From the NCBI GenBank assembly GCA_041576165.1, contig JBFGLM010000014.1, positions 7,834 through 71,833 on the forward strand: a stretch of DNA of 64,000 nt, in the 5' to 3' direction. A model generated the notes under the pieces. It was given only the letters and a program-made list of their open reading frames with translations. It made no database searches and was not told the DNA's origin. Of this stretch, positions 1 to 64,000 are shown piece by piece; positions within the stretch are counted from its first letter, which is position 1, and each line of letters opens with the position of its first letter. The stretch comes from Acidimicrobiia bacterium (GTDB lineage: Bacteria; Actinomycetota; Acidimicrobiia; Spongiisociales; Spongiisociaceae). The position numbers were made by a program, and so were the translations under genes.

Positions 1-372
1 CCGCTGGCCGAGGCGGACAGGCTGGAGCTGATAACAGGGGAGATCGAGATCGCACCCGGGGTGCGACTGCTGCCGACGCCAGGACACACTCCCGGCCATC
101 TCTCAGTCGCTCTCACGTCGAACGGGCACGGCGCGCTGTACGTAGGTGATGCGCTCGCGCATGAGGTCAATGTGGCCAATTCCGATTGGAACCATTTCTC
201 CGACCTTTTGCCCGGTCCGGCCATCCGTAGCCGCCGCTCGCTCGTCGCGCGGGCGGCGCGGGCCGGCCACCTGATCATCGGTTCGCACATGATGACGCGG
301 GGTCGGGCGCACACCGACGGTGGTCTTTACACCTTCATTCCAGAACCGAGCCCGGTCCGGGCCGATGGCTGA
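1..372 (+). CDS. MBL-fold metallo-hydrolase, 5' end cut by window edge
   Basis: Frame 1 is open from nt 1. The tail LLPTPGHTPGH...GDALAHE...IIGSHM resembles the C-terminal half of metallo-beta-lactamase-fold hydrolases. Confidence 0.65.
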   Translation, partial: PLAEADRLELITGEIEIAPGVRLLPTPGHTPGHLSVALTSNGHGALYVGDALAHEVNVANSDWNHFSDLLPGPAIRSRRSLVARAARAGHLIIGSHMMTRGRAHTDGGLYTFIPEPSPVRADG

Positions 373-784
373 CCTCCCGCCGGGCATCACGCAAAGTTCC
401 CGCTATCCGGTCACGGCGGGGATGTCGCCACCGCACTTGGCGCCGGCCCAGGTGTTGGGAACGTCGACGCTGGTCGAGCTGATGGAGCGGACCGCGCTCG
501 AGTCGATTGCGCCTCACCTGGCTCCAGGTGAGACGAGTGTGGGGGCCCGCATCGACGTCCGCCATCTGCGCCCGGCGTTCCCGGGCGAGGTGCTGGTGGT
601 GGATTCCCGTCTGGTCGAGGTTGGGCGGCGGCTCTGTTTCGAGGTGACCGTGTCGGTGGGGGACCGGGTGGTAGGGACCGCGTGGCATGAACGGGTGGTG
701 GTGGAGCGGTCCCGGTTCGGAGGCGAGGGGCCGATTCGTTCTCCCGGCCCGGCGCTGCAAGCCACTCCGGCGAGCGGGCGTTAG
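365..784 (+). CDS. hotdog-fold thioesterase-like protein
   Basis: ORF 320..784; the ATG at 365 (MADLPPG) overlaps the end of the upstream gene. GETSVGARIDVRHLRPAFPGEVLVVDSRLVEVGRRLCFEVTV looks like a PaaI/fluoroacetyl-CoA-type thioesterase core. Confidence 0.55.
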   Translation: MADLPPGITQSSRYPVTAGMSPPHLAPAQVLGTSTLVELMERTALESIAPHLAPGETSVGARIDVRHLRPAFPGEVLVVDSRLVEVGRRLCFEVTVSVGDRVVGTAWHERVVVERSRFGGEGPIRSPGPALQATPASGR

Positions 785-793
785 CCTGATCGT

Positions 794-1153
794 GTGTTGG
801 GGTGCCACCCGCTGAACCTGGGCTTCAGATTCGTTTTCGAGATTGTCGCCCTCGATCGGGATCGGTGATTACGACGTGGCATCGGGCCTTTTCGGATGGT
901 TGATCGGGATCGGCTTGCCGGCGGTGGCCGCGATCTGCTGGGGGGTCTTCAACGTGCCTGAAGACAGAAGTCGCTCAGGCCAGGCACCGTGGTGCCCGGC
1001 GTTGTCCGATTGTCGCTCGAGATCGCCTTCTTCCAGGTCGCGACCCTCCTGATCGCAACGGTTACCGCGATGGTCGCGACGTTTCTGGCCTTGGCGGTCG
1101 TTTTCCACTACCTGCTGTCCATTGATCGGATTCGCTGGCTGATCGCCCACTAG
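794..1153 (+). pseudogene. DUF2568/YrdB-like small membrane protein, apparently broken by two offsetting frameshifts
   Basis: Three consecutive pieces read like one DUF2568 protein. The N-terminus LNLGFRFVFEIVAL is in frame 2 and stops at 866. The middle IGIGDYDVASGLFGWLIGIGLPAVAAICWGVFNVPEDRS is in frame 0 (843..~988). The C-terminus VVPGVVRLSLEIAFFQVATLLIATVTAMVATFLALAVVFHYLLSIDRIRWLIAH is back in frame 2 (989..1153). Confidence 0.4.
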
Positions 1154-1292
1154 CCAGGCCCGACCCACGCGGGCATCACGGCTGTCGGCCCAGTCGAGTC
1201 GGGCGGTGATGGATAAGCGCCCGTCCGGTGGCTGCGATGGTAGGGGACGGACCTCTTCCCTCAGGGTGTTGGGCTGCGTACGGTGCTTTCAG

Positions 1293-2765
1293 ATGTTTGC
1301 GTCCATCACGTCGGTGGCGCTGGTCGGGGTGGAGGCGCGGCCGGTCAGTGTTGAGGCTCATGTTGGTGGGGGACAGCGACAGTCGTTTCATTTGGTGGGG
1401 TTGCCGGATACGGCGGTGCGGGAGGCGAAGGAGCGGGTGGCTGCGGCGTTGGCGGTGTCGGGGTTTCGGATGCCGGCGGGGCGAGTGACGGTGAATCTGG
1501 CGCCGGCTGATCTACCGAAGGTGGGTTCAGCCTTTGACCTGCCGATTGCGTTGGCGATTCTGGCGGCGGTCGGGACGATCCCCCCGGAGGTGGTGCGCTG
1601 TGTGGCGTTGGGTGAGCTGGCGTTGGATGGGCGGGTGCGGGCGGCGCGGGGTGGGTTGGGCGCGGCGTTGGTGGGCCGGGAGGTGCGGTTACCGGTTTTG
1701 CTGTCGGCGGGGTCAGCGGCGGAGGCGGCGCTGGTGGCCGACGCCACGGTGTGGGTGGTGGACTCGCTCGGCCATGCGGTGGCGGTCGGTAAGGGAGAGG
1801 CGCCGCCCGGGTGCCCGGAGCCGGTGGTCGCCGTGGACGCGGAATCAGCCGATTTGGCCCAGGTGCGAGGCCAAGGCCGTGCCCGGCGGGCGTTGGAGAT
1901 TGCGGCGGCGGGGGGTCATCATTTGCTGCTGACGGGCCCGCCGGGAGCGGGCAAGACCATGCTGGCGCATTGTCTGCCATCGTTGCTGCCGTCGCTGGGC
2001 CCCGACGAGCGCCTGGAAGTGGCCCAGGTCTGGGCGGCCGCGGACCGTCCCCGCCCCGATCATGCCCGGCCGCCGATTCGCGCTCCCCATCACAGCGCTA
2101 CCACCGCCGCCCTGGTCGGCGGCGGCAGCGGCGTACCCGTCCCCGGCGAAATCTCCCTCGCTCACCGGGGCGTGCTGTTTCTTGACGAAATGGGCGAGTT
2201 CTCGCCGGCATTGCTGGATGCGTTGCGGCAGCCGCTCGAGCAGGGCACGGTGACGATCGCGCGCCAGGGCCGTACAATCACCTTTCCCAGCGACCTCCAG
2301 CTGGTCGCCGCCACGAACCCCTGCCCGTGCGGCTATCTCGACGACGAACACCGGTCGTGTATGTGCAGCCCGACCGCCATCGAACGCTACCGCCGGAGGC
2401 TGTCCGGCCCGCTGCTGGATCGCATCGACGTACGAATCTGGGTGGGTCGCCCTGACCCCGACGAGTTACTCGGCCCAAGCGAAGAACGCTCCCAAGCGGT
2501 CCGGACCAGAGTACTGGCGGCACGAGCTCGCCAAACGGATCGAGGAACGCTCAATCGGGGGCTCACCCGGTCACAACTCGACGAGCTGGCGATCGCCCCT
2601 GCCGCCTCCGACCTGGCGGGCGCGGCACTCCGGTCGGGCGCAATCACGGGGCGGGGATACCACCGGTTGCGACGCATCGGGCGGACCATCGCCGACCTGG
2701 CCGGTGAGGATCTGGTATCGGTCGAACACTTGGAGGAGGCCTTGGACCTGCGAGGCAACCTATGA
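1293..2765 (+). CDS. comM: YifB/ComM family Mg-chelatase-like AAA+ ATPase
   Basis: Starts at MFASITSVALVGVEARPVSVEAHV (ATG 1293 inside ORF 1206..2765). Has Walker A GPPGAGKTM and Walker B VLFLDEMGEF. Sits immediately upstream of dprA as in many bacteria. Confidence 0.9.
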   Translation: MFASITSVALVGVEARPVSVEAHVGGGQRQSFHLVGLPDTAVREAKERVAAALAVSGFRMPAGRVTVNLAPADLPKVGSAFDLPIALAILAAVGTIPPEVVRCVALGELALDGRVRAARGGLGAALVGREVRLPVLLSAGSAAEAALVADATVWVVDSLGHAVAVGKGEAPPGCPEPVVAVDAESADLAQVRGQGRARRALEIAAAGGHHLLLTGPPGAGKTMLAHCLPSLLPSLGPDERLEVAQVWAAADRPRPDHARPPIRAPHHSATTAALVGGGSGVPVPGEISLAHRGVLFLDEMGEFSPALLDALRQPLEQGTVTIARQGRTITFPSDLQLVAATNPCPCGYLDDEHRSCMCSPTAIERYRRRLSGPLLDRIDVRIWVGRPDPDELLGPSEERSQAVRTRVLAARARQTDRGTLNRGLTRSQLDELAIAPAASDLAGAALRSGAITGRGYHRLRRIGRTIADLAGEDLVSVEHLEEALDLRGNL

Positions 2766-3742
2766 CAAGCGATTTGTTGCGGCTGGCGTTCGGAGGTCTC
2801 CACCCTGACCGGTTACGAGAGCTTGTAAATCGCCTTGGTCCTCGCGGGGTGGTCCGCGGCATCGAGCGGGGACGGATCGAGACCACCGATCACGTGCGAG
2901 AAGCAGTCGAGATTCCGGCCGAGCACAGGCTGGAGCAGCTCGCAGGGATGGGAATAGCATTCCTCACGGCGTCTGATCCCGGCTTCCCGTCGCATGTGCG
3001 AGGAACGGTCGGTGCCCCGTTGTTTCTCTTTGTTCAGGGGCGGCTACCGACCGAACGGGGAGTGGCAGTGGTCGGGACCCGGCGCTGTACTGCCTACGGG
3101 CGGCGGATCGCCCACTCGTACGGGCGGGCGCTGGGGAAGGTGGGAATTCCCGTCGTGAGCGGGCTGGCCCGGGGCATCGACGGCGCGGCGCACGACGGAA
3201 CGGCGTCCGCCGGCGGTACCGGAGTGGCTGTGATGGGGTGTGGCCTCGACCAGGTGTATCCACGTGAACACGAACGGCTGCTCGCATCCTTGCTGGAATA
3301 CGGGGGCGCCGCCGTCAGCGAATACCCGCCGGGCGCGAGCCCGCTGGCCTGGCGATTCCCGCCCCGCAACCGGATCATCGTCATGCTCGCCGCAGCGGTG
3401 GTGGTGGTGGAAGCGAATGTCACCGGCGGCGCCTTGATCACCGCCCACCACGCACTGATCCAAGGCCGCGAGGTCCTGGCGACCCCCGGGGACATCACGC
3501 GCCTGGCCTCGGGCGGTACCAACCGACTCATCCGAGACGGCGCCATCCCCGTGTTCGAAGCCGATGACCTGATCGGAGCGCTGGCTCTCATGCCAGACTT
3601 CGGTTGGCTGGCACATCCGACGTCTCGAGCCGGAGCCACCGAGCACACGGCTCAATGGCAACTTCGAGCGCCAACCGCCCGCCGCCGAAGCGACTCGGTG
3701 GGTCGTAGTGAGAGGCCGGTCGTTGATGACCTCGAGGACTGA
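2762..3742 (+). CDS. dprA: DNA-processing protein DprA
   Basis: ATGA overlap with comM. Rossmann-like core VAVVGTRRCTAYGRRIA...SGLARGIDGAAHDG...VVVVEA is typical of DprA/Smf. Confidence 0.9.
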   Translation: MTSDLLRLAFGGLHPDRLRELVNRLGPRGVVRGIERGRIETTDHVREAVEIPAEHRLEQLAGMGIAFLTASDPGFPSHVRGTVGAPLFLFVQGRLPTERGVAVVGTRRCTAYGRRIAHSYGRALGKVGIPVVSGLARGIDGAAHDGTASAGGTGVAVMGCGLDQVYPREHERLLASLLEYGGAAVSEYPPGASPLAWRFPPRNRIIVMLAAAVVVVEANVTGGALITAHHALIQGREVLATPGDITRLASGGTNRLIRDGAIPVFEADDLIGALALMPDFGWLAHPTSRAGATEHTAQWQLRAPTARRRSDSVGRSERPVVDDLED

Positions 3743-3967
3743 GACGAGTGGCAACCGGTCGGGTTGCCGTAGTTGGAGTCTCCCGAGATGCCACGTCATG
3801 ATCGCGTTTCGGGCTAGTTAGCAAACGTTTGAAAACCGACTCTCACTAACCACACCATGGCCCTAGAGTTCCACGGAGGGCGGGGTCACAGCTAGGTAGG
3901 GGTCGCCATCACACACAACAAAATCCTTCGTATCCGCTCCGGTCGCGCTCGTCCACGGTTCGGACTT

Positions 3968-6082
3968 GTGGCCGCGTTGTTGATCATGTTGCTGGTGTCT
4001 GCCGCGCCCGCGAGCGGTAGCCAGGATCCTGAAGACGCCAACGAAGGCGGTCCGTCCGCCATCCCATTGGGGGCAAGTATCACGCTGGCGGCCGACGAGA
4101 CGGCGGTCATCGTGCAATCCCACGATCTCACGCCGCATAGGATCATCGATCCCGCCGGGCTCGCCTATCTGAGCAACGACGGTTCTCTTCTGATCTCTGA
4201 CTCCGAGATCAACGAGGAAGAACGAATATTCAATGGGTTCAACATGTGGGAGCTGAGTAGCTCGGCGACCTTGATCGCGAGGGGGCTCAGTCCCGAGCCG
4301 GGTCCGATCAACAAGAAGGAGCCGACCGGACTAGCTTACAATCCGTCCAACGGCCACGCTTTTCTCAGCAACGACCTGACCCAATCAGGGACGTCGGAGA
4401 AGTTCGTGTACGAGATCGCGTCGGGCGCCGACGGCAACTACGGTACCGCCGACGACACCGTCACGTGGGTCAGCGTGAGCGCATTCGGGGCCACGGATCC
4501 AGAAGACGTGGCGTACGACTGGGCCGGCACCCTGGGGACCATGTCCGACGACAGCGTGCTCATCGCCGACGGTACCAACGCCCGGGTGCTGCGGATCCTC
4601 CTCGGGTCCAACGGCACGCTGGACAGCACCGACCCTGTCATGGTGCTCGACCTCAGCGGACAAGGCATCGTCGATATCGAAGGGCTGGGATACAAGCCGT
4701 CCACCGATACGATCCTCACCATCGACGGCGGGGCCAACGATGTTCTCTACGAGATGACCAAGGATGGTCAGCTACTCCGCAGCATCGACCTCTCCGCGCT
4801 CAAACGGCCCGGCATCAACATGCGGCCGTCGGACGTCACGATGGCGCCGGCATCGGACGGTTCGCCTGCCACCCATATCTACCTGGTCGATCGTGGGGAT
4901 GACAACAACAGCGCCGACCCGAACGGCAACTCGCCGCCGAGAGATGGGGTCCTGTACGAACTGACAGCCCCGTTTACCAACCTGGCACCTTTCGTCGACG
5001 CGGGGCCCGACATCGTGGCGGCTCAGACGGACACGCCGATGGTGTCTGCCACCGTCTACGACGACGGCCAGCCCACAACTGCCGCCCCTAATATCATCTG
5101 GTCCCGGGTGAGCGGGCCCGGCCCGGTCAACTTTGGGTCTCCCAACGCGGCCACCACCAGCATGAGCTTCAGTCAGCCGGGCACGTATGTCGTCAAGATC
5201 GAAGCCAACGACGGCATCCTGAGTGCTGAGGACACTTTGCAGGTGACGGTGACCAACGCACCGCCGCCGAACGCCGCCCCCACCGTGTCCGCTGGCGCCG
5301 ATCGGGAAATCACCTTGCCGACGGCGGCCGTGTTGGTCGACGGGGTGGTGTCCGACGACGGGTTACCCAACCCGCCTGGGGACGTCACGTCGACCTGGAG
5401 CAAGGTGAGCGGTCCCGGTACAGTGACGATCAAGGACCCGAACGCGCTCGACACCACTGTGTCCTTCTCGAGCGAGGGTACCTACGTGCTGCGGCTGACC
5501 GCCCACGACGGCGCACTGAGCGCAACGGACGACCTGGCGGTCGTCGTAGATCCGGAGCCGATACTCACCTTCGATGACATAGCCGGGCACACCTTCGAAG
5601 CAGACATCATCTGGCTGGCCGAAAACGGGATCACCTTCGGCTGTAACGAGGATGGGACGCTGTTCTGTCCGGATGACTCGGTCACGCGGGCACAGATGGC
5701 CTCGTTCTTGGTGCGGGCCTACGACTTGCCGTCGGTGGCGGGCAACCGTTTCGCCGACGTGTCGGGAACCCACACCGCGAACATCAATGCCCTGGCGGAG
5801 GCCGGGATCACCCTCGGCTGCAACGCCGATGGCACGCTGTACTGCCCGAACGACCCTGTGACGCGGGCGCAAATGGGGTCGTTCCTGGCGCGGGCTTCAG
5901 ACCTCGACCCCGTTGCGGGCGACGTCTTCATCGATGTGTCAGGAGTCCACGAGGAAAACATCAACGCCATCGCCTCCGCCGGCATCACGCTCGGTTGTGA
6001 CACGGTTGGGCCTCTCTACTGCCCCGATGCGTACGTCACACGGGGGCAAATGGCTGCGTTCTTGCACCGCGCGCTCGGCTGA
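3968..6082 (+). CDS. secreted cell-surface protein: N-terminal beta-propeller-like region, two PKD/Ig-like modules, three C-terminal SLH-like repeats
   Basis: GTG start is the only start codon after the in-frame stop at 3893, followed by a hydrophobic signal-like MAALLIMLLVSAAPASG. Two ~90-aa Ig-like repeats are present (...WSRVSGPGPVNF...GTYVVKIEANDG... and ...WSKVSGPGTVTI...GTYVLRLTAHDG...). The C-terminus carries three repeats of F-x-D-(x)n-GIT-x-GC-(x)n-CP-x-x-x-VTR-x-QM-x-x-FL. Confidence 0.7.
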   Translation: MAALLIMLLVSAAPASGSQDPEDANEGGPSAIPLGASITLAADETAVIVQSHDLTPHRIIDPAGLAYLSNDGSLLISDSEINEEERIFNGFNMWELSSSATLIARGLSPEPGPINKKEPTGLAYNPSNGHAFLSNDLTQSGTSEKFVYEIASGADGNYGTADDTVTWVSVSAFGATDPEDVAYDWAGTLGTMSDDSVLIADGTNARVLRILLGSNGTLDSTDPVMVLDLSGQGIVDIEGLGYKPSTDTILTIDGGANDVLYEMTKDGQLLRSIDLSALKRPGINMRPSDVTMAPASDGSPATHIYLVDRGDDNNSADPNGNSPPRDGVLYELTAPFTNLAPFVDAGPDIVAAQTDTPMVSATVYDDGQPTTAAPNIIWSRVSGPGPVNFGSPNAATTSMSFSQPGTYVVKIEANDGILSAEDTLQVTVTNAPPPNAAPTVSAGADREITLPTAAVLVDGVVSDDGLPNPPGDVTSTWSKVSGPGTVTIKDPNALDTTVSFSSEGTYVLRLTAHDGALSATDDLAVVVDPEPILTFDDIAGHTFEADIIWLAENGITFGCNEDGTLFCPDDSVTRAQMASFLVRAYDLPSVAGNRFADVSGTHTANINALAEAGITLGCNADGTLYCPNDPVTRAQMGSFLARASDLDPVAGDVFIDVSGVHEENINAIASAGITLGCDTVGPLYCPDAYVTRGQMAAFLHRALG
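5570..6079 (+). repeat. three tandem ~57-aa SLH-like cell-wall-anchoring repeats, each with a conserved Cys pair (coding)
   Basis: FDDIAGHTFEADIIWLAENGITFGCNEDGTLFCPDDSVTRAQMASFLVRA / FADVSGTHTANINALAEAGITLGCNADGTLYCPNDPVTRAQMGSFLARA / FIDVSGVHEENINAIASAGITLGCDTVGPLYCPDAYVTRGQMAAFLHRA. Confidence 0.6.
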
Positions 6083-6349
6083 GCCGAGACACGAGGCAGG
6101 ATCTACGCCGCTGGGCCGCCCAGACGTCGTTCTCGGCGGCCTCCCGGCCATGCGGCAGTCTATTCCGCGCCCAACCCGGGTGACCTGGGCTTGAGAATGA
6201 GCCCAAGGTTTCAGAATCGGCTGAGACACCGCCGAGAGAGCCGCACTAGACACTGTCGCTGACAAAAGAATTCGGTGGCCGTGCCGCACCAGGGCGTTTA
6301 CCCGACTTGGGTTCGCGATTCGACCACCGAATGGGCAGATAGTACTGCC

Positions 6350-6388
6350 GCGAAGGAGCTGACCCGCACCAGCTCCTTCGCTCTTTGT
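6350..6388 (+). terminator. terminator-like hairpin in the surface-protein/xerC intergenic region
   Basis: Perfect 12-bp stem gcgaaggagctg / cagctccttcgc with an 8-nt loop, followed by T-rich tctttgtg. It lies 268 nt past the nearest upstream stop codon. Confidence 0.35.
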
Positions 6389-6477
6389 GACCCCTTTCTC
6401 ACGGTTTTGGCCCTCGGGGGCGGATTGATGCGGCCGGATCATTGCATTTGGGCGCGAACTGTCTCACCATCCAACCA

Positions 6478-7377
6478 ATGCAGCGAACGGTGCCTGAGAC
6501 GCCGGCGTGGATCGCGGAGAACCTCAGCGACTTTCTGCGCCGTCTGGAGAGCCAACAGAACGCGTCGGCCCATTCCGTCGCTGCCTATTCTCGGGATCTG
6601 CGCCAGTTCTTCGCCTTTGCAGACGCAGCGGGGGTCTTGTCTCTCCCGGACGTAGACCGCGGGCTCATGCGGGCCTATCTCGTCCATCTGCATGAGGCCG
6701 GCTACGCCCGGCGGAGTATTGCCCGCAAAGCGTCGGCGATCCGCTCGTTCTTCACCGATGCCGTCCGGCGCGGTGTCGTCCCCGCCAACCCGGTGGAGGG
6801 CGTGGCGCCTCTCAAACTGGTCCGGCCCCTCCCCAAAGCGCTCACACAACGCCAGATGCACGCTGCGCTCGATGCCGTGACGGGCGATAGTCCGGTGGAC
6901 GTGAGGGATCGGGCGCTGGTGGAAGTGTTGTATGCAACCGGTCTGCGTATCTCAGAGGTAACTGACATGCGTCTGGCCGATGTGGTCGGCGGGCCGGCCA
7001 CCGTCCGGGTCACCGGCAAAGGCCAAAAAGATCGGGTCGTTCCAATCGGTGCTCAAGCGCGCGCATGGTTGGAACGATATGTGAAGGAAGGGCGCGGTCA
7101 GCTTTTGGGTGACCGTACCTCACACGCCTTGTGGATCGGCAGCCGGGGAGCTGACATGGATGCTCGGAGTATCAGAAGGGCAGTGCGGCGACGCACCGGC
7201 ACCTTTCCGCACGCATTCCGGCACTCCTTTGCCACGCACATGCTCGAAGGGGGAGCGGATTTGCGCTCGGTCCAACAGCTTCTAGGCCACGTTGATCTAG
7301 CCACTACCCAGATTTACACTGCCGTTACTCGCCACCATCTCAGGGAAACCTATGACCGTACGCACCCGCGCGCCTGA
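6478..7377 (+). CDS. xerC: tyrosine recombinase XerC
   Basis: ATG 6478 ([11 protein letters not shown]) inside ORF 6442..7377. N-terminal SAM-like domain [17 protein letters not shown]. Catalytic region ATGLRISE...[37 protein letters not shown]. Conserved position after dprA. Confidence 0.85.
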
Positions 7378-8140
7378 GCCGTCCGACGAGCATGTGCGCG
7401 AACTGTGGGAGAAGTTCAAAGCCACAGGCGACGTCCCTTCCCGCGACGCGCTCATCCTGCATTACTCGCCGCTGGTCAAGTTCGTGGCCGGTCGTGTCGG
7501 TGTTGGGTTGCCCAGGAATGTCGAGCAGTCCGATCTGATCCAGTACGGCATATTCGGCTTGATTGACGCGATCGACAAGTTTGACTTGGAGCGCGGCTTC
7601 AAGTTCGAGACCTATGCCATCAGCCGCATCAAAGGCTCGATTCTCGATGAGCTGCGGGCCCTCGATTGGGTGCCGCGCAGTGTCCGGGCTCGGGCCCGCG
7701 AAATAGAACGGTCGCTGGCCGAGCTCGAACATCGGGAGCGGCGGTCGGTAACGGAAGAAGAACTGGCCGACCACATGGACATGCCGCTCGGCGAGCTGCA
7801 GACGAACCTGGCGGAGATATCAACTCTGGGTCTGGTTGCGCTCGATGAGCTCCTGTCACCCGAGCGCGGCTCGTCGGCCGTCGGCGATCTCGTCCCCGAC
7901 CAGAAGGGCCTCGATCCGGAGGCAGCCTTCCAGATCGAGGAGATGAAGCGTGTACTGGCCGACGTGATCGGCCGTCTCCCCGACCGGGAGCGGCTGGTCG
8001 TCACGCTCTACTACTACGAGGGCTTGACTCTGGCTGAGATCGGCCGGGTACTCGGCGTCACCGAATCGCGGGTGTGCCAGATCCACACCAAGGCAGTAAT
8101 GAGCCTCCGCAACCGGATGACCGAACCCAGCTACCGCTGA
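7352..8140 (+). CDS. whiG: FliA/WhiG-family RNA polymerase sigma factor
   Basis: [45 protein letters not shown]...[28 protein letters not shown]...[33 protein letters not shown] is near-collinear with Streptomyces WhiG as I recall it. The xerC-whiG-rpsB synteny matches. An alternative GTG start at 7394 would remove the 26-nt overlap with xerC. Confidence 0.8.
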
Positions 8141-8384
8141 GCGGGCTTCTCGAACAGCTCCACGTCACCGCCCGGGCGGTGATCCGCGCACCCGACCTGA
8201 TTTGGACGCCCCTGGCCCCGGCCTAGACTGCGTCCCGAAATCGCACGTTCGTTGCAATCCCTCGAGGTCGGTTCAGGTGCTCACGCGCCGGATCGGAGGG
8301 GCGGCGAAGTCCCCGGGACTTCTCCAGGACGAACGGAGGGCGCCGGCCGACGTCCCGGCGCAACAACCGTAAAAGGAGGCATTC

Positions 8385-9143
8385 GTGGCAGTGTCCATGA
8401 AGCAACTGCTCGAAGCCGGGGTCCACTTCGGACATCAAACCCGGCGCTGGAACCCGAAGATGGAGCCGTACATCTTCGGTGAGCGCAACGGCATCCACAT
8501 CGTTGATCTGCGCCAGACTTTGCAGCAGGTGGAGCGAGCGGCCCAATTCGTGAAAGATCTGACCGCAAAGGGCGGCACGATCTTGTTCGTGGGCACCAAG
8601 AAACAGGCCCAGTCGGCGATCGCCGAGGCCGGCGATCGGTCGGAGATGCCCTATGTGAATTTTCGCTGGCTGGGCGGAATGCTGACCAACTTTCAGACCA
8701 TTCACAAGCGCATCTTCTACATGAAAGAGCTCGAGCGGATGGAGTCGAGCGGCGAGATGGACGCGCTCCCCAAGAAGGAGCGGTTGCGACTGCGCCGCGA
8801 GCTCGAGAAGCTCCAGCGAACACTGGGCGGAGTGGCGAATATGGAGCGGGTGCCCCAGGCGGTGTTCGTCATCGACCTCAACGCCGAGCACCTGGCCGTC
8901 GCGGAAGCCTCCCGGCTGGATATTCCCGTGCTGGCGGTCGTGGACACCAACTGCGATCCCGACAATGTCGACATTGTCATCCCCGGTAACGACGACGCGA
9001 TCCGGGCCGCCGAGTTGTTGGCCTTCGAGATGGCTGCGGCGGCTCGAGAGGGTCGCGAGCTGGCCCGCGCCAAGCAGCAGAAGAAGGACGACGACGAGAC
9101 CGAGGCTGCTGCCGCCGGCGTGCGGGCCGCCCCGGGTGAGTGA
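8385..9143 (+). CDS. rpsB: 30S ribosomal protein S2
   Basis: GTG start preceded by aaaaggagg. [22 protein letters not shown] is the S2 signature. Has an acidic/alanine-rich C-terminal tail. Confidence 0.95.
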
Positions 9144-9151
9144 GGGACAGG

Positions 9152-9772
9152 GTGGCTGTATTCACCGCAAAGGACGTACAGGCCCTTCGCCAGGCGACGG
9201 GTGTGGGAATGATGGACGCCAAGCGGGCGCTGTCGGAGGCCGACGGTGACTTCGAGAAAGCCAAAGAAGATCTGCGGGAGAAGGGCTTGGCCGACGTGGC
9301 GAAGCGGGCGGGCCGCGATGCCAACGAAGGAGCCGTGGGCTACTACTTGCACACCCCCGTCGGTTATCCCACGATCGGCGTGTTGGTCGAACTCGCCTCA
9401 GAGACGGATTTTGTGGCTAAAAGCGAAGACTTCCAGCAGGTGGCAAATGACATAGCCATGCACATCTCCTGGGCCGACCCCCGTTGGGTGCGGCGGGAGG
9501 ACGTGCCAGATGATGCCGTGGCAAAGGAACGCGATCTCATAGCACGCCAGGCCGCGGCTGAGGGCAAACCCGAACAGGTCATAGAGCGCATAGTCGAAGG
9601 AAAGATCGGCAGCTTCTACGAGGACAACGTGCTGTACGAGCAGCACTTCGTCAATACGCAGAAGTTCGAGGGCACGGTCGGTGAGCTGGTGACCCAGCTG
9701 GCGGCCAAGATGGGGGAGAACATCGCGGTGCGCCGCTTTTCCCGCATCGCGGTAGGCGAGCAGGAGTCGTAG
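9152..9772 (+). CDS. tsf: translation elongation factor Ts (short, ~206-aa form)
   Basis: GTG 9152 after gaggga. TAKDVQALRQATGVGMMDAKRALSEADGDFEKAKEDLREKG is the UBA-like EF-Ts N-terminus. Follows rpsB. Confidence 0.9.
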   Translation: MAVFTAKDVQALRQATGVGMMDAKRALSEADGDFEKAKEDLREKGLADVAKRAGRDANEGAVGYYLHTPVGYPTIGVLVELASETDFVAKSEDFQQVANDIAMHISWADPRWVRREDVPDDAVAKERDLIARQAAAEGKPEQVIERIVEGKIGSFYEDNVLYEQHFVNTQKFEGTVGELVTQLAAKMGENIAVRRFSRIAVGEQES

Positions 9773-10486
9773 GTGGGAGCGACCCCGCGACGGGTATTGC
9801 TGAAACTCTCGGGCGAAGCGTTCGCCGACCCTGAGGCCGGGTACGGGATAGATCCCAAGACGGTGCAGCGCATCGCGGGCGAAGTCGCCGAGTCAAACGA
9901 TGAGGGACACGAGATCGCCATCGTCGTCGGCGGCGGGAACATCTTCCGCGGCGTTTCATCCCAGGCGGCCGGAATGGACGCTGCGAATGCCGACTACATG
10001 GGAATGCTGGCCACGGTCATCAACGCCCTGGCCCTTCGCGACGCCATCGAGACGGCCGGCGTCCAGGCCCGGGTGCAGACAGCAATCACGATGCAGCAGC
10101 TGGCCGAGCCTTACATTCGGCTGCGCGCAATCCGGCACCTGGAGAAGCGACGGGTGGTGATCTTCGGCGCCGGCACCGGCAACCCGTTCTTCACGACGGA
10201 CACCGCCGGAGCGTTGCGAGCTATCGAGGTCGGGGCAAGTGTCCTCCTCAAGGCCACCCGGGTCGACGGCGTCTACGACGATGACCCGGAAAAGAATCCG
10301 GATGCCCAGCTGCTGGATGACGTGAAGTACATGGAGGCGATCGCCCAGGGCCTGGCGGTCATGGACTCGACCGCGCTGACCCTGTGCGCCGACAACGGCA
10401 TGCCGATCGTGGTCTTCAACCTCACCGAGCCGGGCAACATCATTCGGGCCGTACGGGGCGATCGGATCGGCACGTTGGTCCACTGA
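9773..10486 (+). CDS. pyrH: UMP kinase
   Basis: [10 protein letters not shown]...[11 protein letters not shown]...[23 protein letters not shown]; rpsB-tsf-pyrH-frr synteny. Confidence 0.95.
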
Positions 10487-10690
10487 ATCTGCCGCAATCC
10501 TGAAGAGGCGGTCGAAGGTCGCAGATTTTCGGGATCGGCAAGTAAGGTGGCCGGAGCGATGCATGTTCGACTGCTGCGGTGCTACTGCGGCCATTCGGAC
10601 ACGATTATTCGGACGCAATTATTCGAATGATCAGTCGAGCAGTCATCCGAACAGATCCGACCGACAACCGACGGAGAGGGATCCGGCCTC

Positions 10691-11236
10691 ATGATGGACG
10701 ATCTGCTGGAAGACGCAGAGGCTCGCATGAGCCAGACGGTCGATCACGTGCAGGGGGAGTTCGCCACGGTGCGCACCGGCCGGGCAAATCCCGGCATCCT
10801 GCACCGGGTGACGGTCGACTACTACGGCACCCAGACCCCCCTCCAGCAGCTGGCCACCGTTACTGTGCCCGAGCCGCGCATGCTGGTGGTGCAGCCGTTT
10901 GATCCTGGGGCCATAACCAACATCGAGCGTGCGATCCAGACGGCGGACCTGGGCCTCAACCCTTCCAACGACGGCAAAGTGATCCGGCTCGCATTCCCCC
11001 CACTGACCGAGGAGCGTCGCAAGGATCTCATCCGGGTCGTGCGTCACATGGCTGAGGAAGGACGGGTGTCGATCCGTAACGTGCGACGCCACACACGGGA
11101 TGATCTGGAAGAGGTGGGTCAGTCCGAAGACGATGTGCGGCGGGCGGAAAAGCAACTCCAGGACCTGACCGACCAGTACATTGCCCGCATCGACGAGCTT
11201 CTCGAAAACAAGGAGCATGAGCTGCTCGAGGTGTGA
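10691..11236 (+). CDS. frr: ribosome recycling factor
   Basis: VRTGRANPGILHRVTVDYYGTQTPLQQLATVTVPEPRMLVVQPFD...IRNVRRHTRDDLE is a typical Frr sequence. Confidence 0.95.
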   Translation: MMDDLLEDAEARMSQTVDHVQGEFATVRTGRANPGILHRVTVDYYGTQTPLQQLATVTVPEPRMLVVQPFDPGAITNIERAIQTADLGLNPSNDGKVIRLAFPPLTEERRKDLIRVVRHMAEEGRVSIRNVRRHTRDDLEEVGQSEDDVRRAEKQLQDLTDQYIARIDELLENKEHELLEV

Positions 11237-12435
11237 GCGTGCAGAACGACGACGACCAGCCCAACGACAGAGACGAACCCGCGCAGACCCCGGACGAGAC
11301 GGCCGGGGACCAAGAGGGCGGTGAGGTGCTGGCGTTCCCGGGACTGGGCGTTGAGTCTCCCGACGCGGGGGACGATGGAGAACTGGGTCTGGGCGACGAG
11401 GGAGACGAGTCCGAACTCGACTCGTTCACGCACGAACACTACGTGGCCTCCACCACCCGAGAGTATCGAGGCCTGGCCGAGGCGATCGAACGGTCCGCCA
11501 GGGAAGAACACGAACAGCAGGCGGTGGCGGCCTCGATGCCGGGTGTGCAAACCGGAGTCGTCGGCTTCGAAGACGTGACCGGGGAGGAAACCCCGGACAT
11601 GGAAGCCATGCACCAGGCAGAGCGAGCCCAACGCAGCGACCTGTATCTGCGCATCGGAACTGGCCTGGGGCTGGTCGCGGTCCTGATTGGAGCGGTACTG
11701 GCCGGGGGCGGGTGGATCGCCCTGCTGCTTGCCCTCATCATCATCCTGGCGCTCGGAGAGTTCTACGCATCGGTCCGGCGGTCGGGGTTCGTACCGGTGG
11801 CCCTCTTCGGGCTGCTGGGTTCGATCGGTCTGCTCATCGGTACCTGGCGGAGCGGTCCATTCGCAATCGGTGGGTTCATCGCCGCGACCATCGTGGCGGT
11901 GACCCTGTGGTTCTCGCTGGTTCCGCGCCGGGACCCGCTGGCGAATGCGGCCGTGACCGTTCTCGGCGTGGCCTGGATCGCCGGTCTGTTGGCGTTTGCG
12001 TATCCGATCTTCCAGTCGGGCGATATGGTGAACCTGGTCCTAGTGCTGGTAATGCTGACCGCCTTGTTCGACGTGGCGTCGTTCTTCGTCGGCAAGACCG
12101 TCGGCCGGACCCAGCTCGCGCCGGTTCTATCGCCCAACAAAACCGTGGAGGGTTTGGTGGGGGCCGTCGTGCTGACGATCGCGGCTGGTGCCGGGATCGG
12201 GGCATTGGGTGTCGCCGAGCCCTTCACCATCCGGTCCGGCATCGTTTTGGGGCTGGCCGTGAGCGTGTTTGCCCCCCTCGGGGACCTCGCCGAGTCAACC
12301 GTCAAGCGGCAGCTGGGAGTCAAGGACATGGGATCGATCCTGCCCGGCCACGGCGGCATGCTCGACCGGGTTGATGGCTTCATCTTCTCAGTGCCGGCCG
12401 CCTATCTCGTTTACCTCTGGTTCGGCTGGCTGTGA
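11233..12435 (+). CDS. cdsA: phosphatidate cytidylyltransferase with ~130-aa acidic N-terminal extension
   Basis: GTGA overlap with frr. C-terminal signature SPNKTVEGLVG...GDLAESTVKRQLGVKDMGSILPGHGGMLDRVDG. The N-terminal 130 aa are D/E-rich with no TM segment. Confidence 0.85.
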   Translation: MSVQNDDDQPNDRDEPAQTPDETAGDQEGGEVLAFPGLGVESPDAGDDGELGLGDEGDESELDSFTHEHYVASTTREYRGLAEAIERSAREEHEQQAVAASMPGVQTGVVGFEDVTGEETPDMEAMHQAERAQRSDLYLRIGTGLGLVAVLIGAVLAGGGWIALLLALIIILALGEFYASVRRSGFVPVALFGLLGSIGLLIGTWRSGPFAIGGFIAATIVAVTLWFSLVPRRDPLANAAVTVLGVAWIAGLLAFAYPIFQSGDMVNLVLVLVMLTALFDVASFFVGKTVGRTQLAPVLSPNKTVEGLVGAVVLTIAAGAGIGALGVAEPFTIRSGIVLGLAVSVFAPLGDLAESTVKRQLGVKDMGSILPGHGGMLDRVDGFIFSVPAAYLVYLWFGWL

Positions 12436-13547
12436 CACCGATCGTCGTCCTCGGGGCGACGGGTTCCATCGGCCGCCAGACCCTCGACGTGGCTGCCCGG
12501 CTCGAGATCCCGGTTGTGGCACTCGCCGCCCGCCACCTGAGCGACGATCTACTCGACCTGGCCGCACGCTTTCCAGACGCCGACCTCATAGTCGCCGAGG
12601 GTCCGGCCCGCGATGCGGGCCGGAGCCTGCAGGTTGGTCCCGAAGCGATCATCGCCGCCGCCGCTCGTCCAGCGGTGACGGTCGTGAACGGCATCGTGGG
12701 GGCGGCGGGGTTGCGGGCATCGCTCGCCGCGCTGGAGACGAGCAACCGGCTGGCCCTGGCCAACAAGGAGTCGATGGTCGCGGCCGGGCCGCTCATGTTG
12801 GCCGCCGCCGCTCGTCACGGCGGGATGCTGGTGCCCGTCGACTCGGAGCATTCGGCTCTCTTTCAGTGTCTCATTGGTGAAGACACGTCGCAGGTCCGTC
12901 GCGTGATCCTGACCGCATCGGGAGGGCCATTCCGCGAAGCGTCCCGCGACCAGCTGGCAAGCGTCACCCCGCAACAGGCGCTCAGGCATCCCACGTGGAA
13001 TATGGGCGCCCGGATAACAATCGATTCAGCCACTCTGTTCAACAAGGGTCTCGAGGTCATCGAGGCTCACCACCTGTTCGGGCTGTCGTACGACGCCATA
13101 GACGTCATCGTGCATCCTCAGAGCGTTGTCCACTCGCTGGTGGAGTTCTGCGACGGGAGCCTCAAAGCGCATCTGGGTGAGCCGGACATGCGGGTTCCGA
13201 TCCAATATGCACTCACCTATCCGGGGCGGGCGCCGGGAGCGCTGGAACCATTCGACTTGGTGGGGCGTGCGTTGACCTTCGAAGCGCCCGACCGGGGAAT
13301 GTTCCGGGCGCTGGATGTGGCGTACGCAGCCGGGCGTCGCGGGGGCACCGCCCCGGCGGTGCTGAATGCGGCCGATGAAGTGGCAGTGGCTGCGTTTCTC
13401 GCGGGCAAGATCGCATTTCTCGCCATCGCCGACGTCATCGAGGAAACGCTCGATCGCCACGCCTGGTCCGAGGTCACTGCGCTGGAGCACGTGATCGCGG
13501 CCGACCAGGAAGCTCGGGAAATCGCTGAAGAAGTCGTTTCGCGCTAA
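12432..13547 (+). CDS. dxr: 1-deoxy-D-xylulose-5-phosphate reductoisomerase
   Basis: VVLGATGSIGRQTLDV (NADPH site), LANKESMV, VDSEHSALFQCL, HPTWNMGARITIDSATLFNKGLEVIEAH. Confidence 0.95.
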   Translation: MTPIVVLGATGSIGRQTLDVAARLEIPVVALAARHLSDDLLDLAARFPDADLIVAEGPARDAGRSLQVGPEAIIAAAARPAVTVVNGIVGAAGLRASLAALETSNRLALANKESMVAAGPLMLAAAARHGGMLVPVDSEHSALFQCLIGEDTSQVRRVILTASGGPFREASRDQLASVTPQQALRHPTWNMGARITIDSATLFNKGLEVIEAHHLFGLSYDAIDVIVHPQSVVHSLVEFCDGSLKAHLGEPDMRVPIQYALTYPGRAPGALEPFDLVGRALTFEAPDRGMFRALDVAYAAGRRGGTAPAVLNAADEVAVAAFLAGKIAFLAIADVIEETLDRHAWSEVTALEHVIAADQEAREIAEEVVSR

Positions 13548-13591
13548 ACGGCGGCAGCCGATAACCTTGGTCAGTACGTTCTGGAGGTCCC

Positions 13592-14704
13592 GTGCTCGGC
13601 GGACTCGCAATGGTGGTAGCCATCGCCCTGTTCATCATGGTGCATGAAGCAGGTCACTTCTTGGCGGCCAAGGCCACCGGCATGAAGGCCACCGAGTTCT
13701 TCCTGGGGTTTGGTCCCAAGATCTGGTCGTTTCAGCGGGGCGAAACCGAGTATGGGGTCAAGGCGATCCCGTTCGGGGGCTACGTCCGCATACTTGGTAT
13801 GAACCCCTATGAGGAGATCGACCCGGCCGATGTCGGGCGTACCTACCGCGAGAAGAAGTTCTGGCAAAAGACCGTGGTGGTCTTGTCCGGGGTTGCGCTC
13901 AACTTCGCCATGGCCTACATCATCCTCTTCGGGCTGGCGTGGTACACCGGCGTCCGTGAAGTCACGACGACGATCGATGAAGTAACGACAACAATCACCG
14001 ACACCGACATCACCAGCCCTGCCTCGCTCGCCGGGCTGCGGGTTGGAGATCAGCTGGTCGCCATCGACGGAATCGAGGTGGAGGGCTGGCTCCAAGCCAC
14101 CGAGCTCATTGCCGCTCGTCCCGGCCGGACTGTGGATCTCGAGATCATCCGCGACGGCGCCACCCGCGTGCTGACGGCTGCGCTGGGTGAGGTCGATCGA
14201 GGTGATGGCGAGATCGTTGGTTTCCTGGGTGTGCGGCCCCGCCTGATCACCAACTCAATTGGGCCGCTCACGGCCGGCCGGGTGGCCGCGGACGAGTTCG
14301 TCTTCCTCGTCCAGCAATCGGTCATCAGCATCGGCCGGCTGATCAGCCCTTCGTCGCTGGCCGAGCTGAGTGGGGCGCTGTTTGGCGACACCGAGGTTCC
14401 CGACGAGATCCGGCCGGTCAGTCCAATCGGCCTGGTGCAACTGGGGTCTCAAGCCGAGCGGGTTGGGGTCGGCAACCTCTTCTTCATCCTGGCATCCGTG
14501 AACATCATTCTTGGGCTGTTCAACTCGATCCCGCTGTACCCGCTCGACGGCGGGCATTTCGCAGTCGCCGTGTATGAGCGGCTCACCCACCGCGAAGCGG
14601 ACGTACGGCGACTGGCGCCGATCGCAGCCGCCGTCATCGCGCTGATGGTCTTCCTGGGGCTGGTGGCGATCGTTCTGGACGTGGCCAACCCGATCGCGCT
14701 GTGA
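13592..14704 (+). CDS. rseP: M50 site-2 protease (RseP/Rip1-type) with PDZ domain
   Basis: HEAGHF zinc motif, central PDZ-like segment (PASLAGLRVGDQLVAIDG), C-terminal NSIPLYPLDGGH. Located between dxr and ispG as in mycobacteria. Confidence 0.85.
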   Translation: MLGGLAMVVAIALFIMVHEAGHFLAAKATGMKATEFFLGFGPKIWSFQRGETEYGVKAIPFGGYVRILGMNPYEEIDPADVGRTYREKKFWQKTVVVLSGVALNFAMAYIILFGLAWYTGVREVTTTIDEVTTTITDTDITSPASLAGLRVGDQLVAIDGIEVEGWLQATELIAARPGRTVDLEIIRDGATRVLTAALGEVDRGDGEIVGFLGVRPRLITNSIGPLTAGRVAADEFVFLVQQSVISIGRLISPSSLAELSGALFGDTEVPDEIRPVSPIGLVQLGSQAERVGVGNLFFILASVNIILGLFNSIPLYPLDGGHFAVAVYERLTHREADVRRLAPIAAAVIALMVFLGLVAIVLDVANPIAL

Positions 14705-14712
14705 ACGGGTGA

Positions 14713-15939
14713 GTGAAGGGGATGACGGCACAGGTCCAACCTGAGCGGCGGATCACACGCCAGGTCCACGTCGGGAAGGTGGCGGTCGGGGGTGACGCGC
14801 CCATCTCGGTGCAGTCGATGACAACCACTAAGACTGCCGACGTCGACGGCACGCTCGCCCAGGTGTACGCGCTGGCGGCGGCCGGGGCCGACATCGTTCG
14901 GATCACCTGCAACGACGTGGAAGCTGCCCAGGGTCTGGCCGAGATCGTGCCCCGATCGCCGGTCCCGATCGTGGCCGACATCCATTTTCAATACCGGCTC
15001 GCGCTGGCAGCACTAGAAGCGGGGGTCAACGGGTTGCGGCTGAACCCGGGCAACATCCGAAAGCCCGACCAGATCAAAACGGTGGCGCGCGAGGCCAAAG
15101 ATCGTGGGGTGCCGATTCGGGTTGGTGTCAACGGCGGGTCTCTCGACAAAGACCTGCTGGAGAAGCACGGGGCAGCGACGCCGGCCGCGCTGGTGGAGTC
15201 GGCGATGAAAGAGATCGGATATCTCCACGAGGTCGACTTCACCGACATCAAGATCTCGGTGAAGCATTCCCACGTTCCGTCGATGGTCGATGCCTACCGC
15301 CTGCTGGCGGAAACCGTGGACTACCCGCTACACCTTGGCGTCACCGAGGCCGGTCCGCCCCCGGGAGGGCTCATCAAGTCAGTGGCGGGGATCGGCACCC
15401 TGCTGCTCGAGGGAATCGGCGACACCATCCGCTTCTCGCTCACCGCAGATCCAGTCGAGGAAGCCAAGGCGGGTCGCCAGCTCCTCGAATACCTGGGCCT
15501 GCGTGAGCGCACCAGCCTGGACCTGATCGCGTGCCCCAGCTGCGGTCGGGCCGAAGTGGACGTGCTCGAAGTTGCGCAAGCGGCGCAGCGGCGTCTGGAA
15601 GAAGAGGAGCTCCCGATCCAGGTAGCTGTGATGGGGTGTGTTGTCAACGGCCCAGGCGAAGCCCGGGAAGCCGACATCGGGATCGCAGCCGGTCGTGGCA
15701 AAGGTCACCTCTTCATCAAGGGCCAGGTCGTGCGGGTGGTGCATGAAGACGAGATGGTGGATGCGCTGGTCCACGAGGCCCGGCTCTTGAGCGAACAAGG
15801 TGTGGAAGCCCGATTGGCCGCGGCCGATGACGACGCCGCCGCGATCGCGGAAGCTGCCCGCACCGAGCTGATCCAAATCCAGGGTGACGCAAACGACGCA
15901 GTCGCCCGCCGCCGGGCGGTAGCCGACGTGGCGAAGTAG
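14713..15939 (+). CDS. ispG: 4-hydroxy-3-methylbut-2-en-1-yl diphosphate synthase
   Basis: RRITRQVHVGKVAVGGDAPISVQSMTTTKTADV...CPSCGRAEVD...VMGCVVNGPGEA. Alternative ATG start at 14722. Confidence 0.95.
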   Translation: MKGMTAQVQPERRITRQVHVGKVAVGGDAPISVQSMTTTKTADVDGTLAQVYALAAAGADIVRITCNDVEAAQGLAEIVPRSPVPIVADIHFQYRLALAALEAGVNGLRLNPGNIRKPDQIKTVAREAKDRGVPIRVGVNGGSLDKDLLEKHGAATPAALVESAMKEIGYLHEVDFTDIKISVKHSHVPSMVDAYRLLAETVDYPLHLGVTEAGPPPGGLIKSVAGIGTLLLEGIGDTIRFSLTADPVEEAKAGRQLLEYLGLRERTSLDLIACPSCGRAEVDVLEVAQAAQRRLEEEELPIQVAVMGCVVNGPGEAREADIGIAAGRGKGHLFIKGQVVRVVHEDEMVDALVHEARLLSEQGVEARLAAADDDAAAIAEAARTELIQIQGDANDAVARRRAVADVAK

Positions 15940-16041
15940 GCCGCAGCGAAATCTCCGGCCGGGGGGACCGACATCTGACCAACCCTGGCCGACACGGCCG
16001 GATTCGGGCTGTATCCTCCCGCTCCCGATCAAGGACGAGCG

Positions 16042-17748
16042 TTGCGCTGGTCTCAAGCGTTCATACCGACATTGCGGGCGGATCCGGCCGACGCCGAAGC
16101 CGCCAGTCACAAGCTGCTGGTTCGAGGCGGCTTCATCCGCCAATTGATGGCTGGTTCTTATTCGTTGTTGCCGCTCGGGATGCGGGTGGCAACGAAGGTC
16201 TCCGACATCATTCGCGCAGAAATGAACGCCATCGGCGGTCAGGAGTTCCTGTTGCCGGTCGTCCACCCGGGCGAAGTGTGGAAGAAGAGCGGCCGGTGGG
16301 ACAACGTCGAGGGAATCCTCGTGAAGTTCAGGGATCGCAAGGACACGGACCTGTTGCTCGCCATGACCCACGAAGAGATCTTTGCGCTGCTTGCGTCGGA
16401 AATGAGCTCATACCGCGATCTGCCTCAGCTCTGGTACCACCTTCAGACCAAGTTTCGCGACGAACCGCGGCCCAAGGCCGGCCTCCTGCGGGTCCGGGAG
16501 TTCACGATGAAGGACTCGTACTCGTTCGACATCGACAATGCCGGCCTGGACCGCCAGTTCGAGCTGCACCGCGGGGCCTACACGCAAATCTTCTCACGGT
16601 TCGGTCTGGAGACGATCCCGGTTGAGGCCAGCTCCGGATCGATGGGCGGCTCCGAATCCGTCGAATTCATGATCAGATCTGAGGCCGGTGAGGACCTCAT
16701 CGCAGTCTGCTCGGCCTGTGCGTACGCTGCCAACATCGAACGCGCCACCTCGCCGTCCAGCCTCGTCGAGGATGGTCCCGGCCGTGACGCGCCCGAACGC
16801 TTCCCGACACCCGGTATTCGCACCATCGCCGCGCTGGCTGAGCTGGGCGATTTCTCCGCCGCAGAACGGCAGATCAAGACACTGGCCTACATCATCGGGA
16901 GCCGGCTGACACTGGTCCTGCTGCGGGGCGATCACCAACTTCAAGAGCAGAAGCTCATGGACGGCAGCGGCGGGGCCGAGGTGCGTCCCGCCCATGAAGA
17001 CGAGATCGTCGCCGCCCTGGGTGCCCACCCCGGCAGCCTCGGTGCGGTCGGCGTGGAGCTTCCCGTTGTTGCGGACCCTGCTTTGCAGGGCCGGCGCGAC
17101 ATGGTGACCGGAGCGAACGAAGACGACTGGCATTTGCGGGGCGTCGATGTCGGACGGGACCTCAAGGTCGACCAATGGTTGGAGATGCGGTCGGTCGAGG
17201 CGGGCGATCCCTGCCCCGAATGTGACGGCACCCTGTCGATCGACCGCACCATCGAGGTCGGGCATATCTTCAAACTGGGCACGTTATACAGCAAGGCGCT
17301 GGGGGCGACCGTGCTCGACGAGGAGGGGGTGGAGCGAACCATCGTGATGGGCAGCTATGGGATCGGCGTGGGACGGGCCGTGGCTGCGATCGTTGAAACC
17401 CACCACGATGAAGCCGGCATCATGTGGCCGGTGTCGGTCGCACCATACGAGGTGGTTTTGACGGTTTTGCGCCCAGGTGATGACGAGCCGGCGAAAGCAG
17501 GAGCCTCGCTCTACGAACAGCTACGAGCAGCCGGTATCGACGTGTTGCTCGACGATCGTGATGAGCGACCTGGGGTCAAGTTTGCCGATGCCGAACTGAT
17601 CGGAGTGCCATGGAGGGTGACGATCGGGCCCCGGGGGTTGGAAAGCGGGGTCGTCGAGCTGGTCGAGCGTGCCACCGGACACAAGGACGAAGTCGCTCTC
17701 GATGACATCGTGCCCCGGCTCGTAGAGCACGTCACGTCGGCCCGATGA
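16042..17748 (+). CDS. proS: proline--tRNA ligase (bacterial type with editing insertion)
   Basis: TTG start. FIPTLRADPADAEAASHKLLVRGGFIRQL, class II motifs FRDEPRPKAGLLRVREFTMKDSYSF and GSYGIGVGR. Length 568 aa. Confidence 0.95.
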   Translation: MRWSQAFIPTLRADPADAEAASHKLLVRGGFIRQLMAGSYSLLPLGMRVATKVSDIIRAEMNAIGGQEFLLPVVHPGEVWKKSGRWDNVEGILVKFRDRKDTDLLLAMTHEEIFALLASEMSSYRDLPQLWYHLQTKFRDEPRPKAGLLRVREFTMKDSYSFDIDNAGLDRQFELHRGAYTQIFSRFGLETIPVEASSGSMGGSESVEFMIRSEAGEDLIAVCSACAYAANIERATSPSSLVEDGPGRDAPERFPTPGIRTIAALAELGDFSAAERQIKTLAYIIGSRLTLVLLRGDHQLQEQKLMDGSGGAEVRPAHEDEIVAALGAHPGSLGAVGVELPVVADPALQGRRDMVTGANEDDWHLRGVDVGRDLKVDQWLEMRSVEAGDPCPECDGTLSIDRTIEVGHIFKLGTLYSKALGATVLDEEGVERTIVMGSYGIGVGRAVAAIVETHHDEAGIMWPVSVAPYEVVLTVLRPGDDEPAKAGASLYEQLRAAGIDVLLDDRDERPGVKFADAELIGVPWRVTIGPRGLESGVVELVERATGHKDEVALDDIVPRLVEHVTSAR

Positions 17749-17833
17749 GTGCGTTCGGGCGCCGAGAACGGCGGCTAGGTGTCAGGGACTGTTTGCTATA
17801 GTCACTGGCTGACAACGGACGCTACGCACTGGA

Positions 17834-17858
17834 AGTGGGCGCCCAGCCCACTTTTTTG
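17834..17858 (+). terminator. intrinsic terminator after proS
   Basis: agtgggc-gccca-gcccact stem-loop (7 bp) followed by tttttt. Confidence 0.8.
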
Positions 17859-17925
17859 TTGTGCAATGCCCGGCCGCTGCGGCGGTGCCGTTGTGAGGTG
17901 CAGTGAACACGATTAACGACGAGAC

Positions 17926-18429
17926 ATGGTGGACATCGCGTTGGGAAACGAGACCGAGCAGCTGTGGGACCTCCTCGCAGGTTATCTCGGCGCGGAAGCG
18001 CTCGAACTCGACGATCTGGAGGTCGCAGGAAGCGGCAGGGGACGGGTCATCCGTGTGGTGGTGGACACCGATGGTGGTGTCGACATCGATCGGCTTGCCG
18101 AGACCTCCCGAGCGCTGTCGCGGTTGTTGGATGCAAACGATCCCTTCGAAGGCTCCTACACGCTAGAGGTCACGTCTCCCGGCCTGGAGCGCAAGCTACG
18201 CCGACCACGCCATTTCGAGAAGTCGATCGGACGGTCCGTGACGATCAAGACCAGCCAGGAGATCGACGGGACTCGCCGTCACGACGGCGACCTCGAGTCG
18301 GTCGACGGGCGCGGGGTGGTGATCCAGACCGCGAGCGGCGAGCGGCGGATCGATTTCGACGACATCGCGTCCGCCCGCACGGTGTTCGAGTGGCAGCGCA
18401 ACCCAAAGCCTGGCAAGAAATCGGGGTGA
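17926..18429 (+). CDS. rimP: ribosome maturation factor RimP
   Basis: LELDDLEV...RVIRVVVD...YTLEVTSPGLERKLRRPRHFEKSIGRSVTIK; precedes nusA-infB. Confidence 0.9.
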   Translation: MVDIALGNETEQLWDLLAGYLGAEALELDDLEVAGSGRGRVIRVVVDTDGGVDIDRLAETSRALSRLLDANDPFEGSYTLEVTSPGLERKLRRPRHFEKSIGRSVTIKTSQEIDGTRRHDGDLESVDGRGVVIQTASGERRIDFDDIASARTVFEWQRNPKPGKKSG

Positions 18430-18433
18430 AGCC

Positions 18434-19750
18434 ATGAGGATCGACGAACAGGTGATGGAGGCGCTCGAGATGCTCGAGCGCGAACGCGGGATACCGGTCG
18501 ACACGATTCTCGATGCGCTTGCCAACGCCCTTGTCTCCGCTTACAAACGCAGCCCCGGCGCAGCCGAGGAGGCGCGAGTGACGATCGATGCGGACTCTGG
18601 TGAGATCGTCGTGTACGCCCAGGAACTGGACGAAGACGGCAACGTCGTCAAAGAGTGGGAGGACACTCCTGGCGATTTCGGTCGTATTGCCGCGCAGACG
18701 GCCAAGCAGGTCATCGCCCAGCGTCTGCGGGAGGCGAAACGCGACCAGGTTTTCGATCTGTATGAAGGCCGCGAAGGTGATCTGGTGACAGGTCTGGTGC
18801 AGCAGCACGACCACCGATACACGATCCTCGACCTCGGCAACGCCGAGGCGATGATGCCTGGGTCGGAACGAATCCCGTACGAACGTTTGGATCGGGGCGC
18901 CCGCGTCAAGGCGCTGATTCTCGAGGTGCGCGGCGAGGTGAAAGGTCCCCAGATCGTGGTGAGTCGGAGTCATCCCGATTTCGTACGACGCCTGCTCGAG
19001 CTGGAGGTCCCCGAGTTACTGGACCGCACCGTGGAGATCAAAGCCATTGCCCGTGAACCCGGGCACCGCACGAAGATCGCAGTTGCGTCGAACGACCCGA
19101 ACGTCGATCCGAAGGGCGCATGCGTGGGTGCCCGAGGCGCTCGGGTCCGCCAGGTCGTCAACGAGCTCCGGGGTGAGAAGGTCGACGTCGTCCAATGGCG
19201 CGAGGAACGGGAGCAGTTCATTGCTGAGGCGCTCGGCCCGGCAAAGGTGCGGGAGGTCGTCATCGACGACGAGCTGGAGACGGCCACGGTGACGGTCAGC
19301 GATCACCAGCTGTCTCTCGCCATCGGCAAAGAGGGCCAGAACGCGCGCCTCGCCGCCCGCCTCACCGGCTATCGCATCGACATTCGCTCCGACGCTATGG
19401 AGGCAACCGGCCCTGAGGCCGCGCCGGCAGCTGGTGCGAGCGCCGGGCGCGTGGCGCCGGCGGGAGATCAGCCGGAACAGGCGGCGACCGACGCGTCCCC
19501 GACGGAGCCAGTCGAGGACGCCGGTGCGGAGGATGTCGCGGCCGCCGAAGATTCGGCGGCGGTGGAGGGTGTGGTGGCTGCCGATTCGGCGGCGGTTGAG
19601 GGTGTGGCGGTTGCAGATGCGGCGGCGGCGGGTGTGGCGGTTGCAGACGCATCTGCCGACGACGCGCCGCCGGCGGATGAAGTTGCGACCCGCGACGGCG
19701 AAGATGTGGCCGAATCCTCCGACGCTGGAGAAAGTGACGAAGAAGAGTGA
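18434..19750 (+). CDS. nusA: transcription termination/antitermination factor NusA with Ala/Asp/Glu-rich repetitive tail
   Basis: N-terminal LEMLERERGIPVDTILDALANALVSAYKR, S1 domain and KH domains (GACVGARGARVRQVVNEL...LSLAIGKEGQNARLAARLTGYRIDIRS), then ~105 aa of low-complexity tail. Confidence 0.95.
   Translation: MRIDEQVMEALEMLERERGIPVDTILDALANALVSAYKRSPGAAEEARVTIDADSGEIVVYAQELDEDGNVVKEWEDTPGDFGRIAAQTAKQVIAQRLREAKRDQVFDLYEGREGDLVTGLVQQHDHRYTILDLGNAEAMMPGSERIPYERLDRGARVKALILEVRGEVKGPQIVVSRSHPDFVRRLLELEVPELLDRTVEIKAIAREPGHRTKIAVASNDPNVDPKGACVGARGARVRQVVNELRGEKVDVVQWREEREQFIAEALGPAKVREVVIDDELETATVTVSDHQLSLAIGKEGQNARLAARLTGYRIDIRSDAMEATGPEAAPAAGASAGRVAPAGDQPEQAATDASPTEPVEDAGAEDVAAAEDSAAVEGVVAADSAAVEGVAVADAAAAGVAVADASADDAPPADEVATRDGEDVAESSDAGESDEEE
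19550..19645 (+). repeat. imperfect 33-nt tandem repeat (about 3 copies) inside the nusA tail
   Basis: gattcggcggcggtggagggtgtggtggctgcc / gattcggcggcggttgagggtgtggcggttgca / gatgcggcggcggcgggtgtggcggttgca, encoding DSAAVEGVVAA / DSAAVEGVAVA / DAAAAGVAVA. Confidence 0.6.
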
Positions 19751-19799
19751 CGGCGCCCGGCGGCGGGGACCGCCGGCGCAAGAGTGACCTGAGGAAGTC

Positions 19800-21950
19800 G
19801 TGGCGAAAGTAAGAATCTACGAAATCGCAAGAGAGCTCGACCTCGAATCGAAGGTCGTGCTCCAGCGCGCCCAGGAACTCGGCTTCGACGTCAAGACCGC
19901 TTCTTCGGGGATCGAGGAGGCCGACGCAGACACCGTTCGGTCTTCCTTCAACGGCGGTGACGCTGGTGGCTCCGAAGCGGCGGTCGCCGAGCCCGAGCCG
20001 GCGCGGCCAGAACCCGAGCCCGGGCCAACCCCCGAGCCAGTCCCAGAGGTAGCGCCGGAACCCGCTCCCGAGCCGGCACCCGCTCCCGAGCCGGCACCCG
20101 CTCCCGAGCCGCACGCTGCCGCCGAGCCCGACGCGGCCGAGCAAGCCCAGTCGGAAACCGCAGCCGCGCCCGCCACAGATCTGCGTGAGCTTATCGTCCA
20201 GCAAGGAATCACCGCCGCCGAGCTGGCAAGGGCCTTGAATGTCCCGGTCGGGGCAGTCGTCAAGACCATGCTCGAGATGGGGGAGATGGTGGCGGCCAAC
20301 GCTCCGGTCCCCGACGAAGCCATCGAGCTCGTAGGGGAGCAGTTCGGCTATCTCATCGACATCGAGTTGACCGAGGCCGAGGAGGATGCGACGGTCACCG
20401 TCCGGGCGAAGCGCACCTTTGACGATGATGAGAAGGACCTGGTCTCCCGCCCCCCTGTGGTGACAGTCATGGGCCACGTCGATCACGGCAAGACCACCCT
20501 TCTCGACGCTATCCGTGCTACGAACGTCGTCGAGGGAGAGGCGGGCGGCATCACCCAGCACATCGGCGCCTATCAGGTCGACGTCAACGATCGTAAGCTC
20601 ACCTTCATCGACACGCCCGGCCATGCCGCGTTCACCGCCATGCGAGCCCGCGGGGCCGAGGTGACCGACATCGTCGTGCTGGTGGTCGCGGCAAATGACG
20701 GGGTGATGCCGCAGACGGCCGAAGCTATCAGCCACGCCAAGGCGGCCGGAGTACCGATCATCGTCGCCATCAACAAGATCGACATTCCGGGCGCCGACCC
20801 CAACACGGTCCGGGCTCAACTCACGGAATACGAACTGGTGACCGAAGAGCTCGGTGGTGAGACGATTTCGGTCGAAGTCTCGGCGCTCGGCGGCGAGGGC
20901 ATCGACAATCTCCTCGAGATGATCGATCTGGTCGCCCAACTGGAGGACTTCAAAGCCAATCCCAAACCCGCTGCGTCCGGAGTCGTGGTTGAGAGCGAGC
21001 TGGACACCGGGCGAGGTCCGGTGGCGACATTGATCGTGCAACGAGGCACGCTGAAACAGGGCGATTCGATCGTTGCAGGTCCGGTTGCCGGACGAGCCCG
21101 CGCCATGACCGACGAGAACGGAGTGCGTCTCAAGACGGCAGGCCCCTCGACTCCGGTAGAGGTGATCGGCTGGGCGGATGTTCCCTCTGCCGGCGATTTC
21201 TTCGAGGTGGTCAAGAACGACAAGGAGGCCCGGGCCCAGGCGGCCAAAGTCGTGGAGGAAATGCGGGCGCGAGATCTGGTCGTGCCTACCGCCCGGGAGC
21301 GTCTGACCGCGCTGCTCGAACAGATGCACACCGAGGACGAGGCGGAGCTGCGGCTGATCATCAAGGCGGATGTGGCCGGATCGGTCGAGGCGATTCGCGA
21401 CGCCGTCGGCAAGATAGGTCGCGAAGGCGGCAAGATCACAATCATCCACACGGGAGTTGGCGGCATCACCGAAAACGACGTGATCCTGGCCGACACCACC
21501 GAGGCGATCGTCGTGGGTTTCAACGTCCGACCAGATGGCAAATCGCGGCGCCTCGCCGAACAGAACGGCATCGAGATACGCACGTACGCGGTGATCTACG
21601 AGCTGCTCGACGAGATCGAGCAGATGCTGGTAGGCCGTCTGGCGCCCGAAGAGGTGGAGCACATTCTCGGAGCGGCCGAAATCCGGGCGACGTTCCGGGT
21701 GCCGCGGCTTGGGCAGGTAGCCGGCTGCTACGTCACCGAGGGCCGGGTCGTGCGTGGGTCCCGAGCCCGGCTGATCCGCCAGGGTGTGGTGATCTATGAC
21801 GGGCGCATCGCCTCCCTGCGACGTTTCAAAGACGACGTTTCGGAAGTTGCGGCCGGCTATGAATGCGGCATCGGGCTCGAGAACTTCGCCGACGTCAAGG
21901 AAGACGACGTGATCGAGGCGTACCGTGTCGACGAGGTTGCGCAAACCTGA
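19800..21950 (+). CDS. infB: translation initiation factor IF-2
   Basis: GTG start, [15 protein letters not shown]. Pro/Glu/Ala-rich linker. GTPase motifs [23 protein letters not shown]-terminal beta-barrel domains. Confidence 0.95.
20061..20114 (+). repeat. 18-nt tandem repeat x3 (PAPEPA) in the infB linker
   Basis: cccgctcccgagccggca repeated three times; the last copy has one substitution. Confidence 0.6.
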
Positions 21951-21997
21951 CCGGTAGCAGGCTGACGCTGCCTCCAGGTCGTCGTAGGGTAGAAGCA

Positions 21998-22300
21998 ATG
22001 GCAACCACCCATGCGGCCGCCCTCGAGGTCCATCTGCGAGTTCCTGATGTCCAGTCGCTCAAACAGAAGCGACAGCGGCTGAAGTCGCTCGGTGCCGACA
22101 TCCGCAAGGCGTTTCCGGTTGGCTTCGCCGAAACCGATCACCATGACTTGTGGCAGCGGGCCACCGTTGGGGTTGCCGTTGTGTCGTCCGATCACAGCCA
22201 TCTCGACCGGATGATCTACTCGATCCGGCGCTACCTCGACGCCCGGCCCGAGATCGAAGTACTGCAGATCGCCGTCGCATACATGGAGGACTTCAATTGA
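21998..22300 (+). CDS. DUF503 (YlxP-like) protein
   Basis: ATG 21998 inside ORF 21863..22300. ALEVHLRVPDVQSLKQKRQRLKSLGADIRKAF...ATVGVAVVSSDHSHLDRM is typical of DUF503. Conserved position between infB and rbfA. Confidence 0.75.
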   Translation: MATTHAAALEVHLRVPDVQSLKQKRQRLKSLGADIRKAFPVGFAETDHHDLWQRATVGVAVVSSDHSHLDRMIYSIRRYLDARPEIEVLQIAVAYMEDFN

Positions 22301-22320
22301 GCCGCAGCGGTGTTCCCCGA

Positions 22321-22662
22321 ATGCGCAAAGTGAACGAAACCCTCCGCCAGGTGATCGCAGATGAGTGTCAGAACTTGAAGGATCCCAGAATCGGCTTCCT
22401 CACGATCACCGGTGTCGAGACCGCTCCCGACCTGCGCCACGCCACCGTCTTCTACTCGGTGTTGGGCGGGGATCCCGAGGAAACCGCCGACGCCCTCCGC
22501 GCTGCGGCCCCCCGAATCCGCACGGCGGTTGGTTCCCAAGTCCGGCTGAAGTATCTCCCGGAGCTGGTGTTCCGCGTCGATCCCAGCATCGAACACGGTG
22601 CTCGTATCACATCGATTCTGAGAGGTTTGGATACACGCAACGACAAGGACGACCCCCAATGA
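22321..22662 (+). CDS. rbfA: ribosome-binding factor A
   Basis: MRKVNETLRQVIADECQNLKDPRIGFLTITGVETAPDLRHATVFYSVLG...RLKYLPELVFRVD. Alternative TTG start at 22297 overlaps the DUF503 stop. Confidence 0.9.
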   Translation: MRKVNETLRQVIADECQNLKDPRIGFLTITGVETAPDLRHATVFYSVLGGDPEETADALRAAAPRIRTAVGSQVRLKYLPELVFRVDPSIEHGARITSILRGLDTRNDKDDPQ

Positions 22663-23630
22663 CAGTAGGGCGTGAACTGCAACCAGACCTCGAAAAGGCG
22701 GCGGCGGCCATTGCCGAAGCGTCGTCGCTGGTCGTCACTTGCCACATCGGGCCTGACGGAGATGCGCTGGGTTCGGCGCTCGCACTCGCTCTGGCGGCCC
22801 GCAATGCCGGCAAGGAAGCGGTGGCTACGTTCGGTGGCCCCTTTGTGGTTCCGGACCATTTCGGGTTCCTGGATCTCTCGCCGTTGGTACGCCGCGGCGA
22901 AGCACCCTCTGCACCTGAGGTCCTCGTCAGCTTCGATTCGGGCTCTCTGGACCGGCTCGGGGAGGTCCAGGAGCTGGCTGAGGCGGCTGGCTGTGTGGTG
23001 GTGATCGATCATCACGCTTCCAACACTGGATTCGGTGACGTCAACGTCGTCGACCCGACGGCCGGTGCATCGGCGCAGCTGGGCTACTACCTCCTTCAGG
23101 AACTCGAGTGGCCGATCACGGCCTCGATCGCCACCGCGCTCCATGTGGGCTTGGTGACTGACACCGGGCGCTTTCAGTACTCGAACACCAGCCCGGAGGT
23201 ATTGCGGGTGGGCGCGGCGCTGGTGGCGGCCGGCGCCCGGCCGGAGGTCATCGGACAGCATGTGTACGAATCGGTTCCGTTTGGTTACCTGCAGGTGGCG
23301 GGATTGGTGTTGGGCCGGTCGGTGTTGGAGCCGGAGCTCCGATTCGTCTGGTCGGTTCTGCGGGCGGCAGACCTCGTCGAGCACGGGATCGGAATCGAAG
23401 ACACCGATGGCCTCATCGATGCAGTCCGGGTGGCGCGCGAAGCCGACGTCGCTGCGCTCGCCAAAGAACAGGACGACGGTGGGACCAAGGTCAGTCTGCG
23501 GTCGCGGGGACGGGTCGATGTTGCCGCCATCGCCGTGAGCCTGGGCGGTGGGGGTCACCACAACGCAGCTGGATTCAGTTACCCCGGCCAGCCGGAAGCT
23601 GCGATCGCCGAGGTGCGAGCGCTGCTGTGA
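22659..23630 (+). CDS. nrnA: DHH-family phosphoesterase (NrnA-like oligoribonuclease/pAp phosphatase)
   Basis: ATGA overlap with rbfA. Motifs HIGPDGDALGS, VVIDHHASN, GLVTDTGRFQY, GGGGHHNAAG (DHHA1). Confidence 0.8.
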   Translation: MTVGRELQPDLEKAAAAIAEASSLVVTCHIGPDGDALGSALALALAARNAGKEAVATFGGPFVVPDHFGFLDLSPLVRRGEAPSAPEVLVSFDSGSLDRLGEVQELAEAAGCVVVIDHHASNTGFGDVNVVDPTAGASAQLGYYLLQELEWPITASIATALHVGLVTDTGRFQYSNTSPEVLRVGAALVAAGARPEVIGQHVYESVPFGYLQVAGLVLGRSVLEPELRFVWSVLRAADLVEHGIGIEDTDGLIDAVRVAREADVAALAKEQDDGGTKVSLRSRGRVDVAAIAVSLGGGGHHNAAGFSYPGQPEAAIAEVRALL

Positions 23631-24496
23631 TCGACGGGTTCGTCCTCGTGGACAAGCCCGGAGCTTGGACCTCCCACGATGTGGTGGCCAAGGTTCGGCG
23701 CCTGGCCGGCCAGCGCAAGGTCGGGCACGCCGGGACCCTCGATCCGATGGCCACCGGGCTCGTCGTGGTTGGTTTGGGCCGATGCACGAGGCTGCTCCGG
23801 TTCGTGCAGGACCGGCCGAAGGTGTACGTAGCCCGGGCTCGGTTTGGTGTGGCCACCGACACCCTCGATGCCGACGGGACTGAGACATGGCGGGCGCCGC
23901 TCCCGGTCACGCTGGCCGAGGTGCAGGCCGTCCTCGACGAGTTCCGCGGCGAGGTCACGCAGGTCCCGCCCATGGTCTCCGCGCTCAAACAAAGTGGCCG
24001 CCGCCTGCACGAACTGGCCCGCGAAGGCACAGTGGTTGAGCGCCCACCCCGGACCGTCACGATCGAAGAACTCCATGTGACCGACGTCTCCACCGGCGAC
24101 TATCCGGAGGTGGCGTTCTGGGTTCGCTGTGGAAGCGGCACCTATATCCGTTCGCTGGCCGACGACATCGCCCGGGCGTTGGGCGGCCGAGCTCATCTCA
24201 CCGCGCTGCGTCGCACGGAGAACGGCGGTCATTCGGTGGAGTCGGCGGCCACGATCGCCGAGCTGGAGGCCGACTTCACCGCCACGGTCCTGTCTCCACG
24301 CGCCGGTCTTCCCGAGATGCAGGAGCTGGCCCTCGACGACCGGACTGTCGCGGCGGTGCGGAACGGCGCCGCTCTACCTATCGAGCCGGGCGGCGAGTTG
24401 GACGACGGCCCGGTCCGGCTCGTTTACGAGGGCCGGTTGGTCGCCGTCTACCGTAACGACGGCACAGACCTCAAAGCGGAAGTCGTACTCACATGA
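23627..24496 (+). CDS. truB: tRNA pseudouridine(55) synthase
   Basis: GTGA overlap with nrnA. GFVLVDKPGAWTSHDVV...VGHAGTLDPMATGL; PUA-like C-terminus. Confidence 0.95.
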   Translation: MIDGFVLVDKPGAWTSHDVVAKVRRLAGQRKVGHAGTLDPMATGLVVVGLGRCTRLLRFVQDRPKVYVARARFGVATDTLDADGTETWRAPLPVTLAEVQAVLDEFRGEVTQVPPMVSALKQSGRRLHELAREGTVVERPPRTVTIEELHVTDVSTGDYPEVAFWVRCGSGTYIRSLADDIARALGGRAHLTALRRTENGGHSVESAATIAELEADFTATVLSPRAGLPEMQELALDDRTVAAVRNGAALPIEPGGELDDGPVRLVYEGRLVAVYRNDGTDLKAEVVLT

Positions 24497-25431
24497 AAGT
24501 CTGGCGTGGCGATCCTCTGACGTGGGGCCCGGCACCGCCGAGCGGCTCGGCGGTGACCATCGGTGTGTTCGACGGCGTGCACAGGGGCCATCAGGCTGTG
24601 CTCTTCGGCGTCGCCGCGCGGGCGGCGGAGCTCGGAGGGCTGGAGCAGGTTGTGCTCACCTTCGACCGCCATCCCCGCAGCGTGGTTGATCCAGCATCTG
24701 CTCCGGCGCTGCTGACATCGTTGGATCAGCGAATCGAGCTGCTCGAGGATCTCGAGATCGACGTGGTCGGCGTCCTCCCGTTCGAGCAGATCCGGGACAG
24801 TTCGCCCGACGATTTCGTCTCGAAAATCCTGGTCGGCGCATTCGGTGCCCGGCTGGTGGCGGTCGGCGCCGATTTCCGGTTCGGGCGGGGGCGCAGCGGA
24901 GACGTCGAATCTCTCCGGCAAGCGGGGACCGAATACGGTTTCGAGGTGGATGCAATCGATCTCAGCTCGGCCTCCGGTGTGCCGATTTCCTCGACGACGA
25001 TCCGGTCTCGCGTCCGCCAGGGTGATGTGGGGGCAGCCGCTGATCTGCTCGGCCGCAACTTTGCGATTGTCGGGACGGTCGTCATGGGCGATCAGCGGGG
25101 AAGGACCATCGGCTTTCCGACAGCCAACGTGATACCCGACCCGAGGTTCGTCGTACCGAAACGGGGGGTCTATGCGGCGTGGGTGTGGATCGACGATCGG
25201 CACTCGCCCCGTCATCCGGCGGTCGTCAACGTTGGAATCCGACCAACGTTCGGCGGAGACACCGAAGTAGTGGAAGCGCACCTCCTCGACTTCGAGGGAG
25301 ACCTGTACGGGCAGCGGATCGGCATCGAAATGGTCTCACGCCTGCGGGATGAGCGGGTGTTCGACGGCGTCGAGTCGCTGGTCGCGCAGATCCGAGTGGA
25401 CGCCGACACTGCGCGTTCGCTTCTGAGCTGA
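24493..25431 (+). CDS. ribF: bifunctional riboflavin kinase/FAD synthetase
   Basis: ATGA overlap with truB. IGVFDGVHRGHQ, GADFRFG, C-terminal kinase GDQRGRTIGFPTAN...VEAHLLDF. Confidence 0.95.
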   Translation: MKVWRGDPLTWGPAPPSGSAVTIGVFDGVHRGHQAVLFGVAARAAELGGLEQVVLTFDRHPRSVVDPASAPALLTSLDQRIELLEDLEIDVVGVLPFEQIRDSSPDDFVSKILVGAFGARLVAVGADFRFGRGRSGDVESLRQAGTEYGFEVDAIDLSSASGVPISSTTIRSRVRQGDVGAAADLLGRNFAIVGTVVMGDQRGRTIGFPTANVIPDPRFVVPKRGVYAAWVWIDDRHSPRHPAVVNVGIRPTFGGDTEVVEAHLLDFEGDLYGQRIGIEMVSRLRDERVFDGVESLVAQIRVDADTARSLLS

Positions 25432-25629
25432 CGCGGCGAGTGGCAGGTGCCGCCGAGTTCGGCGACTACGGGCGACGCTGCTACACTATCCCGCAGTTTC
25501 TGCGGCATCCCGCACAGCTCCACCTACTCGGTGTGATCGTGCCTGGAAAGCCGGCTGAGATTTTCGGGTAGAACACCCTTAACACCCGGTACTGCCAGTC
25601 TCAAAGAAAAGAACCGATCAGAGATACAC

Positions 25630-25887
25630 ATGAAGACCACGCAAGAGATCATCGCCGAATATGGTCAACACGACAGCGACACCGGCTCACCTGAGGTTCA
25701 GGTCGCTCTGCTGACCGAACGAATCAACCATTTGACCGACCACCTACGCGATCACAAGCACGACCATCACAGTCGTCGCGGATTGCTGATGATGGTTGGT
25801 AAACGTCGGCGGTTGCTGAACTATCTCAATCGCCAAGACGTAGAACGTTATCGCAGCCTGATTTCCCGGCTGGGACTTCGTAGATAG
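25630..25887 (+). CDS. rpsO: 30S ribosomal protein S15
   Basis: [50 protein letters not shown] is the S15 signature. Confidence 0.95.
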
Positions 25888-25892
25888 GGTTG

Positions 25893-25917
25893 GAGGAAGC
25901 GGCTGCGGCCGCTCCTC
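25893..25917 (+). terminator. GC-rich hairpin just after rpsO (terminator/attenuator-like, no U-tract)
   Basis: gagga-a-gcggc tgcg gccgc tcctc: 10 bp with one bulge, 6 nt after the rpsO stop. It is the entry to the 280-nt pnp leader. Confidence 0.4.
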
Positions 25918-26167
25918 GCCGTTCTGGTCCGCCAGGACGGCAACCGCGCACAGGGCGCGGATCGCCTCGGGCTGCTTGCGCGAGGCGGCGATATGGCTCC
26001 AGCGACGGAGCACGCTCCGGGATACCGGGGCCGAAGGAACGTCCCGCCGGTGCGGGACCACATGGGGGTCGATTCTGGCCAGTTGTCAGTTGCCATTCCT
26101 CGCCGACCGGGTGAGGAATGACCACTGGTAATTGGCCCGGCGGCTCCCCTGACAATGAGGAGACGAC

Positions 26168-28624
26168 GTGGCAGAGACCACGGTTCGCGGCCTGGTCGGA
26201 GATCGGGAGGTCGTGATTGGTGCCGGCAAACTGGCCGGCCTGGCCAATGGTGCCGTAACCATCAACATCGGACAAACCGAAGTGCTGGTCACGGCGACCG
26301 CCAACGAATCGATCCGGGAAGGGATCGATTTCTTCCCGCTCACCGTAGACGTAGAAGAGCGGATGTACGCTGCCGGGAAGATCCCCGGGTCATTCTTTCG
26401 CAGGGAAGGCAGGGCTACGGAGCGGGCCATACTGACCGCCCGGCTCATCGACCGTCCACTGCGCCCATCGTTCCAGGACGGGTACCGCAACGACACCCAC
26501 GTCGTGGCCACCGTGCTGTCTGTGGACCAGGAGAATCCTTATGACGTCATCGCCCTCAATGGTGCGTCTGCGGCGTTGTCCATCAGCGACATCCCCTTCG
26601 AGGGGCCGCTGGCAGCTGTCCGCCTGGGACTCATCGACGGGGAATGGAAGCCGTTCCCGACGTTTGAGGAACTGGAGGACGCCGTATTCGATCTGGTCGT
26701 TGCCGGTGGCCGCAACGAGGACGGTGAGATCGACATTTCCATGGTCGAGGCCGGGTCCACCGAGGACGGTATCCGGCTGATCGAGGAGGGTCAGCCCCCC
26801 AGCGACGAAGCGGCGATAGTCCGCGGGCTCGAGGAGGCCAAGCCGTACATCAGCACCCTGATCGACCTGCAGCTCGAGCTGAAGAACCAGATCGGCAAAC
26901 CCCGCGGCGACTGGCCCCTACAGGTGGACCACACCGACGATATCTACGCGAGGATCGAGGAGCTCGCCGTGCCGAAGCTCGGTGAGATGGCCGGGATCGC
27001 AGACAAGTCCGAGCGGGCCGACGCCGAGAACCGGATCCGTGACGAGGTCATGGAAGCCTTTGGCAGCGAAGACGAGGAAGAGCTGCGCCAAGCGTCCAGA
27101 GCATTCCGCACGGTGTCCAAGAAGCTGATGCGCGATCGGGTCGTGAATGAGGGTGTCCGCATCGACGGCCGCAGCTCGACCGACATCCGGTCGCTGTCGG
27201 CCGACGTGGGAGTGGTGCAGCGCGCCCACGGTTCTGGATTGTTCGAGCGGGGCGAAACCCAGGTGTTGAACATCACGACGCTCGGGATGCCGCGCATGGA
27301 GCAGATGCTTGACACGATTTCGAACGAAGAGTCGAAACGGTACATGCACCACTACAACTTCCCGCCATTCAGCACCGGCGAGGCCGGCTTCATGCGGGGC
27401 CCCAAGCGGCGCGAGATCGGACACGGTGCTCTTGCCGAGAAGGCCGTCCACCCGGTGGTGCCCGATCAAGAGCATTTCAACTACACGCTCCGGCTGGTGT
27501 CCGAAGTGCTGACGTCCAACGGGTCCACCTCAATGGCGTCGGTGTGCGCGTCGACCCTGTCCCTGATGGACGCAGGGGTCCCGATCATTGCCCCAGTGGC
27601 GGGGATCGCCATGGGCTTGATCGCCCAGGACGGCAAGTTCGTCACGCTGACCGACATCCTCGGTGCTGAGGATGCCCTTGGTGACATGGACTTCAAGGTG
27701 GCCGGCACGGCGGAGGTCATCACTGCCCTGCAGCTGGACACCAAGATCAAGGGCCTTCCCTCTGATGTGCTGGCGTCCGCCATGGACCAGGCCAAGGAGG
27801 CTCGGCTCAAGATCCTCGAAGTCATGCAGGAAACGATTCCGGAACCGCGGGCGGAGATGAATCCCTACGCGCCCCGGCTCGAGTCGGTCGTCGTCCCGAA
27901 GGACAAGATCGGCGAGATCATCGGTCCCAAGGGAAAGGTCATTCGCGAACTGGAGGAGGAGACCGGCGCGACGATCGAGATCCAGGAGGACGGAACCGTC
28001 CTCATCGGGTCCGAAGACGGCGACCAGCTCGCCGCCGCCAAGGAACGGATCATGCAGATTGCGTTCCCACCCGAACCGGAGCTCGACGTCGAATACGAAG
28101 GGGAAGTGGTCAACGTCACCAAGTTCGGCGCATTCATAAACATCCTGCCCGGGCGGGACGGACTCCTCCATATCTCGAAGATGGATAAGGATCGTCGGGT
28201 CGATCGGGTCGAGGACTATCTGGATTTGGGTGATCCAGTCAAGGTGGTCGTGCGTGAAATCGACAAGATGGGCAAGATCAACCTGGACCTGGCAGAACCC
28301 ATCGAACCGAAACCCGGCGCGCTGGCCCGCTCCGAGAAAGGCAACGGCGACCGTGATCGGGACAGCCGGCCGCGGGGGGACGGCGGCCGCGACCGCGACC
28401 GCGGAAGGGGTCGCGACGGCGGCGATCGGGGTGGCCGACGCCGGGACGGAGGTGATCGTGCTCGAGGCCGCGGGGATCGCGACCGTGATCGGGACCGCGA
28501 TAGGGACCGTGGCCGTGAGCGGGATCGTGACCGTGATCGGAGCAGTGATCGGGACCGGGACAGTGAGCGCAGTGGGCGTACGGTCGTTTCCTTTGAAGAG
28601 GAGTTCGAAAAGGGCATCGACTGA
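26168..28624 (+). CDS. pnp: polyribonucleotide nucleotidyltransferase (PNPase) with ~120-aa Arg/Asp/Gly-rich C-terminal extension
   Basis: GTG after gaggag. FFRREGRATE, two RNase PH domains (NGSTSMASVCASTLSLMDAGVP), a KH domain and an S1 domain (GEVVNVTKFGAFINILPGRDGLLHIS). The tail is [92 protein letters not shown]. Confidence 0.95.
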   Translation: MAETTVRGLVGDREVVIGAGKLAGLANGAVTINIGQTEVLVTATANESIREGIDFFPLTVDVEERMYAAGKIPGSFFRREGRATERAILTARLIDRPLRPSFQDGYRNDTHVVATVLSVDQENPYDVIALNGASAALSISDIPFEGPLAAVRLGLIDGEWKPFPTFEELEDAVFDLVVAGGRNEDGEIDISMVEAGSTEDGIRLIEEGQPPSDEAAIVRGLEEAKPYISTLIDLQLELKNQIGKPRGDWPLQVDHTDDIYARIEELAVPKLGEMAGIADKSERADAENRIRDEVMEAFGSEDEEELRQASRAFRTVSKKLMRDRVVNEGVRIDGRSSTDIRSLSADVGVVQRAHGSGLFERGETQVLNITTLGMPRMEQMLDTISNEESKRYMHHYNFPPFSTGEAGFMRGPKRREIGHGALAEKAVHPVVPDQEHFNYTLRLVSEVLTSNGSTSMASVCASTLSLMDAGVPIIAPVAGIAMGLIAQDGKFVTLTDILGAEDALGDMDFKVAGTAEVITALQLDTKIKGLPSDVLASAMDQAKEARLKILEVMQETIPEPRAEMNPYAPRLESVVVPKDKIGEIIGPKGKVIRELEEETGATIEIQEDGTVLIGSEDGDQLAAAKERIMQIAFPPEPELDVEYEGEVVNVTKFGAFINILPGRDGLLHISKMDKDRRVDRVEDYLDLGDPVKVVVREIDKMGKINLDLAEPIEPKPGALARSEKGNGDRDRDSRPRGDGGRDRDRGRGRDGGDRGGRRRDGGDRARGRGDRDRDRDRDRDRGRERDRDRDRSSDRDRDSERSGRTVVSFEEEFEKGID
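28345..28575 (+). repeat. low-complexity (RD/RG)n coding repeat in the pnp tail
   Basis: Runs of gac/gat-cgn codons (gaccgtgatcgggac...cgcgaccgtgatcgggaccgcgatagggaccgt...). Confidence 0.6.
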
Positions 28625-28647
28625 CAACCGGCGTTGAACGAACCAAT

Positions 28648-28681
28648 GAGATGAGGGCCCGGCTGGCCCTCATCTCTTTTT
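28648..28681 (+). terminator. intrinsic terminator after pnp
   Basis: Perfect 12-bp stem gagatgagggcc / ggccctcatctc, 5-nt loop, then ttttt. Confidence 0.85.
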
Positions 28682-28743
28682 CGGCGGTCGCCGGGCCGCG
28701 GCCCAGCTCGGCCCGGCCGGCGAGCCGATAAGCTCACCGGGCA

Positions 28744-29637
28744 ATGCCCGAGCTTCCCGACATCGTCGTTTACATCGAATCGATGGAGCGCCATTTCGGC
28801 GGTGACGTGCTCCACTCGGCCCGGGTACCCAGCATCTCCTTGCTGCGGACGTACGATCCGCCGCTCCATCAGATGGAGGGACGCCGGGTAGAGGGGTTTC
28901 GCCGCATCGGCAAGAGGATCGTCTGGGACATGGGCGATGAGTATTTCATGGTTTTCCACCTCATGATCGCCGGGCGGTTCCGGTGGGCGAAGAAGGGTAT
29001 GGCCGTGCCCAAGAAGGTGGGCCATGCAGCATTCGATTTCTCTCACGGAACCCTGGTCCTGACCGAGCAGGGAACCAAGAAGCGGGCCTCGTTGTATGTG
29101 GTCCGCGGCGAGGAAGCGCTGGCCGAGCACGACCGGGGCGGGTTAGAGCCGCTCGAGGCATCAATGGAGGAATTCACCCGCGCCATCACGCGTGAGAACC
29201 GGACGCTGAAGCGGGCACTCACCGACCAGCACATCTTCAGTGGCATCGGCAACGCCTTCTCCGATGAGATCCTCCACCGGGCGCGGCTGTCGCCGGTCAA
29301 ACGGACCGCCAGCCTCACCGAGGCCGAGCTCGAACGGCTGCACACCGCCACCCGGGAGTCACTCATCGAGTGGACCGAGCTGCTGCGCGACCAGGTCGGG
29401 GATGGGTTCCCCGACAAGGTGACGGCATTTCGACCGGAGATGGCGGTGCACGGCAAGTACGGCGAACCATGCCCGGCATGTGGTGATCCGGTCCAGCGAA
29501 TTGTCTATGCCGCGAACGAGACGAATTACTGCGCCACCTGCCAAACTGAAGGAAAGCTCCTGGCGGATCGGTCGCTGTCCCGGCTACTGAAGGGCGACTG
29601 GCCCAAGACCCTCGAGGAGCTCGAAGAACGAGCGTGA
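28744..29637 (+). CDS. Fpg/Nei-family DNA glycosylase/AP lyase
   Basis: N-terminal MPELPD (catalytic Pro2/Glu3). H2TH region IGNAFSDEILHRARLSP. C-terminal zinc finger CPACGDPVQRIVYAANETNYCATCQ. Confidence 0.85.
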   Translation: MPELPDIVVYIESMERHFGGDVLHSARVPSISLLRTYDPPLHQMEGRRVEGFRRIGKRIVWDMGDEYFMVFHLMIAGRFRWAKKGMAVPKKVGHAAFDFSHGTLVLTEQGTKKRASLYVVRGEEALAEHDRGGLEPLEASMEEFTRAITRENRTLKRALTDQHIFSGIGNAFSDEILHRARLSPVKRTASLTEAELERLHTATRESLIEWTELLRDQVGDGFPDKVTAFRPEMAVHGKYGEPCPACGDPVQRIVYAANETNYCATCQTEGKLLADRSLSRLLKGDWPKTLEELEERA

Positions 29638-29801
29638 GCACGGCGCGTTTCCGACGGGCTCCACTTCTCGAGCCGGCCTGAATTCGGTCAGCGCTGCCGA
29701 GGGCGTCGCCGATAGACATATGAGAAATCTCCCCCACTGCCCGTTGAATCCGACGGTGTCGCGGCGTCTTCACCTCTGCAATCAACGCCAGGAGGTGCAT
29801 C

Positions 29802-30341
29802 ATGGCTCGGAACATGCGGTGGATCATCACGCTCACGCTGGCGCTCGTGCTGGCGCTACCGTCGATCGCGTATGCCAGCCAGACCGCAGACGGTGATGGA
29901 GCCGAAGAAGATGCCGCGGTAGACCGGGAGGTCGATCATGCAACCTATGAGGCTGCTGATCGCGTCTCGGACCGGGCATCAGATCATGCATCGGTCACCG
30001 ACCACGCGAGCGACGCGGTCAGCGACCACGCACGGGATGTGGTCACCGACCCGGTAGCAGATCAGGTCGCAGATCGCGAGACCGATGCGGTCACGGATCG
30101 GGTAACAGATCAGGTCACGGACCGGGAAGCGGACCGGGTGACCGATCACGAACGCGACCGGGTCACCGACCACCGGCCCGATCGGCGGTGTGCCGACCAC
30201 CGCGATGACCACGACCATCGAGGCTGCGATCACGACCACCCGACGGATCGAGTCAACGTCCGCAAGCTCATCTACCGACTGATCCAGGCTCACGAGTGGC
30301 AGAAGTTGTTCCGGCTTCTCCACGCGCTCGGCCTCGTCTGA
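29802..30341 (+). CDS. secreted Asp/His-rich protein with D-x-V-T tetrapeptide repeats
   Basis: aggagg lies 6 nt upstream of the ATG. Signal peptide MARNMRWIITLTLALVLALPSIAYA. About 20 tandem 4-residue units (DRVS DRAS DHAS...DAVT DRVT DQVT DREA DRVT DHER DRVT), then a His/Cys/Asp cluster CADHRDDHDHRGCDHDH and an amphipathic C-terminal helix. Only 9 nt separate it from the ECF sigma gene. Confidence 0.65.
   Translation: MARNMRWIITLTLALVLALPSIAYASQTADGDGAEEDAAVDREVDHATYEAADRVSDRASDHASVTDHASDAVSDHARDVVTDPVADQVADRETDAVTDRVTDQVTDREADRVTDHERDRVTDHRPDRRCADHRDDHDHRGCDHDHPTDRVNVRKLIYRLIQAHEWQKLFRLLHALGLV
29958..30250 (+). repeat. 12-nt periodic coding repeat (gay-nnn-gtc-acs)
   Basis: gatcgcgtctcg gaccgggcatca ... 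gatgcggtcacg gatcgggtaaca gatcaggtcacg gaccgggaagcg gaccgggtgacc; degenerate tandem array. Confidence 0.7.
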
Positions 30342-30350
30342 GAATCGGAT

Positions 30351-30911
30351 TTGGGGGTACCCGGACGCGACCTCGACGAGTGGGCCGACGGAATCCGTCG
30401 GCGGTCTGAGGATGCGTTTCGGGCCGTGTACGCCGTGGTGGCGGACGACCTGGCGTCGTTCGCCACCGGCATGCTCCGGGACCGTCGGGCGGCTGAGGAT
30501 GTTGTCCAGCAGGCGTTTCTCGAGCTCGTCTCCGCCGCGCCCAAGTTCCGGGGCGACGGGAGGGCGCTGCGGGCATGGCTCTTCAAGAGTGTGCGGTTTG
30601 GCTGCCTGGACGAGATACGGCGCCGCAGCCGCCGGCCGGAAACGCCGACCGATGATCTGCCCGAGCAGGCAGTGGTTCCCCTGCCGGGGCGGGACGACCA
30701 CCCCGAGCTGTATGCGGCGCTCGAGACGCTATCCGAGCGTCAGCGGGCTCTTGTGCTTCTCCGCCACGTTTCGGGCCTGTCGGGCGAGGAGATCGGCAAG
30801 GTCATGGGTATGAGGAGGCCGGCCGTATACGCCGCGCTGGCACGGGCCGAACGGCGGCTGCGGGGGACGCTGGACGCCGGCTCCGACGAGATGCGAAGGG
30901 AAACAGCATGA
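30351..30911 (+). CDS. ECF-type sigma-70 family RNA polymerase sigma factor
   Basis: Region 2 EDAFRAVYAVVADDLASFATGMLRDRRAAEDVVQQAFLEL...WLFKSVRFGCLDEIRRR. Region 4 LSERQRALVLLRHVSGLSGEEIGKVMGMRRPAVYAALARAERRL. The TTG start is tentative. Confidence 0.8.
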   Translation: MGVPGRDLDEWADGIRRRSEDAFRAVYAVVADDLASFATGMLRDRRAAEDVVQQAFLELVSAAPKFRGDGRALRAWLFKSVRFGCLDEIRRRSRRPETPTDDLPEQAVVPLPGRDDHPELYAALETLSERQRALVLLRHVSGLSGEEIGKVMGMRRPAVYAALARAERRLRGTLDAGSDEMRRETA

Positions 30912-31747
30912 GCACTGACAGCTTTCCGGAGCTGAGCGTTCTCCGCCTTGCCCTGGCTCCGCAGACGCGCGACCGGCACCTTGCCGAGGTGGTTAGCGCC
31001 ATCCGGTCGGCACCTCACCGTCGCTCCGGTTTCCGGTTGAGCTGGCGGCGCTGGGTGGCGTCGGCCGCAGCAGCAGGCGCTCTGCTCACACCCGCGGCCG
31101 CGATCGCCGCCGACGGCGCTCTACCGGGGGACGCTCTGTACCCGATCAAGCGTCTCCTGGAGCCGGTTGTGCGACTCGTCGACCGCGATGTGATTGCGGA
31201 GCACCGTGTCGAGGAGCTGGAAGTGCTCATCGCCAGGGACGGCTCTTCGGACATCGTCACCGATCTTCTGATCGACGCCCGGGCGGCGGTCGGAGCCGTC
31301 GACGTTCCTGAGCTGCGGGACCGCCTCGCCGCAATCGAGGAGGTGATCGATCAGCGGACGACCGATCGAATCCCCGCCAGCACCGACCGGCCGAGGGTCG
31401 ATACGCCGCCGGTCGATCCGCCTGTTACTACTTCGGCCCCAGCCGACGCCGGTCACCCGACCGACGGTCACGCGCCGGCGCCCGCGCCCGACCTTGAGCA
31501 CCGAGACAGTGTCGCTCCGCCCGAAGACAGTCCCCCCGCGGTAGATGCTCCGTCGGTCACGACCGCCGTCCTGCGCGATGGCACCACCCATCGCGACGGT
31601 CTTGGTGGCGAGGCGGCCGACGTCGACTCGGCGCCGGCTGAGCAGCCGGTGATCGATGAGCCGGCGCACGACGCGCCGCCGGAATCAGGCGATACGCGCG
31701 AGACCGATGCCCCCACGGTCGACGGGGAGGGCGACCGGGCACCATGA
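30908..31747 (+). CDS. membrane-anchored DUF5667-like protein (putative anti-sigma partner), Pro-rich C-terminus
   Basis: ATGA overlap with the sigma gene. One TM segment (WVASAAAAGALLTPAAAIAA). PGDALYPIKRLLEPV is typical of DUF5667 proteins found after actinobacterial ECF sigmas. No HxxxCxxC zinc anti-sigma motif was seen. Confidence 0.6.
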   Translation: MSTDSFPELSVLRLALAPQTRDRHLAEVVSAIRSAPHRRSGFRLSWRRWVASAAAAGALLTPAAAIAADGALPGDALYPIKRLLEPVVRLVDRDVIAEHRVEELEVLIARDGSSDIVTDLLIDARAAVGAVDVPELRDRLAAIEEVIDQRTTDRIPASTDRPRVDTPPVDPPVTTSAPADAGHPTDGHAPAPAPDLEHRDSVAPPEDSPPAVDAPSVTTAVLRDGTTHRDGLGGEAADVDSAPAEQPVIDEPAHDAPPESGDTRETDAPTVDGEGDRAP

Positions 31748-31802
31748 CGCGTCGAAGGGGTGCCCCGTCCCGGGGGCACCCCTTCGGGAACTCCAGGACC
31801 GC

Positions 31803-32522
31803 CTACTTGTTCTTGCCCTTGCCCTTGCCGTTGCCGCCGGCGTTGGAGTGGGCGGGCGCCCCGCCGCCGGTTTCGCCGCCCTTGTCCTTCTTGCCCTTGA
31901 CCTTTTCTTCAGTGCCGTCGGTGGCCGCTTCGGTCTCGTCGGTACCTTCGGTGGTCGCCTCGAGATCATCGCCCCCGTTCTTTCCCATATCCGAGTGCGC
32001 GAATCCCCGAACCCAATGGCCGAAGGGTTCCTTCATGTCGTGTTTGAACGGCTTCATGGCGTGGACCATGTTCGACACAACCGACCCGTGCGTGATCTGG
32101 CCATTGGGGCCGGTCACGTCGACGACCAGGCATCCTTCCGGGACCTCTTCCTCGGCCGGCTCTGCAACGGCGCCTGCCGCGTCGGCCCCGCCGTCGGGCA
32201 GCGGGAGGCACATCGTGGACTCAGCCGGGTCCTCGTCGGTCCCGCTCTCCTCAACGACTTCTTCGTCTGCGGCTTCCTCTTCCAGAGCGCCGCTGATGTC
32301 GACAATCAGGGTGCCGTCCGCCTCGTCGAAGGCGTACGGCAAATCGCCGGCCGTCCCAAGCTCCCACGTCTCGTCGGCTTCCTCGCCGGCCTCGTCGCCT
32401 GCTTCGACCAACTCGGCTTCGCTGTCGGACACATCGTCCAGCAACGCGAAGGCGGGGGCGGAGATGATGACACTGGCAATAGCCGACAAGGTCAGCGTGC
32501 GGCCGCGGATGATTCGAAGCAC
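31803..32522 (-). CDS. secreted highly acidic protein with His-rich central segment and Lys/Gly-rich tail
   Basis: Signal peptide MLRIIRGRTLTLSAIASVIISAPAFA. GC-rich third codon positions on this strand. Central segment HGSVVSNMVHAMKPFKHDMKEPFGHWVRGFAHSDMGK. The long + strand ORFs over the same DNA lack any such features. Confidence 0.55.
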   Translation of the reverse strand: MLRIIRGRTLTLSAIASVIISAPAFALLDDVSDSEAELVEAGDEAGEEADETWELGTAGDLPYAFDEADGTLIVDISGALEEEAADEEVVEESGTDEDPAESTMCLPLPDGGADAAGAVAEPAEEEVPEGCLVVDVTGPNGQITHGSVVSNMVHAMKPFKHDMKEPFGHWVRGFAHSDMGKNGGDDLEATTEGTDETEAATDGTEEKVKGKKDKGGETGGGAPAHSNAGGNGKGKGKNK

Positions 32523-32638
32523 AGGCTCCTCCGGTGTTCGTGGGAAGGACGTCCGTCACGGTTCCCTGGCGTGTTCATGGAAGTAAACGACGGATATCCG
32601 GTGGCGGGTACGGGCTGACAGCAAGAACCTCTTGTTAA

Positions 32639-32654
32639 TCGAACATATGTTCGA
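32639..32654. promoter_or_regulatory. LexA (SOS) box upstream of imuA'
   Basis: Perfect palindrome TCGAACATATGTTCGA matches the actinobacterial SOS box TCGAAC-N4-GTTCGA. A -10-like TAGATT follows at 32655-32660. Confidence 0.8.
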
Positions 32655-32682
32655 TAGATTGGGTTCCCGGTTAGGAGTTGAT

Positions 32683-33378
32683 GTGGTGTCGGGGTCATCG
32701 CTGGCAAACCTGCCCTGGGGATCAATCTGGCAGGGTACGGCCGGGGCAATAGCCACCGACCGTCAAACGGCTGTATCTGCTGAGACAGCCCGACTAGCCG
32801 CGCCTCCCGGCCGGATCATTTCCCTCGAAGGACCTACCGGGCTCGGGATGACTCGAATCGGCTTGGGGTTGCTGTCCCAACTGGCCGCACACCTCCCGGT
32901 CGCCGTCGTTGACGTCCGAGGATGGATCTGCCCACTGGCCGCGTGGGAGTTGGGTATACCCCCGGAACGGCTGGTGACCGTTCGATGTGATGACCCAATT
33001 CAATGGCCCAAGGCACTGGCCGCGCTGCTCGAAGGAATCGGTGGTGTATACGCCGAAGTTCCCCCAGGAGTTCCCGAACAAGCGCTCAGAAGGTTGTCGG
33101 CCTTGGCCCGCTCGCGGGAAGCCGCAGTGGTGCTGCGGCCTTTACGGGGCAAGCTCCCAGCCGGTGTCTCCTTTCTCCGTTTGCAGCCAACTGGGGTGGT
33201 GTGGGAGGGACCTGAGGCCGGTCACGGCCGGCTGAAGGGACGAAACATCACCCTCGAAGCTTCAGGTAAGGGAGCCGCGGGGATGCAACGAGTGATCGAG
33301 ATGGAGGACGATGGCACGAACCTTGTGCATTTGGTTTCCGGAATGGCCTCTGCGCCGCCCCGACGCGCAGCCGGATGA
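32683..33378 (+). CDS. imuA': ImuA'-like (RecA-fold, SulA-like) mutasome accessory protein
   Basis: GTG 32683 lies 5 nt after AGGAG (32673-32677); the ORF track starts at 32632 and an alternative ATG is at 32647, inside the SOS box. IISLEGPTGLGMTRIGLGLLSQ is a degenerate P-loop-like segment. Overlaps imuB by 68 nt and is preceded by an SOS box, as for mycobacterial imuA'. Confidence 0.7.
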   Translation: MVSGSSLANLPWGSIWQGTAGAIATDRQTAVSAETARLAAPPGRIISLEGPTGLGMTRIGLGLLSQLAAHLPVAVVDVRGWICPLAAWELGIPPERLVTVRCDDPIQWPKALAALLEGIGGVYAEVPPGVPEQALRRLSALARSREAAVVLRPLRGKLPAGVSFLRLQPTGVVWEGPEAGHGRLKGRNITLEASGKGAAGMQRVIEMEDDGTNLVHLVSGMASAPPRRAAG

Positions 33379-34783
33379 GCCGTGCATCGTCACCGGTGAA
33401 CGTGACGGCCGCCCCCAGGTGGTTGCCGCCAACCACCTGGCTCTCGCAGCCGGAGTCCTTCCGGGGATGGAGCGTCGTGAAGCCGAGTGTCTGATTCCGG
33501 CGGGAATCAGTCTGGATCGGGACCTCGCCCGAGAAACGCGCCAGTTCGAACCGGTTCTGGATGCAGTAGAGGACCTGATTCCGAGGGTCGAGGTGGTAGA
33601 GCCGGGGTGGTTGTTCATACCTGTAGCCGGGGCGGTGCGCTATTTCGGGGGTGAAAGTCCGCTCATCGATCGTGTGGCAAAGGAGGTTGACGCGGTGGCC
33701 GGGCCGGGGGGTCGGTTTGGCGTGGCCGGTGGGCCCTTTGCCGCCTTTTGGGCAGCGCGGCAAGCCACCAGTTCAGATCCGGTCAACTTCGTCGGCGATG
33801 ATGCGAGCTTCCTGGCCGGTCTCGATATTGCGGCGCTGGCTACTGAAGATCTGGTAGCGACCTTCCGTTGGCTCGGCATAGAAACGCTCGGGGCGCTGGC
33901 ACGTCTTCCCCGTCCGGCGATCGCCTCCCGGTTCGGTACACCGGGTTTGGTGGCGCACCGGTTGGCTAGCGGGGAGGATCGAAATCCGACACCTCGTGCC
34001 TTACCTCCCGAGTTGACCGTCGAGGATCACTATGAGGAGCCGTTGCAGCTTCTCGAGCAAGTCGGGTTTGCCGCCCGGTCCCTGGCGAACCGGCTTATGG
34101 AGACACTCCGGCCCCACGGCATCTCGCCGCATCGCGTATGTGTGGAAGCCGAAGCAGCCGACGGCACGCTTCGGGCGAGGATATGGCGAAGCGCCGACCC
34201 CTTCTCGGAAGCTTCGCTCAGCGAACGGGTCTGGTGGCAGCTCCGGGCTTGGATCGAGTCGGCCGGGGTCCCCGGCGGACTGGTACGTCTGCGGCTCGCG
34301 CCCGAAGACCTCTCCGGCGCCGGCCGGCAGATGGCGTTGTTTGAAAATGTGGCGGCCGAGATCGAGGCGGAGCGAGCGCTGGCCCGGGTGCAGGCAATCC
34401 TCGGTCCAGATGCGGTTCTCGAAGCGCGCCCCACCGGTGGGCGTAATCCACAAGACCGGGTGCGCTGGTACCGGTGGGGAGACGAGGAGCCGGCCATTGC
34501 TCCTGAGGCTCCCTGGCCGGGAAAGTTGCCCGCTCCGGCCCCGGCGCTGGTGCCTCCCGAACCGAAAGTACTCGAGGTGGAGTGGGAGGCGGGTATCCCC
34601 GAACGTGTGAGGCTCGCCAGTCGGTGGGAGCCCGTCTTGAATTGGGCGGGACCCTGGCGTCAGGTTGGAGCTTGGTGGCGTGGCGAAGATCCCGCCGACC
34701 ATTACCAGATCGTCACATACGCCGGGGCAATGCTGTGTGCCGTTGTGGAGGGGACCGCGTATTTGGTCGGGGTCTACGACTGA
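33311..34783 (+). CDS. imuB: ImuB (catalytically inactive Y-family polymerase-like mutasome subunit)
   Basis: MARTLCIWFPEWPLRRPD is the characteristic ImuB N-terminus. Y-family palm/fingers-like region. Follows imuA'. Confidence 0.85.
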   Translation: MARTLCIWFPEWPLRRPDAQPDEPCIVTGERDGRPQVVAANHLALAAGVLPGMERREAECLIPAGISLDRDLARETRQFEPVLDAVEDLIPRVEVVEPGWLFIPVAGAVRYFGGESPLIDRVAKEVDAVAGPGGRFGVAGGPFAAFWAARQATSSDPVNFVGDDASFLAGLDIAALATEDLVATFRWLGIETLGALARLPRPAIASRFGTPGLVAHRLASGEDRNPTPRALPPELTVEDHYEEPLQLLEQVGFAARSLANRLMETLRPHGISPHRVCVEAEAADGTLRARIWRSADPFSEASLSERVWWQLRAWIESAGVPGGLVRLRLAPEDLSGAGRQMALFENVAAEIEAERALARVQAILGPDAVLEARPTGGRNPQDRVRWYRWGDEEPAIAPEAPWPGKLPAPAPALVPPEPKVLEVEWEAGIPERVRLASRWEPVLNWAGPWRQVGAWWRGEDPADHYQIVTYAGAMLCAVVEGTAYLVGVYD

Positions 34784-34788
34784 CCTCG

Positions 34789-35520
34789 TCAGGAGTCGCT
34801 GGCTGCGTTCACCTTCGTTGAAATGATCGAGTGGACCCGATCACGCAGTTCATCGATCTCCTTGCCCGTCAAGCCGGCCGTCTCGATGGGCGGATAGATC
34901 TCGACGTGGATGGGGCCCGGCCGAATCACCCGCGTGGTCGGACGCCACACCTTCCGACTGCCGGTGATGGCGGTTGGCAAGATCGGGATGCCCATTGACG
35001 CCGCGATCGTGAATGCTCCCTTTTTGAATGGTCGCATGACACCGTCTCGCGGACGAGTCCCCTCGGGATAGACGATGAGCGAGCGGCCGAGATTGATTGC
35101 CTCTTTGGCCGAGCGGTTGATGTGGGCGTGGACTGAGCCTCCCGCCATCCGATCGACCTCTACGATCCCGATGGCACGCAGGGCGCTGCCGAAGATCGGG
35201 ATGCGGAACAGCTCCTTTTTGGCGAGGTAACGAATCGGCAACGGGAACACGATGAAGTGCGAGAAGATGTCGAACGCCGACTGGTGATTGGAAACGATCA
35301 CATATGAACGGGATGGATCGACGTTTTCCGTGCCGCTCACAGACAGCGTGGCGCCGCTGAGCCGGAACCACTGCTGCGCCCACGACTTGGCGGCGGTCTC
35401 GATCCGAGGATCGTCCGCCCGGCGCACCGCGAGCAGCCAAACGAACGCGGCATACGCGGCAGTGGCCGGGATCATCACCGAGATCGTGAGCATGCTGCGC
35501 GCCAGACCCCGAATCCACAT
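34789..35520 (-). CDS. plsC: 1-acyl-sn-glycerol-3-phosphate acyltransferase
   Basis: N-terminal TM segment, VSNHQSAFD (HX4D) and VYPEGTRPRDG motifs. Confidence 0.85.
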   Translation of the reverse strand: MWIRGLARSMLTISVMIPATAAYAAFVWLLAVRRADDPRIETAAKSWAQQWFRLSGATLSVSGTENVDPSRSYVIVSNHQSAFDIFSHFIVFPLPIRYLAKKELFRIPIFGSALRAIGIVEVDRMAGGSVHAHINRSAKEAINLGRSLIVYPEGTRPRDGVMRPFKKGAFTIAASMGIPILPTAITGSRKVWRPTTRVIRPGPIHVEIYPPIETAGLTGKEIDELRDRVHSIISTKVNAASDS

Positions 35521-35610
35521 AACCTCACGGTATCAGCCCGGCCGTGAGGTGACGGCCGTTGGATTCGTCAGCGGCGAGCTCGCTGGACGCGCCTCCGGCC
35601 CGTCACACGG

Positions 35611-35661
35611 CGAACCTTCGGCTGGAGGGTGCCTTGAGGGCACCCTCCAGCCTAAGGTTCG
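35611..35661. repeat. 51-nt near-perfect palindrome/hairpin in the plsC-ycaQ divergent region
   Basis: cgaacctt-c-ggctggagggtgcc ttgag ggcaccctccagcc-t-aaggttcg: 22 paired positions, one mismatch, 5-nt loop. Confidence 0.8.
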
Positions 35662-35668
35662 CCCCGTT

Positions 35669-36853
35669 TTGCGACTCACCAACGATCAGGCTGTGCGCGC
35701 TTTTCTCGCTGCGCAAGGGTTCAACGACCGGCCGCCAAATGGCGCGGTCACCGCGCGGCACTTCCGGCGCGTGGTCGACCGGGTGACGCTGCTTCAAATC
35801 GATTCAGTCAACGTTGTCACCCGGGCTCACTACGTTCCCCTGTTCGCGCGGCTAGGCCCATACGACCGGGACGACCTGGACCATCACATTTACGGGCGGC
35901 GGGCCATGTTCGAGTACTGGTGCCACGAACAGTCGTATGCACCCATCCACCTCTACCCGGCCATGATCACGAGAATGCGAGCCCTCGAAGCCAAGCCGTG
36001 GCGTCGGGTGCGGCGACTCCTCGAGGAGCAGCCGGGATATCTGGATCTCGTGCTCGAGGAAGTAGCCGCCCACGGTCCGATGTCGGCCCGCGAGCTCTCG
36101 GACCCCGGCACGCGAACGGGACCGTGGTGGGGTCACGGGAAGGGCAAGATCGCTTTGGATTATCTGTTCTCGGCCGGAAAGCTGGCGATCGCCCGGCGCA
36201 TGAACTTCGAGCGGTTTTACGATCTGCCCGAACGGGTCATTCCTGCGAGCGTTCTCGCCCAGCCTGCCCTGAGCGAACGCGATGCTATGCGAGAACGCCT
36301 TCGCCACTCGATCAAGTCGCTGGCGGTCGCCACGGCCGCCGACCTGTGTGACTACTTCCGGACCACTCAGAAAGAGGCAGGTCCCGTGATCGACGCCATG
36401 GTGGCAAAAGGTGAGCTGGTGCCGATCGAGGTGGAGGGATGGAATCGGCCCGCTTACACCCATCCCCATCTGTCGATCCCCCGTTCGGTCGGGGGCCGTT
36501 CGCTGGTCGCCCCATTTGATTCAATGGTGTGGGACCGACGGCGCACAGAACGCCTATTCGGCTTTCACTACCGCATCGAGATCTACGTACCCGCCCCCCA
36601 GCGCAAGTATGGCTATTACGTGTTCCCGTTTCGCCTCGGGGAACAGATCGTCGCCCGGGTGGACCTGAAGGCAGACCGGGCCGCAGGCGCGCTGCGTGTG
36701 CTCGGGGCTTTCAGCGAGGACGGATTGGATCGCAAACACGTCGCCCGCGAGCTGCGGGACGAGCTCGACCGGATCGCCGAGTGGCTCGCACTCGATCGGG
36801 TGGTGCTCGGCCGGCGGGGAGATCTGATGGCCGAACTCCGGGTGGCCTCGTGA
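35669..36853 (+). CDS. YcaQ/AlkZ-family winged-helix protein (putative crosslink-repair DNA glycosylase)
   Basis: LRLTNDQAVRAFLAAQGF...VNVVTRAHYVPLFARLG...FEYWCHEQSY...KYGYYVFPFRLGEQIVARVDLKADRAAGALRV matches the DUF1006/YcaQ pattern. The TTG 35669 start is tentative (alternative GTG 35549). The ORF-track start at 35288 would run antisense through plsC. Confidence 0.75.
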   Translation: MRLTNDQAVRAFLAAQGFNDRPPNGAVTARHFRRVVDRVTLLQIDSVNVVTRAHYVPLFARLGPYDRDDLDHHIYGRRAMFEYWCHEQSYAPIHLYPAMITRMRALEAKPWRRVRRLLEEQPGYLDLVLEEVAAHGPMSARELSDPGTRTGPWWGHGKGKIALDYLFSAGKLAIARRMNFERFYDLPERVIPASVLAQPALSERDAMRERLRHSIKSLAVATAADLCDYFRTTQKEAGPVIDAMVAKGELVPIEVEGWNRPAYTHPHLSIPRSVGGRSLVAPFDSMVWDRRRTERLFGFHYRIEIYVPAPQRKYGYYVFPFRLGEQIVARVDLKADRAAGALRVLGAFSEDGLDRKHVARELRDELDRIAEWLALDRVVLGRRGDLMAELRVAS

Positions 36854-37470
36854 GTGGTCTTGACCATCGATCACCCAAGTCGGATTGGCGACAATGGGCC
36901 CGCGGGCTTCACCACCGCGGACTTGCCGACCGGGCCGGGCCCGGGATCCTGTCACACGCTGCCCGGTATCTGGAGCGGGTGGCTCCGACCACGGTGGTGT
37001 TGTTCGCAAACCTCCCGGATGAGGTCAGCGTTGATGGGCTGGCCGAGATAGAGCGTCACGATTTCGCCCTTACTCGCACGCCTCCGACCGGGTGGTTGAC
37101 CATCCACCGGTGGACGGCACCGCGAGAAACGCACCCGTTCGGGTTCAGTCAACCGGTCGGACAGGCGCCCAAGGTACCTTTTGATCAGATCGGCGTTGTG
37201 GTCGTGCCGGCGCTGGCCTTCGATCGAAGCGGCGTCCGACTCGGACGGGGCGCCGGCTATTACGACGAGCTCTTTTCGCGCCTCCCGCAATCGGTGCTGC
37301 GGGTGGGGGTCACTCCGGCTGCGCTGGTGGTGGAGCGCCTACCCCGGGCGCCGCACGATGCAGTGGTGGACGTCCTCATCACCGAGGACGGGCTGATTGA
37401 CACCTCACGTTGCGCTCCATCCGATGATCTTCTCAACCGAAATCATGATGGCAGCGCCGAGCCGGACTGA
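36850..37470 (+). CDS. 5-formyltetrahydrofolate cyclo-ligase
   Basis: GTGA overlap with the upstream stop. VVVPALAFDRSGVRLGRGAGYYD signature; ~206 aa. Confidence 0.8.
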   Translation: MSGLDHRSPKSDWRQWARGLHHRGLADRAGPGILSHAARYLERVAPTTVVLFANLPDEVSVDGLAEIERHDFALTRTPPTGWLTIHRWTAPRETHPFGFSQPVGQAPKVPFDQIGVVVVPALAFDRSGVRLGRGAGYYDELFSRLPQSVLRVGVTPAALVVERLPRAPHDAVVDVLITEDGLIDTSRCAPSDDLLNRNHDGSAEPD

Positions 37471-37815
37471 CGCATACTGCGGGTACTTCGCTCGGAGCGG
37501 GCGGACACATGCGTCATGACCGGGGTCGGTGGACTCCACCCGACGGGCCGTCCCGTCGACCCGCACCCACCACAACGAGTCCCAATCCTCGGAATAGTGG
37601 TCGACGAGCACCGTCACGCGTGAGTCGTGGCGAAGGTTGACGAGGCGGCGTAATTCCGTAGTGCGCTTCGGTTTGTGGTCGACCGCGGTGATCAGCACGT
37701 CTCCGTCCCTAGCGAAGACGATCGGTACCAGATGCGGGCGGCCGTCAGAGCTGATGGTGGCCAGCACGGCCGATCTGGCGCCGTCAAGATGCGCGAGCGC
37801 TTCTGGACGGTTCAT
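37405..37815 (-). CDS. PPOX-class (pyridoxamine 5'-phosphate oxidase-like) probable F420-dependent enzyme
   Basis: ATG 37815 (MNRPEALAHLDGARSAVLATISSDGRPHLVPIVFARDGDVLITAVDHKPK...LWWVRVDG) inside ORF 37405..37980. ATGA overlap with the upstream gene. Confidence 0.75.
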   Translation of the reverse strand: MNRPEALAHLDGARSAVLATISSDGRPHLVPIVFARDGDVLITAVDHKPKRTTELRRLVNLRHDSRVTVLVDHYSEDWDSLWWVRVDGTARRVESTDPGHDACVRPLRAKYPQYASVRLGAAIMISVEKIIGWSAT

Positions 37816-38552
37816 CCTCCCAGTCCGGCGGTCCAGTCCTGCGGACCGGCGGCGGGGCGAGTAGTCCCGGCGAGCGACTGAATCCCGAAGGCGTCGGCCG
37901 GGATCGTGAGGAAGGCGTCCGGCTCCCACAGGCCGGCGTCGATCGCGATCTGAGATCGTCCGTGCCCGGCCGACCCCCATTCGACATAGGTGACCATCTG
38001 CTGAGCGTCCTCGAACGCCGAGGATCTGAACAGGGCCAGCTCTCCGTCGGTGCGATCAATGGACCCCACCCGCCCATTCATCGGAATGACTGCCTTGGCG
38101 ATCCCCGCCCCATCCCCCAGGTTGGCGCCGTCTCCTACCGCCAGCCACACAGCCTCGAGTGGCTCAAGCTCAATGGACGGGATCTGGAAATACTGTGGGC
38201 GACTGCAGAGCGCATATCCACCCAGATCGCCCGCCACGATCCCAACATTGGCAATCGCGACAAACCCGTTCGCCCCGAACTGGATCTCTGTGATCGCAAA
38301 CTCGGCCGTCGCATCCGGAGGCAGGGTCGTGGTGGTCGCTCGCGTCGTCTCCGCCGCGGCCGCGGTTGTATCGGTTTCCTGCAAGATGGTTGTGGTCGCG
38401 TCGCGGGCCGAAGTGTCGGTGGTCTCCACCGTGGGCGGTGTGGTTGTAGAAGCATCCGTCGTCTGAATCGTCGAACGACGGGGCTCGCGTAGCACCAGGA
38501 GAACCGCGGCCACCAAGAGCAGCAACGCGAGGACACCAATCAACCTACGCAT
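37812..38552 (-). CDS. membrane-anchored Thr-rich protein with lamin-tail-like (LTD-like) beta domain
   Basis: ATG 38552 after gagagaagg. TM anchor MRRLIGVLALLLLVAAVLLVL, a Thr/Ala-rich linker, then FAITEIQFGANGFVAIANVGIVAGDLGGYALCS...ELEPLEAVWLAVGDG, which resembles LTD domains (weak). Confidence 0.5.
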   Translation of the reverse strand: MRRLIGVLALLLLVAAVLLVLREPRRSTIQTTDASTTTPPTVETTDTSARDATTTILQETDTTAAAAETTRATTTTLPPDATAEFAITEIQFGANGFVAIANVGIVAGDLGGYALCSRPQYFQIPSIELEPLEAVWLAVGDGANLGDGAGIAKAVIPMNGRVGSIDRTDGELALFRSSAFEDAQQMVTYVEWGSAGHGRSQIAIDAGLWEPDAFLTIPADAFGIQSLAGTTRPAAGPQDWTAGLGG

Positions 38553-39307
38553 CGTTGCCTTCTCTCGACTACCTCGTTGATCAAACGGACCAGCGTCGGC
38601 TGGGCAGAATCCGACCACACAGTGTGTCCTTGCTCGCTGGGGTGGAACAGGTCCGGTGAGAACATACCTGGTCGGGTTCGGAATGGCTCTGATGCCAGCT
38701 CGCGGATCGGCACCTTGACCACGTGTGGTTGGCCGGCGGCTGTCTGGCGATGAACCCGCTCAAACAACGCTGACCGGACGTTGAGCAGATGGGCGAGTGG
38801 GCCCGGCAACCGGGGTATCGCACCGACATTGCCAATGCCCAACAGCGCAACTATCGCCCCGGCGTCTACCAGCGACTGCACGATGAACCGGAAATCCGCC
38901 CGGAAGCGCTTCAGCGGCACGCCCCGGATCGCGTCGTTCGATCCGACCGATACCAGGGCGATGTCGGGCTCGGTATCGAGTGCTGCTGTCAGCTGCGTGC
39001 GGCGCACATCGGCGGCCTTCGAGCCACCGACCGCCACGCTGACCAGCGTCACCCGGACGTCGGGCCTGATGCGCACGAGAGACTGCCGGATCCAAATATC
39101 GGCAGGGTCCAGCAAACCTGGGCCGGTCAGGGTGCTGTCGCCTAACGCAACGATCGTGATGGGTGTGCCGTCCTCGGGTCCGACCGCACCGGAGGCATCG
39201 AGGTTGGTGAACGAGGGGAGGGTGCGGTGGCCGGCGTAGTAACCCTGAGCCACCAGGCCCACGACTGTGGCCAGCCCGGCCCCGGACATCGCCTTGCGTA
39301 GCTGCAT
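38540..39307 (-). CDS. SGNH/GDSL-family hydrolase
   Basis: Block I IVALGDSTLTG, block III VSVGSNDA, block V DLFHPSEQGH. Confidence 0.75.
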   Translation of the reverse strand: MQLRKAMSGAGLATVVGLVAQGYYAGHRTLPSFTNLDASGAVGPEDGTPITIVALGDSTLTGPGLLDPADIWIRQSLVRIRPDVRVTLVSVAVGGSKAADVRRTQLTAALDTEPDIALVSVGSNDAIRGVPLKRFRADFRFIVQSLVDAGAIVALLGIGNVGAIPRLPGPLAHLLNVRSALFERVHRQTAAGQPHVVKVPIRELASEPFRTRPGMFSPDLFHPSEQGHTVWSDSAQPTLVRLINEVVERRQRCVG

Positions 39308-39367
39308 GAGTGGTTTTCTAGCAGCATCGGAAAGCCAGCCGGTCGCACCTAGGCCGGCCGCAGCTCC

Positions 39368-40393
39368 CTACTTTCCGCGTCTGTGCTCGTCGTCCTCGTC
39401 CCCGGTCTTGTCCGGGTGGTTGGCCTGGCGGTCCTTGTCTCTCCTGCCGTGGTCAGCGGACTGGTCGCCGGAACCGGCGTCCGGGTCCTGGTCGCCGGCC
39501 AGCAGTGTGAAGGTGAAGCTGGCCTCGCCGCCGCTCGCAGCTTTGACCGCCACCGAGAAGGTCTCGCCGATCGGGACATTAGAGAACGAGACCCGCAGGT
39601 CCCATGTTCCCTTTTCTCCGACTCGCGTCTCGCCTGCGCCGTACGGAGAGGTGACTTTGATCATGTCGCCCGGGTGGCCGGTGCCCCAATACACGTCGCG
39701 GGGCTTCTTTCCCTCCACCGTCCCGTACTTGTTGTTTGCAGTGAACGCGCCCGTGCGGCGGTCGACGGCCTCTTCGTTCCCATCAGTCCCGCCGGGCGCC
39801 GCGCTGGGAGATGGTCCAGGCACGTCGTAGTGCGCTGTGACCGATGCCTCGCGCACGGTCACACCATCGGGGCTGGTGGCGTACAAGGTGGCCTTGTTCG
39901 GTCCTGGGGTCAGTACTAGTCCGATTGACCAGTTGCCTTTGCCATCGTGCGTTGCGGCAAACCCGGCCGCCGTGACCGTCCACCCGACAGGAGCAGTCCC
40001 GCGGAATGTCACGTATTGCTCGGCGAAACGGGCTTCCGGCTGGGGGAAAGTGATCTCAAATGGGATCGCTCCGGCGGCCGCAGTGAACGAGACATCCGGG
40101 TCTGCCGGCTCACCGGACACCGAGGCCGCAACCTCGAGCAACGTTGTGGTCGGAGCGGAGGACGGCTCGGTCCCTGCGACGAATCCAGACATGACCTGTA
40201 CGGGCTCAGGTGCACGCGGCGCCAGCGAGCCAGCCTTCGCCAAGGCGACCCCAGCCAGCAGCACGACGACAAAGGCCGCGCTGAAGACAGCGATGGTCCG
40301 TTTGTTGAACAAGCAGTTCCCCCTGCGGGTTCGAAGATTCCCCGGGTCCGCGTGGATGATGAACTTGTGGGGGCGGTGGTCCCGCCTTCTCAC
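39368..40393 (-). CDS. membrane-anchored hypothetical protein with beta-rich (Ig-like?) domains and basic/acidic tail
   Basis: TM segment IAVFSAAFVVVLLAGVALA. The start is uncertain: GTG 40393, or TTG 40312 after aggggga. No family recognised. Confidence 0.5.
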   Translation of the reverse strand: MRRRDHRPHKFIIHADPGNLRTRRGNCLFNKRTIAVFSAAFVVVLLAGVALAKAGSLAPRAPEPVQVMSGFVAGTEPSSAPTTTLLEVAASVSGEPADPDVSFTAAAGAIPFEITFPQPEARFAEQYVTFRGTAPVGWTVTAAGFAATHDGKGNWSIGLVLTPGPNKATLYATSPDGVTVREASVTAHYDVPGPSPSAAPGGTDGNEEAVDRRTGAFTANNKYGTVEGKKPRDVYWGTGHPGDMIKVTSPYGAGETRVGEKGTWDLRVSFSNVPIGETFSVAVKAASGGEASFTFTLLAGDQDPDAGSGDQSADHGRRDKDRQANHPDKTGDEDDEHRRGK

Positions 40394-40465
40394 ACAAGAC
40401 TCGCCCTATGGGGCCGCTGAGGTTTACCGGGTTCCTAGGAAGAATCTGGGCGGCGGCCGTCGGGG

Positions 40466-41680
40466 TCAGGCCGCGCTCAGGGTGTGCGCCGCAGTCTCGG
40501 TGATCTGTTCGATACCCCAGCTGAGATCGTCCTCCCCGATGATCAAGGGTGGAGCGAAGCGGACGCTGTGGCCGTGGGTGTCTTTGGCGATGACCCGTCG
40601 CTTCAAGAGGGCTTCGACGAAGTCACGCCCGCTCGGCCCCTGCGCCGGCAGATCAACTCCAGCCCAAAGACCCCGGCCGCGGACCGAGACTACGCCGTCG
40701 ACTGAACGCAGCCCGCTGCGCAGCACCCGTCCGAGTTCGCGGGCGCGCTGCTGATACTCGCCGGTCTTGAGCATCGAGACGACTTCTCGCCCGATGGCGG
40801 CGGCCAGTGGGTTGCCGCCGAAGGTGCTGCCATGTTCGCCCGGCTGCAGAACGCCCATGACGGCCCAGTTGGCGACCACCGCCGAGAGCGGCACGATGCC
40901 TCCGCCCAGAGCTTTGCCAAGGATGTAAACGTCGGGTCTGACGTCGTCGTGGTCGCATGCGAAGGTGTGTCCGGTCCGGCCGAGGCCCGACTGGATTTCG
41001 TCTGCGATGAACAGCACGCCGTAGCGGGCCGTGATCGCTCTCACCTTGCGCAAGTACCGGGGGGGCGGGGTGATGACTCCGGCTTCACCCTGGACGGGCT
41101 CCAGCAACACCGCAACGGTGGTCTCGTCGATGGCGGCTTCGAGCGCGTCGGCGTCGCCGAACGGCACCGATCGGAAGCCCGGTGTGAACGGCCCGAATCC
41201 GGTGCGAGCCTGCGGATCGTCGGAGAAGCTGATGATCGAGATCGTCCGGCCGTGAAAGTTGCCGTCGGCGACGATGATCGTCGCCGTGCCAGGTGCGACA
41301 CCCTTGGCTTCGTAGCCCCATTTGCGAGCCAGCTTGAGCGCGGTTTCGACCGCCTCGGCGCCACTGTTCATCAACAGGGCCGCGTCCAGCCCGGTGAGCT
41401 CGGCCAAGTCGCGGCACAACCGACCCATCTGGTCGTTGTGTATGGCCCGGCTGGTCAGTGTCACCTTGGCCAGCTGTCGTTCGGCGGCTGCGACCAGGCG
41501 GGGGTGGCGGTGGCCGAAGTTGAGCGCCGAATACGCCGACAGCATGTCCAGGTAGCGGACACCCTCGACATCGGTGATCCACGCCCCCTCGGCGCACGCG
41601 GCTGCCACCGGGAGCGGGTGATAGTTGTGAGCGGCGAACCGCTCATCAGCGCGAATGATGTCGTCGTTCTTGGCCATCAC
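40466..41680 (-). CDS. rocD: ornithine--oxo-acid aminotransferase
   Basis: HNYHPLPVAAACAEGAWITDVEGVRYLDMLSAYSALNFGHRHPRL...NSGAEAVETALKLARKWGY...DEIQSGLGRTG is a class-III aminotransferase of RocD type. ATGA overlap with the upstream amidinotransferase-fold gene. Confidence 0.85.
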   Translation of the reverse strand: MMAKNDDIIRADERFAAHNYHPLPVAAACAEGAWITDVEGVRYLDMLSAYSALNFGHRHPRLVAAAERQLAKVTLTSRAIHNDQMGRLCRDLAELTGLDAALLMNSGAEAVETALKLARKWGYEAKGVAPGTATIIVADGNFHGRTISIISFSDDPQARTGFGPFTPGFRSVPFGDADALEAAIDETTVAVLLEPVQGEAGVITPPPRYLRKVRAITARYGVLFIADEIQSGLGRTGHTFACDHDDVRPDVYILGKALGGGIVPLSAVVANWAVMGVLQPGEHGSTFGGNPLAAAIGREVVSMLKTGEYQQRARELGRVLRSGLRSVDGVVSVRGRGLWAGVDLPAQGPSGRDFVEALLKRRVIAKDTHGHSVRFAPPLIIGEDDLSWGIEQITETAAHTLSAA

Positions 41681-42522
41681 GCAGTCTTCGCGGCCTGAGC
41701 GCCGGTCCCGATGTCGAGCGGTAACGTCAGGCAGCGGACGGCGCCCCCCGCTTTCAAGAACTCGCCTACGGGGGTCACGACTGGGTGAAACCCGCGGCTG
41801 CGCAGCTCGTCACACAGCCGCGTACTGAGGTATGGGCTGATGACGGTGCGGTCGATGACGATCGAGTTGGCGGCGAACTTGAGCGCTTCCTCGTCCGTGA
41901 GAAGGACGGGATCAGGGACGAGAGCTTGCAGCGTCTCCAGCCCACGATCGGTCAGCCCGGCCGGCGCGATGAGGGCACTGTGCGAATCGAGCGGAGCGAA
42001 CACCAGGTCGATGTGGTACAGACGGGGATCGGGCAGCGCGAGCGGTAGCACCGGGATCGCCAGCACCTGGCTGATGTTGCGCCAGGCGGCCCGGCTGGAC
42101 CGTTGACCGTGACCGGCGATGAGTTGGTCAGCAAAGGGCAGCGCATCGCCCATACCCTCGAATGCTCCACCGGAGATGCTTTGGACAATGAAGCCATTGG
42201 CCGCAGCCCACTCGGCATAGAGCTCGGGCTCTCCGTCACGCTCGGGGAAACGCATCCGGGCAGGCAAGAACATCCCTCCGGTGACCACACCCGCATTGGC
42301 GCTGAAGACCATGTCGGGGAGGGAAGGATCTGGAGCGACCGTTTCCACCCGGCCACTTGCTTGCTCGATCGCCGTCACCAGGCCATGCCACTGGCGTTGC
42401 GCGGACGTGCGATCGACGGCAGCTTCCTGGTCCATCCAGGGGTTGATGGCATACTCCACCGTGAAGTAGTCGGGCGGGCACATGAGGTAGCGATGTCCCC
42501 AGTCGAGACTGGTCCTCTGCAT
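41677..42522 (-). CDS. dimethylarginine dimethylaminohydrolase/amidinotransferase-fold enzyme
   Basis: ATG 42522 preceded by aaggagg. HRYLMCPPDYFTVEYAINPWMD and C-terminal GGAVRCLTL (catalytic Cys region). Pairing with rocD mirrors the mycobacterial Rv2323c-rocD arrangement. Confidence 0.75.
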   Translation of the reverse strand: MQRTSLDWGHRYLMCPPDYFTVEYAINPWMDQEAAVDRTSAQRQWHGLVTAIEQASGRVETVAPDPSLPDMVFSANAGVVTGGMFLPARMRFPERDGEPELYAEWAAANGFIVQSISGGAFEGMGDALPFADQLIAGHGQRSSRAAWRNISQVLAIPVLPLALPDPRLYHIDLVFAPLDSHSALIAPAGLTDRGLETLQALVPDPVLLTDEEALKFAANSIVIDRTVISPYLSTRLCDELRSRGFHPVVTPVGEFLKAGGAVRCLTLPLDIGTGAQAAKTA

Positions 42523-42610
42523 ACAGCTCCTCCTTCGCGTCGCCGCAGCCGCCGGTCCAGTGCCGCGGAATGGCACGGCTCGTTCACGGCTGGTCAATTG
42601 GATGACCGTT

Positions 42611-42662
42611 CAGTACAGTGTATTGTATCACTATATAATGACTAATGAGATCAATGTATTTG
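42611..42662. promoter_or_regulatory. AT-rich divergent promoter/operator region
   Basis: cagtacagtgtattgtatcactatataatgactaatgagatcaatgtattt is strikingly AT-rich for this genome. It contains TATAAT at 42634-42639 and lies between divergent ddaH-rocD and the XRE-cupin gene. Confidence 0.35.
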
Positions 42663-42684
42663 ACCGGCTGAGACGAGGTTTCCT

Positions 42685-43284
42685 GTGAGCGACGATGTGA
42701 TCACTCAAGCGCCGACCGTGACCGAGGCGGTGGCCCGCAATGTACGCGAAGCCCGCATCGAGCGGGGGTGGACCCTTGACCAACTGGCCGGCCGCTCTGG
42801 GGTCAGCAAGGGCATGGTCGTCCAGATCGAACAAGGAAGGACCAACCCCAGCATCGGTACGTTGAGCAAGATCTCCGAGGCCCTGGGAGTGTCGCTGCCG
42901 GACCTCGTGGACAACGGGGGAGCACCCACGGTGCGTGTTGTCGAAAGCGACCAGGCGGCGCTGCTGTGGGATACATCCGCCGGAAGCAGCGCGCGGCTGC
43001 TGGTCGGCGGGCGCCGGCCCGACTTCATCGAACTGTGGGAGTGGGTGCTCGTTCCCGGCGAAGAATACGAGGGCACCGTGCACCCGCTCGGGATACGCGA
43101 GCTGCTGTATGTAGACAAGGGGGTTTTGAGCTTGGCGGTGGGAGAACACGAGTACCGGCTGGCCGCGGGCACATCGGCGGCGTACCCCGGCGACCAACCT
43201 CACCGCTACCGCAACGACGGACCCGACCGAGTTCGCATATTCCTGGTCATGGTCGACCCTGGAGGAACCGGGCGCAGCGGGTGA
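42685..43284 (+). CDS. XRE-family HTH regulator with C-terminal cupin domain
   Basis: WTLDQLAGRSGVSKGMVVQIEQGRTNPSIGTLSKISEALGVSL (HTH_3), then a cupin beta-barrel (ELLYVDKGVLSLAVGEHEYRLAAGTSAAYPGDQPHRYRN). Confidence 0.8.
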   Translation: MSDDVITQAPTVTEAVARNVREARIERGWTLDQLAGRSGVSKGMVVQIEQGRTNPSIGTLSKISEALGVSLPDLVDNGGAPTVRVVESDQAALLWDTSAGSSARLLVGGRRPDFIELWEWVLVPGEEYEGTVHPLGIRELLYVDKGVLSLAVGEHEYRLAAGTSAAYPGDQPHRYRNDGPDRVRIFLVMVDPGGTGRSG

Positions 43285-43302
43285 TCGGCAGGGTCGGAGC
43301 CC

Positions 43303-44481
43303 TCAGCCCGCCAGCTCTTTCTCGACCGGCGTCCGGAACCGGGGCGTCACCACCGTCCCGTCCAGGATCCCCTCCAGCCGGCTCACTTCTTCGTGTAACA
43401 GCGCGTCGTGTGTGGAGGAGAGCGGCTCGAACAATGCGGTGACGATCTCACCCGTGGGGCGCTGTCCCCATCCGCCCACCACGCGGCCGTCGGCCCACAA
43501 GGTAGGACCGGCATTGCCGTTGCGGTCGAACAGACGGGCCGCGTGACTCCCGAAATACCAATCGCGCTCCTTCCAGCCCATCGGTGTGGGGTCCAGGCCT
43601 GGTAAGAGCGCCACCCACGATTCGGGCGCTGCAGTGCCTCCGACGTCGCCGGTCAACACCCAGCCGGTGCCCTCGTCGAGCGCCACTTCGACCGCGCGGT
43701 TGGCGACCAGCGCTTCGCGTGTCTGGCGGACCGTCCACCCCGTCCACCATTTCAGGTCGTTGAATGTGCCGGGCCCGTAGCCGGCCAGCCAACGGCCGGC
43801 GAGATCCGTTCGGGCATCCGACGGATCTATGTCGGGCATCGCTCGACCCAACCACGCCTCCATGGGCGCCCACCGGTACTGGCTACTGAGCCAACTTCCT
43901 CGGGGGCGGGCACGGACGATCTTGCCTTCGGTCGCGAGCAGGAACAGGACCCGGGTGGAGATACCCATTTCACCGGCCCACATGGCTTCGCCTCCGAACC
44001 GCAGTTTCTGTTTGAGTGCCGGCACATCGGTCGACAGTTCACGCGCCACTGCCTGCCCGCGCTGCGTCAGCGCTGCCAGCGTGCGTTGCTGCACGTCGTC
44101 GAGCCAGCCGTCTCCGTTCTGGGCGACATCTTGGTCTTCGAGCATCTTGACCAGCTTGGTCCGCTCCCGCTTCGCGAGCGGCGCCGAGCAGCCGTGGTGG
44201 AGCAGCGGTGCGAGATCTGTAGGTACGACAAACATCGTCCGGCGCATTCCGAGCACGCGTACGAGCGTGCGGGCTGTGTAGAGCGAATTGGCGACCGCAT
44301 CGATCGAAGGCTCTGCCATTCGGGCCCAGGCCGACAGATACACGGTTGCCGGATCGCTGGAATGAAGACCGACCTGGGCCTCGGCGACCTCCTCGACTCG
44401 CTGTGCGCGGCCAATAGGGGTCAGGTGATGGCGGAGTGCGAGGCGGTGCCGACGTTCCGCGGTACTGATCGTCGGGGTCAC
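43303..44481 (-). CDS. AlkZ/YcaQ-like winged-helix DNA glycosylase family protein (second paralogue)
   Basis: RRHRLALRHHL...VGLHSSDPATVYLSAWARM...TLVRVLGMRRTMFVVP...GNAGPTLWADGRVVGGW matches the HTH_42/AlkZ-like pattern. GTGA overlap with the upstream cupin gene. Confidence 0.7.
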   Translation of the reverse strand: MTPTISTAERRHRLALRHHLTPIGRAQRVEEVAEAQVGLHSSDPATVYLSAWARMAEPSIDAVANSLYTARTLVRVLGMRRTMFVVPTDLAPLLHHGCSAPLAKRERTKLVKMLEDQDVAQNGDGWLDDVQQRTLAALTQRGQAVARELSTDVPALKQKLRFGGEAMWAGEMGISTRVLFLLATEGKIVRARPRGSWLSSQYRWAPMEAWLGRAMPDIDPSDARTDLAGRWLAGYGPGTFNDLKWWTGWTVRQTREALVANRAVEVALDEGTGWVLTGDVGGTAAPESWVALLPGLDPTPMGWKERDWYFGSHAARLFDRNGNAGPTLWADGRVVGGWGQRPTGEIVTALFEPLSSTHDALLHEEVSRLEGILDGTVVTPRFRTPVEKELAG

Positions 44482-44894
44482 GCCGGATGGTCGACGACGT
44501 GGGCCAGCTCATCAAGCTCAGGCATAAGGATGACGCTCTCTTGTTCATTGGGGTCGGTCCGGGCCACCAGAGCCCGGGCCGGCTCGTTCTTGCTGGCGTT
44601 CACGGGCAGATGGGGGACGCCGCCCGGGATGTACACGAAGTCTCCCGGTCCGACGTCGATTCTCTCCCGGAGCTCTTCGCCGTACCACATTGCAGCACGG
44701 CCCTCGAGCACATAGATTGCCGTCTCGTGACCGGCATGGCGGTGGGCCTTGGCCCTGCCGCCGGGCGGTATCTCGAGCAGATGGGCACACAGACTCTGGG
44801 CGCCCACCGACTCGGCCGAAACTCCCATGAACTGGTTGAGGCCTTGTTTGCTCTCGGTGCCGGTGGATGATCTGACCACCGCAACCCCTGCCAT
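44478..44894 (-). CDS. cupin domain protein
   Basis: EIPPGGRAKAHRHAGHETAIYVLEGRAAMWYGEELRERIDVGPGDFVYIPGGVPHLP. ATG 44894 lies 6 nt after gaagaagggg; the ORF-track start is GTG 44900. Confidence 0.7.
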   Translation of the reverse strand: MAGVAVVRSSTGTESKQGLNQFMGVSAESVGAQSLCAHLLEIPPGGRAKAHRHAGHETAIYVLEGRAAMWYGEELRERIDVGPGDFVYIPGGVPHLPVNASKNEPARALVARTDPNEQESVILMPELDELAHVVDHPA

Positions 44895-44966
44895 CTTCAC
44901 CCCTTCTTCGGTCGACGCCGAGGCTACCGGGGAGGGACGCCACCCTCACAGTGGGGGAAGCAGTGT

Positions 44967-45644
44967 TCAGTTCGACTTCGAATCGGGGTCGGCGTTCACT
45001 TCGGCTGCGAGCCGGTTCCGATCGAGGACCCGGATGCTGCGGTACCCCGTTTCGACCAGCCCGGCTTCGGCGAGTTCAGACAGCGACCGGTTGATCGTCT
45101 GACGGCGTACTCCCAACATGGCGGCCATCGTGGTCTGGGACATCTCGACGTGCCCGGCATCGTCGGCGTGTTCGACGAGCAGGCCTGCAACTTGCTGGCG
45201 GGCCGTGCGTCCAAGCAACAGCTCCAGCTGGTCGTGGGATTCGCCGAGCGCACGCATCGCCGCCGTCAGAAATGCAAGCGACAGCGACGTGCTCGACTCC
45301 AGCAGCGGGATCAGTTTGCGGCGGTCGAACCAGTAGATCTCGCAGTACGTCGCCACGTAGGCGCTCGACTGGTACGGCACGTTGAGGAACATCGAGATGT
45401 CGCCGATGAACTTGCCGCTGCCGGGTCGCGTGATGATTCGCTGGCGACCGTTGTGTCGGGAAACCTCGACGATCCCACGCAAGATCAGATGGCAGTACCG
45501 GGATGGCTCTCCCTGGTCGAAGACTTTGTCACCGGGTCGGTAGACGATCACGTCCCCGCATTCGGCCAGTGCCTCCAGGTCGGCCCGCGACGGGCGTTTC
45601 CCGAGCGTCGCCCGTAAGGTCCGGATCAGGCGTGGGTTGCTCAT
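44967..45644 (-). CDS. Crp/Fnr-family transcriptional regulator
   Basis: ATG 45644 after gggagga. cNMP-binding domain (VIVYRPGDKVFDQGEPSRYCHLILRGIVEV). C-terminal HTH MSQTTMAAMLGVRRQTINRSLSELAEAGLV. Confidence 0.8.
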   Translation of the reverse strand: MSNPRLIRTLRATLGKRPSRADLEALAECGDVIVYRPGDKVFDQGEPSRYCHLILRGIVEVSRHNGRQRIITRPGSGKFIGDISMFLNVPYQSSAYVATYCEIYWFDRRKLIPLLESSTSLSLAFLTAAMRALGESHDQLELLLGRTARQQVAGLLVEHADDAGHVEMSQTTMAAMLGVRRQTINRSLSELAEAGLVETGYRSIRVLDRNRLAAEVNADPDSKSN

Positions 45645-45856
45645 CTGTGGTCCTCCCGGCCGAGCGGTGCGGGTGGTCGGCGCCCGGATCATCGCCGCCT
45701 GTTCGAGACCGCTCAATCTTGCCGGTTGGTCCGGGGCCGCCCTTGCTTGTGGACGTGGAGTCACAGGTTAGAAGGATTGATCGTGCGGTTGCTGCAATGC
45801 GCCTGTCGGGAAGTCGCAGGCCAGACGGGACGGCAGGTGGTGTGGGAACGGCGATC

Positions 45857-46750
45857 CTACGGCCTCACCTGCTGGGCGAGGCGCGCGTACGGCGATGCTC
45901 CCCGTGTCGACACGCCACTCAGACCCGACTCGAGTTCCCCGCGGGCGGCGCCGAGGATCGCTTCGACGGCGATCCCTCCGGCTTCCGGATCGTCTGGGTC
46001 GACCAGCTCGGAATGGCGGGTGTTGGCGACGTGTAGACCGGGGTGGTGGCCGGCGTCGACCAGCCGTTCGTAATAGCTCTCGGCGTGGTCGATCGGCACA
46101 TTGGTGTCGCGCACGCCGTGGATCAGCATCATCGGCACATCGACGGACCGACCTGTTTTGCCTTCCGGGGTGAAGTGAGAGGCGTCGACCTCGCCCCACA
46201 GCGTTTGGATTCGCCATCCGTAGTGGTAGGCGCCACCCAGGCCGATGAAAGCTTCCGGGACGTGGGAGATGTGGTCCAGGCAGCTGAAGTCGTAACCGCC
46301 GTGCGGGGTCAGCGCTAAACCCGACCCGGGCAGGCCGCCGTAGGAGAAGCCAACCAGTATCAGGTTGTCCGGATCTGCGCCGTACCGGGAGGCCTGGTTG
46401 CGGGCGTAGCGGACCGAACAGACCACATCTTCGAAGGTGTCTCGAACGGCCTGGCGAGTCCGCGGCTGGCCGCTGTAGTAGGTGGGGACAAAAACGGCTG
46501 CACCCCTCGATGCAACGGCTTGGGCCAGACGGTGCATATCGCCGTTGCCTGTGTTCCCGCCACCGTGCAGCAGAACCACGAGCGGAACGGGTTCGTCGCC
46601 GGGTTCGGCTGGAGCGAATAGGTCAATCGTCTGGGTGTTGGGTCCGGTCAAGTCGTGGATGACCGTGACCTCCTGCGCACCGGAGGCGGCCGGTACCGAC
46701 AGCAATCCGAAGGCAATTATGGATGCGATGGTGCGGGCTGTATGTGACAT
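45857..46750 (-). CDS. secreted alpha/beta hydrolase (esterase-like)
   Basis: Signal peptide MSHTARTIASIIAFGLLSVPAASGA, oxyanion VVLLHGGG, nucleophile elbow GFSYGG, late IHGVRD and His. Confidence 0.75.
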   Translation of the reverse strand: MSHTARTIASIIAFGLLSVPAASGAQEVTVIHDLTGPNTQTIDLFAPAEPGDEPVPLVVLLHGGGNTGNGDMHRLAQAVASRGAAVFVPTYYSGQPRTRQAVRDTFEDVVCSVRYARNQASRYGADPDNLILVGFSYGGLPGSGLALTPHGGYDFSCLDHISHVPEAFIGLGGAYHYGWRIQTLWGEVDASHFTPEGKTGRSVDVPMMLIHGVRDTNVPIDHAESYYERLVDAGHHPGLHVANTRHSELVDPDDPEAGGIAVEAILGAARGELESGLSGVSTRGASPYARLAQQVRP

Positions 46751-46907
46751 GCCCGCACCGTCCGGCGCAGCACTTACAGATCGCTCAGGCTGGGCCTAAC
46801 ACCGGCTGGACCCCCTGAAAGGTGCGAGAAAGGTGCTCGGGGTGGGATTGTCGGGACCGGCAACGCCGGTGTCGGCGTAGCCTTGATCGAGGATGGAGGG
46901 GCCGGCC

Positions 46908-49900
46908 ATGCAATTCCAGATCCTGGGTCCGTTGGAGATGACCAGCAGTGGTCAGCCGGTCGATCTGGGTGCCAGGAAACAGCGCATGCTGCTGGCGCTG
47001 CTTCTGATCAACGCCAATCGGGTCGTGTCCACCGACCGGATTTTGGAAAGCCTGTGGGGGGACGACGCCGAGGGCAAGGAAAACGCCCTTTGGGTTTACG
47101 TCTCTCGCCTTCGCGGCGTCCTAGAACCCGAGCGGGGCAAGGGCGAGCAGGGGGAGGTACTCGTTACCCGCGACCACGGATATCAGCTCAACGTCGATCC
47201 GGACGCGATCGACGCAGCACGGTTTGAGCGGGCCGCCGCCGAGGGGCGATCTCTGGTCAGGGACGATCCCGAACGTGCGGCCGGCCTCTTGGCGACCGCG
47301 CTCGAGGAGTGGTCGGGTATTCCGTTGCAGGAGTTCGCATACGAGGAATTCGCCCAGTCCGAGTTGGCACGCCTCGAAGAGTTACGGGTCACGGCGCTGG
47401 AGGATCGGATTGAAGCCGACCTTCGCCGCGGCGCCGCCCGGGATGTGATCGCCGATCTGGAAGCTCTTCACGACCAGTACCCGCTCCGCGAGCGGCCGGT
47501 CGGCCAACTCATGCTGGCTTTGTACCGTTCCGGACGTCAGGCCGACGCGCTGAGGACCTTCACCCGCTACGAACGGCACTTGGCGGAGGAGCTCGGCGTT
47601 GAGGCGTCGCCGGAACTCCGGCGGCTCGAGGAGCAGATCTTGCTCCACGATTCCCGCATCCAAGCCAGTCGGCCGACCCGGGTTGCAGCCGCACACGTCG
47701 CCAGGGCAGTGAACCCCTACAAGGGCTTGCGGGCCTTTGGAGAGGATGACGCATCAGACTTCTACGGTCGCGAGCGTCTGATCGCCGACTTGATGCGCCG
47801 GATGGGTGAGGGCCAGCAGATGCTCGCTCTGGTCGGGGCGAGCGGGTCGGGCAAGTCGAGTGTTGTGAAGGCCGGCTTGATTCCCGCGATCCGCAAGTCC
47901 GACGACCCTGGCCGGCAGAGTTGGATAGTGGCGCAGATGGTGCCCGGATCCCATCCTTTTACCGAACTCGAGGTGGCGTTGCTCCGGTCCACGCTTGATG
48001 GACCGGAGTCGCTGGCCGAGCAGATCCGGGTGCCGGACACGGGGATTCTGGGCGCATGTTTGCGGGTTTTGCCGGACCCGGACAGCCGTCTGTTGCTGGT
48101 GATAGACCAGTTCGAGGAGCTGTTCACCCTGGCCGAGGACGAGGCCGTCAGACGGGACTTCCTGGCAGGGCTGGTGACCGCAGTGGATGACCCACACGGA
48201 CGGATCACCGTGGTGCTGACGCTGCGGGCCGATTTTTATCACCGGCCGTTGACCAATCCGGACTTTGGTGACCGGCTGGGCGAGGCCGTGGTCAACGTGG
48301 TTCCGCTGCGACCGGACGAACTGGAGACCGCCGCCCTCAAGCCCGCGCAACACATGGGGATGGAGCTCGAGCCGGCGCTGCTCGGGGCGCTGATCGGCGA
48401 CGTGGCCGGTCAGCCGGGGGCGCTGCCGCTGTACCAATATGCCCTCACCGAACTCTTCGATCGCCGCGTGGGGAACACCCTCACGCTGGACGCGTACCGG
48501 GCCTCAGGTGGAGTGGCGGGTGCGCTGTCGACCCGGGCCGAAGATCTGTATGCGCGGCTGACCGTGAGCCAGCGGACCGCAGCGAAGCAGCTGTTCCTGC
48601 GACTGGTGACGATCGCGGAGACGGATGAGTGGTCGCGGCGGCGGGTGCCGGCCCGGGAGATCCTGGCGCTCGACCTGGACGTGCTGGCTCTGCAGGCGGC
48701 AATCGATCTCTATGCCGGCCACCGACTGCTGACGTTGGATCGGGATTCGACGACCGGGTCGCCGACGGTCGAGGTCGGCCACGAAGCATTGCTCAACGAG
48801 TGGGAGCGTTTGCGCGACTGGATCGACGCTGCCCGTGACGACGTCCGGCGTCATGCTGCATTGACGACGTCGATGTTCGAGTGGTGGGAATCGGCCCGGG
48901 ATCCCGGCTTCCTGCTGACCGGGTCGCGGTTGGAAGCGTATGAGCAATGGGCGGGCCAGGCGACCATGCAGCTGACGAAAGGTGAGCGGGAGTTCCTGGC
49001 GGCCTCGGTGGAGGCTCGGGACACGGCGGTGGAATTCGAGCTCGAACGCCAGCAGCTGGAGCTGCGGGCGGTCCGCTCGGCCAGGCGGAGGTTGTGGGGG
49101 CTTGGCGCACTGATCATTGCGGTTGCGGGTCTTGCGGTGGTGGTGCTCGCACTGGCGCCATGGTCAACGAAGCCGGTGGTGACCGCCATGCTCCGGTCTG
49201 TGGATGGAGGAGGCCAGGACGCGCAGAATATGTTCGTTCGGGGCCTTGAGTCAGCTGAGCGTGACTTCGGTATCGAACTCGCTGTCGAGACCGGGCCGTT
49301 CGTGGACCTTCCGGCGGAGTACGACGTTGCGGTTCGAGATACGGACCTGTTCATTGGCAGCCTCGACACAATGCGAAGCTGGTGGCCAGGCTGGACGGAC
49401 GCAGAAGCGCAAAGGTTACTGGCCCAGGACTCGCCTGGTACGAGTCGCGCGTATCTGGGGTTCCAGACTCTCGTCCCTGATGCGGCCTCGGTCAGGTTGA
49501 GCGCGCACGAGGGTGCATATTTGGCCGGCGCAGCTGCGGCGCTGAACTCTCAGTCAAATGTGATCGCATTCATCGGCCCGGTCCAGGTCGAAGACATCGA
49601 GTCATTTCGGGCGGGCTATGAGCAAGGTGCCCGCCACGCTCGGCCCGGCGTCCGTGTTTTGTCGCAGTACGTGACGACCACTGATTCCGAAGACGCAGCG
49701 TTCATGCCGCTATCGCCCGATCGCTGGCCGACAACAGCCCAAGCGGCCAGAACAGCCGACTTCTTGATCGCGGAAGGCGCCGACGTTGTTTTCTGGGTCG
49801 GCGGGGTGGACGGGGGCATGGGCGTGCTCGAAGCGGTTGCGCGGGCAAACGAGGACGCGCACCGGGTCTGGTTCATTGGGACGGATGTCAATTGGGGACT

Positions 49901-50828
49901 CGAGCGAGTGAATGGCCAACGGGCTATATCCCATGTACTCACATCGGTTGTGACCCGTTGGGACGCAGTCGCCTACAACCTGGTCGACGCATACACATCC
50001 GGAGAGCTGTCGCCGGGCCCGGTCGAGTACGGAGTCGCCGCGGGAGTGATCGAACTGACGGCTACCGGGGGCCACCTGGCAGATGTGCGGGCCACGCTGG
50101 CCGAAATCGGATCGCGTATTGCCACGGGAGCCACACAGGTAGACCGCGTTCCGGACTCCGTCGTCTCGGCTCCGGTCGATGCTGGCGTCGTTAGCGATGC
50201 ACGGGTGCGCTTTGACGGGACGGTCTGTGAGTACGAAGGCCCGCTCGAGGTTGTCGCCGGTAACACCCTGCGGTTGACGTACGAGAACGATGCAAGTGTG
50301 CCTAGCTCCCTTCGATTGCGAGTGTCGGCACTGCAGTCGATCCCGGCCGAGTCCGGTCGCCGGAACGTGGGATACCTGCGCGTGAACGGAAGCAACCGGA
50401 GCATCAGCTGTACGACCGCGGCACGAATGGTCCCAGGACCCAGCCTCGAGCTTGTGAACCACCCGGCGACTGCGATTGATCACGTCGTCCAAGTGGTCTA
50501 CGACGGCAGCCAATGCACGCTTCTCGATGGACAAGAGGTCCGCGTTGGATCCCTGGTCGAGTTCGACGTTGCCAATCGATCGTCGAAATTCGCTTCATTC
50601 CCGGTGTGGCATGCCGCCGACGGTTCGAGCGACCTCCTGAGCGAACCGGGTGGCCGGTTTATCGGGGACACCTTCCTCGCTCACATGGATCGTTATTACA
50701 CCGAAGGGTTGGCTTCGCGGGGCACGTCCGTTCGTTTTGTCGCCCGGATCGACACGGCGGGCGAGCATTTCGTGACGTGTTTCAGTGGCGACGAGCCGGG
50801 TAACGCCGCATTTGTCGCGACCGATTGA
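46908..50828 (+). CDS. SARP-type (OmpR wHTH + BTAD) regulator fused to a STAND P-loop NTPase, one TM helix and an extracytoplasmic BMP/PnrA-like binding domain
   Basis: MQFQILGPLEM...RKQRMLLALLLINANRVVSTDRILESLWGDD (wHTH). BTAD helices (DAARFERAAAEG...LMLALYRSGRQADALRTFTRYERHLAEELGVEASPELRRLEEQIL). NPYKGLRAFGEDDASDFYGRE...LALVGASGSGKSSVVKAGLIPA (P-loop at about 47835-47861). TM segment LWGLGALIIAVAGLAVVVLALAPW (about 49090-49160). Then AYLAGAAAALNSQSNVIAFIGPVQVEDIESFRAGYEQGARH...ADVVFWVGGVDGGMGVLEA, like BMP-family lipoproteins, followed by two C-terminal beta-rich modules. Confidence 0.8.
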   Translation: MQFQILGPLEMTSSGQPVDLGARKQRMLLALLLINANRVVSTDRILESLWGDDAEGKENALWVYVSRLRGVLEPERGKGEQGEVLVTRDHGYQLNVDPDAIDAARFERAAAEGRSLVRDDPERAAGLLATALEEWSGIPLQEFAYEEFAQSELARLEELRVTALEDRIEADLRRGAARDVIADLEALHDQYPLRERPVGQLMLALYRSGRQADALRTFTRYERHLAEELGVEASPELRRLEEQILLHDSRIQASRPTRVAAAHVARAVNPYKGLRAFGEDDASDFYGRERLIADLMRRMGEGQQMLALVGASGSGKSSVVKAGLIPAIRKSDDPGRQSWIVAQMVPGSHPFTELEVALLRSTLDGPESLAEQIRVPDTGILGACLRVLPDPDSRLLLVIDQFEELFTLAEDEAVRRDFLAGLVTAVDDPHGRITVVLTLRADFYHRPLTNPDFGDRLGEAVVNVVPLRPDELETAALKPAQHMGMELEPALLGALIGDVAGQPGALPLYQYALTELFDRRVGNTLTLDAYRASGGVAGALSTRAEDLYARLTVSQRTAAKQLFLRLVTIAETDEWSRRRVPAREILALDLDVLALQAAIDLYAGHRLLTLDRDSTTGSPTVEVGHEALLNEWERLRDWIDAARDDVRRHAALTTSMFEWWESARDPGFLLTGSRLEAYEQWAGQATMQLTKGEREFLAASVEARDTAVEFELERQQLELRAVRSARRRLWGLGALIIAVAGLAVVVLALAPWSTKPVVTAMLRSVDGGGQDAQNMFVRGLESAERDFGIELAVETGPFVDLPAEYDVAVRDTDLFIGSLDTMRSWWPGWTDAEAQRLLAQDSPGTSRAYLGFQTLVPDAASVRLSAHEGAYLAGAAAALNSQSNVIAFIGPVQVEDIESFRAGYEQGARHARPGVRVLSQYVTTTDSEDAAFMPLSPDRWPTTAQAARTADFLIAEGADVVFWVGGVDGGMGVLEAVARANEDAHRVWFIGTDVNWGLERVNGQRAISHVLTSVVTRWDAVAYNLVDAYTSGELSPGPVEYGVAAGVIELTATGGHLADVRATLAEIGSRIATGATQVDRVPDSVVSAPVDAGVVSDARVRFDGTVCEYEGPLEVVAGNTLRLTYENDASVPSSLRLRVSALQSIPAESGRRNVGYLRVNGSNRSISCTTAARMVPGPSLELVNHPATAIDHVVQVVYDGSQCTLLDGQEVRVGSLVEFDVANRSSKFASFPVWHAADGSSDLLSEPGGRFIGDTFLAHMDRYYTEGLASRGTSVRFVARIDTAGEHFVTCFSGDEPGNAAFVATD

Positions 50829-51111
50829 CGCGGGCCGGCGGAGGTGGCCCTGCTGGTGGGTGAGGCAGTGGTCGTCCTGGCGGCGTTGTCGTCGCCTCCC
50901 AGAATCGGGCTCACCACCCCAGCAACCGAGAGCGGTCTCGGAACACTGCTCACCGACGCCCCGCGAAGAGCCGACGTGACTTCGGCGTCGAGACGTTCGT
51001 GGTGGCCCACCGACCGACCGGAAGCGGCAGTCGGGTCGGTTTTCACCGTCGGGACCGGCACCGGATGACCGCGGCGCCGAGCCGGTGCGACGTGGTGACC
51101 TCGCCGCAGTG

Positions 51112-52635
51112 TCAGCGATATAGCTCAACCGCGAACGGATTGAGTCCACCCGGTCCGCCCGGTGGGTTGGAGCCGCGCAGGCTTTGAGGGAGCGCCGAAT
51201 CGGGCAGTACGAATGCCGACATCTGTTTCATGGCGTGCGCGCCGCTACACGGCGCGGGCACGCACGGTTCACCCGGGCTGTGGAAGACCCAATCGGCGCC
51301 CTTCCACGCCGTCGTCTGCAAGTAGATCGCCCGGAACCGCCGGATGTGCAGCCAGCTGCTCCCGGTACCCAGGGTCGATTCCCAGAATTCGGGGATATAT
51401 GCGAACCGGGCTGTGTTGCTTCCCAGGCTCTGGTTGAAGATCACCGCCGAGTAAGAGCCCGCCACGTACTCGTCTATGCAGACCTCCATGTGCTGCCAGG
51501 AGCGGTTTTGGTCGGGATTTCCGTCCAGGTCCCAGTCCTGCTGCCCCCCGTTGAACGTCGAGGGTGCGCAGCTGGCGGGGGCATCGTCGGCGGCCGTGGC
51601 GGTCGAGGTTCCTCCGTAGTCCGCAGCTGGCGAGATGTAGTGCCAGAGCGGACGGTCGTCCACAGCGCGGCCGAAGACGGTGGTGGTGGTGGCGCTCTGC
51701 GCCAGCCGGGGCGTGTAGCCGCCGGGAACCGGGCCAACCAAGCCCTGCTCAGCGCCGTTGCCCGGGAAACCGGTGTCGGTGTTGAGCGTGTCGACCAGCG
51801 GGTTGTAGCAGAGATCACGAACCTCGTTGGCCACCAGCCCGTCCGTATCGGGGATGATGATGTGGTCGTAGCCGTGAGCGATGTTTTGGGCGAGCACCTG
51901 GGGTGGCGGTGATGCCGAGCACTCCGGGCTGGTCGGTATCAGTGGGTTTCCGAACTTCCTGCCCTTGAGACTGCCGAAGTTCCCGGACACCGACCCGGTG
52001 CACGGGTCCTGGGCGAGCCCGGACGGGCTGGATGACAGACACAGATGACCTGAGCCGGCGCCACTGGAGATCCCGAACGGCAGGATGCCGCCTGTCCCAT
52101 TGATCGGACGCAACCGTGACACGGCAAACGCGCCGGTCGCGAGTTCGTCCACGCCGAACAAGCGTCCGAAGGTCGTATCGATCAGTTGCGTCGGCAGTCG
52201 AACCCGCAACAGGCCGCGCGCCGATTCGAAGGACAGGCACCAGTTGGCGGGATCGGTCGGAACCCAGGTCGCCGGAGCGGGGAGCGCAACGAAATTGAAG
52301 CCTCCGTCGTTGCGCTCGGACGCCTGGTCGACGCAGGACTCCCACAGGGACTGCCACTCGGCCGGGGTGTAAGTGGTCGGGAGGTTGTCCTCGACGTACG
52401 CAAGTGCTTCATCCCGCATCGCCGTTCCGCCGTTGAGTGCCGCGACCACGCCGGCCATTGCGCTCATGTCGGCTGCGGTCTGATCGGCCCTCCGCTCGTT
52501 GAACCCGGCACCGAGGTCGATCGCCAGGGCCGCGAAGCCGAGCAACAGCAGCATTGCGGCCGCCACGATGAGGGCCGACGCGCCCCGCTCCTCCCCGAGG
52601 CCCCGGGTCAGCATGTGTGGTTTCCCGTCGCCCAC
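51112..52635 (-). CDS. TadG-like pilus-assembly/pseudopilin family protein
   Basis: N-terminus RGASALIVAAAMLLLLGFAALAIDLGAGFNERRADQTAADMSAMAG is the Tad/TadG-like N-terminal domain. The large C-terminal region is not recognised. Alternative ATG start at 52614. Confidence 0.6.
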   Translation of the reverse strand: MGDGKPHMLTRGLGEERGASALIVAAAMLLLLGFAALAIDLGAGFNERRADQTAADMSAMAGVVAALNGGTAMRDEALAYVEDNLPTTYTPAEWQSLWESCVDQASERNDGGFNFVALPAPATWVPTDPANWCLSFESARGLLRVRLPTQLIDTTFGRLFGVDELATGAFAVSRLRPINGTGGILPFGISSGAGSGHLCLSSSPSGLAQDPCTGSVSGNFGSLKGRKFGNPLIPTSPECSASPPPQVLAQNIAHGYDHIIIPDTDGLVANEVRDLCYNPLVDTLNTDTGFPGNGAEQGLVGPVPGGYTPRLAQSATTTTVFGRAVDDRPLWHYISPAADYGGTSTATAADDAPASCAPSTFNGGQQDWDLDGNPDQNRSWQHMEVCIDEYVAGSYSAVIFNQSLGSNTARFAYIPEFWESTLGTGSSWLHIRRFRAIYLQTTAWKGADWVFHSPGEPCVPAPCSGAHAMKQMSAFVLPDSALPQSLRGSNPPGGPGGLNPFAVELYR

Positions 52636-53033
52636 AGAGTGGTGGGCTGTTCGATGCTCACGTTGACGGTTGAGCCGAGAGTGGCCGGCATCATCGACGT
52701 GACACCGGGGAAGCCGGTGAGCGGAGTCACGTTCACGACAACAGACACCGTGGCCCGACTGCCAACAGCACCGGGGTCTGTGAAGGAAACAACCGCTCCG
52801 GTGGTGGAGTCCATGGCGCCGCAGACGGCCGCTCCCATGCTTGCCACCGAACCCGAATTGGAGGCAGCGAGCCTGGCTGCTTCGCGGGCCCCGTGACGCA
52901 CGTCGTTTTGCTGGCTCATGAGCCAGCCGAATTCGGCGATTCCTACCAGCAAAAGAACCAATAGCGGCATGAGCAGTGCGAATTCGACGAGCGCAGCTCC
53001 TCTATCGGGCGAGTCCGGGTTGTCCATCGACAT
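52608..53033 (-). CDS. TadE-like pseudopilin
   Basis: RGAALVEFALLMPLLVLLLVGIAEFGWLMSQQNDVRHGAREAARLAA is the TadE/G-like N-terminal motif. Confidence 0.7.
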   Translation of the reverse strand: MSMDNPDSPDRGAALVEFALLMPLLVLLLVGIAEFGWLMSQQNDVRHGAREAARLAASNSGSVASMGAAVCGAMDSTTGAVVSFTDPGAVGSRATVSVVVNVTPLTGFPGVTSMMPATLGSTVNVSIEQPTTLWATGNHTC

Positions 53034-53356
53034 GCCTGTCCGAGTGGGGTATTGCGTTCAAGCCCGGAACGCCGACAGACTAAGCCGACGCTTGCCGTAC
53101 AGGGTCAAGACGCGCGCAAATATCAAAAATGAGTCGTTTGAATCACTGGGAGCAGTTGCCAGCTGGGTTGAAGTGGTCGACGCCAAACGGCCGACGGTGG
53201 CGGCGACCAGGACGCAATGCGTCGGTCGAGACTCGAACGAGCCAAACTCGGGATAGTTGATCCGCAACGTCCATAAGCAGCCCCGGGACGGCGGGCGACC
53301 CGGGCTTGCCCCGGCTCTGCTCGCCGGACCTCTCGGCGAACTCGCTCCAAGTTCAA

Positions 53357-53372
53357 TCGAACATATGTTCGA
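53357..53372. promoter_or_regulatory. LexA (SOS) box upstream of dnaE2
   Basis: TCGAACATATGTTCGA, identical to the box at 32639-32654 (20 nt identical including flanks: aatcgaacatatgttcgata). It overlaps a -10-like GATAAT (53371-53376) only 8 nt before the ATG. Confidence 0.8.
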
Positions 53373-53384
53373 TAATTGGATACG

Positions 53385-56300
53385 ATGTCTGACGTGGCGC
53401 AGAAGAGAGCAAAGTACGCGGAGTTGCACGCCCATTCGAACTTCTCGTTTCTCGATGGGGCATCGCATCCGGAGCGGATCGTTGAGCAGGCAGTGCAACT
53501 CGGGCTCGAAGCCCTGGCCGTCACCGATCACGACGGCTTCTACGGGCTCGTCAGGTTTTGGAGCGCGGCCCGCGAGGCCGGACTCCCGGCCGTGTACGGC
53601 GCCGAGATTTCGCTCCCGCCGGGCGGGCCCGACGCCGAACGGGAGGGCCGTGACCTCCCGATCCGCGCGGCGCAGACCAAAGACGCCACCCGGCCGATCA
53701 CCAGCGCCGGCGAGTCAGATCGCTGGCGGCGGGGGCGCATCCGCCGTATGCACGGCACCAAACCCGTCGACCAGGGCTTGGTCGACCACCTGGTACTGCT
53801 GGCGCCTTCCCCCGACGGCTACGCCGAACTGTCGAAACTGATCAGCCGGGCCCAGTTCCGGGGCGAGAAGGACCGACCGATCTACCGCTGGGAGGATCTG
53901 GCCGAAGCCGCTACCAAAGGCCGGCTGGTGGCCCTCAGCGGCTGCTGGCAGGGCGCCATCCCCCGCGCCGCCCAGACCGGCGATGTGGCCGCTACCACCC
54001 GGGCCGCCACCCAGCTCAAGGACATCTTCGGCACCCGCCTCCACCTCGAGCTGTGGGACCATCTCATGCCCGAGGACGGACCGCGTAATGACCTGATGTG
54101 GGAGGTGGCGCGGCAGCTCAAGCTGCCGGTGGTGGCAACCAACAACGTCCACTACGCCGACCGTCACGACGCCGACCTGTCCGAAGTCCTCGCCGCCATC
54201 GGTGGGCGCCGCACGCTGGTGGAGCAGGATGGGTTCCGCCCGGCCACCGACGAGCGCTACCTGAAGTCACCCGAGGAGATGGCGGCCCGTTTCGCCCGCT
54301 ACCCGGGAGCAGTCGAGCGATCGGTTCATCTCGCTCGAGCTCTGACGTTCGATCTGAAGCTGGTCGCTCCCAAACTGCCGGATTTTCCGATGCCGGGTCA
54401 CTTCCAGGACGAGATGGAGTACCTGCGCCATCTCACCTTCGAAGGCGCCCTCGACGTGTATCCCGACTCGGCCGGTGGGATCGATCCCCGTGCCCGGGAC
54501 CGGCTCGAGCACGAACTGCAGATCATCGAGAACCTCGGGTTCCCCGGCTATTTCCTGGTGGTGTGGGACATCGTCAACTTCGCCCGGGACCAAGACATCT
54601 TGTGCCAGATCCGTGGGTCGGGCGCCGACTCGGCGGTGTGCCGCTGTCTGGGACTCACCCGGGTCGACCCGATCCGGCTGATGTTGCCGTTCGAGCGGTT
54701 CTTGTCAGAAGAACGCGGGCGGCCGCCCGACATCGATCTCGATCTCGAAGCCGAACGGCGCGAGGAGGTCATCCAGTACTGCTACCGCCGCTATGGGCGG
54801 GAGCGGGCCGCCATGGTGGCGAATGTGATCACCTACCGGGCCCGTTCGGTGCTGCGCGACGTCGGCAAAGCCTTCGGATTCACTCAGGCCCAGGTCGACG
54901 GCCTCTCCAAGTACGTCGACAGCCGCAACACTTCCCAGCTCCGCCTCGAGGCGCCCCTGCCGGAAGGGATGACTGCCGACTTCGTATACGACGTCTGTCA
55001 CCGGATCGATGGGTTCCCCCGCCATCTGGGGATTCATTCCGGCGGGATGGTGATCGCCGACCGGCCGCTGTGGCAGGTGGTCCCGATCGAGTGGGGCCGG
55101 ATGGAGGATCGCACCGTGCTGCAGTGGGACAAGGACGACTGCGCCGCGATCGGGATCGTCAAGTTCGACCTGCTCGGCCTCGGCATGCTCAACGCCCTCC
55201 ACCTCACGGTCGACGCCATCGAGGATGCCCACGGGGTCAAGATCGATCTGGCGACGATCCCCCAGGAGTCGGCCGTCTACGAGATGATGACCAAGGCCGA
55301 CACGGTGGGCCTGTTCCAGGTCGAGTCGCGGGCGCAGATGGCAACCCTTCCCCGGATGAAACCGAAGACCTTCTACGACCTGGCGGTCGAGGTCGCCCTC
55401 ATCCGGCCCGGTCCGATCCAGGGGGCGTCCGTCCATCCCTACCTGCGCCGGCGCAATGGCGAGGAGCCGGTTCGCTACCCCCACCCGCTCACCGAGCCAA
55501 TCCTCAAAAAGACCCTCGGGGTGCCCGTCTTCCAGGAACAACTCATGGAGCTGGCCCGACTGTGCGCCGGGTTCGACGGCGGCCAGTCCGACCGGCTGCG
55601 GGCCGCGATGACCCACAAACGCTCCGACGAAGCGATGGCCCGGCTGCGGGATGAGGTGTTCGCCGGGATGGCCTCCAACGGGGTGACCGGCGCCGCCGCC
55701 GAGGAGATCTGGGAGAAGCTGCAGGGATTCGCCAGCTTCGGCTTTCCGGAGAGCCACTCGGTCAGCTTCGCCTACATCGTGTACATGTCGGCCTGGTTGC
55801 GGTACCACTGGCCCGCCGAGTTTCTGGCGGGCCTGTTGAACGCCCAGCCGATGGGCTTCTACAGCCCCAATTCGCTGGTGCAGGATGCGATCCGCCACGG
55901 GGTGGTGGTGCTCGACCCCGACATCAACCTGTCCCGGTACGACTGCACGATCGAACATCACGACGCCGATCCCGGCGACATCGCCACCTACTACGGCATG
56001 CGGTGGCGGCGGGGGAGAGGCGCCATCGACGACCCGATCCGCACGGCGGTGGCGGTGCGGCTTGGGTTCCGATATGTGCGCAACCTGGGCGACGCCGAGG
56101 TCACCCGCATCGAGGTGGCTCGCCAGATCGGCGGGCCGTTTCGGGATCCGATCGACCTATCCCATCGGGCCGGGCTGCCGGTTGATGCGCTGGAGGGCCT
56201 GGCCGCATCAGGCGCGCTGGAGTCATTGGGTCTCGACCGTCGAGAGGGGCTGTGGGCGGCGGGCGCGCTGGCAGAGATCGGTCCCGGCCGGCTGCCGCTG

Positions 56301-56744
56301 GCGCCCGGGGCCGATGCACCGCCGCTGCCGGGGATGGATGAGCGCGCGGTCCACCAGGCTGCTCTGTGGTCGACCGGGGTGTCGGTCCGCCATCCGATCG
56401 AGTTCGCCCGAGAGCGGCTGGCCGCCCAGGGCTGCGTCACCGTGGCCGAGGCGCTGGCCGTGCTCCGCAACGGAGTCAAGGCCAAGGTGGGCGGCATTGT
56501 CACCCACCGTCAGCGGCCGGGGACCGCAGCCGGGGTGATCTTCTTCAACCTGGAGGACGAGACCGGACTGTTGAACGTCGTCGTGCTGCCCGACATCTGG
56601 TCGGCCAACAAGGAGATCGCCCGCCGCAGCGTGGGGCTGATCATCGACGGGTTGCTGGAATACCGCGACGGTGTCACCAACCTGGTGGCCCGCTCGTTTG
56701 AACCGATCGAGACCGACGAGGTGGCCACCCGTAACTTCCGATGA
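53385..56744 (+). CDS. dnaE2: error-prone DNA polymerase DnaE2 (C-family alpha-subunit paralogue)
   Basis: PHP domain YAELHAHSNFSFLDGASHPERIVEQA...LAVTDHDG. Polymerase core (GLFQVESRAQM, IRPGPIQG, ESHSVSFAYIVY). OB fold at the C-terminus. ~1119 aa, with an SOS box and imuA'-imuB in the same region. Confidence 0.9.
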   Translation: MSDVAQKRAKYAELHAHSNFSFLDGASHPERIVEQAVQLGLEALAVTDHDGFYGLVRFWSAAREAGLPAVYGAEISLPPGGPDAEREGRDLPIRAAQTKDATRPITSAGESDRWRRGRIRRMHGTKPVDQGLVDHLVLLAPSPDGYAELSKLISRAQFRGEKDRPIYRWEDLAEAATKGRLVALSGCWQGAIPRAAQTGDVAATTRAATQLKDIFGTRLHLELWDHLMPEDGPRNDLMWEVARQLKLPVVATNNVHYADRHDADLSEVLAAIGGRRTLVEQDGFRPATDERYLKSPEEMAARFARYPGAVERSVHLARALTFDLKLVAPKLPDFPMPGHFQDEMEYLRHLTFEGALDVYPDSAGGIDPRARDRLEHELQIIENLGFPGYFLVVWDIVNFARDQDILCQIRGSGADSAVCRCLGLTRVDPIRLMLPFERFLSEERGRPPDIDLDLEAERREEVIQYCYRRYGRERAAMVANVITYRARSVLRDVGKAFGFTQAQVDGLSKYVDSRNTSQLRLEAPLPEGMTADFVYDVCHRIDGFPRHLGIHSGGMVIADRPLWQVVPIEWGRMEDRTVLQWDKDDCAAIGIVKFDLLGLGMLNALHLTVDAIEDAHGVKIDLATIPQESAVYEMMTKADTVGLFQVESRAQMATLPRMKPKTFYDLAVEVALIRPGPIQGASVHPYLRRRNGEEPVRYPHPLTEPILKKTLGVPVFQEQLMELARLCAGFDGGQSDRLRAAMTHKRSDEAMARLRDEVFAGMASNGVTGAAAEEIWEKLQGFASFGFPESHSVSFAYIVYMSAWLRYHWPAEFLAGLLNAQPMGFYSPNSLVQDAIRHGVVVLDPDINLSRYDCTIEHHDADPGDIATYYGMRWRRGRGAIDDPIRTAVAVRLGFRYVRNLGDAEVTRIEVARQIGGPFRDPIDLSHRAGLPVDALEGLAASGALESLGLDRREGLWAAGALAEIGPGRLPLAPGADAPPLPGMDERAVHQAALWSTGVSVRHPIEFARERLAAQGCVTVAEALAVLRNGVKAKVGGIVTHRQRPGTAAGVIFFNLEDETGLLNVVVLPDIWSANKEIARRSVGLIIDGLLEYRDGVTNLVARSFEPIETDEVATRNFR

Positions 56745-56787
56745 ACGCGCGGCCGTGCTTGTCACTCCGACTGCCCGCCTGGGTCCT

Positions 56788-57831
56788 TCACCGCTCTGAT
56801 GTTCTTCCCGTCAGTCTGGTGTGACGCAGATAGTCATCAATCAACCTCTCGAGTTCGGCCCCGTCCGCTGCAACCCGCACGTTGATTGTCTGGAAGTACA
56901 ACGGAAGGTCCTTCAGCCGCGCCGGGTCCATCGTGTAGACGAGTGGGGCCAGGCCTTTGCCCCGCGCGTAGCCCACCTCATACATCACGTTCTCATTCAG
57001 CTGGGTGACATCGGCGATGACGGCCGTGGCGGCCTCAACCGCATCGATGAAGTTTGTGAAGATGGCGTCACTCGATGGGACCTGGTCGAGCCGTACCGGG
57101 GTCATCCGGTGCGAGATCGCCGGTTCGATTGTGGAGGCGTAGAGCTCATCGTGCTGCGTGTCGTACGGCAGGAGAACGAGACACCGGCCGACCTTGGCGG
57201 TCTGCAGCAATGCAACCACGGCGGCTGCCGCGTCGGTCGGGGTCGAGCGGATCGTTTCGCGCACCCGGCGGAGGCAAGTCTCGAGTTCGCCATCGGCGAA
57301 TTGCCGCTCAACGTGGTCGCGATACGCCCTCAGGAGTCTTTTCGACCGGCCCTTTTCAGTTGGTATCGGCAAGAGCGGGGTCCCGAGCTCGATGGCCTGT
57401 TCCCCGACCAGCTCCGTATGTGTACCGCCTGAAATCGTCACCACGATGTCGGCCTCCCGGACCATGGTGAGGCGCCGGCCCAGTGCGGTGCGGCCGGCCA
57501 ACCGGCGGACCCCGATGCCAGCGTCCTCTGTCATCCGGCGTGCCCCGTCGAGATCGGGCCGCTTCTCCAGAACGGTCCCGGGTATCCAGGCCTCGTATAC
57601 ATCCTGGAGGTCGACTCCGTGGGACTCCGCATATCGCCGGGCGCCGTCCAGAGCGGCCGAATCGGTCGAGATGACGTGCGGTCGCTTGCTGCTGTGGAGG
57701 AATCCTCCGGTCAGGATCTTCGCGTGCATTCGCGAGAGGATCTCGAAGGCCAGGGCGGAAACGAAATCTGGGGGCATCCCCTGCAGGTCAGTGCCTCCGT
57801 AGAGGCAGACTCGCGTCCTACGCATGATCAC
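56788..57831 (-). CDS. two-domain protein: N-terminal SLOG/LOG-like Rossmannoid domain + C-terminal nucleoside 2-deoxyribosyltransferase/TIR-like domain
   Basis: N-terminal half: RVCLYGG...KILTGG...EADIVVTISGGTHTELVGEQAIELGTPLLPIP (LOG/SLOG/DprA-like loops). C-terminal half: CLVLLPYD...AATAVIADVTQLNENVMYEVGYARGKGLAPLVY (NDT/TIR-like core with a conserved-position Glu). Domain calls come from motif recall only. Confidence 0.6.
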   Translation of the reverse strand: MIMRRTRVCLYGGTDLQGMPPDFVSALAFEILSRMHAKILTGGFLHSSKRPHVISTDSAALDGARRYAESHGVDLQDVYEAWIPGTVLEKRPDLDGARRMTEDAGIGVRRLAGRTALGRRLTMVREADIVVTISGGTHTELVGEQAIELGTPLLPIPTEKGRSKRLLRAYRDHVERQFADGELETCLRRVRETIRSTPTDAAAAVVALLQTAKVGRCLVLLPYDTQHDELYASTIEPAISHRMTPVRLDQVPSSDAIFTNFIDAVEAATAVIADVTQLNENVMYEVGYARGKGLAPLVYTMDPARLKDLPLYFQTINVRVAADGAELERLIDDYLRHTRLTGRTSER

Positions 57832-57918
57832 CAGTCAGCCGATTGGATGTCGCGAGCCTACGCAGTTTCGATTGTCATGGACGCGACACAGCTCGATCAC
57901 TCGCGACTGTCCGACAGC

Positions 57919-58563
57919 TCAGGCCCTGGCCCACCTGCGGCGGCGATGGGTCCCCACCGCCCAGATTCCCAATGTGTCGTGCCATGTCCGAGGCCGCCGG
58001 TGCCGGCCGTGCCCGGCAATCACGACCGGATCGTGGTCGCGCCACGGATCGAACCGTGGATTGGTGGCCCAGCGACTAGCCCACACCGCGGCCACCATCC
58101 CGGTCGAGAACCACCCGAGCAGGCACCAGGCTCCCTCCTGTCGCCAAACGATTGGATGACCGATCAGCGGGACCAGCAGCCGACCGGCGCTCTCGATATC
58201 TGCGGGGGAGACGAGCGCCGGGTCCCGAACCCGGTTGGCGTCGCCGCGGGTCGAATAGGCCCCTCCTTCTCGCAGCCCGGCGATTCGGTGCGTGACCCGG
58301 GTGCCGTTGTGGTTGCGGAACGTGATGACCGTTCCGACGCCCAGCTGCGCGCCGTCGTGAGGGGGCCCGACCACGATGTCGCCCCGTGCGATCGTCGGTG
58401 CCATCGAGTGAGAGGAGATGACCGACGCCACCCACCCGGCTACGACCGGCAAGGCGACGGCCGCTACGAGGAGGAACAGTGCCACGTGGACCACAAACAG
58501 CGACAGGAGCCCCGCGTAGAAGCGGAGCTCCTTGATCGCTTGTGACGGCGGGCGAGCGTGCAT
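57919..58563 (-). CDS. S26-family signal peptidase I, SipW/archaeal-like type
   Basis: TM segment then SSHSMAPTIARGDIVV (Ser nucleophile), VITF...VTHRI, GDANRVRDP. Sits 4 nt downstream of the exported-protein gene. Confidence 0.75.
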   Translation of the reverse strand: MHARPPSQAIKELRFYAGLLSLFVVHVALFLLVAAVALPVVAGWVASVISSHSMAPTIARGDIVVGPPHDGAQLGVGTVITFRNHNGTRVTHRIAGLREGGAYSTRGDANRVRDPALVSPADIESAGRLLVPLIGHPIVWRQEGAWCLLGWFSTGMVAAVWASRWATNPRFDPWRDHDPVVIAGHGRHRRPRTWHDTLGIWAVGTHRRRRWARA

Positions 58564-58567
58564 GTTC

Positions 58568-59155
58568 CTAGACGCTGGTCCCGTCCCAGACGAAGTCGGC
58601 TGTGACCGACTTGCCGAAGGGGTCGGCGACGATAGGCACCGTGATGTCGAATTTGACCCGGCGATACGTCCCAGCCGTCATCGGCAAATGCGTTGTAGTC
58701 GCGGCGGGAGTCAGCGTGTCGAGCGCACCCGTGAAGACCGGAGTACCCCCGACAAAGCCCGTGCAATCTCCGAACGTGTCCGACGCCGAACCGGTTGTCT
58801 CGGTGACGGTCACCAGCACGTCCTTTGCCAGATCATCGGTGTTGTCCACGAGATTGGCACCGAGGTCGGGCGTGAAGGTCGACGGACCGTTGTAGTAGAG
58901 CGTGATGCACGACGACACGATGTCGCCGGGAACGAGGTTGGTGACCGAGAACATGGGGATGTTCCCGTCGTTGTCGGTGAAGACCCCATTGGTCACCGCC
59001 ACCGAGTTGCCCGGGTTGGTCGTCTGACCGGTGAAGGCGGCGCGCGAGCCGGTGATGATGAGCAGGGACACGACCATGAGCGCGACCACAGCCGAAGCTG
59101 ACCGGGCGATACCGGCGCGTGTCGTTGTCAATTGACCTCCCAGTCCTTGACGCAT
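58568..59155 (-). CDS. TasA/camelysin-like exported protein with alternate (SipW-type) signal peptide
   Basis: AVVALMVVSLLIITGSRAAFTGQTTNPGNSVAVTNG resembles the SipW-cognate/alternate signal region (hydrophobic core, then A-x-F-T/S-x-x-x-x-N). Beta-rich ~195-aa protein adjacent to a SipW-like peptidase. Confidence 0.5.
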   Translation of the reverse strand: MRQGLGGQLTTTRAGIARSASAVVALMVVSLLIITGSRAAFTGQTTNPGNSVAVTNGVFTDNDGNIPMFSVTNLVPGDIVSSCITLYYNGPSTFTPDLGANLVDNTDDLAKDVLVTVTETTGSASDTFGDCTGFVGGTPVFTGALDTLTPAATTTHLPMTAGTYRRVKFDITVPIVADPFGKSVTADFVWDGTSV

Positions 59156-59198
59156 TGAGAGTGATATCGACTACCGAAAGTGGTTTCTTGAAAGCGAA

Positions 59199-59419
59199 TC
59201 AGCTCGGGACAGTCCGGTTGGCCACCGGATGGTCCGGCATGCACAGTTCTTCGATCGGCATCTCAAAAAGTGCCGCCAGCTTGAAGGCGAGCGGCAGGCT
59301 GGGGTCGTACCGGCCGTTCTCGATGGGTTGACCGTCTGCCGGGAAACACCGAGTGCGTCGCCAAGTCTGCTCTGACTCCATCCCCGGCCTGAGCGGAGTT
59401 CCCGGATCCGGTTCTTCAC
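59199..59419 (-). pseudogene. small XRE-family HTH regulator interrupted by a 1-nt frameshift
   Basis: VKNRIRELRSGRGWSQSRLGDALGVSRQTVN in one frame continues as (P)IENGRYDPSLPLAFKLAALFEMPIEELC in the -1 frame. The junction is at the ccc run (+ strand ggg 59325-59327). The intact reading would be ...SRQTVNxIENGRYDPS..., a well-known ~70-aa HTH family. Confidence 0.5.
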
Positions 59420-59797
59420 AGCGTTCGCCGCGAGGCCAGGGCGCTCCCCACCAGCCAGGCCAGCATGCCGTTTGCGCAGATGATCCATGGCCGGACCCGT
59501 CGGCCTCGAGCCCGGCCAGCGCCAGGAATCCGAACGTGATGGCGGTGATCATCGCGACGCCAAGACCCGTCGCCATGCCGCTGAGCTGGATTTGGCGCTG
59601 CAGCTCGTCCACCCGCTGGAGGTGGCGCACGATCGCCAGACAACCCCACATCGCCGGGATCAGCGGGGCCAGCGCAACGCCGAGCTTCCAGCGCCACCGG
59701 TGTCAAAGTCAACCAGCACGAAGATGGTGGCCAGGACCGCGGCATATCCGATCACGGCTGGCAGGAACTCGCGGAGGTACGTCTGACCGGTCTGCAC
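59416..59797 (-). pseudogene. four-TM small membrane protein, apparently split by two frameshifts; GTGA-coupled to the HTH gene
   Basis: The pieces VQTGQTYLREFLPAVIGYAAVLATIFVLVDFDT / RWKLGVALAPLIPAMWGCLAIVRHLQRVDELQRQIQLSGMATGLGVAMITAITFGFLALAGLEADG / RPWIICANGMLAWLVGSALASRRTL lie in three different frames but read as one coherent membrane protein. The last stop overlaps the HTH GTG start (GTGA). Confidence 0.35.
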
Positions 59798-59888
59798 CTC
59801 GAAGGTTCACGACGCGAATGTAAACCTCGTTTCTTTCCATTATGTCAAGGATGCTTTCCAGCAGTAACGGCGCTCTAGGGTGCGGGCG

Positions 59889-60917
59889 ATGTTCGACCAT
59901 CCCGAGTACGACGGTCACGAGTCGGTCACCTACGTATCCGAGCGGGCATCCGGACTCCACGCCATCATCGCCATCCATTCGACGGTGTTGGGGCCGGCTG
60001 GCGGAGGGGTGCGCATGTTCGATTACGAGCGCACTGACCTCGCCCTCACCGACGCGCTCCGGCTCTCGAAAGGCATGACCTACAAAGCGGCAATGAGCGA
60101 CTTGCCCTTCGGCGGCGGCAAGGCGGTTGTCATCGGCGACCCGGCCAGAAAGACCGATCGCCAGTTTGAGGCGTTGGGCGATGCGATCGAGGCACTCGGC
60201 GGCAGGTACTTCTGTGGAGAAGATGTCGGGACGACCCCAGACGACATGGCAGTCATACATCGCCGCACCTCGTACGTGGTGGGTCTCCCGGGCAAGACAG
60301 GCGACCCGTCTCCGGCGACGGCGGAGGGGGTCTACGTGTCGATCCTGGCCGCGGTGGCCCATGTATTCGGCAGCAGCGACCTCCGCAATCGACATGTGGC
60401 CGTCCAGGGCCTGGGCAACGTGGGTGCCCGCCTGGTTGAATTGCTGGCCGGAGCTGGTGCCCGGCTCACGGTCGCCGATCTCGATACCAGCAAAGTCGAC
60501 AGAGCCCGGGCGCGTTTTGGCGCGGCGGCAGCGGCGCCGGAAGCGATCCACAAGGTGGCGGCAGCTGTGTTCAGCCCATGTGCATTGGGGGCGGTGGTCA
60601 ACGACTCGACCGTTGACGAGATCGGCGCCCGCATCATCTGCGGCAGTGCCAACAACCAGCTGGCGACCCCTCAGCACGGCCGGCTGCTGCACGAACGCGG
60701 GGTTGTATATGTGCCGGACTACGTGGCGAGCGTCGGTGGAGCGATCTCGGCGATGCGGGAGCGAATCGATTACGTCGAGGGCGAGTACAAACGCCGTATC
60801 GCCGGAGTAGGCGAGCGGGTCAGGCAGCTGCTCGAGCGATCAGTGACTGCCGGCGAACCTCCTGCGCAGGCGGCTGATGCGATCGCCCGTTCGATCGTGG
60901 AAGCCGCCCACGGCTGA
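59889..60917 (+). CDS. Leu/Val/Phe dehydrogenase (Glu/Leu/Phe/Val dehydrogenase family)
   Basis: HAIIAIHSTVLGPAGGGVRMFDY...LSKGMTYKAAMSDLPFGGGKAVVIGDP (catalytic Lys), NAD site VQGLGNVGARLVELL. Alternative GTG start at 59880. Confidence 0.85.
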   Translation: MFDHPEYDGHESVTYVSERASGLHAIIAIHSTVLGPAGGGVRMFDYERTDLALTDALRLSKGMTYKAAMSDLPFGGGKAVVIGDPARKTDRQFEALGDAIEALGGRYFCGEDVGTTPDDMAVIHRRTSYVVGLPGKTGDPSPATAEGVYVSILAAVAHVFGSSDLRNRHVAVQGLGNVGARLVELLAGAGARLTVADLDTSKVDRARARFGAAAAAPEAIHKVAAAVFSPCALGAVVNDSTVDEIGARIICGSANNQLATPQHGRLLHERGVVYVPDYVASVGGAISAMRERIDYVEGEYKRRIAGVGERVRQLLERSVTAGEPPAQAADAIARSIVEAAHG

Positions 60918-60933
60918 AGGCTCTTCGCGTTGG

Positions 60934-61668
60934 CTAGGTACTGAGGACGACGCCAAAGCCGCGCGCCGCCAACTCCAGCACGACGTACCGCGGCTCTATG
61001 AGGTCTTCGACCCGTCGCCGGGAGAGCTCACCCAGCTCGGAGATCCGAGCCGTGTAGCTGCCGTCACGGCGGGCATGTGACAGGATCCGGGCGTTGGCCC
61101 AGACCTTGGCGCGCGCTTCCTTCAGGAAGCGCTTGGTGCCGAGCCGGTTGAACGGTGTGAGCAGCCGGTCGACTAGCGTCCGGTCTCCCGGCTGTTCCAC
61201 CTTCTCCAGCTGTTTGTCTTCTGCCGCGACCCGGGATGCGAGGATGTCGTCGATGCGCCGGTGATCGACCTCCCGCCGCCCGATCACGCCCGGGTCATCG
61301 AACTCGGCGTCGGTGATGACGGCGACCAAGGCTTGGGGGAGGTCGTAGTTGATGTGAGCGTTCATACCAAGGAGGACCATCCGCAGCGGTGGCAGGCGGG
61401 TTTCGTCGCTCGCCGTGAACGCCACTTCCCATGGGCCCGGGGCAGTGGTGTCGGCGGTCCACTCCTCGAGGGCCTCGAGGTAGAGCTCGGCGAACACGAC
61501 GTCCCAGCGTTCGACCCAATCCGGGTCGAGGAAGACTCCGTCCGCCAGGGCCTCGCCAACTGCGATGGTGGTGCGCAGGTAGGTGTCGTGAAAGTACCGC
61601 CGCGGGTCGGCTGGTGCGAAGTCCCCGGATCTGTCCTGCATATCGGCAATGACCGTCTCGAGGCTCAT
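60934..61668 (-). CDS. DUF5995-like protein
   Basis: FAPADPRRYFHDTYLRTT...FAELYLEALEEW...MVLLGMNAHINYDLPQALV matches my recollection of the DUF5995 family. Confidence 0.6.
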   Translation of the reverse strand: MSLETVIADMQDRSGDFAPADPRRYFHDTYLRTTIAVGEALADGVFLDPDWVERWDVVFAELYLEALEEWTADTTAPGPWEVAFTASDETRLPPLRMVLLGMNAHINYDLPQALVAVITDAEFDDPGVIGRREVDHRRIDDILASRVAAEDKQLEKVEQPGDRTLVDRLLTPFNRLGTKRFLKEARAKVWANARILSHARRDGSYTARISELGELSRRRVEDLIEPRYVVLELAARGFGVVLST

Positions 61669-61731
61669 GAGGTCCAGCCTAGATTCACCACTCGCCGATC
61701 GGTCCCTCTCGCCTTTGGGCCCCGTCCTGGC

Positions 61732-62544
61732 TCACGAGAACTCGGCGTTCGATGACTCCCTCGCACGAAAATACTGCTCGGTGGCGTCGTCGGCCGGGAA
61801 GAAGAGTTCGATGACTAGCTCCTGAATCGTTATGTCCCGGGGCGAGCCAATGGTCGCGAGGGTCGAGAACATTTTGATTTCGATCGTCCCTCGGCGCATA
61901 TGCAGCGGCAGGACGAAGTCCGCCGACCGCTCGACGTCGCCGGTGGTGCGCTCGCCGACCCCGAGCATTGCCGTCGCCTCCTCGATCAGCTCTTGGAGGT
62001 GGGCGTCGGCCGGATCGGCGATCAGCTCCCGTCGCAGCCGGACCGCGGTCGCGGCGGCCAGCTCCTCCAGATTCACGATGTGCTGGCCCAAGCCGGTCGG
62101 GTGCGTGAACAGACGGAGCAAGTTCCCGCCCGCCGCCTCGATCGACTCGGGGGAAGCCCACTCGAGCGTGAACGTAGTGGCCGCCTGGTTGGCCCGGACC
62201 AAGTTCCAGTGGCGGTCGAGGGCCACGGCCGGGTATGGGTCGTGGCGCTCCAGCATCAGATCGATCGCCCGCTTCACCGAGGCCATCTCGGGATCCTCCA
62301 GCGCCGTTTCCTGATATTGAGGCGCAAAACCGGCGGCATGGAGCAGGACGTTGCGCTCGCGGAGTGGCACGTCCAGGCCCTCGGCCAGATGAAGCACGAG
62401 TTCGCGGCTCGGTTTGGACTTGCCGGTTTCCACGAACGAGAGGTGTCGCTGGGATACCCCGGTTGCCTCGGCGAGTGCCAGCTGGCTCAAGCGTCGATGC
62501 TCCCGCCACTCCTTGAGCAGGGGGCCGATTGGTCGGGTCGCCAT
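61732..62544 (-). CDS. MmyB-like XRE-family transcriptional regulator
   Basis: LLKEWREHRRLSQLALAEATGVSQRHLSFVETGKSKPSRELVLHLAEGLDVPLRERNVLLHAAGF plus a C-terminal MmyB-like ligand-binding region (HWNLVRANQAA). Confidence 0.8.
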   Translation of the reverse strand: MATRPIGPLLKEWREHRRLSQLALAEATGVSQRHLSFVETGKSKPSRELVLHLAEGLDVPLRERNVLLHAAGFAPQYQETALEDPEMASVKRAIDLMLERHDPYPAVALDRHWNLVRANQAATTFTLEWASPESIEAAGGNLLRLFTHPTGLGQHIVNLEELAAATAVRLRRELIADPADAHLQELIEEATAMLGVGERTTGDVERSADFVLPLHMRRGTIEIKMFSTLATIGSPRDITIQELVIELFFPADDATEQYFRARESSNAEFS

Positions 62545-62650
62545 ACACCCAAATGTACCGACCTCCTCGCTGCGTGACGATGACCTGTCAGGTAATTGCA
62601 GTCATGACCCGCCGACCGCACGATGGGGTTGAGCTTCTGAGGAGGAACGC

Positions 62651-63058
62651 ATGACAGCCACGACCGCGTCGATCGATGCAATACTGCGCCGCGTCTTGCA
62701 GGCCAACGCGGCGTTCAGCCTGGCATCGGGGCTCGCTTTGGTGCTCGCCGCCGGTCCGCTGGCGGGCTTCAGTGGTATCGAGCCGATCGTTCTACGAGCC
62801 GTCGGCATCGGGCTCCTCCCATGGGCAGCCTTCGTTTTCCACACTTCCCGGCGTGCCGCGTTGCGCCGTCGCGAGGTGCTCGTCGTGATCGCCGGCGATC
62901 TCGCCTGGGTGGCCGGAACGATCATCCTCGCTCTTGCAGCATTCTCAGCATTCACGGTGGCCGGACTGATCACGTTGTTGGTGCTGGGCGCCATCGTCGC
63001 CGACTTGGCCGCAGCACAAATCATCGGGTTGCGGCGGATGGGTGCGGAGGGCAGCTGA
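62651..63058 (+). CDS. integral membrane protein (4 predicted TM segments)
   Basis: Hydrophobic segments AAFSLASGLALVLAAGPLAGF, LRAVGIGLLPWAAFVF, VLVVIAGDLAWVAGTIILALAAF, GLITLLVLGAIVADLAAA. Divergent from the MmyB-like regulator. Confidence 0.55.
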   Translation: MTATTASIDAILRRVLQANAAFSLASGLALVLAAGPLAGFSGIEPIVLRAVGIGLLPWAAFVFHTSRRAALRRREVLVVIAGDLAWVAGTIILALAAFSAFTVAGLITLLVLGAIVADLAAAQIIGLRRMGAEGS

Positions 63059-63060
63059 CG

Positions 63061-63480
63061 TCAGGCGGTACGGCGGGCGCGTTTGTCGCGCAACAGCGCA
63101 AGCAGCGCCAGCGCATATGCGTCCGGGGCGGAGCCGGCGGTCTCGTGGCTCTCCCGGCCTTCGAGCCGGAACGTGCACCGGTAGCCATCGATGGTTTGAT
63201 CCAGACGGACGAATGCCTCGCCCACGGCGTCGCGGAGCTGGGATTCAGTCGGCAGCCACACAACATCCTCCGACAGAATCCAGTCGAGCGACCACTCGAC
63301 CGCGCCGTTGAACGTGATCGCGCGAAGCGGACCGAATTCGTGGATTTCGGTCGAGAGATCGTTGATCGCAAAGATCTGCCCGTCGAGGTCCCGGTCGGGG
63401 ATCGCAAAGCGATCGTGCTCCCGGGGCTCCCATACGAGGCCTGCTTCTTGAAGCTCTCGTGCCAGTTCGAGTGAAACCAC
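63061..63480 (-). CDS. conserved actinobacterial hypothetical protein
   Basis: GTG 63480 chosen so the gene does not run into the ferritin gene. LELARELQEAGLVWEPREHDRFAIPDRDLDGQIFAINDL...ITFNGAVEWSLD...VVWLPTESQLR resembles a widespread uncharacterised family. Confidence 0.5.
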   Translation of the reverse strand: MVSLELARELQEAGLVWEPREHDRFAIPDRDLDGQIFAINDLSTEIHEFGPLRAITFNGAVEWSLDWILSEDVVWLPTESQLRDAVGEAFVRLDQTIDGYRCTFRLEGRESHETAGSAPDAYALALLALLRDKRARRTA

Positions 63481-63556
63481 AGACCGGAGGCTACCTGGTC
63501 GCGGCCTGTGTATGAGCCCGATACCATGCCCGGTTCCCGACTGCGGAGGCCACCGG

Positions 63557-64000
63557 ATGCCGATGAGTGACACGCTCGCTGGTGCGTACAACGACCAGAT
63601 ATCCCTCGAATTCTCGTCGTCGCACACCTACCTGCAGCTGGCTGCCTACTTCTCGACTCAGAGCCTCACCGGCTTCGAGGCGTGGATGCGGACTCAGGCG
63701 GAGGAGGAGCGGGCACACGCCGTGAAATTCTTCGACTTTGTGCTCGACCGGGGCAACCAGGTGCGGCTGGGCCCCATCGAGGCGCCGGGAGCTGTCCCGG
63801 GCAGCCCGCTGGAGGCGTTTGAGTTGGCACTACGCCAGGAACAGGATGTCACCGCCAGTATCGGCGAGCTGCTCAATCTCGCTCAGCGGGAGGGAGACGC
63901 CGCCTCCTACCCACTGCTGCAGTGGTTCATGAACGAGCAGGTGGAAGAGGAGTCGACGGTCGGCGAGATCGTCGATCAGTTGCGGTTCGCGAACGGCAAC
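63557..64000 (+). CDS. non-haem ferritin (BfrB/Ftn-like), 3' end cut by window edge
   Basis: Not in the ORF track because there is no stop codon within the window. GGAGG (63545-63549) lies 7 nt before the ATG. Translation: MPMSDTLAGAYNDQISLEFSSSHTYLQLAAYFSTQSLTGFEAWMRTQAEEERAHAVKFFDFVLDRG...LLQWFMNEQVEEE (ferroxidase-centre E/H residues). Confidence 0.85.
   Translation, partial: MPMSDTLAGAYNDQISLEFSSSHTYLQLAAYFSTQSLTGFEAWMRTQAEEERAHAVKFFDFVLDRGNQVRLGPIEAPGAVPGSPLEAFELALRQEQDVTASIGELLNLAQREGDAASYPLLQWFMNEQVEEESTVGEIVDQLRFANGN

Follow-up and report, generated by a model that had tools for sequence, protein, structure and literature searches.

The locus considered here raises the question of what is done by a protein that joins a SLOG-like sensor half to an N-glycosidase-like half, and whether such a protein works alone or as one part of an immune system. 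The SLOG-NDT gene occupies positions 56788-57831 on the minus strand of the window, which is the whole 64-kb stretch of DNA that was analysed, and the ORF list gives it 347 aa from a GTG at 57831. An ATG at 57825 is the likelier start, because the identical database copy (P0001) is 345 aa long. As the earlier note on this DNA had stated, the ORF is convergent with dnaE2 (53376-56744, plus strand), with 43 bp separating both stops. Judged from its sequence it is a real intact gene and not a chance ORF of GC-rich DNA, since a database search with its protein returned 318 homologues at E ≤ 1e-3. Full-length homologues number more than 300, and such proteins of ~347 aa are found at 55-62% identity, with E values down to 1e-133. 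A profile search with the family reached 327 representative clusters at E ≤ 1e-10. In single-sequence searches the window protein matched nothing among PDB sequences and no NCBIfam model.

The gene is accessory and lies inside an insertion. Synteny by blastn with the closest relative (L048), which shares 80% DNA identity and 89% protein identity with the window in dnaE2, shows the dnaE2 match stopping at window position 56744 and the match to an ELFV dehydrogenase gene restarting at 59889. The relative has this dehydrogenase gene 22 bp after dnaE2 and no counterpart of the 3.1-kb segment at 56745-59888, so the SLOG-NDT gene is not part of the syntenic core. All the genes in the insertion lie on the minus strand. 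Besides the SLOG-NDT gene they are an HTH pseudogene that is split, a gene for a secreted protein of 195 aa and one for a signal peptidase of the SipW type. The HTH gene (59171-59651) is broken across two frames with half an HTH_3 domain in each, which agrees with the description of the region as a variable stretch that holds pseudogenes. The GC content of the SLOG-NDT gene is 0.636 (GC3 0.776) against a window average of 0.651, a composition that is not clearly foreign. Transposases are found near close relatives of the gene. The family as a whole is patchy across at least six phyla, and identities of 45-60% span Acidobacteriota, Pseudomonadota, Verrucomicrobiota, Bacteroidota and Actinomycetota, a distribution that suggests horizontal transfer. 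A viral origin was considered and set aside, as IMG/VR, phage records and BFVD contained no full-length family member; the one plasmid-borne relative, from Rhizobium, is frameshifted. The window copy is the most divergent member within its subfamily. It departs from the consensus at 18 of the 166 columns that are at least 90% conserved there, D162R and H290R among them, compared with a median of 4, and for this reason the protein could be decaying.

The N-terminal half (residues ~4-160; 57352-57822, minus strand) is a LOG-like Rossmannoid domain by Foldseek, profiles and conserved loops, and it is a predicted nucleotide-signal binding module. In the structural model its fold places it in the SLOG superfamily, with top Foldseek matches (E 2e-6 to 2e-4) to LOG (2a33/5zbk), the Moco carrier (6y01), TRPM2 MHR1/2 (8sr9), PpnN (6gfm) and TM1055 (1rcu). 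Aligned as a profile, the family matches 1rcu at E 4.6e-5 and, weakly, the BcThsA SLOG structures 7uxs/7uxt/8bto. The profile of 67 diverse members was the one to reach LOG and NDT chains in the PDB, which the close-subfamily profiles (A1 and A2) did not. None of the SLOG Pfam models matches the window protein itself, so its assignment comes from structure prediction and from its relatives, of which 39 of the 67 match LDcluster4 (best 4e-11) and 10 match STALD. LDcluster4 and its fusions are probably described by Burroughs et al. 2015 (NAR) and Burroughs & Aravind 2020 (J Bacteriol). These results uphold the earlier reading of this half as SLOG-like.

The conserved loops of the SLOG half are YGGT (11-14), GGF (42-44), RR (119-120) and TISGxxHTE (132-140). 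The motifs quoted earlier from this half, VCLYGGT and TISGGTHTE, are both present on translation of the window ORF. Among the 67 members G12, G43 and G135 are invariant, and conservation extends to R119/R120, T139 and G135 in the pocket. Neither the window protein nor its relatives match the Pfam LOG model (PF03641, Lysine_decarbox), and no end-to-end match to a housekeeping LOG enzyme was found. When aligned to 1rcu, the LOG motif PGGxGTxxE retains G135 and T139 and has V142 at T+3, in a register that is ambiguous with E140 and E144 close by; this alignment shows no clear equivalent of the LOG catalytic Glu. The same N-domain is fused to a bona fide TIR_2 domain in P0178, P0191 and P0195 and to EAD11 in P0270, in each case replacing the NDT-fold domain, and the window N-domain profile matches the SLOG+TIR_2 proteins at E 1e-35 to 1e-39. 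Sensor-effector immune proteins typically show such swapping of partners.

The C-terminal half (residues 213-341; 56809-57195, minus strand) is assigned by AF2, Foldseek and profiles to the nucleoside 2-deoxyribosyltransferase/DNPH1/CMP-hydrolase fold ('DrHyd') and is a predicted N-glycosidase effector. Modelled separately with AF2 it reaches a pLDDT of 84.4, and this model has the NDT/DNPH1/MilB fold, matching NDT (7o62), DNPH1 (8rpt/8rps) and MilB (4ohb) in Foldseek with TM 0.6-0.75 and E 5e-5 to 1e-3. This is the NDT-like half that had been proposed from motifs alone. The 67-member profile finds Rcl (2klh) at E 4e-7 in the PDB, along with DNPH1 and NDT. The Pfam model PF05014 scores 25.6 bits on the window protein, under its cut-off of 28.8, and matches 42 of the 67 relatives at E ≤ 0.01; phrog_3634 matches the window protein at E 1e-12. 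No Pfam TIR model (PF13676/PF01582) matches the window protein, and in the fold search with the C-domain a TRAM TIR structure ranks 24th. DUF4062 matches neither the window protein nor its relatives.

The predicted catalytic nucleophile of the C-terminal domain, from conservation and alignment, is Glu285 in the motif NVMYEVG (codon 56977-56979, minus strand). Y284, E285 and G287 are invariant in the 67 members, which share 19-51% identity, and E285 aligns with the Glu of 'GVGYELG' in rat Rcl/human DNPH1 (2klh, 4fyh, 8rpt) and with 'GMELGYA' of NDT. The string CLVLLPYD...NENVMYEVGYA that had been cited for this half is found on translation, and the suggestion that its Glu occupies the nucleophile position of NDT enzymes is thus strengthened by the conservation of the residue. 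An hhalign comparison of the C-domain alignment with DNPH1/NDT sequences gave the expected register at low probability and serves as a lead only. In the profile alignment the position of the general-acid Asp (DNPH1 D80/NDT D72) is taken by an invariant Phe261, so DNPH1-like chemistry is not fully conserved; D263, two residues further on, is conserved in the close subfamily only.

The two domains are joined by a helical linker (residues ~161-212; 57196-57351, minus strand). In the AF2 model of the whole protein (pLDDT 84.4, pTM 0.81), DSSP assigns four helices to it, at residues 163-169, 171-176, 182-193 and 198-209, and the pLDDT there is 86-97. The earlier note did not recognise the architecture as any named defence system, and this holds in part. 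The PADLOC model PDLC00733, a CBASS 'TIR' effector, matches the window protein at E 2e-6 in a colinear alignment that spans both halves (residues 123-305 against profile positions 140-341 of 388), and it matches 50 of the 67 relatives with a best E of 2.4e-18. The separate modules are also known from Thoeris effectors, which use SLOG sensors (types I, III and IX) or a CMP-hydrolase-fold effector (type VIII) (10.64898/2025.12.03.692087). What stands is that the combination of SLOG with an NDT/DNPH1 fold was not found among the named Thoeris types.

The neighbourhoods of related genes bear most directly on function. Among the neighbours at ~36 related loci, a TIR-domain gene alone recurs; it is present at 13 of them, often in 2-6 copies. 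TIR_2 is the commonest family among nearest-neighbour ORFs, with 10 of 99 (26 loci) versus 2 for the next family, and a local TIR HMM finds 23 TIR ORFs at the 13 of ~36 full-length loci. The same HMM finds no separate TIR gene at 17 loci with C-domain-only relatives and no TIR at two dnaE2 control loci. At 10 loci or more the TIR gene adjoins the family member directly, and it often shares the strand and has a short, ThsB-like form. In L053/L054, for example, a same-strand TIR gene lies 23 bp upstream; L008 has three flanking same-strand TIR genes and L026 has six. An all-vs-all BLAST of neighbour ORFs from 27 loci revealed no conserved partner; the TIR genes escaped it because they are too divergent, and they were recovered by a Pfam scan of the neighbours and the locally iterated TIR HMM. 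Published TIRs (types I-IV, VIII and '4TM SLOG') match the neighbour TIRs weakly, the best being the type III TIR4 at 5.5e-9, and no Thoeris type is assignable from matches of this strength. Other defence genes also occur in these regions. They include a SIR2-NACHT-HEAT gene, TIR-NACHT and TIR-WD40 proteins, a DUF4062/NIR gene adjoining the family member in L051, and genes matched by ThsB, MADS, Mokosh and Lamassu models. An island in L018 encodes a protein with a match to the family C-terminal domain plus TPR-S, resembling a type VIII effector. The large TIR-NACHT and TIR-WD40 proteins may not be partners but the products of defence genes in their own right.

Together with the predicted architecture, these data lead us to a reading that we hold at roughly 55%, in which the gene product is an immune effector of the Thoeris/CBASS type, switched on by a signal and orphaned here. 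As TIR genes adjoin it at 13 of ~36 loci, the family has the look of an effector within a two-component system similar to Thoeris, and not of an obligatorily single-gene module. The claim that the gene has no recognisable partner is therefore correct for the window and incorrect for the family. The window copy is best read as an orphan effector since it is solitary in its 3.1-kb insertion, having arrived or been left alone. Scanning of every frame found no TIR domain in the 64-kb window, and fetched flanks held none at 23 of ~36 loci, including the window and its three closest relatives. This absence argues against the Thoeris-type reading, because loss of the signal maker should be rare in a system of two genes.

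In the mechanism that we propose, the LOG-like SLOG domain would bind a phosphoribosyl nucleotide signal, most likely one that is derived from ADP-ribose and made by a TIR protein. The presumed TIR signal makers are encoded next to the gene in roughly one third of related genomes. Binding of the ligand would cause an oligomeric or conformational change through the helical linker, after which the NDT/DNPH1-fold domain would use Glu285 to cleave the N-glycosidic bond of an abundant nucleotide. The substrate is most likely NAD+, with (d)NMP or NTP as alternatives, and the resulting depletion of nucleotides would halt phage replication. The orphan copy may answer the signal of an unlinked gene, or it may be a stranded, possibly decaying remnant.

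Comparison with characterized systems shows how the proposed effector would fit among them. The SLOG domain of ThsA senses 3'cADPR. The logic proposed here would be that of type I ThsA (SIR2 plus a STALD-type SLOG), in which a TIR-made cADPR isomer turns on a nucleotide-depleting enzyme, and STALD/ThsA models match some SLOG-NDT relatives. Unlike ThsA, the family has no SIR2, carries a LOG-like LDcluster4 SLOG rather than STALD, and has the reverse domain order with the sensor N-terminal. More generally, a TIR signal maker beside a signal-activated effector is the Thoeris layout and also the arrangement at the TIR-linked SLOG-NDT loci; the adjacent TIR (ThsB) is absent in the 64-kb window and present at 13 of the ~36 related loci. 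The predicted architecture would likewise fit the Thoeris effector plan of a signal-binding domain joined to a toxic or depleting one. Effectors described as 'TIR and SLOG' constitute Thoeris type IX (10.64898/2025.12.03.692087). Like the type IX ThsJ, the family pairs an N-glycosidase-type domain of the TIR/DrHyd/SLOG class with a SLOG sensor beside TIR (ThsB-like) genes. It differs from ThsJ, which was compared by description only, in having an NDT/DNPH1-fold enzymatic half with no Pfam TIR, and the window copy differs further in lacking a TIR neighbour. The type VIII effector ThsI is a CMP hydrolase with TPR that is activated by canonical cADPR (10.64898/2025.12.03.692087). The family shares its CMP-hydrolase/NDT fold in the effector domain, but a SLOG sensor takes the place of TPR-S and the window protein contains no TPR. 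For type III (ThsD), the family HMM at E ≤ 10 did not match the 189-aa SLOG-like or SLOG-like/patatin proteins of plasmid loci with a TIR that shares 62-65% identity with the published TIR4, loci that stood in for the published ThsD itself, and this type was rejected as a match.

Outside Thoeris, the closest parallel is with the proteins behind PDLC00733 and with Cap17 (Cap17-like_N/TPALS SLOG plus a PNP nucleosidase), which are two-domain proteins too, with a SLOG sensor at the N terminus and an N-glycosidase at the C terminus. Cap17 cleaves the N-glycosidic bonds of ATP and dATP (10.1101/2023.01.24.525353). The Cap17-like_N Pfam model matches 2 of the 67 relatives, weakly. The SLOG-NDT loci are unlike CBASS in that their recurrent neighbour is TIR, and no CD-NTase was found among the top 25 neighbour families listed or the annotated neighbours. 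With DNPH1/Rcl, MilB and NDTs the C-domain shares its fold and a nucleophile Glu within 'YE(L/V)G'. It is set apart from them by the fused SLOG domain and by an accessory, defence-linked context that is not a housekeeping one, and from DNPH1 by the invariant Phe in place of D80. The NDT-like DUF4062 (NIR) domain is a Glu-dependent NADase in immunity (10.64898/2026.09.04.749371). The NIR domains of Avs and other defence proteins have a similar NDT/CMP-hydrolase-like fold and belong to a distinct sequence family.

It is possible, and in our judgement rather unlikely, that the protein is a single-gene sensor-effector with no dedicated partner, its SLOG domain sensing a phage-made or infection-induced nucleotide or the signals of unlinked TIRs or cyclases. 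The TIR adjacency would then reflect shared defence islands only. Such an arrangement would explain why ~64% of loci are solitary, among them the TIR-free 64 kb of the window and its closest relatives, and it agrees with the lack of a conserved neighbour in the all-vs-all BLAST of 27 loci and with the presence, among the TIR neighbours, of several large NLR-like proteins that could act on their own. Against it, direct TIR adjacency in at least 10 loci is far above that of any other family, and the characterised SLOG effectors that were checked answer a dedicated TIR signal (10.64898/2025.12.03.692087). A narrower version, which we regard as doubtful, is that the solitary proteins, i.e., those at the majority of loci including the window, are self-contained immune sensors that recognise a phage-derived or infection-induced nucleotide directly or eavesdrop on the TIR signals of unlinked genes. 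Depletion of NAD+ or of a nucleotide pool by their NDT-fold domain would follow.

Alternatively, the protein may process the signal and not kill, degrading or converting TIR-made ADP-ribose signals (for example at the N-glycosidic link of cADPR) as an off-switch or converter, with both domains possibly catalytic. N-glycosidase scaffolds include the LOG-like SLOG as well as the NDT fold, ADP-ribosyl cyclases have been grouped within the DrHyd superfamily and SLOG domains proposed to degrade cADPR-type signals (PMC9503650), and the conserved SLOG pocket (R119/R120, T139 and G135) would suit this role. We consider it quite improbable, as nothing else in the minimal operons of L053 (TIR plus SLOG-NDT) and L008 (three TIRs plus SLOG-NDT) is recognisable as a candidate effector, the N-domain recurs on TIR_2 and EAD11 modules as a swapped sensor would, and V142 stands at T+3 relative to 1rcu where the LOG catalytic Glu is not clearly kept.

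The resemblance of both halves to housekeeping folds (LOG; DNPH1/NDT) would also be expected of an ordinary metabolic enzyme with no conflict role, whether in nucleoside/nucleotide salvage or as a LOG-type phosphoribohydrolase fusion. This is very improbable given that PF03641 and NCBIfam give no match, the closest relative lacks the gene at the same locus, the patchy distribution suggests horizontal transfer, and the neighbours include defence genes and no conserved metabolic ones. Least credible of all is a cargo toxin of an extracellular contractile injection system (eCIS), a role suggested by a gene placed directly after an AAA ATPase and UDG at the 3' end of an eCIS cluster (L055/56) and, independently, by one upstream of sheath, tube and baseplate genes (L051), since these are 2 of ~36 loci only, the window contains no eCIS genes, and a regulated sensor-plus-enzyme architecture with TIR adjacency fits intracellular immunity better.

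If the signal-activated effector reading is true, the family would add an extra effector type to TIR-based (Thoeris-like) immunity, one in which a LOG-like SLOG drives an NDT/DNPH1-fold N-glycosidase. It would raise the questions of which ADP-ribose-derived signal this SLOG clade binds, and of whether the enzyme depletes NAD+ as DUF4062/NIR does or, like DNPH1, a (d)NMP pool. A further question, raised by the many solitary copies, is whether such an effector can function with no linked signal maker; were these to be self-contained sensors, they would represent a signal-synthase-independent branch of nucleotide-sensing immunity. For the window itself the result is a modest one, an orphan and possibly decaying effector in a 3.1-kb insertion. 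The family to which it belongs is widespread in soil Acidobacteriota, Bacteroidota, Proteobacteria and Actinomycetota, groups that are under-sampled in experimental defence work.

The gene at 56788-57831 on the minus strand encodes 347 aa from a GTG start, while P0001, the identical database protein, is 345 aa and begins two codons further in at ATG 57825. It is convergent with dnaE2 (53376-56744), with stop codons 43 bp apart, and its translation contains every motif quoted in the earlier note. It is a real gene, with many homologues and profile matches; the overlapping plus-strand ORFs are its shadows. At E<=1e-3 it has 318 homologues, and the best 120 listed are nearly all full-length (~340-370 aa, 54-62% identity, E to 1e-133). 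Of 1.8 billion representatives searched with a profile, 5265 match at E<=1e-3 and 327 reach E<=1e-10, most of them having the same two-domain length.

AlphaFold2 modeling of the whole protein from a 30-sequence alignment gave a confident model with two domains (pLDDT 84.4, pTM 0.81). A fold search with this model, dominated by the N-terminal half (SLOG, residues ~4-160), returned LOG phosphoribohydrolases, the Moco carrier protein, TRPM2 MHR1/2, PpnN, and TM1055, all of which are SLOG-superfamily structures. No SLOG Pfam family matches the window protein by itself. Among 67 diverse relatives aligned to it (19-51% identity), LDcluster4 ("SLOG cluster4") is found in 39 (best 4e-11), STALD, the ThsA-type SLOG, in 10, and Cap17-like_N in 2. 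The C-terminal half (residues 213-341), modeled alone (pLDDT 84.4), adopts an NDT/DNPH1 fold with matches to NDT 7o62, DNPH1/Rcl, and the CMP hydrolase MilB (TM 0.6-0.75). Pfam PF05014 scores 25.6 bits on the window protein, short of its 28.8 cut-off; the diverse family profile finds rat Rcl in the PDB at E 4e-7, along with human DNPH1 and NDT chains. The earlier note was right to read the protein as SLOG plus NDT-fold domains, and nothing that it had named as counting against this was found, be it end-to-end alignment with a metabolic enzyme, a Glu that varies among homologues, or a strictly syntenic core position.

Across the 67 relatives, G12, G43, G135, C217, Y284, E285, G287, and P310 are invariant. 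PDB alignments place the family motif NVmYElG on GVGYELG of Rcl/DNPH1, so that E285 corresponds to the Rcl/DNPH1 nucleophile, a Glu that forms a glycosyl-enzyme intermediate. In the profile alignment, the position of the DNPH1 general-acid Asp is occupied by an invariant Phe, F261. The resulting Glu-only active site recalls the TIR and DUF4062/NIR NADases (10.64898/2026.09.04.749371), and for this reason we rank NAD+ ahead of dNMPs as the predicted substrate. The SLOG half keeps its glycine loops, an RR pair (119-120), and T139 across the family. Val stands at the LOG catalytic Glu position (T+3 in an alignment to TM1055 whose register is insecure), which favors a predicted binding role over LOG-type catalysis.

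The SLOG-NDT gene is accessory in this genome. Homologues of dnaE2 identify the host as an Acidimicrobiia-like actinobacterium. Its closest relative, whose DnaE2 shares 89% identity, has an ELFV dehydrogenase gene 22 bp past dnaE2, with DUF5995 next in line. DNA alignment leaves 56745-59888 without a counterpart there, a 3.1-kb insertion whose four features all lie on the minus strand. Beside the SLOG-NDT gene lie a SipW/archaeal-type signal peptidase I (57919-58563; TIGR02228, 66 bits vs a 51.9 cut-off) and, 4 bp upstream of it, the gene of a 195-aa secreted-looking protein (58568-59155) that matches no family and has a hydrophobic signal-like stretch at its N-terminus. These two resemble a TasA-like pair of peptidase and substrate with no tie to the SLOG-NDT gene in other genomes. 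At the insertion edge is a frameshifted XRE-type HTH pseudogene (59171-59651) whose two frames overlap: HTH_3 positions 1-27 are matched by residues 28-54 in one ORF, and positions 29-55 by residues 110-136 in the second. It has a weak HipB/Y4mF antitoxin-like match. Base composition of the SLOG-NDT gene is not clearly foreign. The closest relative also lacks 45673-53356 (~7.7 kb, reduced to 208 bp at its locus), which holds Tad/Flp-pilus TadE/G-like genes (51112-52635, 52608-53033), and two variable regions therefore flank dnaE2.

A pattern scan of GTDB contigs (one genome per species) found full-length copies at 43-60% identity in about 26 species of Acidobacteriota, Gamma-, Beta-, and Alphaproteobacteria, Verrucomicrobiota, Bacteroidota, and Actinomycetota. 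The window protein shares only 62% identity with its best homologue, against 89% for relatives of the neighboring dnaE2. Within its subfamily it is the most divergent member (mean identity 57% vs 71% among the others), with 18 departures at columns conserved to at least 90% (median 4), including D162R and H290R. The gene is sometimes decaying, as seen in a Flavisolibacter MAG (L028, 2284-3416) and on a Rhizobium leguminosarum plasmid (L050, 6613-7738), where copies are broken over two or three frames; the plasmid copy adjoins IS66 and transposase genes.

The earlier note saw no recognizable partner, which holds for the window, where a locally iterated TIR HMM found no TIR across 64 kb, but not for the family, since at ~36 unique full-length loci (three of these ~36 checked through precomputed Pfam lists only) the same HMM found 23 TIR ORFs, spread over 13 of the loci. 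All-vs-all BLAST of flanking ORFs gave no conserved partner. A Pfam scan of the 99 nearest-neighbor ORFs of 26 loci found TIR_2 in 10 (best E 1e-22), with every other family occurring at most twice. The HMM detected no separate TIR gene in 17 C-domain-only loci and none in two dnaE2 control loci. In L053/L054, a same-strand TIR gene of 289 aa precedes the family gene by 23 bp; the order in L008 is TIR-TIR-gene-TIR, all on one strand; and Nocardioides ganghwensis (L017) has two divergently oriented TIR genes upstream. TIR-WD40 proteins occur near the gene in L004, L018, and L026, and a TIR-NACHT in L023. By eye, most neighboring TIRs keep the Glu in the usual catalytic position. One Terriglobia MAG contig (L026, 1-19245) is an unusually dense TIR island, with six TIR-domain ORFs within 20 kb, a full-length family gene, and a 223-aa protein consisting solely of the NDT-fold domain (2961-3638). 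Other neighbors include SIR2-NACHT-HEAT and DUF4062/NIR genes and PADLOC matches to ThsB, MADS, Mokosh, and Lamassu components; no CD-NTase was seen among the top 25 neighbor families or the annotated neighbors.

The PADLOC CBASS effector model PDLC00733 ("TIR") is colinear with both halves of the window protein (E 2e-6) and matches 50 of the 67 relatives (best 2.4e-18). With the N-domain kept, the NDT-fold half is replaced by a genuine TIR_2 in P0178, P0191, and P0195, and by EAD11 in P0270. A single island in L018 (11157-16235) carries, side by side with the SLOG-NDT gene, a 957-aa TIR-WD40 protein convergent with it and a 688-aa protein in which a match to the family C-terminal domain accompanies TPR-S; this last protein resembles the published type VIII Thoeris effector ThsI. 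LDcluster4, DrHyd, and TPR-S were reportedly defined in Aravind-lab papers of 2015 and 2020, and the SLOG-NDT fusion may already have been catalogued computationally.

In type I Thoeris, TIR-made 3'cADPR is sensed by a SLOG domain; type III combines several TIR genes with a SLOG-containing effector; in type VIII, canonical cADPR activates a "CMP hydrolase + TPR" effector; the type IX effector is "TIR and SLOG"; and "SLOG-patatin" and "SLOG-4TM" effectors are predicted (10.64898/2025.12.03.692087). The label "SLOG + CMP hydrolase/NDT" does not appear in the accessible text and supplements of that survey (10.64898/2025.12.03.692087). In CBASS, Cap17 is an ATP nucleosidase of SLOG(TPALS)+PNP architecture (10.1101/2023.01.24.525353). 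The Klebsiella variicola plasmid pKLVA-1 (L065, 3672-9159) carries an operon of four TIR genes that also encodes a SLOG-like hypothetical protein of 189 aa and a 538-aa "CBASS cGAMP-activated phospholipase" with a SLOG-like N-terminus by eye. The operon's TIR shares 62% identity with the published TIR4 of type III Thoeris. The RefSeq CBASS name of this patatin protein may be misleading, because no cyclase is annotated nearby. The family is distinct from the SLOG proteins of such type III-like plasmid loci, to which its HMM gives no match at E<=10.

The main rival is a self-sufficient single-gene sensor-effector without a dedicated partner, a tentative reading favored by the solitary majority of family loci; the window protein's three closest relatives are likewise solitary, near transposases or a ParA gene. 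An enzyme that degrades the signal is improbable, and a metabolic enzyme very much so. Two unrelated members adjoin extracellular contractile injection system (eCIS) clusters, one in the order eCIS_core, CIS_TMP, AAA, UDG, family gene (L055/L056, 1-11044), the other with sheath, gp19 tube, baseplate, and Pvc16_N genes downstream (L051, 3386-14429); the placement may be fortuitous or may hint at use as cargo, and eCIS cargo is the least credible reading of the family. The best explanation, to which we give a probability of roughly 0.55, is that the protein is the effector of a Thoeris-like TIR-signaling system, in which the SLOG half would act as sensor and the NDT-fold half as an N-glycosidase using Glu285; in this genome the protein would be an orphan effector, encoded within a small insertion.
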